A stretch of 40,653 nt of DNA from a virus. Its lineage: Duplodnaviria; Caudoviricetes. The stretch is from positions 1-40,653 of IMG/VR virus record IMGVR_UViG_3300005805_000176; one strand, given 5' to 3'. Positions 1-40,653 of this stretch are shown piece after piece. Below the pieces are notes generated by a model. The model worked only from the letters and a program-made list of their open reading frames with translations, had not been told where the DNA came from and made no database searches. Position 1 is the first letter of the stretch. The number at the start of each line of letters is the position of its first letter. The translations under genes were made by a program, and so were the position numbers.

Positions 1-665
1 CACAAGTCACATGATACACTACCCTTCGTCGGAGTGCAAGTGACAACGCCACGACCGCGACGAATTTCGGGACAAGTGACATACTTCGTATCGTCAATCA
101 CGACCAGTTTGGGCAGAGCCTTACGCCATGCGTCAGCCTTTGCCTTATTCCGTGGACGCTTCTTAGCAATCTTTTCATCGCTATCGCACCACGCAAACAA
201 CTTGAAACCAGCGGCGACCGCCTCGGCCTTATCATTAGCGTTATGGATGCTGGCATATACATTCATATACTTTTCCATAGCCACAAGGCGACTATCATAG
301 ATATGAGTATAGAACCACATATCGGGCAGAGTCTTACCCTCGGCCACAATACTCTCACACGCCCAAACTACATTATCAACGTAGTCGGTGTCGAGTTGAC
401 CATTCAAGAACCAATCGCCACGCTCATGCCAGCGGATAGACTTTCCTTGACGCATAGCGTCCAGAATCATGGCACGAACACGGCCACGCTCAGTAATAAG
501 ATTCTGCATACCAGCAGGACGAACACCGGGATAAATCTTCTCGGTATTTTCAGCATAGCAACCATTGCCAAGAAATGCACAGCCACTAGGGCAAGTGTCA
601 CCAACGGGCCGACTCACGACCAGACAACCCTTACCCAATTTATCATTACCATTAGCAACCTTCAT
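1..665 (-). CDS. Gp88-like (radical-SAM-related, Cys-rich) phage protein, 3' end truncated by window edge
   Basis: Not in the ORF track (no stop in window). Manual translation from ATG 665 (AGGAGG RBS upstream) is open to base 1: MKVANGNDKLGKGC...DTCPSGCAFLGNGCYAE...IRWHERGDWF...WFYTH...TCPE...CDL. The NxKL, TCP..C..CYA and RxHxxGD motifs are typical of phage Gp88-like proteins. Confidence 0.7.
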   Translation of the reverse strand, partial: MKVANGNDKLGKGCLVVSRPVGDTCPSGCAFLGNGCYAENTEKIYPGVRPAGMQNLITERGRVRAMILDAMRQGKSIRWHERGDWFLNGQLDTDYVDNVVWACESIVAEGKTLPDMWFYTHIYDSRLVAMEKYMNVYASIHNANDKAEAVAAGFKLFAWCDSDEKIAKKRPRNKAKADAWRKALPKLVVIDDTKYVTCPEIRRGRGVVTCTPTKGSVSCDL

Positions 666-689
666 AACCGTCCTCCTGTGTGTGCAGTC

Positions 690-730
690 ATTCTACACTA
701 TACATCGGCACAGTCAAGAGGAAATCATGA
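690..730 (-). promoter_or_regulatory. Overlapping sigma70-like (TTGACT-16-TAGAAT) and sigma28-like (TCATG-16-GCCGAT) promoter
   Basis: Motifs read directly upstream of the 665 ATG. Confidence 0.6.
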
Positions 731-747
731 GAAAATATTTATTGACT

Positions 748-825
748 TAAGTGGTTGATACGTAAGGACTTATGGCGAACGCGGCCCGCCCCCTTAGTTC
801 TAAATCCTTGTGCGATAAGGACTTA
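748..825. repeat. 78-bp double-palindrome element, copy 1
   Basis: TAAGTGGTT-gatacgt-AAGGACTTA (748-772), 28-bp spacer with GGCCCGCC, TAAATCCTT-gtgcgat-AAGGACTTA (801-825). Confidence 0.9.
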
Positions 826-996
826 GGAATTTTCGTAGACAAGCTTAACATACTTATCTACAAGTTCAGATACGGCAATTTCGTGAGTAGAGATCAGTTC
901 TTTTATCTGACTTACACTATGCTTGTTCACAGCGGCCATTTTATTCCTGAAAAAATTCAAGATATAAATCATAGCCTTATCACGATCATCAGTCAT
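823..996 (-). CDS. Hypothetical protein (probable start MTDDRDK...)
   Basis: Track ORF 823..1110. The internal ATG overlapping the upstream stop is the more plausible start. The stop codon lies inside the repeat arm. Confidence 0.55.
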   Translation of the reverse strand: MTDDRDKAMIYILNFFRNKMAAVNKHSVSQIKELISTHEIAVSELVDKYVKLVYENS

Positions 997-1303
997 ATAG
1001 CCCCTTAGTGTATTCCTCTGGAATGATTGGACACCAACTCTTTGCTCGTTCTTCATCATATGGATACCAGAATGGAGCGTCACAGGCGTCACAAACACCA
1101 AACGTAGCATTGGTGAATATATGAGAACAAAGCTCTATCACTTTTTCCTCATACACTTTCACACCATTCTCATCATAATAATATGGATTAAATGATCTTT
1201 CTTCATAAGAATAGTGACCGATCCACAGCCCAATGTTGGGACCAAAGTAATAAACCTTTTGTCCTACAGTTGGCGGATTCTTATGAGAGTTATTCCATTC
1301 CAC
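989..1303 (-). CDS. Hypothetical protein
   Basis: 104-aa ORF translationally coupled to its neighbours. Confidence 0.7.
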   Translation of the reverse strand: MEWNNSHKNPPTVGQKVYYFGPNIGLWIGHYSYEERSFNPYYYDENGVKVYEEKVIELCSHIFTNATFGVCDACDAPFWYPYDEERAKSWCPIIPEEYTKGLYD

Positions 1304-1503
1304 TACTTTAATCCTTCTCTTATCATTTGTATGAGATTAGAAGCATCGCCCAAAGCCGCAGATTCAAAATCATTATCAAGATTCTCAGCAACGTTATCCA
1401 GTATATCCTCAATGTTCATTAATGCAATAGCCATATCCTTTGATGACAAATCATCGCTATCAATACTAAGAGCATTGGATATTTGTTTCTTTGTGATTCT
1501 CAT
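1303..1503 (-). CDS. Hypothetical protein
   Basis: 66-aa ORF behind an extended -10 (TGGTATAAT at ~1516-1524). Confidence 0.65.
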   Translation of the reverse strand: MRITKKQISNALSIDSDDLSSKDMAIALMNIEDILDNVAENLDNDFESAALGDASNLIQMIREGLK

Positions 1504-1544
1504 TTCTTTGTCGCAATTATACCATGCTTTATTGGTTGTATTGA

Positions 1545-1679
1545 AGCGTGGACAGGGAATCGCACCCCGTTAGATTGGTATACTATCCCAACGTATAACC
1601 CCGTTAGGCAACCCCACGCTGCATAACAGACCGTAGGTTTATCGTACAGGTTATCCCAATCTAGTCGCTAGACCCACGC
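1545..1679 (-). ncRNA. tRNA-like structured RNA (acceptor stem + T-arm, with a ~90-nt multi-helix insert)
   Basis: GCGTGGG/TCCACGC acceptor stem, CGGGG-TGCGATT-CCCTG T-arm, TAGATTGG/CCAATCTA helix enclosing further stems; lies 36 nt downstream of tRNA-Met. Confidence 0.6.
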
Positions 1680-1714
1680 AATTTACCACCGCAACTCAAA
1701 CGTCAGCCTCCGAA

Positions 1715-1790
1715 TAGGGGAAGTTGGATTCGAACCAACGATCTTCGGCTTATGAGGCCGACGAGAACGACCGAACTTCTCTATTCCCCG
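1715..1790 (-). tRNA. tRNA-Met(CAT), initiator-like
   Basis: Cloverleaf CGGGGAA..GAGA/TCTC..TCGGC-CTCATAA-GCCGA..GTTGG-TTCGAAT-CCAAC-TTCCCCT-A; C1xU72 mismatch and A11:U24. Confidence 0.9.
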
Positions 1791-1945
1791 ACATTATACC
1801 ATTCGTTAGAATCATCGTATATGTTCAACTCTGTATCTTCATCGTCATAGACTTCCTCTATCATATCTTCCTCATATTCTCTATAAGGATCGGCATAGTA
1901 GTCACGGTCGCCCATGACGAATTCGTTGTAAAGAAAGTTGCTCAT
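1781..1945 (-). CDS. Small very acidic protein (54 aa), possible DNA mimic
   Basis: Manual translation MSNFLYNEF...YEEDMIEEVYDDEDTELNIYDDSNEWYNVGE; ATG follows a consensus -10 after a 7-nt gap. Confidence 0.6.
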   Translation of the reverse strand: MSNFLYNEFVMGDRDYYADPYREYEEDMIEEVYDDEDTELNIYDDSNEWYNVGE

Positions 1946-1952
1946 ATATCTT

Positions 1953-1981
1953 ATTATACTTAGTCAGTTGTCTTTTGTCAA
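1953..1981 (-). promoter_or_regulatory. Consensus sigma70 promoter TTGACA-17-TATAAT
   Basis: Perfect -35/-10 hexamers with 17-bp spacing. Confidence 0.8.
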
Positions 1982-1989
1982 GCCCAAAA

Positions 1990-2062
1990 TGCCCCCGCTA
2001 GGAATCGAACCTAGAACCCACGGATTAAAAGTCCGATGCTCTGCCAATTGAGCTACAAGGGC
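1990..2062 (-). tRNA. tRNA-Lys(TTT)
   Basis: GCCCTTG-TA-GCTC..GAGC-A-TCGGA-CTTTTAA-TCCGT..CTAGG-TTCGATT-CCTAG-CGGGGGC-A. Confidence 0.92.
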
Positions 2063-2156
2063 AAATATAAGGGTTATGCCATACTCGGCTTTGCATTTAA
2101 CCGTGGCTTCTTTGATATCATTCTGCCATCGGCCCTTATATATGTATTATATCTTT

Positions 2157-2402
2157 CTACGGCAAGAAGTCAAGCATCTCGTTTCCATTTTCATCTTCAT
2201 AGCCATAAGTGGTATCTTCAACAATTTCTCTAGCCTTTTCCATATACTCATCCATGTCAGACTGTTCTAGCCAGTTATCCAGCAATTCGCTTGCAATTTC
2301 ATCATGAATAAAGTGTAGGAAATCTTCCGGCCAATTCTCTTGGGGCGTAGTATATATCTCACGCAATTGTCTAGCAGTATATTTGTCAAAGATATTAGTC
2401 AT
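2157..2402 (-). CDS. Acidic hypothetical protein
   Basis: 81-aa ORF coupled (ATGA overlap) to the upstream gene. Confidence 0.7.
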   Translation of the reverse strand: MTNIFDKYTARQLREIYTTPQENWPEDFLHFIHDEIASELLDNWLEQSDMDEYMEKAREIVEDTTYGYEDENGNEMLDFLP

Positions 2403-2914
2403 ATATTCTCCTTAGTCCACCAATATGGAGCATCTCGCCCCTTTTCCCATTTCGCAAAACGTCCTTTTTCCATTATATAGTATCGGCGGTAAGAGTCAAC
2501 AGCATTAGACGATCTATACTGTTCTGGCATAGCAAGGGCAAAGTGTGTCATAGCAACGCCGGGAAACGGCATCTTCAACACATCTATCCAATACATCTTA
2601 TCTATACCATCTTCACAGAAATGCCTCTTTTTAAATCTCAATGTATATTCTTTACAAAGTTGTTTGGCATGATTGGTCGCCCACGTATAATTAACCGTAG
2701 AGTCACCAACCCACTTTGTACATGGATGATTGTGGTATCCGCCCTTAAGGGGCTTCCCAGCCTTCGTAACGGGCATCATATCATCTGTAGCACCGTGCCT
2801 ACGCAAAGCACTGCCCAACTGCTGATACAGTTCCACAACCATCTTAGGAATGTGCTTGTCGCAATACATCTCTGCTGCGACTACTGGATGCTCATCTAAT
2901 ACGAATATGTTCAT
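2399..2914 (-). CDS. Pyrimidine-dimer DNA glycosylase/endonuclease V-like protein
   Basis: MNIFVLD..P..AA..CDKH..KM..E..Q.L N-terminus, HNHPC..W, EYT.RF.K.H, AMP.QY and YR.YY..EK..FA.W motifs typical of this phage family. Confidence 0.8.
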   Translation of the reverse strand: MNIFVLDEHPVVAAEMYCDKHIPKMVVELYQQLGSALRRHGATDDMMPVTKAGKPLKGGYHNHPCTKWVGDSTVNYTWATNHAKQLCKEYTLRFKKRHFCEDGIDKMYWIDVLKMPFPGVAMTHFALAMPEQYRSSNAVDSYRRYYIMEKGRFAKWEKGRDAPYWWTKENI

Positions 2915-2920
2915 ATGCTT

Positions 2921-2960
2921 AGTCTACAATATGATCGGCAATTTGTCAAGACTAACTTGA
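2921..2960 (-). promoter_or_regulatory. Overlapping sigma70 (TTGACA-17-TAGACT) and sigma28-like (TCAAG-16-GCCGAT) promoter
   Basis: Read directly; ATG 2914 follows the -10 after a 6-nt gap. Confidence 0.7.
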
Positions 2961-3004
2961 AAATTTTTGTCGCTGGCGCTGACTACTGGTGCGGACTAAT
3001 GACC

Positions 3005-3109
3005 TTAGTCCTTCGGGCAAGACAACTCCCGTTCCGCCCATGCCACCCATTCTTCCCAAACTAACAACTCAACTGTTTCATCTTCGGGCTGCGTGTATTC
3101 CTCACACAT
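3005..3109 (-). CDS. Small acidic Trp-rich peptide (34 aa)
   Basis: Manual translation MCEEYTQPEDETVELLVWEEWVAWAERELSCPKD with GGGGTG RBS-like sequence. Confidence 0.4.
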   Translation of the reverse strand: MCEEYTQPEDETVELLVWEEWVAWAERELSCPKD

Positions 3110-3121
3110 TATATCACCCCT

Positions 3122-3322
3122 TTATTTCATGTCAATATGTACAACCTTGAAATTCGGTTTCATCCAATCTAGAATACTCAGTCCATCTATCTCACACGGA
3201 TATTCTTCCTTACATAATTCTCTTATTTCCGCATCACTCGCCCATGTTTCCTCGTTTGTTTTTTCTATCCAAAATGCCGCTCTTTTCTCACTTGGCTCAA
3301 CTACTAACTTCTTGACTCTCAT
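3122..3322 (-). CDS. Hypothetical protein
   Basis: 66-aa ORF directly behind a promoter. Confidence 0.65.
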   Translation of the reverse strand: MRVKKLVVEPSEKRAAFWIEKTNEETWASDAEIRELCKEEYPCEIDGLSILDWMKPNFKVVHIDMK

Positions 3323-3340
3323 CTTACTCTTTCACCATGC

Positions 3341-3381
3341 AGTATACATACCATATCGGAAACTGTCAAGCATGGTCTTGA
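3341..3381 (-). promoter_or_regulatory. Overlapping sigma70 (TTGACA-17-TATACT) and sigma28-like (TCAAG-16-TCCGATA) promoter
   Basis: Read directly. Confidence 0.7.
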
Positions 3382-3400
3382 AGAAATCCGAAACTCTACA

Positions 3401-3478
3401 TAAGTATATACACTATAAGGACTTACGACAAATCTCGCCCGCCGCCGCCGCCCTAAACCCTTGTGTAGCAAGGACTTA
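3401..3478. repeat. 78-bp double-palindrome element, copy 2
   Basis: TAAGTATAT-acactat-AAGGACTTA, 28-bp spacer with GCCCGCC, TAAACCCTT-gtgtagc-AAGGACTTA. Confidence 0.9.
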
Positions 3479-3507
3479 GAGCGGTTTTGGCGAAGAAAGA
3501 AAGAAGA

Positions 3508-3906
3508 TCAAATCAAACTAGCGAACCTGTACAGAATACCACCAACCGGAACCAACTTGCAATTCTCGACACGATCACTCCAGAACCGGCGATACTCACC
3601 ATTAGGCATGACACAGTTGACAAGCCTACCCTTACGGGCGAACATCGAATCATACTTACGATATCGACTACGCACGTTCAGGTTTTCGATTTCATCATTA
3701 GTCCAAGATTCATTAGAGACAACCTTGGCTAAGAATCGTTCTCTCGTACCAGACAATGGCTGAATATAATCAAAATTATAAACACTATTAGGTTTAGCAT
3801 TCGTGAAATTGGCCCTCATATTCATAAGAAAGAAAGTAGCAACGCAAAGGCCGAACACAGTCAGACCAAAGCAAACAGCCAAAGCAACATCAACATTCAT
3901 CATCAT
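3508..3906 (-). CDS. Hypothetical protein with N-terminal transmembrane segment
   Basis: 132 aa, hydrophobic stretch at residues ~7-29, AGGAG RBS, own promoter. Confidence 0.75.
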   Translation of the reverse strand: MMMNVDVALAVCFGLTVFGLCVATFFLMNMRANFTNAKPNSVYNFDYIQPLSGTRERFLAKVVSNESWTNDEIENLNVRSRYRKYDSMFARKGRLVNCVMPNGEYRRFWSDRVENCKLVPVGGILYRFASLI

Positions 3907-3939
3907 CTAATCAACTCCTAGTGGGAAAACCTTTTCTAC

Positions 3940-3968
3940 ATTCTACAATACGGGCAGGCGGTTGTCAA
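3940..3968 (-). promoter_or_regulatory. sigma70 promoter TTGACA-17-TAGAAT
   Basis: Read directly. Confidence 0.75.
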
Positions 3969-4219
3969 GCCTCAACTGGCTCGTCAACCTCATCATCTTC
4001 AACATCTTCTGAGAAGCAGGCATCGTTGATAGCCTCAATGTCCAAGCCGCTATCGTTATAGGCTACATGGTCAGGAGTTTCAAGCGTACCACAATTCCGC
4101 AGAATATCAACAAACTCATCGTAATTAGCACAGCAACGGGACAAAGTATAGAGTCCTTCATCGTTTCCAATCCAAAGGGCTACATTCCACGTTTCGTAAT
4201 TCTTCCAACCGTTATACAT
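3965..4219 (-). CDS. Conserved phage hypothetical protein (YNGWxNYETW family), acidic tail
   Basis: YNGWKNYETWNVALWIGNDE motif, familiar from phage early genes. Confidence 0.75.
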   Translation of the reverse strand: MYNGWKNYETWNVALWIGNDEGLYTLSRCCANYDEFVDILRNCGTLETPDHVAYNDSGLDIEAINDACFSEDVEDDEVDEPVEA

Positions 4220-4243
4220 CTTTCTTTCTCCTGTGTTGTTCGT

Positions 4244-4285
4244 ATTCTATACTCTATATCGGCAGATGTCAAGGGAGTTTCTTAA
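4244..4285 (-). promoter_or_regulatory. Overlapping sigma70 (TTGACA-17-TAGAAT) and sigma28-like (TTAAG-17-GCCGATA) promoter
   Basis: Read directly. Confidence 0.7.
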
Positions 4286-4508
4286 TTTTTTCCAGCATCT
4301 CCGCAACTTCAGCAAAGTCAAGCCATCCTACCACATCATCCGCGATTGGCGTATCGTAGCAGATTCCGCCGTCCTTAAGGATAGCAACCTCAAACAGTCC
4401 ACTTTTGCCACCATACGTGAATGGCGTAGATACAACGCTGGCACCATAGCCGTTGTCAAATCGATACGTCTTGTGATATCCGTCAAGCATCATCTTCTCC
4501 TCTTTCAC
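4269..4508 (-). CDS. Conserved phage hypothetical protein (FxNGYGASVV family)
   Basis: YRFDNGYGASVV...GLFEVA...YDTPI.DDV.GW motif; true start may be a downstream ATG near 4493. Confidence 0.75.
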   Translation of the reverse strand: MKEEKMMLDGYHKTYRFDNGYGASVVSTPFTYGGKSGLFEVAILKDGGICYDTPIADDVVGWLDFAEVAEMLEKIKKLP

Positions 4509-4511
4509 TCT

Positions 4512-4552
4512 AGTCTATCCTGTATATCGGCAGGCGTCAAGCGAAATCTTTA
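4512..4552 (-). promoter_or_regulatory. Overlapping sigma70 (TTGACG-17-TAGACT) and sigma28-like (TAAAG-16-GCCGATA) promoter
   Basis: Read directly. Confidence 0.7.
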
Positions 4553-4571
4553 GAAAATTTTTTGGTGAACG

Positions 4572-4649
4572 TAAGTGCTTGATAGATAAAGACTTAGAGC
4601 AAATTTTGCCCGCCCGCCGCGTCGTAAGTCCTTACGTGGCAAGGCTTTG
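4572..4649. repeat. 78-bp double-palindrome element, copy 3
   Basis: TAAGTGCTT-gatagat-AAAGACTTA, 28-bp spacer with GCCCGCC, TAAGTCCTT-acgtggc-AAGGCTTTG. Confidence 0.9.
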
Positions 4650-4651
4650 CG

Positions 4652-4723
4652 TCAACTTATAAAGTATGCAAACACCATGCCCATAAGGAAGGCAGTCGTG
4701 ATGATCTTTTGTTCAGCAGTCAT
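4652..4723 (-). CDS. Putative 23-aa membrane peptide
   Basis: MTAEQKIITTAFLMGMVFAYFIS; GGAG RBS; stop abuts the repeat. Confidence 0.35.
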   Translation of the reverse strand: MTAEQKIITTAFLMGMVFAYFIS

Positions 4724-4823
4724 TTTTCTCTCCGTAGATTACTTCGCACAGGGTCCAACAGAAGAACACACCAGATACATATCCTATCGTCATACTGATC
4801 CAATCAAGTTGAATGTATTCCAT
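4713..4823 (-). CDS. Putative 36-aa membrane peptide
   Basis: MEYIQLDWISMTIGYVSGVFFCWTLCEVIYGEKNDC; TGATG-coupled to upstream ORF. Confidence 0.45.
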   Translation of the reverse strand: MEYIQLDWISMTIGYVSGVFFCWTLCEVIYGEKNDC

Positions 4824-5014
4824 CACATTTCCACCCTTTCATATCTGAACGATTCAACCGAACCAACCAAGCTTTCCAAGGCACCCGACACTGCGACGAG
4901 ATGCTCTTGTCGTTCCATTGCACAACTCATGTCATGCTCTGGCACACTCACCACGCAACTGTTGTAGGGCGTACCATCCTCAGTCACAATATCAAAGCAC
5001 TTGTAGGTCAACAT
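4823..5014 (-). CDS. Hypothetical protein
   Basis: 63-aa ORF, TAATG-coupled. Confidence 0.6.
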   Translation of the reverse strand: MLTYKCFDIVTEDGTPYNSCVVSVPEHDMSCAMERQEHLVAVSGALESLVGSVESFRYERVEM

Positions 5015-5268
5015 TAGAAATCTTCTCCGTAGTAGTTGTCATCACCGTAGAACCCATAATCTTCATCTGTTCCCCAACCCGCACTCGCAAGACCGGATTC
5101 ATGATCTCCGTCCATGCTATCATCATAATGGTCAGCCCATGAATCATTGGCTGCGTCTTCCTCGTTTCCATAGAAATCGTTGTAATCGTCATAGTTCTCA
5201 TTCTCAATCATCATGTCATCATCCTCATAGGCGTTGTCTTCATCGAACAGCGGATCAGGGTGACTCAT
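5014..5268 (-). CDS. Extremely acidic protein (84 aa), possible DNA mimic
   Basis: ~30 D/E, no K/R, aromatic-rich; AGGA RBS; own promoter. Confidence 0.75.
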   Translation of the reverse strand: MSHPDPLFDEDNAYEDDDMMIENENYDDYNDFYGNEEDAANDSWADHYDDSMDGDHESGLASAGWGTDEDYGFYGDDNYYGEDF

Positions 5269-5290
5269 AATCGTTTCCTTTCTTTCTTAG

Positions 5291-5326
5291 TTATCGACAT
5301 TATACAGGCCAGACTTTAGTTGTCAA
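5291..5326 (-). promoter_or_regulatory. Overlapping sigma70 (TTGACA-16-TATAAT) and sigma28-like (TAAAG-15-GTCGATAA) promoter
   Basis: Read directly. Confidence 0.75.
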
Positions 5327-5492
5327 GAGAATTTTTTTGAAAAATCGTGTCCAAATAAATCTCCCTATTCGTCACAACCCACCCATATTCACAGGTCGGC
5401 GTATAGGTTCCAATGTACATCTTTCCACTATCGAATCCCTCAAATCCTACCCCATATCCTAACATACTGACCATCATTACGATACTGTACAT
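5316..5492 (-). CDS. Hypothetical 58-aa protein, hydrophobic N-terminus
   Basis: Manual translation MYSIVMMVSMLGYGVGFEGFDSG...; AAGGA RBS; below the track length cut-off. Confidence 0.5.
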   Translation of the reverse strand: MYSIVMMVSMLGYGVGFEGFDSGKMYIGTYTPTCEYGWVVTNREIYLDTIFQKNSLDN

Positions 5493-5527
5493 CTGTTTTT
5501 CCTTAGTGAAATCTTCCTATATATTAG

Positions 5528-5553
5528 ATCGGCAAATTATCTCCGCATCTTGA
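5528..5553 (-). promoter_or_regulatory. Stand-alone sigma28-like promoter TCAAG-15-GCCGAT
   Basis: Same motif as the other copies but without an overlapping TTGACA. Confidence 0.55.
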
Positions 5554-5570
5554 ATAGAAAAATATTTCTC

Positions 5571-5648
5571 TAAGTCTTTATCTGACAAGGGTTTACGACG
5601 AACGCGGCCCGCCGCCCTCGCCCTAAGTCCTTTAGCAGCAAGGGCTTA
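5571..5648. repeat. 78-bp double-palindrome element, copy 4
   Basis: TAAGTCTTT-atctgac-AAGGGTTTA, 28-bp spacer with GGCCCGCC, TAAGTCCTT-tagcagc-AAGGGCTTA. Confidence 0.9.
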
Positions 5649-5651
5649 CGA

Positions 5652-5834
5652 CTAATTCTTAATGGCTCTGTATCTGTTCAGAAGTTCAGTTGCAGCGGCC
5701 TTGATTCCCTCGCACAGAATCTCACGCACCGCACCCCTCTCATTGGGGAGTTGCCATTGTGCTTCTCGCAGCCACAATTGAATGGTGCTAGTGTTCATTT
5801 GTTCAAACGTAGGCTGAAAATAGTTGGGATTCAC
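5652..5834 (-). CDS. Hypothetical protein
   Basis: 60-aa ORF, GTG start with AAGGA RBS; stop abuts the repeat. Confidence 0.6.
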   Translation of the reverse strand: MNPNYFQPTFEQMNTSTIQLWLREAQWQLPNERGAVREILCEGIKAAATELLNRYRAIKN

Positions 5835-5845
5835 TGTTTTTCCTT

Positions 5846-6028
5846 TTAGTTAGTGTACTCTGACTCAGGATAAATTTCACTGAAAATTTCGTCCGCAATC
5901 CCTACAACTTCTGCCCAATCTAGCGGATGACAGTCGCTCTCGTCAATCGGCTCTGCGATAGGCTCTACGATATTCTGATCGGCCAAATCATTGAGAATCC
6001 CGTTGATTGCTTCAAAATCGTACATCAT
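5846..6028 (-). CDS. Acidic hypothetical protein (~60 aa)
   Basis: AAGGAG RBS before ATG 6028 within track ORF 5846..6088; ~16 D/E, no K/R. Confidence 0.65.
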   Translation of the reverse strand: MMYDFEAINGILNDLADQNIVEPIAEPIDESDCHPLDWAEVVGIADEIFSEIYPESEYTN

Positions 6029-6084
6029 TTTCTCCTTACGAAGTTCGCCAACAAAGGACATCATACGCGGGAAGTGTGTCATTG

Positions 6085-6270
6085 TCAACCCCCTAAAGTA
6101 GAAAGATATTCCTGATTGTAGAAAATCACATCTTCCATAGCATCAATCTCACGATAGATCTCTGCACGAATGGACGCAGGCATTCCATCATCCAACCTAT
6201 CACGCAGATCAGCGATCTTCCGCATAGCCCAACTGGTTTCATTCATCACGGTTTCTTTGTCAGTCATCAT
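6085..6270 (-). CDS. Hypothetical protein
   Basis: 61-aa ORF behind TTGTAC-17-TAGATT promoter (6295-6323). Confidence 0.6.
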   Translation of the reverse strand: MMTDKETVMNETSWAMRKIADLRDRLDDGMPASIRAEIYREIDAMEDVIFYNQEYLSTLGG

Positions 6271-6344
6271 CTTCTTTCTCTCTTTCTTCTAACCAATCTA
6301 TCAAACTTTTCCGCCCCGTACAACCCCCTTATCGGGGGATGCGA

Positions 6345-6494
6345 CTAGCACTCTTGAATGTAGTCAGCGTAGCGGTAGCGGCTACGGGCTTCCATCCAAG
6401 CGACCGTGTAGGACTCTGCATACACGAAGCCAAGAAACTCAGTCCGACTATCACAAACCATCCAGCGAATCAACTTTTCCGTTTTCATCATCAT
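6345..6494 (-). CDS. Hypothetical 49-aa protein (downstream of sigma54-type promoter)
   Basis: Manual translation MMMKTEKLIRWMVCDSRTEFLGFVYAESY...; purine-rich leader. Confidence 0.5.
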   Translation of the reverse strand: MMMKTEKLIRWMVCDSRTEFLGFVYAESYTVAWMEARSRYRYADYIQEC

Positions 6495-6521
6495 TCTCTC
6501 TTTCTTTCTATGTCTATATAG

Positions 6522-6646
6522 TGCATACGCCGTGCCAAACCAAAAAGAATTTTTTTGTGCGATTTTCTCGGGATTTACGCATGTATGCCACTATGGCAGT
6601 GTTGCATTATGCTGCACATTGTAGCATTTTGCATTGCATTTTGCAA
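6522..6646 (-). promoter_or_regulatory. sigma54 -24/-12 promoter (TGGCACGGCGTATGCA, 6537-6522) plus upstream GCA-N4-TGC palindromic boxes (6586-6646)
   Basis: Exact GG-N10-GC spacing; repeated TTGCATTTTGCAA-like boxes 50-110 bp upstream. Confidence 0.75.
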
Positions 6647-6653
6647 TTCGTTA

Positions 6654-6731
6654 CAACTCTATATATGACAAGTACTTACGTCGATTTTTGCCCGCCCCGT
6701 TCGTCCTAAGTCCTTTGGCGATAAGGGTTTA
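6654..6731. repeat. 78-bp double-palindrome element, copy 5
   Basis: CAACTCTAT-atatgac-AAGTACTTA, 28-bp spacer with GCCCGCC, TAAGTCCTT-tggcgat-AAGGGTTTA. Confidence 0.85.
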
Positions 6732-6747
6732 TGTCAAATGTGGAGAA

Positions 6748-7059
6748 TCACTCCCCCTCAAAGGGGGACATCTCATCTTCCATAAGGCTTGCATACTGTG
6801 CAATCAACGCTTCCACCCTTTCGGGGGAACCGGGCTTACCAACCTTGAACCGCATACGATCCTCACCACCTACAAGGCGAGGGTCAGCCTTGACTAGTGT
6901 ACTCTTGCTCAGTTCACGCATAGCCTTACGATTGAACTTCAGCACCTTCTCACTACGGATGGTCGAACCATCTGCGGTCTTCTTATCGCAAGGAATAGCG
7001 ATGCCCTTGAAGCAAAGGAAGGCTTGACGCTTGGCATTTTCAACGATTGGGAACTTCAT
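6748..7059 (-). CDS. Basic hypothetical protein
   Basis: 103-aa ORF behind TTGTAA-16-TAGAAT promoter (7087-7114). Confidence 0.75.
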   Translation of the reverse strand: MKFPIVENAKRQAFLCFKGIAIPCDKKTADGSTIRSEKVLKFNRKAMRELSKSTLVKADPRLVGGEDRMRFKVGKPGSPERVEALIAQYASLMEDEMSPFEGE

Positions 7060-7119
7060 GGTTTTCTCTCTTTCTTTCTTTATCTTATTCTATCAACTTT
7101 ATCCGCGATTACAACCCCA

Positions 7120-7254
7120 CTATCGAGCGAGGAGATTCTGAAGGTAGGCCAACTTAGCGGTATCTGCCCTAAACTGCCCATTCTGAATACAACTCACAAC
7201 CTTACCATCTACCACGAAGGCCAACGTGCTATTTGTAATCTTTACAACTTTCAT
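7120..7254 (-). CDS. Hypothetical 44-aa protein (downstream of sigma54-type promoter)
   Basis: Manual translation MKVVKITNSTLAFVVDGKVVSCIQNGQFRADTAKLAYLQNLLAR. Confidence 0.5.
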   Translation of the reverse strand: MKVVKITNSTLAFVVDGKVVSCIQNGQFRADTAKLAYLQNLLAR

Positions 7255-7285
7255 CTTTCACTCTCTCTTTCTACCTACTATATAA

Positions 7286-7430
7286 TGCACATGCCGTGCC
7301 AAAGCCAAAGATTTTTTGAGCCTAGAAAACAAGGGGTTTCTGATCGTATCCCCCAAAGGTAGGTGTAGCATAATGCGTCACTTTTTGCATTTTGCAACCT
7401 ATATGTAGACGATTTCGTAGCATTTTGCAA
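7286..7430 (-). promoter_or_regulatory. sigma54 -24/-12 promoter (TGGCACGGCATGTGCA, 7301-7286) plus upstream GCA-N4-TGC boxes (7366-7430)
   Basis: Exact GG-N10-GC spacing; TAGCATAATGC, TTGCATTTTGCAA and TAGCATTTTGCAA upstream. Confidence 0.75.
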
Positions 7431-7460
7431 CACTCAAACCACAATATATAGAATTTGTCG

Positions 7461-7538
7461 TAAGTCATTGGCAATAAAGGATTTACATCGAATTTGGCCC
7501 GCCCTATGCGACCTAAGTCGTTATATCACAAGGACTTA
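7461..7538. repeat. 78-bp double-palindrome element, copy 6
   Basis: TAAGTCATT-ggcaata-AAGGATTTA, 28-bp spacer with GGCCCGCC, TAAGTCGTT-atatcac-AAGGACTTA. Confidence 0.9.
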
Positions 7539-7717
7539 AGACGCATTACAATATTGTAGCATTCATCAAAAGTGACATGATCAGCGTATACCCTACCATG
7601 GAGGTATACTGTATATCTGTCACCTACTCTATTAGCCGTTGTCCAGTAAATCATTGATTTCCTCATCATACCAACCATCTGCATCCTCAACAAGCCACTC
7701 AATACCGTTTTCATCAA
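7526..7717 (-). CDS. Hypothetical protein (true start may be internal)
   Basis: ORF whose 3' end runs into the repeat arm. Confidence 0.45.
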   Translation of the reverse strand: MMKTVLSGLLRMQMVGMMRKSMIYWTTANRVGDRYTVYLHGRVYADHVTFDECYNIVMRLKSL

Positions 7718-7739
7718 TCATGATTTTCATGTGTGTATC

Positions 7740-7937
7740 CTAATACTTGATCATCTTATTTGCAACCCAAAATCGAATCATTCCAGAAACATAGCGATTC
7801 GTAGTGATCGAATCCGTAACGTCTTTTCCAGCATTGTGAATACTCTGGATAACGTAGGTTCCACTCGGGAAAACCTTGAACGTCACAACGTTAGGGCCAA
7901 CATTCTTCGTATGCCAAGTTTCAAATACGCACTGCAT
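7740..7937 (-). CDS. Hypothetical protein
   Basis: 65-aa ORF directly behind a strong promoter. Confidence 0.65.
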   Translation of the reverse strand: MQCVFETWHTKNVGPNVVTFKVFPSGTYVIQSIHNAGKDVTDSITTNRYVSGMIRFWVANKMIKY

Positions 7938-7964
7938 CTTCTTTCTCTCTTTCTTACTTCTTAT

Positions 7965-7998
7965 ATCGACATTATACCACGGGATTCTTGAATGTCAA
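7965..7998 (-). promoter_or_regulatory. Overlapping sigma70 (TTGACA-16-TATAAT, extended TG) and sigma28-like (TCAAG-16-GTCGATA) promoter
   Basis: Read directly; A/T tract (UP-like) upstream. Confidence 0.75.
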
Positions 7999-8029
7999 TA
8001 GGCAAAAAATATTTTTTTCGGATTTTCTC

Positions 8030-8107
8030 TAAGTGGTTGCTACATAAGGACTTACATCAAATTTGGCCCACTGTCTATGATCTAAGTGGTTGATATATAT
8101 AGACTTA
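8030..8107. repeat. 78-bp double-palindrome element, copy 7 (outermost)
   Basis: TAAGTGGTT-gctacat-AAGGACTTA, 28-bp spacer with TTTGGCCC, TAAGTGGTT-gatatat-ATAGACTTA. Confidence 0.88.
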
Positions 8108-8253
8108 GATGGGGGTAGTTTTATCTTATAATACTTTCCCAGTTTTGGCGGCGCGTCAGCGTGGGGTGGTTATTACGCAATATCCAATGTATTATTGATA
8201 TGTATTACCCAATCTTCCCGTGTCAGCCCCCTGTGCCAAATAGTGCTACATGT

Positions 8254-8262
8254 GTGTATAAT
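8254..8262 (+). promoter_or_regulatory. Putative late promoter GTGTATAAT
   Basis: Motif recurs before several late genes. Confidence 0.55.
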
Positions 8263-8281
8263 AGGTAGAAGGAGATCCAAT

Positions 8282-8446
8282 ATGACCGAAAAGAAACAAT
8301 TAGATTGTGAATTGAATTGCAAATCTACCGCTAGTTTGAACTACGGTATTATTCAGGACTTACTACAGCCCGACGCTCCTATGGCTGAATTAGTAAAAGA
8401 AAAGGAAGAAGATGAAGTTAAAGATAACTCAGAATCCAGTAATTGA
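8282..8446 (+). CDS. Small hypothetical protein (MTEKKQL...)
   Basis: AAGGAG RBS before ATG 8282 inside track ORF 8195..8446. Confidence 0.55.
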   Translation: MTEKKQLDCELNCKSTASLNYGIIQDLLQPDAPMAELVKEKEEDEVKDNSESSN

Positions 8447-9197
8447 AAAAGCAAATCCTCTTCCAGATACATTCGATTTGCATCTCCTTGGCACCGAGGC
8501 TCTATATGAATATGCTCCAGATATGGAGTTTAATAAGGATGCCTTTAATTCTAATAATTGCAGCTTTTATAATAATTTTGGCACCAGTAACCGCTTCTAT
8601 TATAGAATTGAGAAGCTGCGTAATAATACCGTTGAAGATCTAGAATTTGGCATTGGTTGTCTAATAAAAGAAAATGATATTATTTTCTTACGTAGATTGC
8701 AGCCCTTTATTCATCAATATCAAAACAATCCGCCCCAGCAGTGCTTTGAACCCTGTTATAACTTTAGATATTGTTCTCCCGGTGAGTACATTGTAGCAAA
8801 GGCTCACGTTCCGTCAACCCCCGGAGAACTATTAATAGATCCATATTCTATTATTGCATCACAAAGTATCGGACTACCATCTGTAGTCAATATGAAGAAT
8901 AATTCACTCTTAGCCAGAACAGATGAAGGTATTGTATCACTAAAAACATCTGACTTATCTTCCTTAGAAGGCTTTTCTGAATCTACCAAAACAGCCCTTT
9001 GTGATTATACAAAGCAGCTTATTCTTAGCACTACCCAGCTTTATGCCAAAAAACTAAAAACAGAACAGCTTCAATTTAGCCCCTGTGATATTTCTAATGC
9101 CAAAGAAGGCACCTTGATTTACAACAAAGAAGACAAGACATTATGTTATTATACTGGAGAGAAATGGAGAGTTTTGGATTGGCATGAAGAAGCCTAA
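8412..9197 (+). CDS. Hypothetical protein, possibly virion-associated (distant resemblance to 32039..32710)
   Basis: F..G..N.FYY.IE...E.GIG motif shared with the 32039 product; C-terminal GTLIYN..LCYYTG.KW. Confidence 0.6.
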   Translation: MKLKITQNPVIEKANPLPDTFDLHLLGTEALYEYAPDMEFNKDAFNSNNCSFYNNFGTSNRFYYRIEKLRNNTVEDLEFGIGCLIKENDIIFLRRLQPFIHQYQNNPPQQCFEPCYNFRYCSPGEYIVAKAHVPSTPGELLIDPYSIIASQSIGLPSVVNMKNNSLLARTDEGIVSLKTSDLSSLEGFSESTKTALCDYTKQLILSTTQLYAKKLKTEQLQFSPCDISNAKEGTLIYNKEDKTLCYYTGEKWRVLDWHEEA

Positions 9198-9684
9198 GAA
9201 CATGACAGAACAAGAAGTTCTGGATAAAATTAATACTGTAGTTAATCGAATCGCCCCCAAGTATACATTCAACGGATATGACGTTGATGATATAAAACAA
9301 GAGGCTTTTCTAATCTGCATGGACGCCCTAGATCGTTATGATCAAAAGCGCCCCCTAGAGAATTTCCTAGCAGTTAACTTATCCAACCGACTTAAGAACT
9401 TCGTTAGAGATAACTATTTTACTAAAAAGGATGAGGATAAGAAGAAAGCCCTCAATCCAACCCACTTAGCATACGAAGACGCCCTTCCATCTGACGAAAT
9501 AGATAATGACTCATCCATTGACGCAAATGAAATGAAACGTATTATAGACCAGTATTTACCCAAAGAACTCCGTGCAGATTATCTCAAGATTATTAATGAT
9601 GTATATGTACCTAAGAAACGTAAAGAGTTTATAATTTCCACCCTTAAAAAGATATTAGAGGATAATGGTTATGAAAAAGGGTAG
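9184..9684 (+). CDS. Phage RNA polymerase sigma factor (sigma70 region 2-like)
   Basis: DDIKQEAFLICMDALDRYDQKRPLENFLAVNLSNRLKNFVRD matches the region 2 pattern. Confidence 0.8.
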   Translation: MKKPKNMTEQEVLDKINTVVNRIAPKYTFNGYDVDDIKQEAFLICMDALDRYDQKRPLENFLAVNLSNRLKNFVRDNYFTKKDEDKKKALNPTHLAYEDALPSDEIDNDSSIDANEMKRIIDQYLPKELRADYLKIINDVYVPKKRKEFIISTLKKILEDNGYEKG

Positions 9685-10456
9685 GATATCAAAAGAAGAG
9701 GAACGCGCTATCGCCCGACTCGTAGATACTATGACTGTCGAAGATATTGCTAAGCAACTCGACAGAGATGTAGAGTCGGTAGAAAGTTTTATTAAACGTA
9801 AGTTCCGCGTTGGCATTAGTAACGAAGAAGCCGCCGCATTTTCCCTAGAGGATCGCCCCTATTACTATGAACTCAAGTCCCAGTTCACCGATGAGGAACT
9901 AGAACTCTTTAAGTATCATTGGTCCCGTATTATATCCCAGTTTAAGGATGACGTATTTCCAACAGAAGAGTTACAGGTAATTGACGTAATTAAGCTAGAA
10001 ATACTTATGAACAGATGCCTGAAAAGTAATAAAGATAACATTGCGCAAATTAGTACATACGAAGCAATGCTTGCTGACGAAAGATCCCGCGATAAAGACC
10101 AACAGGATAATGACTATATATTTAACTTAGAAAGACAAACAGCTTCTCTCAGAGCCGCCCAAGAGAGTTTAAATAAAGACTATCGTGAATTACAAACCAA
10201 GAAGGCCGCAATGCTTAGAGAGATGAAAGGCACAAGAGAGCAGAGAATTAAGAGACTAGAAGATTCGAAGCAAAGCTTTACATCTTGGGTAGCACATCTG
10301 ATGCAAGATCCAGATACGCTGAAGCGTTACGGGGTCGAGATGGAAAAGATGAGGATGGCGATGATGAAAGAAAAGGAACGCTTAAGCGCGTTCCATAAAT
10401 ATGATGACGGGATTGTAGATCAACCTTTTTTAACTCCCGACACGGTAATTGAATGA
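9665..10456 (+). CDS. HTH plus coiled-coil protein, candidate terminase small subunit
   Basis: N-terminal helix-turn-helix (MTVEDIAKQLDRDVESV), long coiled coil, upstream of terL; the TerS role is inferred from position. Confidence 0.5.
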   Translation: MVMKKGRISKEEERAIARLVDTMTVEDIAKQLDRDVESVESFIKRKFRVGISNEEAAAFSLEDRPYYYELKSQFTDEELELFKYHWSRIISQFKDDVFPTEELQVIDVIKLEILMNRCLKSNKDNIAQISTYEAMLADERSRDKDQQDNDYIFNLERQTASLRAAQESLNKDYRELQTKKAAMLREMKGTREQRIKRLEDSKQSFTSWVAHLMQDPDTLKRYGVEMEKMRMAMMKEKERLSAFHKYDDGIVDQPFLTPDTVIE

Positions 10457-10503
10457 ATCTTACTAAGATCACATTAAGACCAGTATAAGGAGTTGTTTTT
10501 CTA

Positions 10504-11058
10504 ATGTTGCTATACGAACCAATTAAACTACATGAGCCACTTACGATACAGCCCGCAACGGCTTGGGGCAAGATCCCAACCATTCTATTAGATCTGATAG
10601 AACGAGCTAAATTAAATACTAATGTATGCCTAGAGTTTGGCGTTGAATATGGATACTCCACATCTGCATTAGCCAACTACTTTACCAAAGTGATTGGCGT
10701 AGATACGTTTGATGGAGATATACATTCTGGAATTAAAAATAACCATTTTGAACAAACCAAGCAGATTTTATCTATATATCCAAATATAGAATTAGTGAAA
10801 TCAACATATCAAGATTTTATTGTTAATAACGAAAATTATTATGATTTAATTCATATAGACATTGTACACACGTATCAAGACACGCTTGATTGTGGAGAAT
10901 GGTCTATACAACATGCTGATTGTGTCATCTTCCATGATACTGAGTCTTTTCATAATGTCAAGTTAGCCGTAACAGACTTAGCTAGTAAATACAATTTATA
11001 TTTCTATAACTTTGTGGAATCTTGTGGTTTAGGAATTTTAACAAAAAGGATGATTTGA
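10504..11058 (+). CDS. Class I SAM-dependent methyltransferase
   Basis: LEFGVEYGYS motif I, GVDTF, DLIHIDxxHTY and IFHD motifs. Confidence 0.85.
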   Translation: MLLYEPIKLHEPLTIQPATAWGKIPTILLDLIERAKLNTNVCLEFGVEYGYSTSALANYFTKVIGVDTFDGDIHSGIKNNHFEQTKQILSIYPNIELVKSTYQDFIVNNENYYDLIHIDIVHTYQDTLDCGEWSIQHADCVIFHDTESFHNVKLAVTDLASKYNLYFYNFVESCGLGILTKRMI

Positions 11059-12122
11059 TGAATAAGGCAATTATTTTCGGAATTACAGGACAGGATGGAA
11101 GCCACCTAGCAGATTTACTTCTAGAGAAGAACTACGAAGTTATTGGTGTCGCAAGACGTTCCAGTGTAGATAATACAAAAAGAATAAAACATATACTCTC
11201 TCATGAAAGATTCGAACTGATTGAGGGCGACATTACAGATGTAAGTAGCATCATGAATGTCCTAAGTAATTACGGGAATGTAGATGAAATCTACAACTTA
11301 GCTGCACAGTCGCATGTCGGAACATCCTTCAAACAGCCAGCACTTACGTGGGATATTACTGGTAAAGGATGTATGAATATACTACAGGCCATTGTGGATC
11401 TCAATCTATTCAATATTAGATTTTATCAAGCCTCGTCTAGCGAAATGTTTGGTGGCTCATATGATGTAGATATTAATGGTACAAAATACCAGAACGAAGA
11501 TACCAAATTTATGCCAAATTCACCATATGCGATATCTAAGTGTGCCGCCCATCAGGCTGTCAGATTATATCGTGAGGCTTATAATTTACATGCTAGCGCC
11601 GGTATCCTATTCAATCATGAAGGTCCGCGCCGAGGAGATAACTTTGTAACGAAGAAAATTATTAACTGGATTCAAGAATTTTCAGGATGGCTACAGAAGT
11701 ACCAACTTGATCCTTCTAGATTAAGTGTGTCTGGTGAGCTTCTTTTTCCTTCTGTAACGGGTACTAGCTTTAAGAGATTAAGACTTGGTAATTTAGATGC
11801 ATTTAGAGATTGGGGATATGCTGGAGATTATGTAGAAGCTATGTGGCTGATGCTACAGCAAGAGACTCCAGATGATTATGTGATTTGTACTGGAGAGACA
11901 CACACTGTAGCCGAATTTTTAGATATTGCTTGTAATATGGCTGGCCTGCCCGAATGGAGACAATATATTATTATTGATCCAGAGCTATTCAGGCCATCGG
12001 AAGTAGATTATCTGCGTGGAGACTGCACAAAAGCAAAAGAGAAACTAGGATGGACCCCAAAGCATAACTTAGAGGATCTAGTAAGGTTAATGCTTAATGA
12101 GAAACTTCAGACTAACAGTTGA
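11058..12122 (+). CDS. gmd: GDP-mannose 4,6-dehydratase
   Basis: GITGQDGSHLA, YNLAAQSHVGTSF, FYQASSSEMFG, SPYAISK, GILFNHEGPRRG, LGNLDAFRDWG, RPSEVDYL; start at ATG 11058. Confidence 0.96.
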   Translation: MNKAIIFGITGQDGSHLADLLLEKNYEVIGVARRSSVDNTKRIKHILSHERFELIEGDITDVSSIMNVLSNYGNVDEIYNLAAQSHVGTSFKQPALTWDITGKGCMNILQAIVDLNLFNIRFYQASSSEMFGGSYDVDINGTKYQNEDTKFMPNSPYAISKCAAHQAVRLYREAYNLHASAGILFNHEGPRRGDNFVTKKIINWIQEFSGWLQKYQLDPSRLSVSGELLFPSVTGTSFKRLRLGNLDAFRDWGYAGDYVEAMWLMLQQETPDDYVICTGETHTVAEFLDIACNMAGLPEWRQYIIIDPELFRPSEVDYLRGDCTKAKEKLGWTPKHNLEDLVRLMLNEKLQTNS

Positions 12123-12345
12123 TTTATCTAATTTCTATGTGGAGCTTAAAAAATTCACACTAAGAGAATATAGTATACCTTTCGCCCTAATATTTGTAGA
12201 GGCGGCAGATCCAGACGAAGCCTGCTATTTAATATTAGCTAAATTATGTAAATTACTAATAGATCAAGATCCATCAATAGAAACTAGATTACTATGTCGC
12301 AGAATTAAGCGGGAACTTAGAATAGAGAAAATTACAGGATTATGA
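12097..12345 (+). CDS. Hypothetical protein
   Basis: 82-aa ORF within the operon. Confidence 0.65.
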   Translation: MRNFRLTVDLSNFYVELKKFTLREYSIPFALIFVEAADPDEACYLILAKLCKLLIDQDPSIETRLLCRRIKRELRIEKITGL

Positions 12346-12599
12346 AGCGCGATTATAACGACGTATATCTTAAAACAATAAAGGAAGTCTTTAAAAGAGA
12401 TAAATTTAAGTGTCAAATGCCCAACTGTAACTCTAGAATAGGTCTACAGGCTCACCACATTAAGAAATGGTCAACTGCACATGCACTACGTTATGATGTA
12501 TCTAATTGTATTACATTATGTAGAAAGTGCCATAAATCTATCCACGGTAAAGAACACCATTACGAAAAACTATTTTATAGTATCATAAATGGAAAATAA
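12342..12599 (+). CDS. HNH endonuclease
   Basis: RD.FKCQ..C...LQAHHI...NCITLCRKCH..IH. Confidence 0.9.
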   Translation: MKRDYNDVYLKTIKEVFKRDKFKCQMPNCNSRIGLQAHHIKKWSTAHALRYDVSNCITLCRKCHKSIHGKEHHYEKLFYSIINGK

Positions 12600-13086
12600 T
12601 TTAGAACCATTCTTTGTTATTAAAGATACCAGAGAACAAGAAGGATACTATTTTAAGGCATACGGCAATTGTGCTGGTATGATCGAAGAAAAGCTAGATA
12701 CTGGCGATTATTCTATAAAAGGTTTAGAAGATAAGCTATGCATTGAGCGTAAAGGCTGCGTAGAAGAATTGGCGGTAAATCTAGGTCAGAAGAAATATGC
12801 ATTTTTAAACGAACTAGAGCGCATGTCTGAATTTCCACATAAGTTTTTAGTATTAGAATTTTCAGTTGAAGATTTAGCTAAATTTCCCGATGAGTCTAGA
12901 ATACCTATTAAAAATAAGGCGTCTGTTAAAATTACTGGTAAATATATGTTAAAATGTCTAATGGAGTTTATGTTGTATAATAATGTGCAAGTCCTCTTCT
13001 GCGGAAACAAATATAATGCATTCTTGGTTGTTAGCAGCATTCTTAAGCGAATACATGAGATGTACACTACTGGAAGGAAGAAATAA
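12589..13086 (+). CDS. ERCC4-domain nuclease
   Basis: DTREQ, LDTGDYS and IERK motifs. Confidence 0.85.
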   Translation: MENNLEPFFVIKDTREQEGYYFKAYGNCAGMIEEKLDTGDYSIKGLEDKLCIERKGCVEELAVNLGQKKYAFLNELERMSEFPHKFLVLEFSVEDLAKFPDESRIPIKNKASVKITGKYMLKCLMEFMLYNNVQVLFCGNKYNAFLVVSSILKRIHEMYTTGRKK

Positions 13087-13087
13087 A

Positions 13088-13723
13088 ATGGAACCAGAAC
13101 TACTGAAGGATTTTCACGACTATGGTGCCAATATCCAGAGTAGAGAGATATTTCTACACAATCATTATCACACCGAGGATAACCAAAACCCCGGTGTTGA
13201 GTATAGAATGTCTAATACATTTATAAAGAATTTACGCGCTCTAGATATAAAGAGTGATCAGGGTATTACTGTTCATATGCATAGCATCGGCGGCGAGTGG
13301 GCCGATGGTATGGCTATCTTTGACGCAATTAGCATGTGTCGTTCATATATTACAATGATTGTATATGGACAGGCTGAGTCTATGAGTAGTATTATTTTAC
13401 AAGCCGCAGATTATCGCGTAATGACGCCCAATTCTTATTTTATGTGTCATTATGGATCAACTAACGCAAATGGCGACTACCTAAACGTTCAAAACTGGGT
13501 TGACTATGAGCGCAAGTTGGCAGATGTAATGTTTAGTATATATGCTAAGCGCGCAGTCGATGGACAATTCTTCAAAGACAAGTTTGGCAAAAAGCCCAGC
13601 GAAAAGCAAGTAAAACAGTTCTTAATTCGTAAGCTTAAGCATGGCGATTGGTTTATAGATGCTAAAGACGCTGTATACTATGGATTTGCAGATACTGTTA
13701 TAGACAACTGGCACGGTAAATGA
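13088..13723 (+). CDS. clpP: ClpP-family (S14) protease
   Basis: SIGGE..DGMAIFD, G.AESMSSIILQA (catalytic Ser), FMCH (His), DWFI.A.DAV.YGFAD; start at ATG 13088. Confidence 0.85.
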   Translation: MEPELLKDFHDYGANIQSREIFLHNHYHTEDNQNPGVEYRMSNTFIKNLRALDIKSDQGITVHMHSIGGEWADGMAIFDAISMCRSYITMIVYGQAESMSSIILQAADYRVMTPNSYFMCHYGSTNANGDYLNVQNWVDYERKLADVMFSIYAKRAVDGQFFKDKFGKKPSEKQVKQFLIRKLKHGDWFIDAKDAVYYGFADTVIDNWHGK

Positions 13724-15714
13724 GTAAGCTAAAAACAATTGACGAAGCTTGGCTAGGATTAGATAGCATTGATGCTAATCTATTTAATCCTATGTCAATG
13801 TTAAATGCCTCAGAAGATGATTTTCATCTAAGGCTTGCCTTCGTGATGAGTAGGCCAGAATATTTATCATTTTTCTGTCAGCATATACTTAATATTCAGC
13901 TACTTCCAATGCAGTCATTGATCTTGAATGAGTTGTGGAATCGTAAGTTTCCTATGCTTATCGGTAGCCGAGGTCTTGGTAAGTCATTTAAATTATCTCT
14001 ATATTCTATATTAAGGGCTATTATGTTGCCCAAGCGCAAGATAGTAGTAGTAGGCGCAGCATTCAGACAGTCTAAGGTATTGTTTGAATATATGGAAACA
14101 ATATGGCGTAATTCACCTATGTTACGAGATATGTGTGATGGAGATAGTGGCCCCAGACGAGATACTGATAGATGCGTAATGAGAATCAATGACAGTACGA
14201 TTACGTGTTTACCTCTTGGTGACGGCCAGAAGATCAGAGGTCAACGTGCAAATGATATCATTGCGGACGAATTTGCGTCTATACCTAGAGATATTTTTGA
14301 AAACGTAGTCGCTGGTTTCGCAGCCGTTAGTGCAGATCCAGTTGAGAATGTAAAGCGCCTAGCCGCTAGAAAGAAAGCGGCTGAACTTGGCATTGAGATT
14401 GAAGACGTAATGCCAGACAAGACAGGCGAGAAGAAAGATAATCAAATTGTGATATCTGGTACAGCATACTATGATTTTAATCACTTCGCTACATATTGGA
14501 AGAAGTGGAAAGCTATTATTAAAAGCCAAGGCAATCCCAGCAGACTTAGAGAAGTCTTTGGCGGCGAAGACTATCCAGATAATTTCGATTGGACACAATA
14601 TTCTATTATACGTATGCCCTATGAACTATTGCCCAAGGGATTCATGGATGCAGACCAAGTAGCACGTTCTAAAGCTACAGTACATACTGGTATCTACCAA
14701 ATGGAATACGGCGCTTGCTTTACCAGAGACAGCCAAGGATTCTTTAAGAGATCACTTATAGAGTCTTGCGTAACTGGCAACATGGAAAATCCAATTAAAG
14801 ATAGTAAAGGGGATCTCATTCATTTTGAGGCTGCGCTTATTGGAGATCCTAATAAAAGATATATATTCGGCGTAGACCCTGCTTCTGAAGTAGATAACTT
14901 TAGCATTGTAGTATTAGAGGCCAATCCCGATCATCGTCGTATTGTATATTGCTGGACAACTACTAGATCAGAACATAAAGAGTTAATTAAGAAGGGATAT
15001 TCTACAGAGACAGACTTCTATTCTTATTGCGCACGTAAGATTAGGGACTTAATGGTACTATTTCCATGCATTCATATTGCTATTGACGCGCAGGGTGGCG
15101 GTGTAGCAGTTACAGAATCTCTACATGACCAAGACAAAATGAAGCCGGGAGAGCTACCATTATGGCCTGTAATTGAAGATGATAAGCCAAAGGATACAGA
15201 CGGTGAACGTGGCTTACATATTATTGAGATGTGTCAATTTGCTAAGTATGAATGGCTAGCAGAAGCAAATCACGGAATGAGAAAAGACTTTGAAGATAAA
15301 GTTCTACTATTTCCACACTTTGACTCTATTTCTCTTGGGCTATCTGGTACAGATGATATGATTAAAAATAGAATGTTCGACACATTAGAAGACTGTGTGC
15401 TAGATATAGAAGAATTAAAAGATGAATTATCTATGATTCAAATGACACAAACTACCAGCGGTCGGGATAGATGGGATACGCCAGAATTGGTCGTTGGTAC
15501 AGGCAAAAAGAGCAAGATGCGCAAAGATAGATATTCAGCATTATTGATGGCAAACATGGCTGCACGTATATTACAACGCAAGCCAGAGCAAGAAGCATAT
15601 AACTTCTATGGCGGCTTCGCTACTATAAAGGCATTTGATCATAAGGAAAAGGCGGATGAAAGACTATATAGTGGACCAAGCTGGTTTGCAGATCAGATGA
15701 AAGATGTGTATTAG
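13720..15714 (+). CDS. terL: Terminase large subunit
   Basis: LLPMQ adenine-binding motif, Walker A SRGLGKS, RGQRA/IIADEF Walker B, nuclease FGVDPA and KDRYSA. Confidence 0.92.
   Translation: MSKLKTIDEAWLGLDSIDANLFNPMSMLNASEDDFHLRLAFVMSRPEYLSFFCQHILNIQLLPMQSLILNELWNRKFPMLIGSRGLGKSFKLSLYSILRAIMLPKRKIVVVGAAFRQSKVLFEYMETIWRNSPMLRDMCDGDSGPRRDTDRCVMRINDSTITCLPLGDGQKIRGQRANDIIADEFASIPRDIFENVVAGFAAVSADPVENVKRLAARKKAAELGIEIEDVMPDKTGEKKDNQIVISGTAYYDFNHFATYWKKWKAIIKSQGNPSRLREVFGGEDYPDNFDWTQYSIIRMPYELLPKGFMDADQVARSKATVHTGIYQMEYGACFTRDSQGFFKRSLIESCVTGNMENPIKDSKGDLIHFEAALIGDPNKRYIFGVDPASEVDNFSIVVLEANPDHRRIVYCWTTTRSEHKELIKKGYSTETDFYSYCARKIRDLMVLFPCIHIAIDAQGGGVAVTESLHDQDKMKPGELPLWPVIEDDKPKDTDGERGLHIIEMCQFAKYEWLAEANHGMRKDFEDKVLLFPHFDSISLGLSGTDDMIKNRMFDTLEDCVLDIEELKDELSMIQMTQTTSGRDRWDTPELVVGTGKKSKMRKDRYSALLMANMAARILQRKPEQEAYNFYGGFATIKAFDHKEKADERLYSGPSWFADQMKDVY
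15706..15714 (+). promoter_or_regulatory. Putative late promoter GTGTATTAG
   Basis: Upstream of the portal gene. Confidence 0.45.
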
Positions 15715-15757
15715 TATTTAGACAGTCCAATTAACAATCCAATTACTGGAAGGCATT

Positions 15758-17839
15758 ATGAACGACCAAGATATGATCACATGGCAAGACAATGATCCTA
15801 CAAGCAAGGCCAACGCCATGTCTCAATTCTCTGAAAGCATTGATCACTACACTGGACTACCCAAGACGCAGGGTTCACACTATAGACATTTTATTGATCT
15901 AGAGCCAAACAAGTCTGTAAAGCCCGGTTTTACTAGAGATGATTATTACGCCTTCCGTCCAGACGAGGCTGTGCCACAGCAGCAGCGCAAGGTCATCAAA
16001 ATGTGCATGGAAGCATATGATAAAGTTGGTATTATTCGTAATATTATTGATCTCATGGGCGACTTTGGTAGTCAAGGTATTCAGATTGTACATCAAAATA
16101 AATCTGTAGAACGATTTTATCAACAATGGTTCCGTAGCATTAACGGTAAAGAAAGATCTGAAAGGTTCCTTAACAATCTATATAAAACGGGCAACGTTAT
16201 TATATATCGTAGCTACGCAAAGGTGACGCCGCAGCTAAATCAATACATGAAATCTCTTGCTAACGATATTAAGGTAGAAGTACCTAATATGAAAGAGAAT
16301 CTAATTCCATGGAGATATAATTTCTTTAATCCTCTCACCGTTAAGATGAAGGATGGTAATTTATCGCTATTTCTAGGTGGACAACATCATTATACAATAT
16401 CAGCTAATTCTTTCTTTGATAAATTCCAAAGCGGCGATATTCCTTCAGATGTTCTAAACAGCTTACCATTAGATTTAAAGCAGGGCATTAAAGAAGGCAA
16501 AAAGGAGTTTCAGTTAGACCCAGAGCGTTTAAGTATCTTCCATTATAAGAAGGATGATTGGAGGCACTGGGCTAATCCTATGATTTATGCTATTCTTGAC
16601 GATATTATCATGTTAGAGAAAATGAGACTAGCAGATCTCTCAGCACTAGACGGCGCTATATCTAACATTCGTTTATGGACTCTTGGTAATCTAGAACACA
16701 AGATTCTTCCTAATAAGGCAGCTATTAATAAATTACGTGATATTTTAGCTAGCAATGTTGGTGGCGGCACAATGGAACTAGTGTGGGGTCCAGAATTATC
16801 ATTTAAAGAATCAAGCAGCGAAGTATATAAGTTCTTAGGCTCAGAGAAATATAATTCAGTATTAAATAGTATTTATGCGGGCCTTGGCGTTCCGCCCACA
16901 TTAACTGGTATGGCAACGAATGGTGGTGGATTTACAAATAACTTTATTTCACTCAAGACATTAGTAGAGAGATTGCAATATGGACGAGATCTATTAATCA
17001 AGTTTTGGGAAAAAGAGATTGAAATGGTTCGTCGCTCGATGGGCTTTAGATATCGCGCTCATATTCACTTTGATCAGATGACACTATCCGATGAAGCGGC
17101 AGAAAAGAACCTACTTATTCAGCTAGCAGATAGAGACATTATTAGTCATGAGACATTAATCGAGCGATTTAAGGAAATTCCACAAATCGAAAAGATTAGA
17201 CTACAAAGAGAAAGCTCAGACAGAGATAAAGAATCGTTGCCACAAAAGGCTGGCCCATTCCATAACGCTAGACATAAGCAAGAACTTGAAAAAGTGGCTT
17301 TACAAACTAGCAAGGTAACTCCACAGGACGTTGGCCTAGAAACCAGCGTACCAAAGGACAGATTATTACCACCAGCACCCATGACCGGCCAACCTAATCA
17401 GTCTCCATCTAAGCCTAGTGGCCCCAACGGTAGACCTCCATTATCTCAAGATTCTGGCCCAAGAAAGCAAAGAGTAGCAAAGCCACGATCTACTCCCGGC
17501 GTTGCGGAACTAGTAGTTTGGTCAGAAAATGCTTGGGATGAAATTTCCAATATTATTAATGAGGCATATTTAAGCTCAAATAATAAGAAGAATTTAAGAC
17601 AATTAACCAAGGCACAAGTATCAGATCTAGAGCAATTAAAATTAGACGTATTTACTAATACGGTAGCAATGTCAGAAGTTAACACTGACAGCATTACTAA
17701 ATTATTATTCAGCAACGCCAAGACTCCTAAAGACTTTACATTAGAGCTTAAAAATAGGGGAATTACTATCGAAGAAATGACTTTAGAAAATTATAGGCGC
17801 AGCATTGTTGGTATGTACATTGAGCAGAATTTGGCTTAA
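15758..17839 (+). CDS. Portal protein
   Basis: Position after terL, 693 aa, helical, IYAGLGVPP..T motif, Pro-rich GRP-containing tail. Confidence 0.85.
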   Translation: MNDQDMITWQDNDPTSKANAMSQFSESIDHYTGLPKTQGSHYRHFIDLEPNKSVKPGFTRDDYYAFRPDEAVPQQQRKVIKMCMEAYDKVGIIRNIIDLMGDFGSQGIQIVHQNKSVERFYQQWFRSINGKERSERFLNNLYKTGNVIIYRSYAKVTPQLNQYMKSLANDIKVEVPNMKENLIPWRYNFFNPLTVKMKDGNLSLFLGGQHHYTISANSFFDKFQSGDIPSDVLNSLPLDLKQGIKEGKKEFQLDPERLSIFHYKKDDWRHWANPMIYAILDDIIMLEKMRLADLSALDGAISNIRLWTLGNLEHKILPNKAAINKLRDILASNVGGGTMELVWGPELSFKESSSEVYKFLGSEKYNSVLNSIYAGLGVPPTLTGMATNGGGFTNNFISLKTLVERLQYGRDLLIKFWEKEIEMVRRSMGFRYRAHIHFDQMTLSDEAAEKNLLIQLADRDIISHETLIERFKEIPQIEKIRLQRESSDRDKESLPQKAGPFHNARHKQELEKVALQTSKVTPQDVGLETSVPKDRLLPPAPMTGQPNQSPSKPSGPNGRPPLSQDSGPRKQRVAKPRSTPGVAELVVWSENAWDEISNIINEAYLSSNNKKNLRQLTKAQVSDLEQLKLDVFTNTVAMSEVNTDSITKLLFSNAKTPKDFTLELKNRGITIEEMTLENYRRSIVGMYIEQNLA

Positions 17840-17861
17840 ACACGTATTTACTTCGTAATTT

Positions 17862-17870
17862 GTGTATAAT
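17862..17870 (+). promoter_or_regulatory. Putative late promoter GTGTATAAT
   Basis: Intergenic, 17 bp before the protease gene. Confidence 0.55.
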
Positions 17871-17886
17871 GATTTGAGAGGTAAAT

Positions 17887-19362
17887 ATGAAGATATACCA
17901 GCAAGAAATCCTAGATGGCGTTGCAGACGCTGTACAAGCTACAGCTTCTATCGCCTATTGTTCGCCCGCTGTTATATGCCAAACCGCTCATCAACACTCA
18001 TCTGATTTTGTAGAGAAGATCAAAGCATCTAGTGCCAACCCAAAGCAGATTGATTTATATTATATTAAGTCTGTTCTTGTGTCAACTGGATGGAATAAAA
18101 ATGATGATGTCTTTTCTTCACAGGCAACATGGGCTGCAAGAAATACTCCAGAAGATAAACAATTTAATTTCATGCATAATGAAAACGACATTATTGGTCA
18201 TATCACTGGAAGCTATGTTGTTGATAGAAATGGTAACAAGATTGCAGATGACGCAGAAATGCCAGAAGAGTTTGATATAATTACAGAAGCAGTACTATAT
18301 AACAGTTGGACTAATCCTGAAAATCGTCAAAGGATGAATCAAATAATTGATGAAATCGAACAAAACAAATGGTTCGTATCTATGGAATGTCTATTCGCTG
18401 GTTTTGACTATGCTGTAGTAGATCCACAGGGAACCAAAAAAGTCATCGCTAGAGATGAAAAATCATCGTTTTTAACTAAACACTTAAGAGCGTATGGTGG
18501 TACCGGAGAGTATGAAGGCTATAAAATTGGTAGATCATTGAGAGATATTTCTTTCTCTGGAAAGGGTCTGGTTTCTAAGCCAGCCAATCCGAGAAGTATT
18601 ATTCTTGATGCTAGCAAAGCTTTCTCTTTAAATGAAACTAATGTTATTACTAGTGTTTCCAAAGGAGATATTAACATGTCAGATAATAACCTTTTAGAGA
18701 AGCAGCTTGCTGAAGTTCGTAGTGAGCTAGCATCTGCTAAAGAAGAAAACAAGATTGTTCGTGCAGAAGTTGAAGCAGCAAAAGATAAAGAATATGCTGA
18801 CACAATTGCTGCTTTAGAAACAAGTCTTGCAGAAAAAGAAGTAGCCTTTAAGGCTCTTGAAGAAACAGTGCAGGCCAACGAAGCCGCACTCACCGAACTT
18901 AAGGAGGCTCTTGCTGCCAAGCAGGCAGAACTAGAAGCCGCCCAAAGTGAAATGATGGACATGAAGAAGAAAGAGAAAATGGCCAAGCGTAAGGCAAGCC
19001 TAGTGGAAGCTGGCTTTGAAGACGCAGAAGCCGAAGAGTCTCTTAGTCTTTATGAGACATTAGAAGATTCTGCATTCGATTCGATTGTTGCTATGTACAA
19101 GAAGAAGATGGCCAATATGCATAGCAAGAAAGAAGAGATGATGAAGAAAGAGGAAATGAAAAAGGAAAAAGCGGAAGACGCTTCTGAGTCAGCTGAAAAA
19201 GTTGAAGAAACTGTCGCTGAAGAAGAAGTGTCGGAAGAGCTTTTTGATGGCGTGAAGTCAACAGAGGCAACTCTTATCGACGCTTCTGACGATAATGACG
19301 AGCTAGAAGCCACAAGAGCAAGCGTAGCTCAATGGTTAACCGAAAACGTACTACGTAAGTGA
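17887..19362 (+). CDS. Prohead protease-scaffold fusion
   Basis: N-domain with NKNDDVF, FMHN..IIGH, SMEC, FSG.GLV..PANP; C-terminal acidic coiled coil; lies between portal and capsid genes. Confidence 0.8.
   Translation: MKIYQQEILDGVADAVQATASIAYCSPAVICQTAHQHSSDFVEKIKASSANPKQIDLYYIKSVLVSTGWNKNDDVFSSQATWAARNTPEDKQFNFMHNENDIIGHITGSYVVDRNGNKIADDAEMPEEFDIITEAVLYNSWTNPENRQRMNQIIDEIEQNKWFVSMECLFAGFDYAVVDPQGTKKVIARDEKSSFLTKHLRAYGGTGEYEGYKIGRSLRDISFSGKGLVSKPANPRSIILDASKAFSLNETNVITSVSKGDINMSDNNLLEKQLAEVRSELASAKEENKIVRAEVEAAKDKEYADTIAALETSLAEKEVAFKALEETVQANEAALTELKEALAAKQAELEAAQSEMMDMKKKEKMAKRKASLVEAGFEDAEAEESLSLYETLEDSAFDSIVAMYKKKMANMHSKKEEMMKKEEMKKEKAEDASESAEKVEETVAEEEVSEELFDGVKSTEATLIDASDDNDELEATRASVAQWLTENVLRK
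18676..19362 (+). CDS. Nested in-frame scaffolding protein (228 aa)
   Basis: AAAGGAGATATTAAC-ATG: strong RBS at the protease/coiled-coil boundary. Confidence 0.65.
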   Translation: MSDNNLLEKQLAEVRSELASAKEENKIVRAEVEAAKDKEYADTIAALETSLAEKEVAFKALEETVQANEAALTELKEALAAKQAELEAAQSEMMDMKKKEKMAKRKASLVEAGFEDAEAEESLSLYETLEDSAFDSIVAMYKKKMANMHSKKEEMMKKEEMKKEKAEDASESAEKVEETVAEEEVSEELFDGVKSTEATLIDASDDNDELEATRASVAQWLTENVLRK

Positions 19363-19382
19363 TTTAAACAGGAGAAATAATT

Positions 19383-19832
19383 ATGGCTCTAAAAGCAGAC
19401 AGATATGAACTTCAGACTGATATCAGTTTCTTTTACAATGCGGGAACTGCTACTCGCGGCGGCGTCGTGTGTCATGACACAACCGCTGGCACTGGCGCAT
19501 CTATGGATCAAGGTGTCAACCTTGTGAAGTATTCAACCAGTGGCGTACCAGTAGGCGTTCTACTTAACGACGTTGTAAACAAGGATCTAACCCGTACTCA
19601 CCTCAACCAGCACAAGGATGAGGTTCAGAAGGGTGGTAAGGTTACGGTTCTCCGCAAGGGGTATGTTGTAACCAACAATGTAACAGGCACTCCATCAGCC
19701 GGTGCAGATGCTTACCGATGCACAGTCACTGCTGGTAACTTAAGTACAGTTGCTAGTGGTGTCAAGGTCGGCGCATTCCTCACCAGCAAGGATGAGGATG
19801 GTTATGCCAAAGTAGAAGTCAACCTCCCCTGA
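19383..19832 (+). CDS. Head decoration/cement protein
   Basis: 149-aa Gly/Val-rich beta protein directly before the MCP. Confidence 0.7.
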   Translation: MALKADRYELQTDISFFYNAGTATRGGVVCHDTTAGTGASMDQGVNLVKYSTSGVPVGVLLNDVVNKDLTRTHLNQHKDEVQKGGKVTVLRKGYVVTNNVTGTPSAGADAYRCTVTAGNLSTVASGVKVGAFLTSKDEDGYAKVEVNLP

Positions 19833-19864
19833 ACAAAATAGAAAAATATAAGGAGAATTAAACC

Positions 19865-20872
19865 ATGCCAATAAATACTAGACCTAGTGATGAATTTATC
19901 GCTCTCCTACGCAAGTCGGGGGATGCCGATATCAATGTGGCGCAGGCTGCTCAGCGTGAGTTCGCCAAAGCCCTAGAACTTCCTCTTCGTAAGGGCGTTC
20001 TAGTCGGTAATATCCTTGGTAACATCTTTGAGACAATCAATGTGGAAGCCGGTTCAACAACCGAATTCCCCCTTGACCTCATTTCTCCCGGCCTTGAAGG
20101 TGAGCATGTTGCTTACACCAACCCCGGCCACGGTAGAATTCCCGAGCGTAGCGTTGAAGGCGACTATGTGATGATTCCAACATATAGTATCGCTTCATCT
20201 GTAGATTATCTACTTCGCTATGCCCGTGAAGCAAGATGGGATATCGTTGCCCGCGCCATGCAAGTCATGGAAGCTGGCTTCGTAAAGAAGATGAACGATG
20301 ACGGCTGGCACACACTTCTTGCTGCTGGCGTTGATCGTAACATCCTAGTGTTCGACGGCGATGCAACAGCCGGTATGTTCAGCAAGAGACTCGTTTCTCT
20401 CATGCAGACCGTCATGCGTCGTAATTCCGGTGGTAATAGTGCATCAGTTGGTCGCGGTCGCCTAACTGACATGTACGTTTCACCAGAAGCCCTAGAAGAC
20501 GTTCGCAACTGGGGTCTTGATCAAGTTGACGAGGTAACTCGTCGTGAGATTTACACCGCTCCAGAGGGTGGCGCTCCCATCACTCGTATCTTCGGTGTCA
20601 ATCTTCATGATCTTGACGAACTTGGCGAAGGTCAAGAATATCAAGACTTCTTCACAACTCAGCTTTCTGGTTCTGTTCAGGCCAGCGATCTAGAGCTAGT
20701 GGTTGGTCTTGATCAGTCAGCCAGCGATAGCTTTGTCATGCCCGTTAAGGAGCAGCTACAGGTCTTTGAAGATCCCACTCTTCATCGTCAGCAGCGCGCC
20801 GGTTACTATGGCTGGGCAGAGCTTGGCTTTGGCGTTCTAGATAACCGAAGAGTCATTCTTGGCTCGTTCTAA
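19865..20872 (+). CDS. Major capsid protein (HK97 fold)
   Basis: 335 aa, strong RBS, C-ending codon bias, followed by a terminator; synteny. Confidence 0.88.
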   Translation: MPINTRPSDEFIALLRKSGDADINVAQAAQREFAKALELPLRKGVLVGNILGNIFETINVEAGSTTEFPLDLISPGLEGEHVAYTNPGHGRIPERSVEGDYVMIPTYSIASSVDYLLRYAREARWDIVARAMQVMEAGFVKKMNDDGWHTLLAAGVDRNILVFDGDATAGMFSKRLVSLMQTVMRRNSGGNSASVGRGRLTDMYVSPEALEDVRNWGLDQVDEVTRREIYTAPEGGAPITRIFGVNLHDLDELGEGQEYQDFFTTQLSGSVQASDLELVVGLDQSASDSFVMPVKEQLQVFEDPTLHRQQRAGYYGWAELGFGVLDNRRVILGSF

Positions 20873-20900
20873 TATCTAGGATATTAGCTCATCACGTTAC

Positions 20901-20933
20901 AGGCCACCCTCATTTACTTGGGGGTGGCTTTTT
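20901..20933 (+). terminator. Rho-independent terminator
   Basis: GCCACCCTCA-tttact-TGGGGGTGGC followed by TTTTT. Confidence 0.85.
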
Positions 20934-20934
20934 C

Positions 20935-20943
20935 GTGTATATA
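20935..20943 (+). promoter_or_regulatory. Putative late promoter GTGTATATA
   Basis: Immediately after the terminator, before the next structural operon. Confidence 0.5.
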
Positions 20944-20986
20944 TCAATAGAATTGTAGTTTAGGATTCATTTTTCAGGAGATAAAT

Positions 20987-21670
20987 ATGGCCGCAATATC
21001 GGACTATCTTGAAGCAAAACTATTGAACCATATATTTAGAAGCGAGGGGTTTGTCAAGCCTTCTTCTATAGCAATCGCTTTGACAAGTAGCGTTCCACTG
21101 GATTCAAACAATGGTGCTAATCTACCAGAGCTTCCCACTGGCGTTGTCAGAGGCAGCACAATGGCTAGCACTGGCTACTCTAGAAAAGATTTAGGCGCAC
21201 CATCTGGAGTTGGTGATGATGTTTGGCTACCAGTTGGTTCTGACACAACGACAACATATCAAGTTTATAGCACAGAGGCTGGAAATAGCGGTTATTTCTA
21301 TCCTATTTATTTAGCACAAAATGTTGCTGAATCATTAGACAATAATGGAGTTGCTGTAACCTTTACATTTCCAAAAACATTTCCCGGCGTGAATTTTTAC
21401 TCTCCCTCTGGCATAGCTCAGTCTGGACAGGTAAATGATCCCGGTTATACACAATACGAAGGTAATGGTTTTATCAAGAACAGAAATCAAATAGTTTTTA
21501 ACACAGCTTTATCTGATTGGGGCTGGGTTTCTGGCGTTGCGCTTATAGATACTTCTGTCCATGGACAGGGAAATATGTTAATGTATGCTCAACTTAGAAA
21601 TCCAAGATATATTTATACTGGTGATAACGTCAAGTTTGATGCTAAATCACTAGAAATAAGCCTCAAGTAA
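20987..21670 (+). CDS. Virion structural protein
   Basis: SDYLE.KLL.H.F...AL.T...GY.R and F.TA..DWG.V...A..D...GNML pattern seen in phage minor tail proteins. Confidence 0.7.
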   Translation: MAAISDYLEAKLLNHIFRSEGFVKPSSIAIALTSSVPLDSNNGANLPELPTGVVRGSTMASTGYSRKDLGAPSGVGDDVWLPVGSDTTTTYQVYSTEAGNSGYFYPIYLAQNVAESLDNNGVAVTFTFPKTFPGVNFYSPSGIAQSGQVNDPGYTQYEGNGFIKNRNQIVFNTALSDWGWVSGVALIDTSVHGQGNMLMYAQLRNPRYIYTGDNVKFDAKSLEISLK

Positions 21671-21683
21671 GAGAAAGCTAGTC

Positions 21684-24600
21684 ATGATAATTCCAAAGCC
21701 GCAACTTGTAGAAAATATTGTCAGAGAACTTTCAGACAACTCTACAGGGCAAATATCTCCATATGATATTAGGCATAATCTATTAGACATTATTGATTCT
21801 GTACACTTATTGACAGGATCTCAAAATCTAAGAGCAAGGAATTTCGACACCACGGAGTCAAGAACGACTCGCGCTGGTGATTTTACTCTAGACAAGCTTG
21901 GTCTAGAAGGGTATTTTAGCGTAGACAATTCTGCATTTGGCTACTCTGCTCTTACTGCCAATTATCAAGGTGCTAAGAACACGGCTATTGGTTCTTATGC
22001 TCTTAGCTGTAATATTTACGGCGAAGATAACGCGGCTTTGGGATATCATGCTCTAGCTGGTAATACTAATGGTTTCGGTAATGTTGGCGTAGGTAGCTTT
22101 GCGCTTAATAATAATAAGATTGGTAATTTTAACATTGCTATTGGCCATGCCGCCGGTTATTATGTTGATCGAGATACAAGTAATCGTTTATTTATTGCTT
22201 CGCATCCTATAGATGAAGCATTTTTATGTGCTAATGAAACTGGTGATGGACTTGTTCCATTAATTCATGGTGACTTGTCATCAGCTAATCTCAGGGTTGG
22301 TATTGCTGCAAGAAATCTACATGAAGGTGCTACACTACAGGTTGGTGGACACATTCATCCAACCATCTCTGGCTTATCTAATTTTGATATTGGTAGTTCT
22401 TTATATAGATGGGGCAATCTTTATCTCACAAGTGTCATATCTTTTCCAAATAATAATTATATCACTTATAGTTCTAATACTAATAGATTTGCTATTAGTT
22501 CTCATACTACAATTCACGGTTCCTCTACTATAGGTGGCAATGTTGTTATTTCTGGCGCATTATCTGCAACCGGATCAGCATCTTTTGGTGGCTCACTATC
22601 TGTTGGTAATGATGTTTCAATTAGTGGCGGAATAGATGCCAGTGGAAGTATTGTTCCAGTAGCAGACAAAGCTTTTAATCTTGGTGACTTTGATAAGAGA
22701 TGGCTTAATGCATATGTAAATAATATTTATGTAGCTGGCGTAGGTAGATTTAATCGCTTTGAGGCTGTTGAGCAGGCACACTACTTACATAAAACAATGT
22801 ATCTTGCTTCTAGCGGCTATGTTGACACCATAGACGGCGGTGGCCCCAACGGATTATATGATAGATATACTCCAAACGCTGAAACAGATGAGCCACAAGG
22901 TTATTTAATTGATGAAGAACTGTCTGGCGCTGGACTAAACATTAAATCTAAAGGCGTTGATTACAGTCGTACATATAGTTTTAATTTCAAATCAATAGAT
23001 TGGTCCCTTAAGAATTTGTCGTTTGACGATGTATATTCTAGATCATCATGGAACTCTAATATAAGCATTCACACAGGCTCTGGGTGCCATGTTAAAACAG
23101 ATAGAGTTATACATCCTAGTAGTGTAGCCATCATCACCTATAATGATGGGCTTGGTCTACATGTTAAAAATGGGAAGATGTATAATGCTAACCAACATAA
23201 TGTCAATAGAAATTTAGCAGGACTGAGTAATGTAAATTATATTTCTCATTCTGGAGAGCTTGGTAATTATGCAATCACTATTAGTTCTCCCAACTCTGGC
23301 GTCAATTTATCACAAAGATTTTTATCTAATGTAGCCAATAGAACACTAGATAGTAATAATAACGAACTACTTAAGGGCTTTGAATGCATTTATATCAACG
23401 ACTCTGAACTCAATGCTCCATCATTCTTTAATGCTGACGCTGGACAGTATCCTAGCAGATTTGTAATTAGATCATTTAATAATTCAGCGACCGCTAAGCG
23501 CGCATTTACATTACTACAAGACTCAGCAGATGGATTTGTTGGTATTAGTAATTTTGAATATTCTGATTATTTATTGCCAGACACAATTCTTAATATTCGT
23601 AGCACTGGCGATGCTGTAACAAGGATTACAGCAGAAAACGATGGATACACGAAGTCAGCTGTACAATTGCTTGGTGTTGAAAACTGCTTAACATATGGCA
23701 CAGAGCTTGAATATGTCAACCTAAGTGGTATTTTCAATATTAACATGTTTGACGATGAAAAGCGCACTAATGTATTAAGAGTACTCAATACTAAACAGGC
23801 CGGTTTATTTGCTGGCAGTGGCAACATCAATTCTATGTTTACAATTGGCGATATTAATAATCCCAATGCGTCTGTAGCAATGTATGAGTCTTCAGATAAT
23901 CCTGTCGCAGCATCTGGCTATGGCAAAATCTTTGTTAAGAAAATTGTTGACGGCGACGGTAAACATTCTTCTCTTCAGTTTATGGATTCTAGTGGCAATA
24001 TGTTTGATGTAATAATGAATGCCGTCAGTGTCGGTGGACTTAGTTTAGATAAGCCACTATTCGTTGATGATCTAGGTAATACTTTCGGCGGTCGATTTTC
24101 ACCAGAGCAGAAACAAAATATTGTACAAGCACAAAGAAATACTGCTATTGGTTTTAAATCTTTAATGAAAATCACAGATGGCGACAATAATACAGTTGTT
24201 GGCTATCAGGCTGGAAGCGGAATTACAACTGGTAGTCACAACGTCGTTCTTGGTTATAATTGCCTACAGTCTGTTAACACTGGATCAAATAACATAATTA
24301 TTGGTAATAATCTAGGTAATGATATCGCTAATAATGCAAGCAATGTATTTATGTTGGGATATCAAGGCAAAGTATTGATGTCTGGAGACATTAGTGCGCA
24401 AAGATTAAATATGCCAAACGGCACACTAATGGTTGATAACTTAATTGGTGACAGTCTAAGTATTAAGAGTGACAGTATAGAAGTCATAGATCGTGGTGGC
24501 GGAAATTATCCAGATAATACATTAACATTTAGATTTACTGGTAATCAAACTGCCAACATGTTGGTTTTAAATCATAATGCCAATCCAATTGTTAAAAATC

Positions 24601-25067
24601 CTGAGTATCAAAATCCTTCAACTCCACGACCAAGAGCAGAACTTAATGCAGACTTAAGATTACTTGGCGCTGTTAGATTTAGTGATAAAACATCTCTTGA
24701 GTCTGCGTCTTTCTTAAATAATATTCAATCACTAGAAACCGGATTGTCTGCTACAAATACAATTCTAAACAATACTTCTACATCTTTAAATAATTTACGT
24801 ACAGAGTATAATAATCTAATTATAGAAGGTTACGCTGTAGAAAATATTAATGCTCCCACCAATGCAGCTAATGCCACAACCGGTAGAATTAGACCTAAAG
24901 TGAAAATTGGTGACGCATGGCAGGATAAACCGTTTAATCAGGGTGAATCTGGTACTATAACCATTCACAATCGAGACACTAGACTAAGAATTGCTAAACA
25001 AGATTATGTTATTGCTATAAAGGTAAATGGTGAATATAGGCCATTATGGGTAAGTTACGGTAGCTAA
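21684..25067 (+). CDS. Large virion/fibre protein with YadA-head-like beta-roll repeats
   Basis: Two blocks of N.A.G..AL..N..G repeats; P......Y.LG....RW...Y fibre motifs. Confidence 0.7.
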   Translation: MIIPKPQLVENIVRELSDNSTGQISPYDIRHNLLDIIDSVHLLTGSQNLRARNFDTTESRTTRAGDFTLDKLGLEGYFSVDNSAFGYSALTANYQGAKNTAIGSYALSCNIYGEDNAALGYHALAGNTNGFGNVGVGSFALNNNKIGNFNIAIGHAAGYYVDRDTSNRLFIASHPIDEAFLCANETGDGLVPLIHGDLSSANLRVGIAARNLHEGATLQVGGHIHPTISGLSNFDIGSSLYRWGNLYLTSVISFPNNNYITYSSNTNRFAISSHTTIHGSSTIGGNVVISGALSATGSASFGGSLSVGNDVSISGGIDASGSIVPVADKAFNLGDFDKRWLNAYVNNIYVAGVGRFNRFEAVEQAHYLHKTMYLASSGYVDTIDGGGPNGLYDRYTPNAETDEPQGYLIDEELSGAGLNIKSKGVDYSRTYSFNFKSIDWSLKNLSFDDVYSRSSWNSNISIHTGSGCHVKTDRVIHPSSVAIITYNDGLGLHVKNGKMYNANQHNVNRNLAGLSNVNYISHSGELGNYAITISSPNSGVNLSQRFLSNVANRTLDSNNNELLKGFECIYINDSELNAPSFFNADAGQYPSRFVIRSFNNSATAKRAFTLLQDSADGFVGISNFEYSDYLLPDTILNIRSTGDAVTRITAENDGYTKSAVQLLGVENCLTYGTELEYVNLSGIFNINMFDDEKRTNVLRVLNTKQAGLFAGSGNINSMFTIGDINNPNASVAMYESSDNPVAASGYGKIFVKKIVDGDGKHSSLQFMDSSGNMFDVIMNAVSVGGLSLDKPLFVDDLGNTFGGRFSPEQKQNIVQAQRNTAIGFKSLMKITDGDNNTVVGYQAGSGITTGSHNVVLGYNCLQSVNTGSNNIIIGNNLGNDIANNASNVFMLGYQGKVLMSGDISAQRLNMPNGTLMVDNLIGDSLSIKSDSIEVIDRGGGNYPDNTLTFRFTGNQTANMLVLNHNANPIVKNPEYQNPSTPRPRAELNADLRLLGAVRFSDKTSLESASFLNNIQSLETGLSATNTILNNTSTSLNNLRTEYNNLIIEGYAVENINAPTNAANATTGRIRPKVKIGDAWQDKPFNQGESGTITIHNRDTRLRIAKQDYVIAIKVNGEYRPLWVSYGS

Positions 25068-26687
25068 ATGAGCGATGATTGTTTTCCTAAAGAATGTTTT
25101 AGACCAGACATTACAGGCAAACGGCACGACAAATTTTTAGATGTGCCGAACAATCCTTTTCTAAGCTTCACTACCACTCTGCCGCCAAATACTACTACAA
25201 CCACCACTACCACTAGTAGTCCATTCTCTACAGAACTATTATCGTCTATTGTAGTTCCTATTCCCGGCCAACCGTGTCCAGTTACTAGACCTCAAGACGG
25301 CACAACTATACCACCAATTTTGTTTAATATTACTGGAGGTATAATAACAGATTATGATATATATAGATCACACACTTTTCTTACAGACGGCGAACTAAAA
25401 GTAGAATTACTTTCTGGAGAACTGTTTGATACATTAGATGGCGTATTTGAAGTTGAATATTTTATTGTTGCTGGCGGTGGCGGTGGTGGACAACCATCTG
25501 GTGGTGGTGGAGGCGGTGCTGGAGGAGTTTTAAGTGGTAAAACCAAGCTTTCAGTGACTACATATCCAATTATAGTCGGAAGAGGCGGTCAGCAAAATCA
25601 AAATGGATCAAATTCATCATTTAAAAGTTTTACAGCTATAGGTGGAGGCAGAGGAGGCTCATTTAGACGCAACGATGCTGGAAATGGTGGTAGCGGAGGC
25701 GGTGCCGGTGCTGATAGTAATGGTACTGGAGGATTTAATTCTGGAATACAAGGTGGTCGCGGCGGCAATGCTAATGGAACATCAGCTACAGCTGGAGCGG
25801 GTGGCGGTGGAGCCAAAAAATCTGGATCTTCTACTTCAAGCTGGTTAATATATAATAATCCTAATACAACCGGCAACGGGGGCGATGGTATAGAAAATGA
25901 TTTTCGTAATGGTAATATGCAATATTATGCCGGTGGCGGCGGTGGCGGTTCTGACACAGTAAATGGTGCTGGCGGCATTGGCGGCGGTGGAAGCCCATGT
26001 CCAAACAATGGAACATTAAAAAATGCACCACCTAATACTGGCTCTGGAGGCGCTGGCGCAGGATGCGCACCTAATAATTCAAATAACGCAGGCTCTGGTG
26101 GATCTGGTATAGTTATTATCAGATATATTAAACCAGTTGCTACAACTACTACCACCACTACGACAACAACCACAACTACAACAACGACTACAACTACTAC
26201 AACTCAGCCACCAATTACTACGTCTACTACAACTACCACGACAACCACTACCACGACTACTATATCACCAAATTGTCAATTTAATTTGACCCAAAAAGTA
26301 GGCATATTAATATCTAAGGTGCCATTTGCTCCAGAATATATTTCTAATAAGAAAAATAGTATCAATTTACTTGGATGTAATAATAACTATTATTCATGCT
26401 TTGCAGGCACAACTCTACCGTCAAACAATGCAATATTTCAAACATTAGTCTATAATATAGACACACAGCAAAGATTAGAACTAAATTTTGATATAGATTG
26501 CACAACAAAAACCATTAATGGCTTTGTGCTTTTAAGTATCTTCAATAGATTTACTGGCGCTCTTATTCATAGGAAAATCTTTGATATTTCTTCTTTCGTA
26601 GATATTTCTCAATTTAGATTTAATAGCAATTATGATTTTTCTGGCATAACATATTACTATATTTTTGATCTAGGATCTTCTTTTTAA
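25068..26687 (+). CDS. Glycine-rich virion/adhesin protein with poly-Thr linkers
   Basis: VAGGGGGG...GGSGIVIIRY Gly-rich domain flanked by Thr runs. Confidence 0.75.
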   Translation: MSDDCFPKECFRPDITGKRHDKFLDVPNNPFLSFTTTLPPNTTTTTTTTSSPFSTELLSSIVVPIPGQPCPVTRPQDGTTIPPILFNITGGIITDYDIYRSHTFLTDGELKVELLSGELFDTLDGVFEVEYFIVAGGGGGGQPSGGGGGGAGGVLSGKTKLSVTTYPIIVGRGGQQNQNGSNSSFKSFTAIGGGRGGSFRRNDAGNGGSGGGAGADSNGTGGFNSGIQGGRGGNANGTSATAGAGGGGAKKSGSSTSSWLIYNNPNTTGNGGDGIENDFRNGNMQYYAGGGGGGSDTVNGAGGIGGGGSPCPNNGTLKNAPPNTGSGGAGAGCAPNNSNNAGSGGSGIVIIRYIKPVATTTTTTTTTTTTTTTTTTTTTQPPITTSTTTTTTTTTTTTISPNCQFNLTQKVGILISKVPFAPEYISNKKNSINLLGCNNNYYSCFAGTTLPSNNAIFQTLVYNIDTQQRLELNFDIDCTTKTINGFVLLSIFNRFTGALIHRKIFDISSFVDISQFRFNSNYDFSGITYYYIFDLGSSF

Positions 26688-26696
26688 GGAAATATC

Positions 26697-29600
26697 ATGG
26701 CTAACTCAATAGGTTTTGCTGGATGGGAGCAGGGAGCCGGAAGGGGAAGAATAGGAGCTTTCACTAAAGCTATTTCTATCTTTGATATAGATAATGATCT
26801 TATCTTTCAAAGACTATTTTTAAATACAGTACACTGGTCACATAGAAAAGATAGATCTAAAGTTATAATATTAGATACAGAGGATCAACCATTTAATGAT
26901 AAGTTATCGCAGCTTGTATCATCAATTGGTTATTCTCCTGTAATTGCGAATCCATGGTATACATATAACACTTCACAGGCAGATAATGATGCCGCCCTTT
27001 ATATTCTCTTTCCAAGTTATAATCCATTCGGTGGACTTCGTATGCCTAATGCTGGGCAGTCTGGCATTATATCTACTGTTACAAACTTTGGTGCTGGACT
27101 ATTAGTATCCGAATGGTTTCATTACTTACAGTCTTTGCGCGGCAAAAGATCATTTCAATATACTATCAATAACGACGGTCTATATAAACTATCACCATTG
27201 ATTATATCAGATAATCTCACATATTCCGCTCCAGACAGTATTACATTCTCACAAAACGTTCCACAGGATAGTATTACATATACCATTCCAGAACAATTCA
27301 GACTTAATACTAGTGGTCTTTTTGTTGGATATGATGGCGTAATCTCACAGATCGGGGAGGTCAAAGAAGACGCTACAATATATTTATATACAGATATTTT
27401 TGCTAGAGCTACCACAACAACGACAACTACTACTACATTGCCTCCAGAGCGCAATATTAAATTTAAAGTTGGAAGAGTAGAATTGTTTGACTATTGTGGA
27501 CCACATACCGTTAGTCTAAAAGGTCCAAGCAAAGACTTTTTTGTACTAGAAGGTAAAGATCTATATCTCACAGAAGACACTGGAACTACTGGAATATATA
27601 ATGTTACTGTTGCTGTAGAAGATTATTTTAGACCAAAAAGATTTCCAGATTATGAGCAAGACTATAGACTAGAGATGATAAAATGCAATCCTCCATTATC
27701 TAAGCCTCTCGATGGTTCTGGTCCAGCGTTCTCTTGGAGAGCAAATCATACAAATATTTGGGGTGTAGCTGCTCCATATGGCATAATTAGACCATTTGCA
27801 GATTATTCTTTATTAGGTGAAGGATCTCCAGAAGATCCCGTTGTTGCTTGGCTTGGCGGTCAACACGGAGATACAAATGCATTATGGATTCAGGTAAATA
27901 AGTCTGGTCCACTTAATTATTCTCTGCGGGCATCTTCTGAAAATGCCGATGTTGGTTCACTTTGGATAGTTAGTGGAATCGCTCCATATCAACACAATCA
28001 AGGATATAATGAGTTTTATTATGCAGACCCATTTACCCCTATACTACCCGGAGATAGCCCAAATACAAATACGCTTCAGTTATCTGGCACAGAAAGTTTT
28101 CCACCAATTACAGATGCGTTTCGTGTTAGAGATGTAGATATTTCTAAACAGTTTTTTGCAAACTTTAATAAGTGCGCAGATTGGAATTCTATTGATGGCA
28201 ATGTCACCACTGTTGGTACTAATGGTGGCCCATCTTATTATGGAACATATGATCAGGGCGGTAATGTGTCTGAATGGACAGAAGGATTATTTGCAGATAA
28301 ACGAATTATTCGCGGAGGTAATTGGAGTTCAGAGTTCAGCGAATTATCTAATATAATAAGAGTACTTGAAGATCCGCTAGTCATCAGTAGCGGCGTCGGC
28401 TTTAGAGTAGCAACATCTGGTAATCCACCAAATAAGCTTTTATTAGACAACTTTGTATCAGTTGGTAATATTGGTAATGCGGCAGACAATACAGGCTATG
28501 GTTCTGTTGTGCATAATTATTCTATTAACAAGTATGAAGTTACCAATATAGAATACGCCACCTTCTTAAATTATGTTGCCAACTCTTCAGATCCAAATTC
28601 AATATATGTAGAACAAATGACATCAGATCCGAGAGGCGGCATTATTCGCACCGGACAGAGTGGATCATATGTATATACAACGAAACTAAACATGGCAAAC
28701 AAGCCAGTAAATTTCGTTAATTGGTATTCAGCTGTTAGATATACAAACTGGTTACATAATAATAGACCGTCTGGAATACAAAATGCATCCACAACAGAAG
28801 ATGGAGCATATTCTCTTATAGACAATGTTCTTAATCCACAGCGTAAACCAAATGCTTCATATTTTATACCAAGTGAAAATGAGTGGTATAAGGCCGCATA
28901 TTTTAAAGGCGGCAATATTAATGCTGGTGCTGGATATTGGGACTACGCGACACAAAGCGATGCTCCTCCTAGATGTTTATCAGCTAAGACCAACGGTGAT
29001 GGCGCAGATGTAAGCACATTTTTAGTGTTGACATATAACAAAGACAATAAATTAAGTAGAGATGACGATAGAATTAATTTAGTTGCTTTTATTGGTACAA
29101 GCACTACCACTACCACAACAACAAGTACCACAACCACTACAACCACAACTACTACCACTACCACTACAGAGCCACCTCCAGTATTTACCTACACTGTAAA
29201 TATAGTTAACAAAATTCAAAATGGTTATGTGTCTACCAACAGAGTAAATATGATAGGAGGATTTAATCGTGAAATTAGGTGTGATCTTGGTGGACAGTTT
29301 GGGGTAGATATTTTTGCAAACGCACCAAACTTATTCTTTGTCAATGTTCCTGATATTTATGTTCTTGATAATAATGGAATTAAAATAAATTTATGTGCCA
29401 GATTATCACCATTTACTGCGTGTCCCGTATTTGCGTGGTGGTACGGTGGAAACAATCAATTTTTAAATCGATATTGTTTTTCACTAGATTACATGCCTTT
29501 AGACGGAGGAGAAATTACCGTTGTAATAGACGGTGAAGCTGTAACTACAACCACAACAACAACCACAACAACAATTCCTCCTACAACCCCAAGACCATGC

Positions 29601-29927
29601 GATGGATTAATTTATGTTTTGTGCAAGCAAACTCTTAAGTGTCAAAAAACATCTGGTGATTGCGAGCCTAATTTGTCACAAAGTACTAATGAGGTTGTAC
29701 TTGAAAGTTGTTGTAGTAATTATACGGCACAGCAACTATTAAATAGAGCAACTAATTACTATGGTATGACACCATCAGCAAAATTCGCACCAGAATGTGC
29801 AGCCATACCAACTATAGCCTTTGCTGACTGTGCATCTCCAGACGCAAATGGCAATTGTCAAGATGTAGTTCACTATGAAACTCTAGATACAATATTATGT
29901 TCTAGTTCTGAGCAACCATTACCATGA
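26697..29927 (+). CDS. Multidomain virion protein with circularly permuted FGE-sulfatase (C-type lectin fold) domain and poly-Thr linkers
   Basis: DQGGNVSEW..RGGNW..GFRVA and KYEVTN..PVNFVNW..PSENEWYKAA motifs; Cys-rich C-terminus. Confidence 0.8.
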   Translation: MANSIGFAGWEQGAGRGRIGAFTKAISIFDIDNDLIFQRLFLNTVHWSHRKDRSKVIILDTEDQPFNDKLSQLVSSIGYSPVIANPWYTYNTSQADNDAALYILFPSYNPFGGLRMPNAGQSGIISTVTNFGAGLLVSEWFHYLQSLRGKRSFQYTINNDGLYKLSPLIISDNLTYSAPDSITFSQNVPQDSITYTIPEQFRLNTSGLFVGYDGVISQIGEVKEDATIYLYTDIFARATTTTTTTTTLPPERNIKFKVGRVELFDYCGPHTVSLKGPSKDFFVLEGKDLYLTEDTGTTGIYNVTVAVEDYFRPKRFPDYEQDYRLEMIKCNPPLSKPLDGSGPAFSWRANHTNIWGVAAPYGIIRPFADYSLLGEGSPEDPVVAWLGGQHGDTNALWIQVNKSGPLNYSLRASSENADVGSLWIVSGIAPYQHNQGYNEFYYADPFTPILPGDSPNTNTLQLSGTESFPPITDAFRVRDVDISKQFFANFNKCADWNSIDGNVTTVGTNGGPSYYGTYDQGGNVSEWTEGLFADKRIIRGGNWSSEFSELSNIIRVLEDPLVISSGVGFRVATSGNPPNKLLLDNFVSVGNIGNAADNTGYGSVVHNYSINKYEVTNIEYATFLNYVANSSDPNSIYVEQMTSDPRGGIIRTGQSGSYVYTTKLNMANKPVNFVNWYSAVRYTNWLHNNRPSGIQNASTTEDGAYSLIDNVLNPQRKPNASYFIPSENEWYKAAYFKGGNINAGAGYWDYATQSDAPPRCLSAKTNGDGADVSTFLVLTYNKDNKLSRDDDRINLVAFIGTSTTTTTTTSTTTTTTTTTTTTTTEPPPVFTYTVNIVNKIQNGYVSTNRVNMIGGFNREIRCDLGGQFGVDIFANAPNLFFVNVPDIYVLDNNGIKINLCARLSPFTACPVFAWWYGGNNQFLNRYCFSLDYMPLDGGEITVVIDGEAVTTTTTTTTTTIPPTTPRPCDGLIYVLCKQTLKCQKTSGDCEPNLSQSTNEVVLESCCSNYTAQQLLNRATNYYGMTPSAKFAPECAAIPTIAFADCASPDANGNCQDVVHYETLDTILCSSSEQPLP

Positions 29928-31600
29928 CATCAATTCCAAATAACACTAATAGCGTTCAAGCCACATGTCCTTGTGGGTCCATACTGCTACCAAAAGGTGG
30001 CGCATATATTAACTATGGAGTAAAGTGCTTAATAGAATCAGATGATTTATCGGTTAACTTAAATTTTATACATAATTCTACAATCAATCTAGATAGCGGT
30101 CAGAAATTTGTAACTGTTACAGAAAATATTCAGCAATCTATTGTCCCTAAAACAATTACAATTTATATTGACACTGAGCAGGACATAGAGTATCAAAATA
30201 TTCTTCATATATTTATCAAGGATTTTCATACTAAAAAAATCATTGCGACCAAAGTGCTTGGAAGTATTGATAGTAATATGAAATTACCTAGAGATTATAA
30301 TCAAAAACCATCTATAGTATTGTATACAAATACCAACTTAAATCTTCAGAATAGCAATATTATTCTTGAAATTCATAGCATTTGTGATAATGGTTATGAC
30401 CCCTGTTGTGACAGATTGCCATCAGAAATAGCAATAAGCGGCTACAAAACTTTATGTGTACCAATGGCAGATTATTATGATGTGCCAAGAATTACAACTA
30501 CAACAACCACAACCATACCTCCAGTTTATTATATATTACATCCATCTGGACAAACTGTATACGAGGGAGAAGTATTTTATTTTTCTTTTTCCGCATCTAC
30601 AACCAGTGGACAAGATTTTCAATATTGGTGGGAAGTATCTAAAAACAATGGATCTTCTTGGAATAAAATATCTCCACAAAAGCTTGGTCCTAATACAAAT
30701 ATTATATTCATGTCTGGCGTAGCAAGCTTAGACCTTAACAATAATAAATTTAGATCAGCTATTGTAGAACCAGCTATATTATATAGCAATCAGGCTAATC
30801 TAACAGTTTTACGTACAACTACTACGACAACAACAACATCTACAACAACAACCACATTGCCGCCCGTTACATATATCTTGGGCATCACGAACAATGTTCC
30901 AAACACTACAACAAGTGAAAATAGTCTTACATTTATTGGTCCTCGTAACTCATTTATAAATAAAAGCTTTGTGTTGACAGCTGCGGCTGGCTATGGCTTA
31001 TTTGATCTAAGCGCCACATCTGATAATATTAATGTTATTAGTGTTACTAAAACCATAAATGGAGGTTCTGCCAATATTAATACTCTTTTCCGTGTCCCAG
31101 CTGTTGGAGGCACTAGTAGTCTAGCAAATAATATTATTTTAACTGGATATACTGCTGCTACAACAACTACTACAACAACTACTACAACAACAACAACTTT
31201 GCCACCAGTTCAATATACGCTACACATAGACAACCAAGTTCCAAATACACTTACACCCGCGACTGTAGTATTTATCAGCCAACCAAATGTTGAATCTTAT
31301 CAAGATATTATTATATCAACAACCCCCGGATATATATTGCAAAGAATTCTTACTACAGAATTTAATCCACATATTACGAACGTCTTTTTTAATTTACCAA
31401 CATCTCGTTTAAGAATTTATTTGACAATGCCACCCGGTGGCGGCACAAGTATAATAGGTGGCGTTAATGATCAACGTCTTAAAATCACTGGCAATGTTAC
31501 GCTGGGAACAACTACTACAACGACAACCACAAGTACAACAACTACTACCAAAAAACCACTTGCCCCATTTAATTTAACTGTAACTGTTGAGGATGTATAA
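29924..31600 (+). CDS. Virion protein with Ig-like domains and poly-Thr linkers
   Basis: HPSGQTV.EG...F...YWW..S...W Ig-like motif; four Thr runs. Confidence 0.7.
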   Translation: MTSIPNNTNSVQATCPCGSILLPKGGAYINYGVKCLIESDDLSVNLNFIHNSTINLDSGQKFVTVTENIQQSIVPKTITIYIDTEQDIEYQNILHIFIKDFHTKKIIATKVLGSIDSNMKLPRDYNQKPSIVLYTNTNLNLQNSNIILEIHSICDNGYDPCCDRLPSEIAISGYKTLCVPMADYYDVPRITTTTTTTIPPVYYILHPSGQTVYEGEVFYFSFSASTTSGQDFQYWWEVSKNNGSSWNKISPQKLGPNTNIIFMSGVASLDLNNNKFRSAIVEPAILYSNQANLTVLRTTTTTTTTSTTTTTLPPVTYILGITNNVPNTTTSENSLTFIGPRNSFINKSFVLTAAAGYGLFDLSATSDNINVISVTKTINGGSANINTLFRVPAVGGTSSLANNIILTGYTAATTTTTTTTTTTTTLPPVQYTLHIDNQVPNTLTPATVVFISQPNVESYQDIIISTTPGYILQRILTTEFNPHITNVFFNLPTSRLRIYLTMPPGGGTSIIGGVNDQRLKITGNVTLGTTTTTTTTSTTTTTKKPLAPFNLTVTVEDV

Positions 31601-31602
31601 TA

Positions 31603-32046
31603 ATGTTAATTACAGCACATAAAAAATATTTGATTGCTAGATGTTTTGAGCGTGGTTATACTCTAGAAGAGGTTATGCCATGTGTAGTATCACAAAATGG
31701 CGATGAATGGACTATAGATGTTACACACGAAAAATACCCAAGACCTAAAAACGATGCCACAGAAATCTCTTCTAATAATCAAGTAATTATTGAGCATGGC
31801 GTTGGAACAGAGCTAAAAAAACTGTTAAAATTGATTGGAATTACAGCTTCGCCTACCTGTGCCTGTAATGCCAGAGCAAAAGAGATGAACGAGCGTGGCA
31901 TACAATGGTGTAAAGATAATATAGATACTATAGCCCTTTGGCTAAAAGAAGAGGCAGAGCGAAGAAATCTGCCTTTTTTCTTATACGGGGCCAAGAAGCT
32001 TATTAAAATAGCTATATATAGAGCAGAAAAGGATCAAAATGTTTAA
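31603..32046 (+). CDS. Conserved phage hypothetical Cys-containing protein
   Basis: GVGTELKKLL..GI....CACNARA.EMN.RG..WC. Confidence 0.7.
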   Translation: MLITAHKKYLIARCFERGYTLEEVMPCVVSQNGDEWTIDVTHEKYPRPKNDATEISSNNQVIIEHGVGTELKKLLKLIGITASPTCACNARAKEMNERGIQWCKDNIDTIALWLKEEAERRNLPFFLYGAKKLIKIAIYRAEKDQNV

Positions 32047-32710
32047 AATAGCTGATAGGGTTAAAGAAGTATCAATAACGGCTGGCAACGGTCAATATAT
32101 CGCCCTATATGAGACTTTACCGGGCTTTCAGTCTTTTGCAAATGCCATTGGTGATGGAAACACCACATATTATACAATTGAAAATGGAGCTAATTTTGAA
32201 ATAGGGCTTGGCACATATATTGCCGCCACCAACAGTATTTCAAGAGATGAAATCTATACTAGTTCTAATAGTAATCAGCGGATTAATTTAGTTGGGTCTT
32301 CTATTGTTTTTTGTTCTTATCCTGCTAATAAAGTATTTTTACTAGATTCACAAGGATTTGCAACTGGTCCAGATGGATCATATGTTGGTATTAATTTACC
32401 AGATGGAACAGTTATAATTTCTGATCGCAAACAAATCAAGACCTGTACGCAAAATACTACCATTTTAGTGACTGATGACGTTGTATTAACAGATTGCTCT
32501 TTTAATAATATAACTCTTACTTTACCACTTGCTGCCGACGCTACTGGAAAAGAAATTGTAATAAAACTAAAAAATAAAACAGACAACAACAAAGTCACCA
32601 TTGTTCCACAAGGATCAAATCTTGTTGATTCTACTGCAAGTATAGCCTTAGAATATAAAAATTCATCTATTACCCTAGTTTCAGATAGTCTAAACTGGTA
32701 TATAATTTAG
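32039..32710 (+). CDS. Virion/tail-associated protein
   Basis: ADRVKE..T.G.G N-terminal domain; C-terminal TLP.A...SD..NW module. Confidence 0.7.
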   Translation: MFKIADRVKEVSITAGNGQYIALYETLPGFQSFANAIGDGNTTYYTIENGANFEIGLGTYIAATNSISRDEIYTSSNSNQRINLVGSSIVFCSYPANKVFLLDSQGFATGPDGSYVGINLPDGTVIISDRKQIKTCTQNTTILVTDDVVLTDCSFNNITLTLPLAADATGKEIVIKLKNKTDNNKVTIVPQGSNLVDSTASIALEYKNSSITLVSDSLNWYII

Positions 32711-32718
32711 TGTATTAT
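32710..32718 (+). promoter_or_regulatory. Putative late promoter GTGTATTAT
   Basis: Starts the only sizeable intergenic gap in the fibre cluster. Confidence 0.45.
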
Positions 32719-32755
32719 TCTATAGATTAATCCATCCCACCGGAGTACCCACACA

Positions 32756-33979
32756 ATGTCCTACTTCCCATCACAAGATAGTCCACTTGTGCCATCTGGA
32801 GTTGTCTTTTTTGGCAACCCAGCTACAGACCAAAAATATGAAGCTACATCTAGCTTTTCATACGATAGTTCAAATTCAAGACTATTAGTAAATAATGTAC
32901 TTTTAGCCAATAGTGGCACAGTTGGTAGTGCTGGAACTTCTAATGCTCTTACTATTAAAAGTAATGGCGACGTAGACTTTGCATCTAGCGTCACTATCGC
33001 TGGAGATCTTATTGTACAAGGTTCACAGACTGTTCTTAATACAGAAACCTTGGCCGTTGAAGACAATCTTATTCTTCTTAATAAGAACGTTACTGGTTCT
33101 CCCACCGTAGACGCAGGAATCGAAGTTGAGCGTGGTGATGCTGCTAATGTTAAATTCTACTATGACGAAGGTACAGATCAGTGGAAATTTACTAATGATG
33201 GCACAAACCATTATGCATTACCTACTGGCGTGTCGTTCAGCGTAGTTGGTGATAGTGGTTCTAGTCAGACTATTTCTAATGGCGATACGTTTACTGTGGC
33301 TGGTGGTAGCGGTCTTTCAACAGTTGCTAGCGCAACTGATACTGTTACGGTACATCTAAACGTAGATAATTCTACATTAGAAATCAATTCTGATGCAGTG
33401 CGAGTTAAGGATAGCGGTATTACTAGCTCTAAAATTGCTGCTGGAGCAGTTGGTACCACGCAATTAGCGGCACTATCAGTAACCGACGCTAAACTTGCTG
33501 CTGATTCAGTTACTACATCTAAAATTCTTGACGCTAATGTTACAAACGCTAAGCTTGCTACAGACGCTGTAAGTACAGACAAGATTGTGGCTTTAGCTGT
33601 AACGGATGCAAAACTTGCTGCTGATTCAGTAACAACATCAAAGATTCTTAATGCTAATGTTACAACAGCTAAACTAGCAGATGGAGCAGTAACAGAATCT
33701 AAGATTAGTAGAACAGTAGATTCATCATTTAGCAATAATGAAGTAATTACATCAGACATCAATCTTGTTGTCGGCGGCGCTGGTGGCATTACTGTTAAAT
33801 TACCAGCACCGGCTAGTGGCAAATTAGTTATTGTCAAAAAGACAGACAGCGGGGCCGGTCCCGTTACTGTCGCAAGGAATGGAACAGAGACTATAGATGG
33901 TGCAACATCTAAGGCTCTATATTATCAGTATGAATCATTAACATTCGTTTCTGATGGAACAAACTGGTTTATAGTCTAA
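32756..33979 (+). CDS. Tail/head fibre protein with 10-aa VT..K(I/L)A repeats
   Basis: VEDNLILLN..AGIEVERG motif; repeats VTDAKLAADS/VTTSKILDAN; SDGTNW C-terminus. Confidence 0.75.
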   Translation: MSYFPSQDSPLVPSGVVFFGNPATDQKYEATSSFSYDSSNSRLLVNNVLLANSGTVGSAGTSNALTIKSNGDVDFASSVTIAGDLIVQGSQTVLNTETLAVEDNLILLNKNVTGSPTVDAGIEVERGDAANVKFYYDEGTDQWKFTNDGTNHYALPTGVSFSVVGDSGSSQTISNGDTFTVAGGSGLSTVASATDTVTVHLNVDNSTLEINSDAVRVKDSGITSSKIAAGAVGTTQLAALSVTDAKLAADSVTTSKILDANVTNAKLATDAVSTDKIVALAVTDAKLAADSVTTSKILNANVTTAKLADGAVTESKISRTVDSSFSNNEVITSDINLVVGGAGGITVKLPAPASGKLVIVKKTDSGAGPVTVARNGTETIDGATSKALYYQYESLTFVSDGTNWFIV

Positions 33980-36900
33980 TGGCACAATCAATAACTCTCC
34001 AGACATCTGATAATGATATCGTATCTGGAGACATATTAGGTAGGCTATCATTTGCGGCCTCTAGTGAAACTAGTGGGTCTGACGCATTGCTTGTAAGTGC
34101 AGGAATTTATGCTCAAGCAGAAGCAGATTTTACTGCTACTGCTAATCCTACATCTTTAATTTTTGCTACAGCTAATAGTGAAACTGCCACGGGAAAGTTA
34201 CAGATTACTGGCAGTGGTCATTTTTTGCCAGTGAATAATAATGTTTATGATGTTGGATCTAGCTCTTTGGCATTTAGAAATTTATATCTTGCTGGAGTAG
34301 GATATGTAAATGGATTAAGAGTCAATAATGCATATAGTTTGCCAACGACTGATGGATCTGCTAACCAGTACTTAAAGACAGATGGTTCTGGCAATTTGTC
34401 ATGGTCTAGCGTAGCGAGTACTGATAGTAATTTGTCAATTTCTGCTGCTAGTGGTAGCGTTTTAACAGTTACAAGTACCTTTCCTTATGGACTACCTACT
34501 CCAGATGGTAACGCAGCTACTTTTCAGCGATCTACTCCAGTATCCCCAACCGAAGGCCAAATACAATCATTATTAGTCACTCTTGGTCAAAGTGGCTCTA
34601 CCGGTGCCGGAAGTTTAATAGATCATCATTCATATAGCGTTGCTGCATCGTCTGTGATTCGTCGTAATGATATTAGATTTTATGATACTGGCATTGCCAT
34701 GGAGGCGGCAGATTTATCAGATGTATGCGTTTTTGATACTGTAAATAAACATGTTGGAATTGGTATATCTTTGCCTTCAGGAAAGTTTCAAGTTGAAGGT
34801 GGAAATGTAATATTTAATGATGCTGGTGGTGATTATGACTTTAGAGTTGAGGGAACTAGTAATCCAAATCTTCTATTTGTTGATGCTAGTGAAAATAGAT
34901 TAGGTATTGGCACATCAAGCCCAGTATATGGAGTGCATGTTTCTGGCCTTTCTAGCACAACAACGATATGTACAGAGGGCAATACTCGCAGCCAGCTAAT
35001 TTTAAAAGGTAATTATAATGGCGCTACGGACATTGGTAATATAAGTACTGTAAACTCCTCTGGAACTATAGTTGGTAATATTTATGTTACCTCCGATAGT
35101 CCCGGCACCGAAGCTAATGGCGCAATGCATTTTCGTACAGCCAATAGTGGTATTCTTGCAATACAAATGTCAATTAATAAAGATGGATATATTGGCCTAG
35201 GAGATTCATCTCCAGAAGCATATTTTCATAATCAACATCCAACATCAATTCCAACGGAAAGAACATATGAAGTAGAACAAGATTTAGTTTTTACTAATGG
35301 TGTTGCCAATGAAAAATACGATATTTATTTTGATACCAACAATGTATTAAGTGGTACAATAAAAATTGAAGCCGCTGGAACTTGGTCCATGGCAAATTCT
35401 ATCGGCAAGCTCACAAAGGTATTAGCTGTAGGAACTGCTACCGGTGATAATGGCACTATATATATGAATGACACTTCCTATACAGAAGTATTAGGCTTAA
35501 CTGGTGCGCATTTTGCTATTAGTGACTTAAGATGGAATTCAGTTACACAAAGATTTTATATTACAATAGCGCACAGAACATCTACCGGAAATAGCCTTAA
35601 AGTTAAAATTACAACTATTGGTACGTCTACAACTGGCGCATCCTCTTTCCGTAAATTAATTATTGGGCCAGCTTATACAACAGACACCACAGTATATGAT
35701 AGGCCATATGTTAATATCGGTAATAGTGGATATCCTATCAATAGACTTGGAATAAATACTGCGTTGCCAAATGCGGAACTTGATGTTCGTGGCGGCGTTA
35801 TCATTAATGAAGATGGCGGCAATTACGATGTTAGAGTAGAAGGAGACACCGATCCTAACTTATTATTTGTAGATGCCAGTACAGACCGGATAGGCATTGG
35901 AACTTCTACCCCATCATCTAAACTAGATGTTGCTGGAGTAATTAAAGTTTTAGAAGGAAGCGCGACAGCGCCAGCAATTATTGGTCCAGCCGGTACAGAT
36001 ACTGGCATGTATTTTGACGCAACCAAAAAAGAAGTACACTTTTCTACAGGCGGAACACGAAGATTAAGCGTGTTTGCTAATGCTCAAGTTGCTGTAGTTA
36101 ATGGTGGTTCAGCGGCTACTCCCGGTTTATATTTAGGCGATAGCACAGATACAGATACTGGCTTCTTTAAACCAGCAATAGATAATCTTGGCATTACAAC
36201 GTCTGGAGTTGAAAGACTACGTATTGATGCAACTGGTAGGTTAATAGCATATGCTACATCTTCCACCGATGCTGCAACTATTACGGCTTTATCACCATCA
36301 GCTACTGCTAGAGGTATTGATATTCGTGGTAGAAGTAGCGACAATAATGCTACTTTAGTATTCTCAGATTTTTCTGGCAATATACTATCGCGTATTATAT
36401 CTACTAGTACCGATTTAACATTACGACCACCAGTGAGCGGCAGTATACAGCTTGCCACACAAGATGGTACAAATATTTTAGTCGTAAATAATAGTGGCAA
36501 TGTTGGAATTGGCACAACTACTCCAACAGCTAAGCTACATGTTGTTGGAAGCGGTATATTCTCCAGTGGAATAGATGTGGGAGATGGTTCAGCAAGTGTA
36601 CCGTCTATAGGTTTTGTAAATGATGTCGATACAGGATTCTACCGTATTGCTGATGACACTATTGGAATTAGTACTAGTGGAGTTGAACGCCTTAGAATTA
36701 GACCGGATGGCAGAATTGGTATTAACTACGCCGGGGCTAATGCGAATGTATTTTCTGTTGGTGGAAACATTTCTACAGCTGGTAGTAATTTAGTATATTT
36801 TGCTGGCGTGAATGCTCAATCTGGCGTAACTAATCTTTATAGCTATGTATCTAGCCCAACTATAGATGCTAACACCAGCATAGGAAGCTTAAGACATTAT

Positions 36901-39900
36901 GTTGCACAGCAAGGTGCATATAGTGGAGTAGTAACTAATCACGTTGGATTTTATGTTGATCCAAATATGATTTCTGGTGTTTCAAATTATGGTTTCCGCT
37001 CATCAATACCATCTGGTGACAACAGATGGAATTGCTATATGGATGGTACAGCAACTAATTACTTTGCTGGAGATGTTGGTATTGGAATCACTGCTCCGAC
37101 AGCAGACCTACATGTCGTTGGAAGTGGAATTATTTCTAGTGGAATAACTACAGATAACTTATCATTCAGAAGATTTACAACATCTACAGCAACTACGTCA
37201 CATTTTAGAAAATATACAGATATTCTTCACTATGCTAACTCAAATGATAATGTTTCTGGAGTACTACGAGTAGAATTGCCAGTAACGACAACTACAATGT
37301 GGACTATGGATTTAGTAATCAATGAATATGATAATAATAGTGCCACAGCATTAAAGACAACAAATTTAACTATTACAGGCTATACAACTACGAATTTAAA
37401 TCGTAGCGTCTTAACAAATAATCCCAGTAGAATTAGTAGCGTTAGGTGGGGAAGAAATCTTGCTGGCACACGTAGCGTTGTTTTGATTACTCCAGCTTCT
37501 ACGTTTAGATATCCAAAGGCTTACATTAAAGAAATTAACACAAGCCATTCTAATGAAACTACTTTTAGTAATAGTGCAAATTATGCCATTACGATTACTA
37601 CTGATGAAACAGACTTTACCTTAAATGGAACTATGACTAATGATCAGTTCATTAGAGATGACAAATTATTAAATACATTTGGTAATCAGGTGGCTTCTGG
37701 TAATAAAACGTTTAATGGAAACTTTGTATTTAATGATAATGGAGACAATTTTGACTTTAGAGCAGAGGGTGACACAGATGCAAACCTATTATTTATAGAT
37801 GCAAGTTCTGATCAAATTGGCATAGGAACAAGTTCTCCAGCAGCAAAATTACATTTAAGCGCAACTAATCCTAATATAAGACAGACGCAGATAGTTAATA
37901 CTAGTCCTTTAAGCCATTATTTATATGATAATACTACTAATCTTGGAGGATTGATTGCTTATTGTTCTGGATATAATGTTGGCTCTATTTTTAATGCTGG
38001 TTCTGGTGCGTTGGGTTTAATATCTACTTTTGGTAATTTAGCTATAGGAACTTTTAGTGTTGCTAGAGATGTTATTATAGGAACTAATAATTTTGAAAGA
38101 TTGCGTATAACAAGTTCTGGAAATGTTGGCGTTGGCACATCTTCTCCATCTGCACAGCTACATGTTATTGGTAGTGGTATTTTTGCCAACGGACTAAATA
38201 TTGGTAATCAGACAGCAAGCACAATAGCTTCTTTTGATTCAAACAAAAACGTTGTTTCATTATCAACCGCAACATATCCATCTTTAACTGAATTAAGTTA
38301 TATTAAGGGACTAACTAGTAATGTTGCAACAGACTTATCTGATAGAACAACTAAAACCTATGTTGCATCTAGAGGAGATAATTTACTTACTAATGGTAAT
38401 GCTTTTCTAGGAAATAATACCAATTTTAGTTCATTTGTTTATGAAGGGCCAGATGTCAATAATTTTTCTGGCTCTTTTAAGTTCGTTGGTAACGGCATAG
38501 TGTATACTGATGAATTTATGCCAGTTATGCCTAATAAAAATTACAAGATGACGGTCGATGCTAAATCTTTAAACGGTACCGGTAAATATTACATAATGAC
38601 CGCTTGTTATGATATAGATAATAATCCTATTATGTCTACACATCATATGTATCGTGCAAATACTTTAACCACACTTGCTGCTGAATTAAAAAATGGAGAT
38701 ACTATTGTATATCTTACCAATGCTGCAAATTGGAACAATTCTGGTACAGCTGGAGTAAGTACTCATCTAAGATCTATTATTTTATGGAATTATGTAAATA
38801 GCTTTGGATATCAATATCCTCCGTTAACATATTCAAGAAACTATACCGACAACGCTTGGAATCCAGGCGGCATCAATTTTACTAATAATACCATTACTTT
38901 ACGAATTCCTTGGTCTGGTGGTACAGTTCCATCTGGCACGTATTTAAGTAATGGATCTGCTGGAGGGAGTCAAAAATACAATATACTTTGGGATCAGTCA
39001 TTAAATACAACGTGGACTACTTACGAAGGAGTCATGAGAGGTACCGATTACTCAGGGACTAATGAATACTCTAAGTTTCCGCCGGGAACAACAAAAATTA
39101 AACTCGGTTGGTTAATGAACTATCTTGGTAGTGGAGACACAGCATGGTTCACAAATATGTCAGTATCCTCCGACGAATTAGCAAATAGTAATATTTATGA
39201 AAACTTAGACAATATTGGTATTGGTATTTCTTCTCCAACCGCACAATTACATGTCGTTGGAAGTGGCATATTCTCTAGCGGAGTAGACGTTGGAGATGGA
39301 TCTGTTGGCTCACCATCGTTTAGCTTTGCTAATGACATAAATACTGGACTATATCGTATTGCAGAAGATACAATTGGTATTAGCACAAGCGGAGTAGAAA
39401 GATTACGTATTGGTTCCAATGGATATATTGGTTTTGGCAGTGTGCCGTCTAGCTTCTATAGATTTGTAGTTGATGGATCAGTTACTGGCGTACCCGTTGC
39501 TGGTGGAATCACCATTCGCGGATCAATTCAGTCAGGAGTACAAACTTTTGTTGGGGTCGGAACAGGCCCGTCTATTGATTCAGGAGCAGCGGCCACCAAT
39601 CTCTATCACTTCTATCCGTCCACCGGTATATTAAGTGGTACAATAACAAATCAGGTAGGTTTTATTGCCGATAGCACACTGACCGGAGCTACTACTAATA
39701 TTGGTTTTCGTGGCGCTCTTTCGTCCTCGCCCGGACGATGGAATTGCTATATGGATGGAACCGCAGATAATCATTTTGCTGGCAATGTTGGCATTGGTGT
39801 CACAAGTCCAACTGCCAGATTAAATGTTGAAGGTGGAAATATTATCTTCAATGATCTTGGTGCTAATGTTGACTTTAGAGTGGAAGGTGATACAGATGCT

Positions 39901-40314
39901 AATCTATTTTTCACAGATGCTAGCGCGGACAGCATTGGAATTGGAACAAACGCGCCATCTTCAAAGCTTCATGTAGTTGGTTCTACGCGCCTTATTGGTC
40001 CAATTATTGAAGGATATAATAATGCTGGTAATACTGGCACACTACAAACAATAGCATTAACTAATGGAACAATTCAAAATTATACACTAACTGGAAACTG
40101 TACATTTACAATGCCAACTGCTACTGCTGGACAAAGCTTCACAGTATTTTTAAGAACTGGTGCTGGAAGCTTTACAGCAACATTTACTGGAGCAAAATGG
40201 CCTGCCGGTACTGCTCCAACAATCACAACTACGGCTAGTAAAATGGATATTATTTCATTTGTCAGCGATGGTACAAATTGGTACGGAAACTTCTCACAGA
40301 ACTATACGCCATAA
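33979..40314 (+). CDS. Very long tail fibre protein (2111 aa)
   Basis: Many G.VGIGT..P...LHV and ERLRI repeats, four D.RVEG..NL.F.DAS modules. Confidence 0.8.
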   Translation: MAQSITLQTSDNDIVSGDILGRLSFAASSETSGSDALLVSAGIYAQAEADFTATANPTSLIFATANSETATGKLQITGSGHFLPVNNNVYDVGSSSLAFRNLYLAGVGYVNGLRVNNAYSLPTTDGSANQYLKTDGSGNLSWSSVASTDSNLSISAASGSVLTVTSTFPYGLPTPDGNAATFQRSTPVSPTEGQIQSLLVTLGQSGSTGAGSLIDHHSYSVAASSVIRRNDIRFYDTGIAMEAADLSDVCVFDTVNKHVGIGISLPSGKFQVEGGNVIFNDAGGDYDFRVEGTSNPNLLFVDASENRLGIGTSSPVYGVHVSGLSSTTTICTEGNTRSQLILKGNYNGATDIGNISTVNSSGTIVGNIYVTSDSPGTEANGAMHFRTANSGILAIQMSINKDGYIGLGDSSPEAYFHNQHPTSIPTERTYEVEQDLVFTNGVANEKYDIYFDTNNVLSGTIKIEAAGTWSMANSIGKLTKVLAVGTATGDNGTIYMNDTSYTEVLGLTGAHFAISDLRWNSVTQRFYITIAHRTSTGNSLKVKITTIGTSTTGASSFRKLIIGPAYTTDTTVYDRPYVNIGNSGYPINRLGINTALPNAELDVRGGVIINEDGGNYDVRVEGDTDPNLLFVDASTDRIGIGTSTPSSKLDVAGVIKVLEGSATAPAIIGPAGTDTGMYFDATKKEVHFSTGGTRRLSVFANAQVAVVNGGSAATPGLYLGDSTDTDTGFFKPAIDNLGITTSGVERLRIDATGRLIAYATSSTDAATITALSPSATARGIDIRGRSSDNNATLVFSDFSGNILSRIISTSTDLTLRPPVSGSIQLATQDGTNILVVNNSGNVGIGTTTPTAKLHVVGSGIFSSGIDVGDGSASVPSIGFVNDVDTGFYRIADDTIGISTSGVERLRIRPDGRIGINYAGANANVFSVGGNISTAGSNLVYFAGVNAQSGVTNLYSYVSSPTIDANTSIGSLRHYVAQQGAYSGVVTNHVGFYVDPNMISGVSNYGFRSSIPSGDNRWNCYMDGTATNYFAGDVGIGITAPTADLHVVGSGIISSGITTDNLSFRRFTTSTATTSHFRKYTDILHYANSNDNVSGVLRVELPVTTTTMWTMDLVINEYDNNSATALKTTNLTITGYTTTNLNRSVLTNNPSRISSVRWGRNLAGTRSVVLITPASTFRYPKAYIKEINTSHSNETTFSNSANYAITITTDETDFTLNGTMTNDQFIRDDKLLNTFGNQVASGNKTFNGNFVFNDNGDNFDFRAEGDTDANLLFIDASSDQIGIGTSSPAAKLHLSATNPNIRQTQIVNTSPLSHYLYDNTTNLGGLIAYCSGYNVGSIFNAGSGALGLISTFGNLAIGTFSVARDVIIGTNNFERLRITSSGNVGVGTSSPSAQLHVIGSGIFANGLNIGNQTASTIASFDSNKNVVSLSTATYPSLTELSYIKGLTSNVATDLSDRTTKTYVASRGDNLLTNGNAFLGNNTNFSSFVYEGPDVNNFSGSFKFVGNGIVYTDEFMPVMPNKNYKMTVDAKSLNGTGKYYIMTACYDIDNNPIMSTHHMYRANTLTTLAAELKNGDTIVYLTNAANWNNSGTAGVSTHLRSIILWNYVNSFGYQYPPLTYSRNYTDNAWNPGGINFTNNTITLRIPWSGGTVPSGTYLSNGSAGGSQKYNILWDQSLNTTWTTYEGVMRGTDYSGTNEYSKFPPGTTKIKLGWLMNYLGSGDTAWFTNMSVSSDELANSNIYENLDNIGIGISSPTAQLHVVGSGIFSSGVDVGDGSVGSPSFSFANDINTGLYRIAEDTIGISTSGVERLRIGSNGYIGFGSVPSSFYRFVVDGSVTGVPVAGGITIRGSIQSGVQTFVGVGTGPSIDSGAAATNLYHFYPSTGILSGTITNQVGFIADSTLTGATTNIGFRGALSSSPGRWNCYMDGTADNHFAGNVGIGVTSPTARLNVEGGNIIFNDLGANVDFRVEGDTDANLFFTDASADSIGIGTNAPSSKLHVVGSTRLIGPIIEGYNNAGNTGTLQTIALTNGTIQNYTLTGNCTFTMPTATAGQSFTVFLRTGAGSFTATFTGAKWPAGTAPTITTTASKMDIISFVSDGTNWYGNFSQNYTP

Positions 40315-40653
40315 TGTTTACTGCAAGAAGACAATTTTTAACAAATAAAATCTTAGGCACATTGATTCCAACAACATGGATTCAACGCGGCATTGACATC
40401 AATGGCGAAGCCGCAAGTGACGAAAGCGGCACTAGCGTCAGCCTCAATAGTGATGGCACGGTAGTAGCAATCGGTGCGCCGCGCAACGATGGCAATGGGT
40501 CTAATGCGGGTCACGTTAGAGTTTACTCTTGGAACGGAACTTCATGGGTTCAACGTGGTACCGATATCAATGGCGAAGCCGCAGGTGACGAAAGCGGCAC
40601 TAGCGTCAGCCTCAATAGTGATGGCACGGTAGTAGCAATCGGTGCGCCGCTCA
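40314..40653 (+). CDS. FG-GAP-like beta-propeller repeat protein, 5' part (truncated)
   Basis: TAATG-coupled; W.QRG.DINGEAA.DESGTSVSLNSDGTVVAIGAP repeated at a 56-aa period. Confidence 0.75.
   Translation, partial: MFTARRQFLTNKILGTLIPTTWIQRGIDINGEAASDESGTSVSLNSDGTVVAIGAPRNDGNGSNAGHVRVYSWNGTSWVQRGTDINGEAAGDESGTSVSLNSDGTVVAIGAPL
40398..40650 (+). repeat. 85-bp near-identical direct repeat, 168-bp period
   Basis: 40398-40482 vs 40566-40650, one mismatch. Confidence 0.9.

Follow-up and report, generated by a model that had tools for sequence, protein, structure and literature searches.

Paired 37-bp dyads with IHF/HU-like geometry precede promoter motifs in the small-gene island of a phage clade

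A 40,653-nucleotide stretch of Caudoviricetes DNA (IMG/VR record IMGVR_UViG_3300005805_000176; hereafter the window) contains a doubled palindromic element that recurs seven times in and beside an island of small genes, raising the question of what binds this element and what it does for the neighboring genes. All seven copies lie exactly where the original prediction had placed them (Table 1), and its claim of an exact 53-bp phasing was confirmed in the window: when offsets of 40–69 were scanned, seven pairs with at most nine summed mismatches were found at an offset of 53 and none at any other. The 14 palindromes deviate from TAAGTCCTT-N7-AAGGACTTA by 1–5 summed mismatches each, the first palindrome of the element at 6654 being degenerate with 5, and 12 of them have three or fewer, compared with 0.07 expected from 100 shuffles. 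The 14 N7 centers all differ, and the exact IHF consensus is found at 748, 4572, and 8083 (3 of the 14 sites), both as predicted. The proposed absence of the element from the 32-kb late region holds for the pair; elsewhere than 748–8107, two single sites have five or fewer mismatches, both unpaired. Similarly, the predicted 25-bp palindromes are present, but the conserved site is longer, approximately 37 bp with TTGNCG and CGNCAA flanks. The asymmetric spacer core that had been described was not recovered: the core, GGC(C/G)(C/G)GCC (GGCCCACT in the element at 8030), is centered on the dyad axis of the element, and it is an A-run toward the promoter, rather than the core, that gives the element its polarity. 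In one study, three lake runs yielded contigs that cover the element at 748 (window positions 463–1302) and those from 3401 to 8030 (window positions 3210–8942) with few differences, and the window may derive from one of these runs; contig joints that skip between elements, with sides of 21–24 letters, were left out. An Rfam search of the window at the gathering score returned two tRNAs only and no family for the element.

Table 1. Positions of the elements, promoter-like motifs, and gene island in the window
Feature	Positions	Strand	Remarks
Element 1	748..825	.	Two 25-bp palindromes (748-772 and 801-825), 28-bp spacer
Element 2	3401..3478	.	
Element 3	4572..4649	.	
Element 4	5571..5648	.	
Element 5	6654..6731	.	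First palindrome degenerate
Element 6	7461..7538	.	
Element 7	8030..8107	.	Adjoins divergence of minus-strand small genes and plus-strand sigma-factor and head genes
Small-gene island	989..7937	-	Two tRNA genes among small genes, most of them unknown; split into cassettes by the elements
Sigma70-like promoter	690..717	-	TTGAC, internal GCCGAT, TAGAAT; -35 30 bp from element 1
Sigma70-like promoter	3341..3369	-	-35 31 bp from element 2
Sigma70-like promoter with A/T tract	4512..4540	-	-35 31 bp from element 3
Candidate promoter, sigma28-like	5528..5553	-	TCAAG and GCCGAT, no TTGAC; by element 4
Sigma54-like -24/-12 box	6523..6537	-	116 bp from element 5, TGCA-type repeats between
Sigma54-like box	7287..7301	-	Downstream of element 6; TGCA-type repeats before box
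Sigma70-like promoter (TTGACA/TATAAT)	7971..7998	-	-35 31 bp from element 7

The element is a marker of a clade of large phages. Three complete relatives carry 17–18 copies each, all in one small-gene island of ~19 kb, and this block begins at the divergence of early and late genes. The spacing of 53 bp, predicted to be invariant, is typical of the clade, but other viral contigs have spacers of 14–43 bp. The order of the cassettes is largely preserved in four of five relatives. Between relatives, some elements are chimeric, and a cassette indel of 572 bp has its boundaries inside an element. A tblastn search for cultured relatives with the major capsid protein found no match in 50,697 phage records, and searches for the host with the sigma factor and a ClpP-like protein gave matches in relatives only.

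Each site is a 37-bp dyad with the skeleton YAA-N4-TTR-N5-YAA-N4-TTR. Across 165 elements, the invariant columns in both palindromes are YAA..TT(R) and (Y)AA..TTR, and all eight skeleton bases are present in 263 of 330 sites. Deviations in the left arm are compensated in 4 of 376 cases, compared with 13.3 expected, and because arm changes go uncompensated, the site is not a hairpin. IHF kinks DNA 9 bp apart within a 35-bp site (PMC8421141), and both Thermotoga HU (PMC2475624) and TF1 of phage SPO1 (PMC2528193) engage about 37 bp. Judged by sequence geometry, the phage site has the 9-bp kink steps of a ~35-bp site, but it departs from the canonical E. coli-type consensus: WATCARNNNNTTR, the consensus of E. 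coli IHF, is matched by 24 of 450 sites. The middle bases GTCC/GGAC are conserved beyond the needs of E. coli IHF. A role as duplex protein-binding sites with IHF/HU geometry is supported indirectly, because the invariant bases form a TT-N7-AA skeleton in a 37-bp site whose arms lack covariation, and because the lambda H′ site fits the skeleton and a single palindrome takes the H′ position by tRNA genes in bacteria.

This bacterial dyad, located at att-like junctions of tRNA genes, is equivalent in position to H′. Among 120 perfect single palindromes in bacterial genomes, 48 are near a tRNA T-loop-like motif, 47 of them at 30–39 bp (median 34), alongside a core-to-H′ distance of 32 bp in lambda; these hits are non-independent, with about 15 representing one Spirochaetaceae tRNA-Asp family. 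Tandem direct repeats follow the site at 24 of the 48 T-loop-adjacent sites versus 17 of 139 control flanks. H′ belongs to the heterobivalent tyrosine-integrase intasome of lambda attP/attL, shares the AA-N4-TT-N7-AA-N4-TT skeleton of about 35 bp, and is the only 8/8 skeleton match in a 501-bp stretch of attP. The bacterial copies resemble it in lying 30–39 bp from a presumed core, before the tandem repeats. The likeness of the phage site to H′ is one of skeleton only, since H′ scores poorly (-11.2) on the phage matrix. Unlike H′, the phage site is symmetric, lacks an A-tract, rarely matches the IHF consensus, occurs as a pair at 53 bp with a GC dyad in the middle, and accompanies promoters instead of an integrase. 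An integrase domain lies within 600 bp at 5 of 25 tRNA-adjacent loci (3 over the Pfam cut-off), and none was found in the scanned 600 bp at the other 20 (62 of 95 ORF pieces submitted). A strict 33-bp pattern matches 2 of 201 genomes of the phylum Planctomycetota, one of them the seed genome. A looser pattern matches 43 of 401 genomes, compared with 14 for the reversed control; 4 of 30 such loci adjoin tRNA or tmRNA genes, and in the scan of 28 of them (59 of 85 ORFs submitted) 4 have an integrase ORF, whereas most border housekeeping genes.

In the phages, the element faces promoters. Among 162 non-redundant elements, an outward promoter motif is present at 92 flanks and an inward one at 2. 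The distance from element to -35 box peaks at 19–21, 29–32, 39–43, and 51–53 bp, and in the relatives is periodic at 10.5–11 bp, corresponding to whole helix turns. This phasing is strong (R = 0.64, n = 76, Rayleigh p about 1e-14, with elements from related phages as non-independent points) and persists when the main peak is removed (R = 0.60, n = 46); distances from stop codon to -35 box where no element intervenes, used as a control, are not periodic (R = 0.27, n = 24). In the window, TTGAC is found at 30–31 bp from four of seven elements, and the other three lack it. Motifs of this type also occur outside the island, at 10 and 13 per 20 kb, and there they are not accompanied by an element. 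The phasing to the downstream -35 boxes is the strongest functional clue to the element and was absent from the earlier reading.

The explanation that is favored, with guarded confidence, is that the element provides paired sites for a host IHF/HU-type bending protein that would shape early promoters, with cassette swapping as a by-product. A host dimer of this family would likely bind each of the two 37-bp duplex dyads, which are set 53 bp apart ahead of a promoter-like sequence, and would introduce a kink at both TT/AA steps of every dyad. The two in-phase bends could bring about 90 bp into a loop that surrounds the GC core and faces RNA polymerase, and such bending would boost or protect transcription of what are likely early genes. 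As no other repeat in the island is so well conserved, homologous crossovers inside the module would lead to exchange, gain, and loss of cassettes. Docking of a host protein of the IHF/HU kind is likely because bacteria carry the single palindrome at the position of lambda's IHF site. The original prediction had suggested looking for a phage-encoded HU/IHF; this search was run on five relatives, four of them 90% complete or more (the window itself represents a genome fragment of 40.6 kb), and PF00216 was found in none, which makes a phage HU an improbable binder. The binder is presumably host-encoded and symmetric, or homodimer-like. A TF1-like system with a phage-encoded HU/IHF was discarded on the same absence of PF00216 from the five relatives.

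Two readings that would make the element a site of strand exchange or an RNA structure are both very improbable. In one, the element is a site-specific recombination site that shuffles cassettes, either a tyrosine-type core with a 7-bp overlap or a serine-type site with a central crossover, as the 9-bp arms around 7 bp, the dyad core, and the chimeric elements and element-bounded indel of the relatives might suggest. However, the 165 elements contain 119 and 128 distinct N7 centers with no shared overlap sequence, and centers paired within an element match each other little better than shuffled pairs do (1.93 versus 1.80 of 7). Switch points are scattered from -11 to +92 (40 non-independent pairs), cassette order is largely kept, PF00239 is absent from all five relatives, and PF00589 reaches the cut-off in none of them, giving one weak partial match in an ORF unlike an integrase. 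The tyrosine-recombinase core offered earlier as an alternative gained no support and was rejected on the differing overlaps and the lack of a phage integrase (five relatives, phage genes only), as was a serine-resolvase res site on the lack of PF00239 in the five relatives and of a single fixed crossover point. In the other reading, the palindromes are RNA terminator hairpins and the unit is a PeSL (promoter-early stem-loop), a class of terminator stem-loops in cassettes of T4-type phages (PMC2839356, PMC4122927). The unit does sit between stop codon and promoter, with stop codons often 2–20 bp from the element, and two of the seven window elements fold with z below -2. Nevertheless, the seven elements give dissimilar folds (z between -2.85 and +1.14), the arms do not covary and on the transcribed strand mismatch at 217 and 235 of 963 pairs, and a U-run is present after 0 of 107 first and 8 of 107 second palindromes. 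A hairpin or terminator was rejected on the absent covariation, the absent U-run, and the inconsistent folds.

The dyads might instead be operators of another dimeric regulator, phage- or host-encoded, that shuts off or times early transcription. Phasing and position before promoters would suit any regulator, the middle bases of the dyads are specific, and a phage-encoded example is available in a conserved D5-like HTH protein at 9665–10456 that adjoins the island (phrog_323, E 4.5e-6). This alternative is unlikely: the dyad sites do not overlap the -35 and -10 boxes, and chromosomes of several phyla carry the dyad at an architectural position by tRNA genes, which a phage protein would not explain. 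Less probable again is an array that compacts the first-entering DNA or helps to pull it in, with promoter phasing secondary. The confinement of the elements to one ~19-kb block starting at the early/late divergence is consistent with this role, as is the depth of the long island contigs (12.3–12.8 versus about 6–10 for the head-gene region; three runs, one study), which is what would be expected of a terminal repeat or of a packaging start. Contig depth in one study is not copy number, though; some island contigs are at 7–10, strain sharing explains the depth equally well, and phasing to the -35 box is not predicted by entry or compaction.

The host bending-protein reading can be compared with known systems. 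The PeSL resembles the element as a repeated intergenic module before sigma70-like promoters in a hyperplastic region of small genes, where crossovers within the module shuffle genes, as deduced here from chimeric elements and the indel between relatives; the phage element differs in lacking covariation and a U-run and in its rigid paired geometry and helical phasing. SPO1 TF1 has a 37-bp site of the same length (PMC2528193). HU/IHF-family dimers with long or specific sites include Borrelia Hbb, a homodimer with symmetric recognition. Both likenesses concern site length and symmetry, and the five relatives differ in having no PF00216. The injection stop signal of T5 combines palindromes and host-protein boxes in first-entering DNA and was proposed to bend DNA (bioRxiv 10.1101/866236); the present elements are similar, their terminal position being putative, but the T5 signal is one non-coding cluster with DnaA boxes rather than a module before each promoter. 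No description of the element was found in the literature searched (subscription journals and supplements lay outside the search); its parts, namely IHF-type sites, upstream activation, and repeat-mediated shuffling, are known, and the paired, phased array was not found there. A widespread group of large aquatic phages may rely on a host architectural protein at each early operon. The element would also provide a symmetric binding code, open to testing and represented by hundreds of natural variants, for IHF/HU-like proteins outside Proteobacteria, as well as a counterpart of PeSL modules that is not a hairpin and that seeds gene swapping.

A more elaborate scheme, as doubtful as entry or compaction, would make the island the first-entering end and the elements self-assembling two-bend loops, formed by a host homodimeric IHF-like protein and showing the GC dyad to a third factor, with ~17 such beads trapping RNA polymerase for sigma70, sigma28-like, and sigma54-like host factors before silencers or defenses act. 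If so, integrative elements of Planctomycetota and Spirochaetota would share this symmetric IHF-type code. With regard to REP/BIME or MITE families, 0–3 strand matches per genome were found in the sets of 5 and 401 genomes searched. The Spirochaetota copies may themselves be terminators, because their centers are self-complementary (2.12 of 3) and are often followed by T-runs.

The seven copies of the element, each a 78-bp unit of two 25-bp palindromes, start at the positions given in the original prediction, and the 53-bp offset between paired palindromes is likewise recovered, as the sole pairing offset in the range of 40–69. Twelve of the 14 palindromes match the consensus with three or fewer mismatches (0.07 expected), and element copies are spanned, with few differences, by contigs of three lake-water runs from one study. 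The window is a 40.6-kb tailed-phage fragment. Its plus strand carries the genes for sigma factor, terminase, and major capsid protein; its minus strand carries two tRNAs and small genes of unknown function, in a region, termed the island, that the elements divide.

The columns that hardly vary across 165 distinct elements read YAA and TT(R) on the left arm, and (Y)AA and TTR on the right; in the outer arms, substitutions are tolerated at the middle four bases. The inner arms appear more conserved than the outer, in part an effect of a search that selected for them. The 6 bp on either side are also conserved, resulting in a 37-bp dyad, and the rest of the spacer contains GGC(C/G)(C/G)GCC, centered on the axis of the element.

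Searching for exact inner arms 28 bp apart gave 65 viral loci, some of which overlap; as this set is biased, 44 loci were fetched by their neighboring sigma-factor gene instead. These contain 20 distinct close site pairs, spaced by 53 bp (17 pairs), 52 bp (two), or 83 bp (one). The island side has 69 sites in 121 kb, the other side four in 392 kb. A site is present in 14 of the 20 sigma-gene loci that have at least 2 kb upstream. Five long relatives (capsid 67–69% identical) each carry 12–18 elements in one block, which occupies about 19 kb in the three of them that are complete (205–244 kb). A free-gap scan that covered 43 of 64 parts recovered other viral contigs with complete double sites, whose spacers are 28 (37 cases), 27 (11), 26 (five), and 25 bp (four), with a few of 14–24, 30, and 43 bp. 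A distant relative, L334, has six palindromes 1.8–8.3 kb upstream of the sigma gene; all are single, without a second palindrome, and each is accompanied by a GC box and has a promoter motif next to it. Because of these varying spacers and single palindromes, the phasing described as invariant holds as a rule of the clade and not as a universal law.

The elements are linked to promoter motifs. In 162 non-redundant elements, a sigma70-like motif faces outward in 92 flanks and inward in two, and 78 fall on the A-run side. The distances from element to −35 box cluster at 19–21, 29–32, 39–43, and 51–53 bp and are periodic at 10.5 bp (R = 0.64, n = 76), the best-fitting period being 11–11.5, in a sample that includes related phages and is thus not one of independent observations. 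Distances from stop codons to −35 boxes without an element lack such a period (R = 0.27, n = 24), whereas element-to-−35 distances in the same seven sequences show it (R = 0.65, n = 54). In the window, TTGAC is found 30–31 bp from four elements, one element has a candidate GCCGAT promoter without TTGAC, and TGCA repeats and sigma54-like boxes follow two. Similar promoter motifs outside the island have no elements. The overlaid GCCGATA and (T/C)NAAG motifs (see table) resemble a sigma28 promoter, except that the spacer has about 2 bp more.

Locations of the elements and of further features in the window and in three complete relatives (L366, L367, and L368)
Feature	Location	Observation	Suggested meaning
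Elements 1–7	Window, starts 748, 3401, 4572, 5571, 6654, 7461, 8030	Two palindromes each	
Overlaid promoter motifs	Window 4512–4560, 5528–5553; relatives	Many island promoters: internal GCCGATA and, 17–21 bp upstream of it, (T/C)NAAG, superimposed on TTGAC/TAnnnT; n = 22, non-redundant	
Promoter of element at 5571	Window	Only the GCCGATA/(T/C)NAAG part	
Repeats	Window 6523–6646, 7287–7430 (minus)	TGCAAAATGC-type, ahead of sigma54-like boxes	Could be enhancer-protein sites
Motif after element 7	Window 8107–8125	GGGGG..TTTTATCTT; recurs past the first element in several relatives	
Depth drop	Window about 8200–8950	Contig depth falls from ~12.5 to 6–8; three runs of one study	Possibly terminal repeat, packaging start, or strain sharing
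Genes between sigma factor and terminase	Window 10504–12122	Methyltransferase, GDP-mannose 4,6-dehydratase	
Poly-threonine tracts	Window 25068–31600	Long, in several virion-region proteins	
Downstream island end	L366 19150–19620; L367 150–620; L368 19560–20000	GC hairpin with T-run, last element, additional single palindromes, short GTAACAA repeats; conserved throughout	Possible origin or boundary structure

IHF introduces two kinks 9 bp apart and covers 35 bp (PMC8421141); for Thermotoga HU (PMC2475624) and SPO1 TF1 (PMC2528193), the DNA engaged is about 37 bp long. H', the IHF site of lambda attP, is the sole full match to the skeleton YAA-N4-TTR-N5-YAA-N4-TTR in the attP stretch fetched and scores poorly on the full phage-site matrix; the Escherichia coli IHF consensus is present in only 24 of 450 phage sites. 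A phage-encoded HU or IHF, proposed as something to look for, was not found among the five relatives. We lean modestly toward a model in which a host IHF/HU-family dimer would bind each dyad; the two bends, being in phase, would form a DNA loop about the GC core, always on the same face with respect to RNA polymerase, and would raise or protect early transcription. That another regulator acts at the dyads is appreciably less probable, and a role in genome entry or compaction is less probable again; contig depth of ~12.5 over the island versus 6–10 beyond it, in one study and not a measure of copy number, is a weak hint of the latter.

A terminator is very improbable: arm deviations are compensated below chance in every pairing tested (e.g. 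4 of 376 versus 13.3 expected), U-runs are absent, and predicted folds are inconsistent. For these same reasons, we infer that the site is a protein site in duplex DNA and not an RNA structure. Equally improbable is a recombinase site. Chimeric elements do occur in the relatives, as does a cassette indel of 572 bp whose switch falls inside an element; the promoter-early stem-loops of T4-type phages likewise show recombination within the module (PMC2839356, PMC4122927). However, the tyrosine-recombinase reading raised in the original prediction fares poorly, as the palindrome centers differ, estimated switch points are scattered from −11 to +92 (40 non-independent pairs), and the five relatives yielded neither a resolvase nor a true integrase. 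Many indels lie away from elements, and cassette order is mostly kept. The best account of the shuffling is homologous exchange, with the conserved regulatory module as its site. No description of the element was found in the literature searched, which excluded subscription journals and supplements, and the element is real and, it appears, an undescribed variant assembled from known kinds of parts.

Perfect single palindromes were found at 120 bacterial loci in a scan that covered 44 of 64 parts, including 41 loci from Spirochaetota and 26 from Planctomycetota by record titles; about 15 of the matches are one family. At 41 loci, no more than 10 bp separate the palindrome from the 3' end of a called tRNA or tmRNA gene, and 48 sites have a T-loop-like motif nearby, with a median center-to-center distance of 34 bp, compared with 32 bp from overlap to H' in lambda. 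Tandem direct repeats occur farther out in 24 of these 48 sites versus 17 of 139 control flanks, and an integrase domain is within 600 bp at five of 25 tRNA-adjacent loci (three over the cut-off). This layout is that of core, bending site, and arm sites. In Spirochaetota and Planctomycetota genomes (L202, L217, L235, L251, L253, L254, L264, and others), the single palindrome sits between tRNA 3' ends and tandem 11–13-bp repeats and is a candidate symmetric H'-type site. In spirochaetes, the copies have self-complementary centers as well as T-runs, and may serve as terminators too. The 6-bp flanks of the phage type occur at 11 of 26 sites in Planctomycetota, three of 41 in spirochaetes, and four of 53 elsewhere, and as they are matched most often in Planctomycetota, they lean weakly toward a host from that phylum.

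What the first reader, a model, noticed from the sequence alone, without database searches (positions are those of the whole stretch)
1545..1679. 135-nt tRNA-like RNA with no anticodon arm and a multi-helix insert
Seen (minus strand): a 7-bp acceptor stem GCGTGGG/TCCACGC, a T-arm CGGGG-TGCGATT-CCCTG and a 9-nt linker ending CGAC in place of a D-arm. An 8-bp helix TAGATTGG/CCAATCTA then encloses ATAAC/GTTAT, CTGTA/TACGG and CAGCGT/ACGTTG stems. The 3' end reads T-TCA. It lies directly downstream of tRNA-Met. Known: this topology recalls the tRNA-like domain of tmRNA, but it is far shorter and lacks G3:U70 and a tag ORF. Inference: a tRNA mimic (decoy for anticodon nucleases, SmpB or an uncharged-tRNA sensor, or a Y-RNA-like molecule), or an unrecognised ncRNA class.
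Basis: partly seen in the sequence, partly recalled or inferred. Interest (0 to 1): 0.7.

Follow-up and report, generated by a model that had tools for sequence, protein, structure and literature searches.

The report
Phage glycine-tRNA frame with pseudoknot cargo
A group of large uncultured phages keeps a 135-base RNA gene whose frame matches their own glycine tRNA but carries a conserved, knotted 78-base domain inside the anticodon; it is predicted not to read codons and likely works as a tRNA-shaped decoy or tether for a host protein not yet identified.

Summary
It has no Rfam or ARAGORN hit. I parsed 92 distinct full copies from related phages, and 26 of 30 loci fetched only through a neighbouring protein carry it. 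The frame matches the clade's own tRNA-Gly at 23 of 26 positions (159 other tRNAs: mean 9.9, maximum 17), with the cargo between anticodon bases 34 and 35. The anticodon halves now covary as a helix, so it is not a decoding tRNA. It is not tmRNA (8 of 8 relatives carry a separate one) or a Y RNA. Best guess: a processed two-part decoy or tether (0.4); expression and partner are unshown. Closest in kind is T4 RNAC. The scan noted what appears to be this family before on other DNA (e1-5881142).

The parts
1545..1679 (-). The RNA gene, first acceptor base to discriminator U73 (135 nt); CCA is not encoded here, as in the clade's true tRNAs
   Evidence: (122 bits with model R1)
1674..1679 (-). Acceptor stem, 5' strand (6 bp); first five pairs identical to the clade's tRNA-Gly
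1664..1673 (-). Reduced D arm: 3-bp hairpin with a 4-nt loop (short-D frame)
1656..1663 (-). 8-bp stem P3, 5' strand; 1663-1657 correspond to tRNA positions 28-34
1579..1656 (-). 78-nt cargo lying between anticodon positions 34 and 35
1649..1654 (-). Pseudoknot 5' strand, pairs with 1595-1600
   Evidence: 99.8% paired, 3 of 6 pairs with changes on both sides
1644..1648 (-). Helix b 5' strand, pairs with 1579-1583, closes the three-way junction
1610..1639 (-). Arm c: conserved base, freely varying hairpin (19-38 nt variable part in the 92 copies)
1587..1608 (-). Hairpin d (7 bp); its 8-nt loop holds the pseudoknot 3' strand at 1595-1600
1571..1578 (-). 8-bp stem P3, 3' strand; corresponds to tRNA positions 35-42
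1552..1570 (-). T arm, 6-bp stem, 7-nt loop with G at position 55
1545..1551 (-). Acceptor 3' strand and discriminator U73
1536..1544 (-). 3' trailer with the A/C-rich spacer that separates RNAs in the relatives' arrays (likely processing site)
1680..1713 (-). Leader between tRNA-Met and the RNA; its first 24-25 nt recur in front of true tRNA genes in relatives
1714..1791 (-). tRNA-Met(CAT), likely co-transcribed
1953..1981 (-). Perfect sigma-70-type promoter match (12 of 12); no terminator-like site between it and the RNA

Best explanation
This is a conserved phage non-coding RNA gene, likely derived from a glycine tRNA by insertion of a 78-nt pseudoknotted domain into the anticodon, that is predicted to be cut from an early transcript by host tRNA-processing enzymes and likely acts as a two-part decoy or tether rather than as a decoding tRNA. 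Shown: the fold, the strand, the match of the frame to tRNA-Gly, retention across the clade, and independent swapping of frame and cargo. Inferred: (1) transcription from the host-type promoter at 1981-1953; (2) maturation by RNase P and 3' trimming, perhaps with CCA addition, using the 12-bp acceptor plus T stack; (3) an L-shape closed by D-loop/T-loop contacts; (4) the conserved acceptor end occupies a host protein that reads tRNA acceptor stems (a defence toxin of the toxSAS or acetyltransferase kind, or a synthetase), while the rigid cargo binds a second partner or bars the RNA from the ribosome. Step 4 is the weakest and the partner is unidentified.
For: Fold: 99.1% of 2852 cells paired, 14 of 31 pairs with double changes, slid controls 30-38%; RNAalifold independently recovers acceptor, D, P3, d and part of T; 288 G.U against 15 A.C cells fix the strand, and lengths fall in all three classes mod 3. 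Helices b plus d always sum to 12 bp (6+6 in 63, 5+7 in 29 of 92). Divergent copies rewrite b and d and keep the pseudoknot. Ancestry: 23 of 26 frame positions match the clade's tRNA-Gly, 18 match T4 tRNA-Gly, 159 other tRNAs give 9.9 +/- 2.6 (maximum 17), and tRNA-Gly is the best match for 92 of 92 copies. D and T arms travel together in 25 of 25 short-D and 88 of 88 long-D copies although four cargo types occur with both frames. Acceptor positions 2-5 are 97-100% conserved in sequence on the 5' strand, more than the outer T stem (77-80%). 26 of 30 loci sampled through a neighbouring protein carry it. 33 of 91 copies have a promoter-like site within 70 nt, 5 of them 8 nt before the first base. 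[quoted passage not shown]
Against: No expression, ends or partner are shown. The acceptor end is not uniform: the full bacterial Gly set (G1-C72, C2-G71, G3-C70, U73; PMC9976931 table) is in 22 of 92 copies (20 of 22 short-D), the first pair is broken in 14 of 92, and 29 of 92 encode no CCA in either register. The RNA has U4-A69, whereas FaRel2 needs G4-C69. A decoy does not by itself explain why the cargo is so conserved. Long-D copies lack a canonical T loop, so RNase P recognition is uncertain. The D/T kissing helix in long-D copies (84 of 88 with 4 bp or more, letter-shuffled mean 39) shows no covariation (partner-swapped mean 82.7). One divergent copy (L307) has b plus d of 11 bp, read by eye. 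Most copies were collected with motif patterns, so those motifs are invariant by selection.
Confidence: 0.4

Rival explanations
1. The tRNA frame is only a carrier for processing and stability, like the engineered tRNA scaffold; the cargo is a free-standing aptamer or ribozyme that binds a metabolite or protein or catalyses a reaction.
For: Three-way junction plus pseudoknot with fixed geometry and conserved junction bases; frame and cargo recombine freely; a second tRNA-bodied family with a different anticodon cargo lies in the same arrays; one relative carries a pistol ribozyme elsewhere.
Against: The acceptor sequence is more conserved than shape alone needs; no ribozyme or riboswitch family scores at E up to 10 in the window or E up to 5 in ten loci.
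Confidence: 0.27
2. Window-type copies are charged with glycine by the host synthetase and donate it to a non-ribosomal reaction, like staphylococcal non-proteogenic tRNA-Gly.
For: 20 of 22 short-D copies have the full Gly acceptor set; an acceptor-T minihelix of tRNA-Gly is chargeable (PMC9908026, passage); staphylococcal non-proteogenic tRNA-Gly genes have the same TGC triplet in the T loop (PMC7826273, passages).
Against: Only 2 of 70 long-D copies keep the set; C35 and C36 are paired; 15 of 154 true phage tRNAs also have a TGC T loop; FemAB and Acetyltransf_6 families were found in 0 of 5 relatives.
Confidence: 0.1
3. It is a split tRNA-Gly whose 78-nt insert is an intron of an unknown kind that is removed to give a minimal tRNA.
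For: The insert lies exactly between positions 34 and 35; 20 of 22 short-D copies keep Y32, U33, C35, C36 and R37.
Against: Only 23 of 70 long-D copies keep these bases; pairs 33:37 and 34:36 change on both sides in 15 and 31 of 92 copies; no internal deletion in any of 92 copies gave an ARAGORN tRNA; the D arm lacks the GG and there is no variable loop; no bulge-helix-bulge or conserved terminal G is seen.
Confidence: 0.08
4. It is a shortened tmRNA-like RNA that traps SmpB or joins ribosome rescue.
For: Same general layout as the tmRNA tRNA-like domain with a long helix in the anticodon position and a pseudoknot beyond it; the phages do invest in trans-translation.
Against: Separate full tmRNA in 8 of 8 complete relatives, with G3.U70, A73 and an open D loop in the one read; G3.U70 in 4 of 92 copies; the D region is a paired hairpin; no tmRNA model hit.
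Confidence: 0.05
5. It is an antisense regulator of phage mRNAs (C4-like) or a decaying tRNA gene.
For: C4-like tRNA-shaped antisense RNAs were proposed for other phages in earlier scan notes.
Against: The only long conserved loop covaries with an internal partner; its complement occurs in 1 of 134 leaders of a complete relative; covariation and 26 of 30 retention exclude decay.
Confidence: 0.04

Closest known systems
Phage T4 RNAC (species 1 RNA, 139 nt) and RNAD of the T4 tRNA cluster
   Same: Same size, same setting beside tRNA genes, a T arm next to the 3' end, extra helices in place of an anticodon, function unknown (PMC9697503 and PMC12685909, passages).
   Different: No homology (2.5 bits, E 3.2 with model R1); RNAC folds into long simple hairpins with a canonical T loop and is classed as late, whereas this RNA has a D hairpin, a pseudoknotted junction and lies behind a host-type promoter.
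tRNA-Gly(UCC) of the same phage clade (L283:11613-11684)
   Same: 23 of 26 positions in acceptor, anticodon arm and discriminator.
   Different: 6+6 instead of 7+5 stack, D arm reduced to a 3-4-bp hairpin, no variable loop, anticodon split by 78 nt and paired. The intact gene is in 1 of 12 near-complete holders as a full-length match.
Non-proteogenic tRNA-Gly of staphylococci (NP1-NP3)
   Same: tRNA-Gly paralogue diverted from translation, TGC in the T loop, altered D and T arms (PMC7826273, passages).
   Different: Those keep a cloverleaf and anticodon and serve Fem transferases; no Fem-type gene was found in 5 relatives.
tmRNA (RF00023) tRNA-like domain
   Same: Acceptor plus T stack with a long helix and a pseudoknot in the anticodon position.
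   Different: No alanine identity, no tag frame, paired D arm, 135 nt, and a separate tmRNA in the same genomes.
Bacterial Y RNA (YrlA)
   Same: Two-module design with a tRNA-like part; one YrlA is an RNase P and CCA-enzyme substrate (PMC4201824, passages).
   Different: Y RNAs are encoded beside Ro60 and carry a Ro-binding module; TROVE was found in 0 of 5 relatives.
GOLLD and ROOL RNAs
   Same: Pseudoknotted phage RNAs of unknown function near tRNA islands (PMC12286853, passages).
   Different: Several times larger, no tRNA frame; no Rfam hit here.

Membership tests
tRNA (RF00005) | Cloverleaf recognised by ARAGORN or the Rfam model | tested here: not met
tRNA (RF00005) | Open 7-nt anticodon loop with U33 and purine 37 | tested here: not met
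   Loop halves are split by 78 nt and covary as a helix
tRNA (RF00005) | 12-bp acceptor plus T stack | tested here: met
   6+6 bp
tRNA-Gly identity | G1-C72, C2-G71, G3-C70, U73 | tested here: met
   Met in the window and 20 of 22 short-D copies, 22 of 92 overall (identity table)
tRNA-Gly identity | Actual glycylation | not testable with these tools
   Needs a charging assay
tmRNA (RF00023) | G3.U70 and A73 | tested here: not met
   G3.U70 in 4 of 92; N73 is C 54, U 27, G 11
tmRNA (RF00023) | Tag reading frame and model match | tested here: not met
   separate tmRNA in 8 of 8 relatives
Y RNA (YrlA) | Encoded beside a Ro60/TROVE gene | tested here: not met
   0 of 5 complete relatives
Intron-containing tRNA | Removal of the insert restores a recognisable tRNA | tested here: not met
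   0 of 92 copies; a differently placed deletion series gave 1 tRNA-Tyr call of 729 for the window and none for two other copies
Known small ribozymes and riboswitches | Rfam model match | tested here: not met
Known small ribozymes and riboswitches | Self-cleavage or ligand binding | not testable with these tools
   Needs in vitro assay
T4 RNAC-type stable RNAs of phage tRNA clusters | Non-decoding RNA with a T arm in a phage tRNA region | tested here: met
T4 RNAC-type stable RNAs of phage tRNA clusters | Sequence or structure homology to RNAC or RNAD | tested here: not met
T4 RNAC-type stable RNAs of phage tRNA clusters | Accumulates as a discrete stable RNA | tested here: inconclusive
   Only assembled contigs of relatives were available

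The most novel reading that the evidence does not exclude
A natural tRNA-scaffold system: these phages have opened a glycine tRNA at the anticodon to display a new pseudoknotted ribozyme or aptamer, and they swap frames and cargoes as separate modules within polycistronic arrays of several undescribed RNAs that together blunt tRNA-directed host defence.
Probability: 0.25. Interest if true: 0.85.

Novelty: new variant of a known kind. Interest (0 to 1): 0.64.

Why it matters
Stable non-decoding RNAs in phage tRNA clusters, such as T4 RNAC and RNAD, are still described as of unknown function. This family gives a case with a covariation-defined fold, a traceable tRNA-Gly parent, an exact insertion point and natural frame/cargo recombinants, so acceptor, elbow and cargo can be tested separately. 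It shows how a tRNA can be turned into a new structured RNA, and the 78-nt pseudoknotted junction matches no catalogued motif and is a candidate aptamer or ribozyme.

Tried and rejected
rRNA mimicry of the element or of its four-way-junction neighbour: best blastn E 0.32-0.6 against E. coli rRNA, profile search best E 2; dropped. Isolated phages: no match of the RNA in 50,697 records (one search matched only the tRNA-Met part among the 20 rows listed). Cellular copies: 1 of 44 pattern hits in GTDB genomes was real, on a 141-kb contig of an unclassified bin that may be phage DNA; 0 of 151 genomes of the phylum of a planctomycete bin. Host: a promoter palindrome occurred in 1 of 61 planctomycete-phylum genomes (four sites, in the centre genome) and 3 of 61 of a control phylum; unresolved. 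Expression: RNA-library contigs of relatives cover parts of the RNA in 3 of 4 runs laid and in the same three plus one probably-DNA run, but one contig runs through the -35 box and no silent control was laid; no evidence either way. Partner genes: SmpB, TROVE, CCA enzyme, reverse transcriptase, Acetyltransf_6 and FemAB each 0 of 5; Pfam scan of 132 of 208 open frames of one complete relative named no RNA ligase or tRNA enzyme. Antisense: the top leader match (5 of 134) comes from the paired T stem and is a Shine-Dalgarno complement. The sigma-factor homologue search named no host. The nhmmer run printed nothing and was repeated for the neighbour RNA.

Full report
Setting. The window is a 40,653-base fragment of a phage (virus record, 26% complete) with terminase, head, tail and sigma-factor genes. 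The finding lies on the minus strand among small genes. ARAGORN and Rfam find only tRNA-Met and tRNA-Lys in the window, and a permissive Rfam scan of 1450-1800 gives nothing over the element. A 12-of-12 sigma-70-type promoter at 1981-1953 points through a 54-codon frame and tRNA-Met into the element with no terminator-like site between. The 34-nt spacer before it begins with a stretch that precedes true tRNA genes in relatives.

Relatives. Motif scans of IMG/VR and metagenomes gave 191 parsed matches, 92 distinct full copies; 8 matches failed the parser, most of them cut by contig ends. A looser parser over all later loci gave 113 distinct copies. Because these were caught by motifs, I drew a second sample through the protein at 989-1303: 26 of 30 loci carry the RNA upstream of that gene (some loci are near-identical), and 4 of 4 complete records among ten searched whole. 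Searched genomes hold one copy; some hold two in tandem. No isolated phage matches. One of 44 pattern hits in GTDB genomes is real, and none of 151 genomes of a planctomycete bin's phylum has it. The host is unresolved.

Fold. Pair counts give a 6-bp acceptor, a 3-4-bp D hairpin, an 8-bp stem P3 and a 6-bp T stem meeting at a four-way junction. Inside P3 is a three-way junction of helix b, a variable arm c and hairpin d, and the loop of d pairs with the six bases just inside P3. On the MAFFT alignment the 31 pairs that are in register are 99.1% paired, with double changes at 14; slid controls give 30-38%. The pseudoknot has double changes at three of six pairs, in different sets of copies. RNAalifold recovers acceptor, D, P3, d and part of T unaided. 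Helices b and d sum to 12 bp in 92 of 92; divergent copies rewrite both and keep the pseudoknot, and one of them (L307) has 11 bp. G.U cells outnumber A.C cells 288 to 15, and lengths ignore reading frame. Kin share changes, so cell counts overstate independent events, and R-scape was not available.

Ancestry. Among 154 distinct tRNAs of the fetched phage loci only tRNA-Gly has the element's first five acceptor pairs and U73. Scored over positions 1-5, 28-42 and 68-73, the window's frame matches that tRNA-Gly at 23 of 26, T4 tRNA-Gly at 18, and 159 other tRNAs at 9.9 +/- 2.6 (maximum 17); tRNA-Gly is the best match for all 92 copies. I set up this comparison after seeing the acceptor match, and the panel has only three tRNA-Gly. 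The cargo sits between G34 and C35. The anticodon halves now behave as a helix: pairs 33:37 and 34:36 change on both sides in 15 and 31 copies, the tRNA hallmarks survive in 20 of 22 short-D but 23 of 70 long-D copies, and no deletion restores an ARAGORN tRNA. The intact tRNA-Gly gene is a full-length match in 1 of 12 near-complete holders.

Modularity. A short D hairpin always goes with a 7-8-nt UGCG T loop (25 of 25) and a long D hairpin with the other T loop (88 of 88), while four cargo types occur with both frames. This suggests that D and T arms touch and that frame and cargo are separate modules. In long-D copies the two loops can pair over 4 bp or more in 84 of 88, above letter shuffles (39) but not above partner swaps (82.7). 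In relatives the gene is one unit of promoter-led arrays of other uncatalogued RNAs separated by A/C-rich spacers; these include a four-way-junction RNA (31 variants) and a second tRNA-bodied RNA with its own anticodon cargo (7 variants).

Mechanism. Processing as a pre-tRNA is inferred from the 12-bp stack, the leader and the lack of encoded CCA in the clade's true tRNAs; RNase P and the CCA enzyme act largely regardless of sequence (PMC9976931, passage). The acceptor sequence is held more tightly than the outer T stem, which points to a protein reading it. [quoted passage not shown] Against this, FaRel2 needs G4-C69 and the RNA has U4-A69, the 3' end varies, and the cargo's conservation needs its own partner. 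I therefore put a two-part decoy or tether at 0.4 and a pure scaffold for an aptamer or ribozyme at 0.27. That phage tRNAs counter tRNA-directed defence is argued in PMC10264068 (abstract only). Expression is not shown.

Comparison and novelty. It is not tmRNA, not a Y RNA and not homologous to T4 RNAC, which is the closest in kind. Ten literature searches listed no paper that describes this family. The catalogue of viral candidate RNAs in PMC10690425 (passages) could hold it: a motif search of its supplements found nothing, but three of the six held files were not searched and three more files were unreadable. Papers seen as passages: PMC4201824, PMC10690425, PMC12286853, PMC9693318, PMC9697503, PMC12685909, PMC9908026, PMC9976931, PMC7826273 and the bioRxiv paper above. 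The labels bulge-helix-bulge, group I intron, C4 RNA and the tRNA position numbers are recalled.

Noticed in passing
L001:1185-1355 (-), L005, L114, L177 and others: A four-way-junction RNA of 119-237 nt follows the element in about half of the copies (31 variants parsed); no Rfam hit; a by-eye likeness to the 23S peptidyl-transferase region was not supported.
   Followed up: partly
L003:1328-1440 (+), L268:4987-5095 (+), L304:548-654 (-): Second tRNA-bodied RNA with canonical D and T arms and a multi-hairpin insert in place of the anticodon loop; 7 variants.
   Followed up: partly
L001:1020-1102 (-), L031:901-983 (+): tRNA-like genes with abnormal anticodon loops at the end of the arrays; 3 variants.
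   Followed up: no
window 1689-1713 (-); L203:5806-5830; L202:2304-2326: A conserved 24-25-nt spacer recurs just upstream of different tRNA genes and, in the window, of the element.
   Followed up: partly
window about 760-830 and 3410-3485: Paired palindromes upstream of promoter-like sites punctuate the early region; covered by several earlier scan notes.
   Followed up: partly
G001-G008 (L196-L200): All 8 complete relatives tested carry a full tmRNA, with tags such as GNTQLALAA, but no SmpB in the 5 tested.
   Followed up: partly
L202:5736-5798 (-): Pistol ribozyme near a tRNA-Arg gene in relative G001.
   Followed up: no
L202:2463-2550, L205:4515-4603 and others: The clade often carries tRNA-Ser with an ACT anticodon (10 distinct) and tRNA-Ile with TAT (16 distinct), both unusual for bacteria as I recall.
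   Followed up: no
L001:1363-1466 (-), L204:12046-12190 and 12335-12450 (+), L271 about 4500-4600: Further spacer-delimited structured RNAs of other kinds in the same arrays, none in Rfam.
   Followed up: no
L232 (141-kb contig in an unclassified bacterial bin): Only GTDB hit of the RNA; probably a binned phage contig.
   Followed up: no
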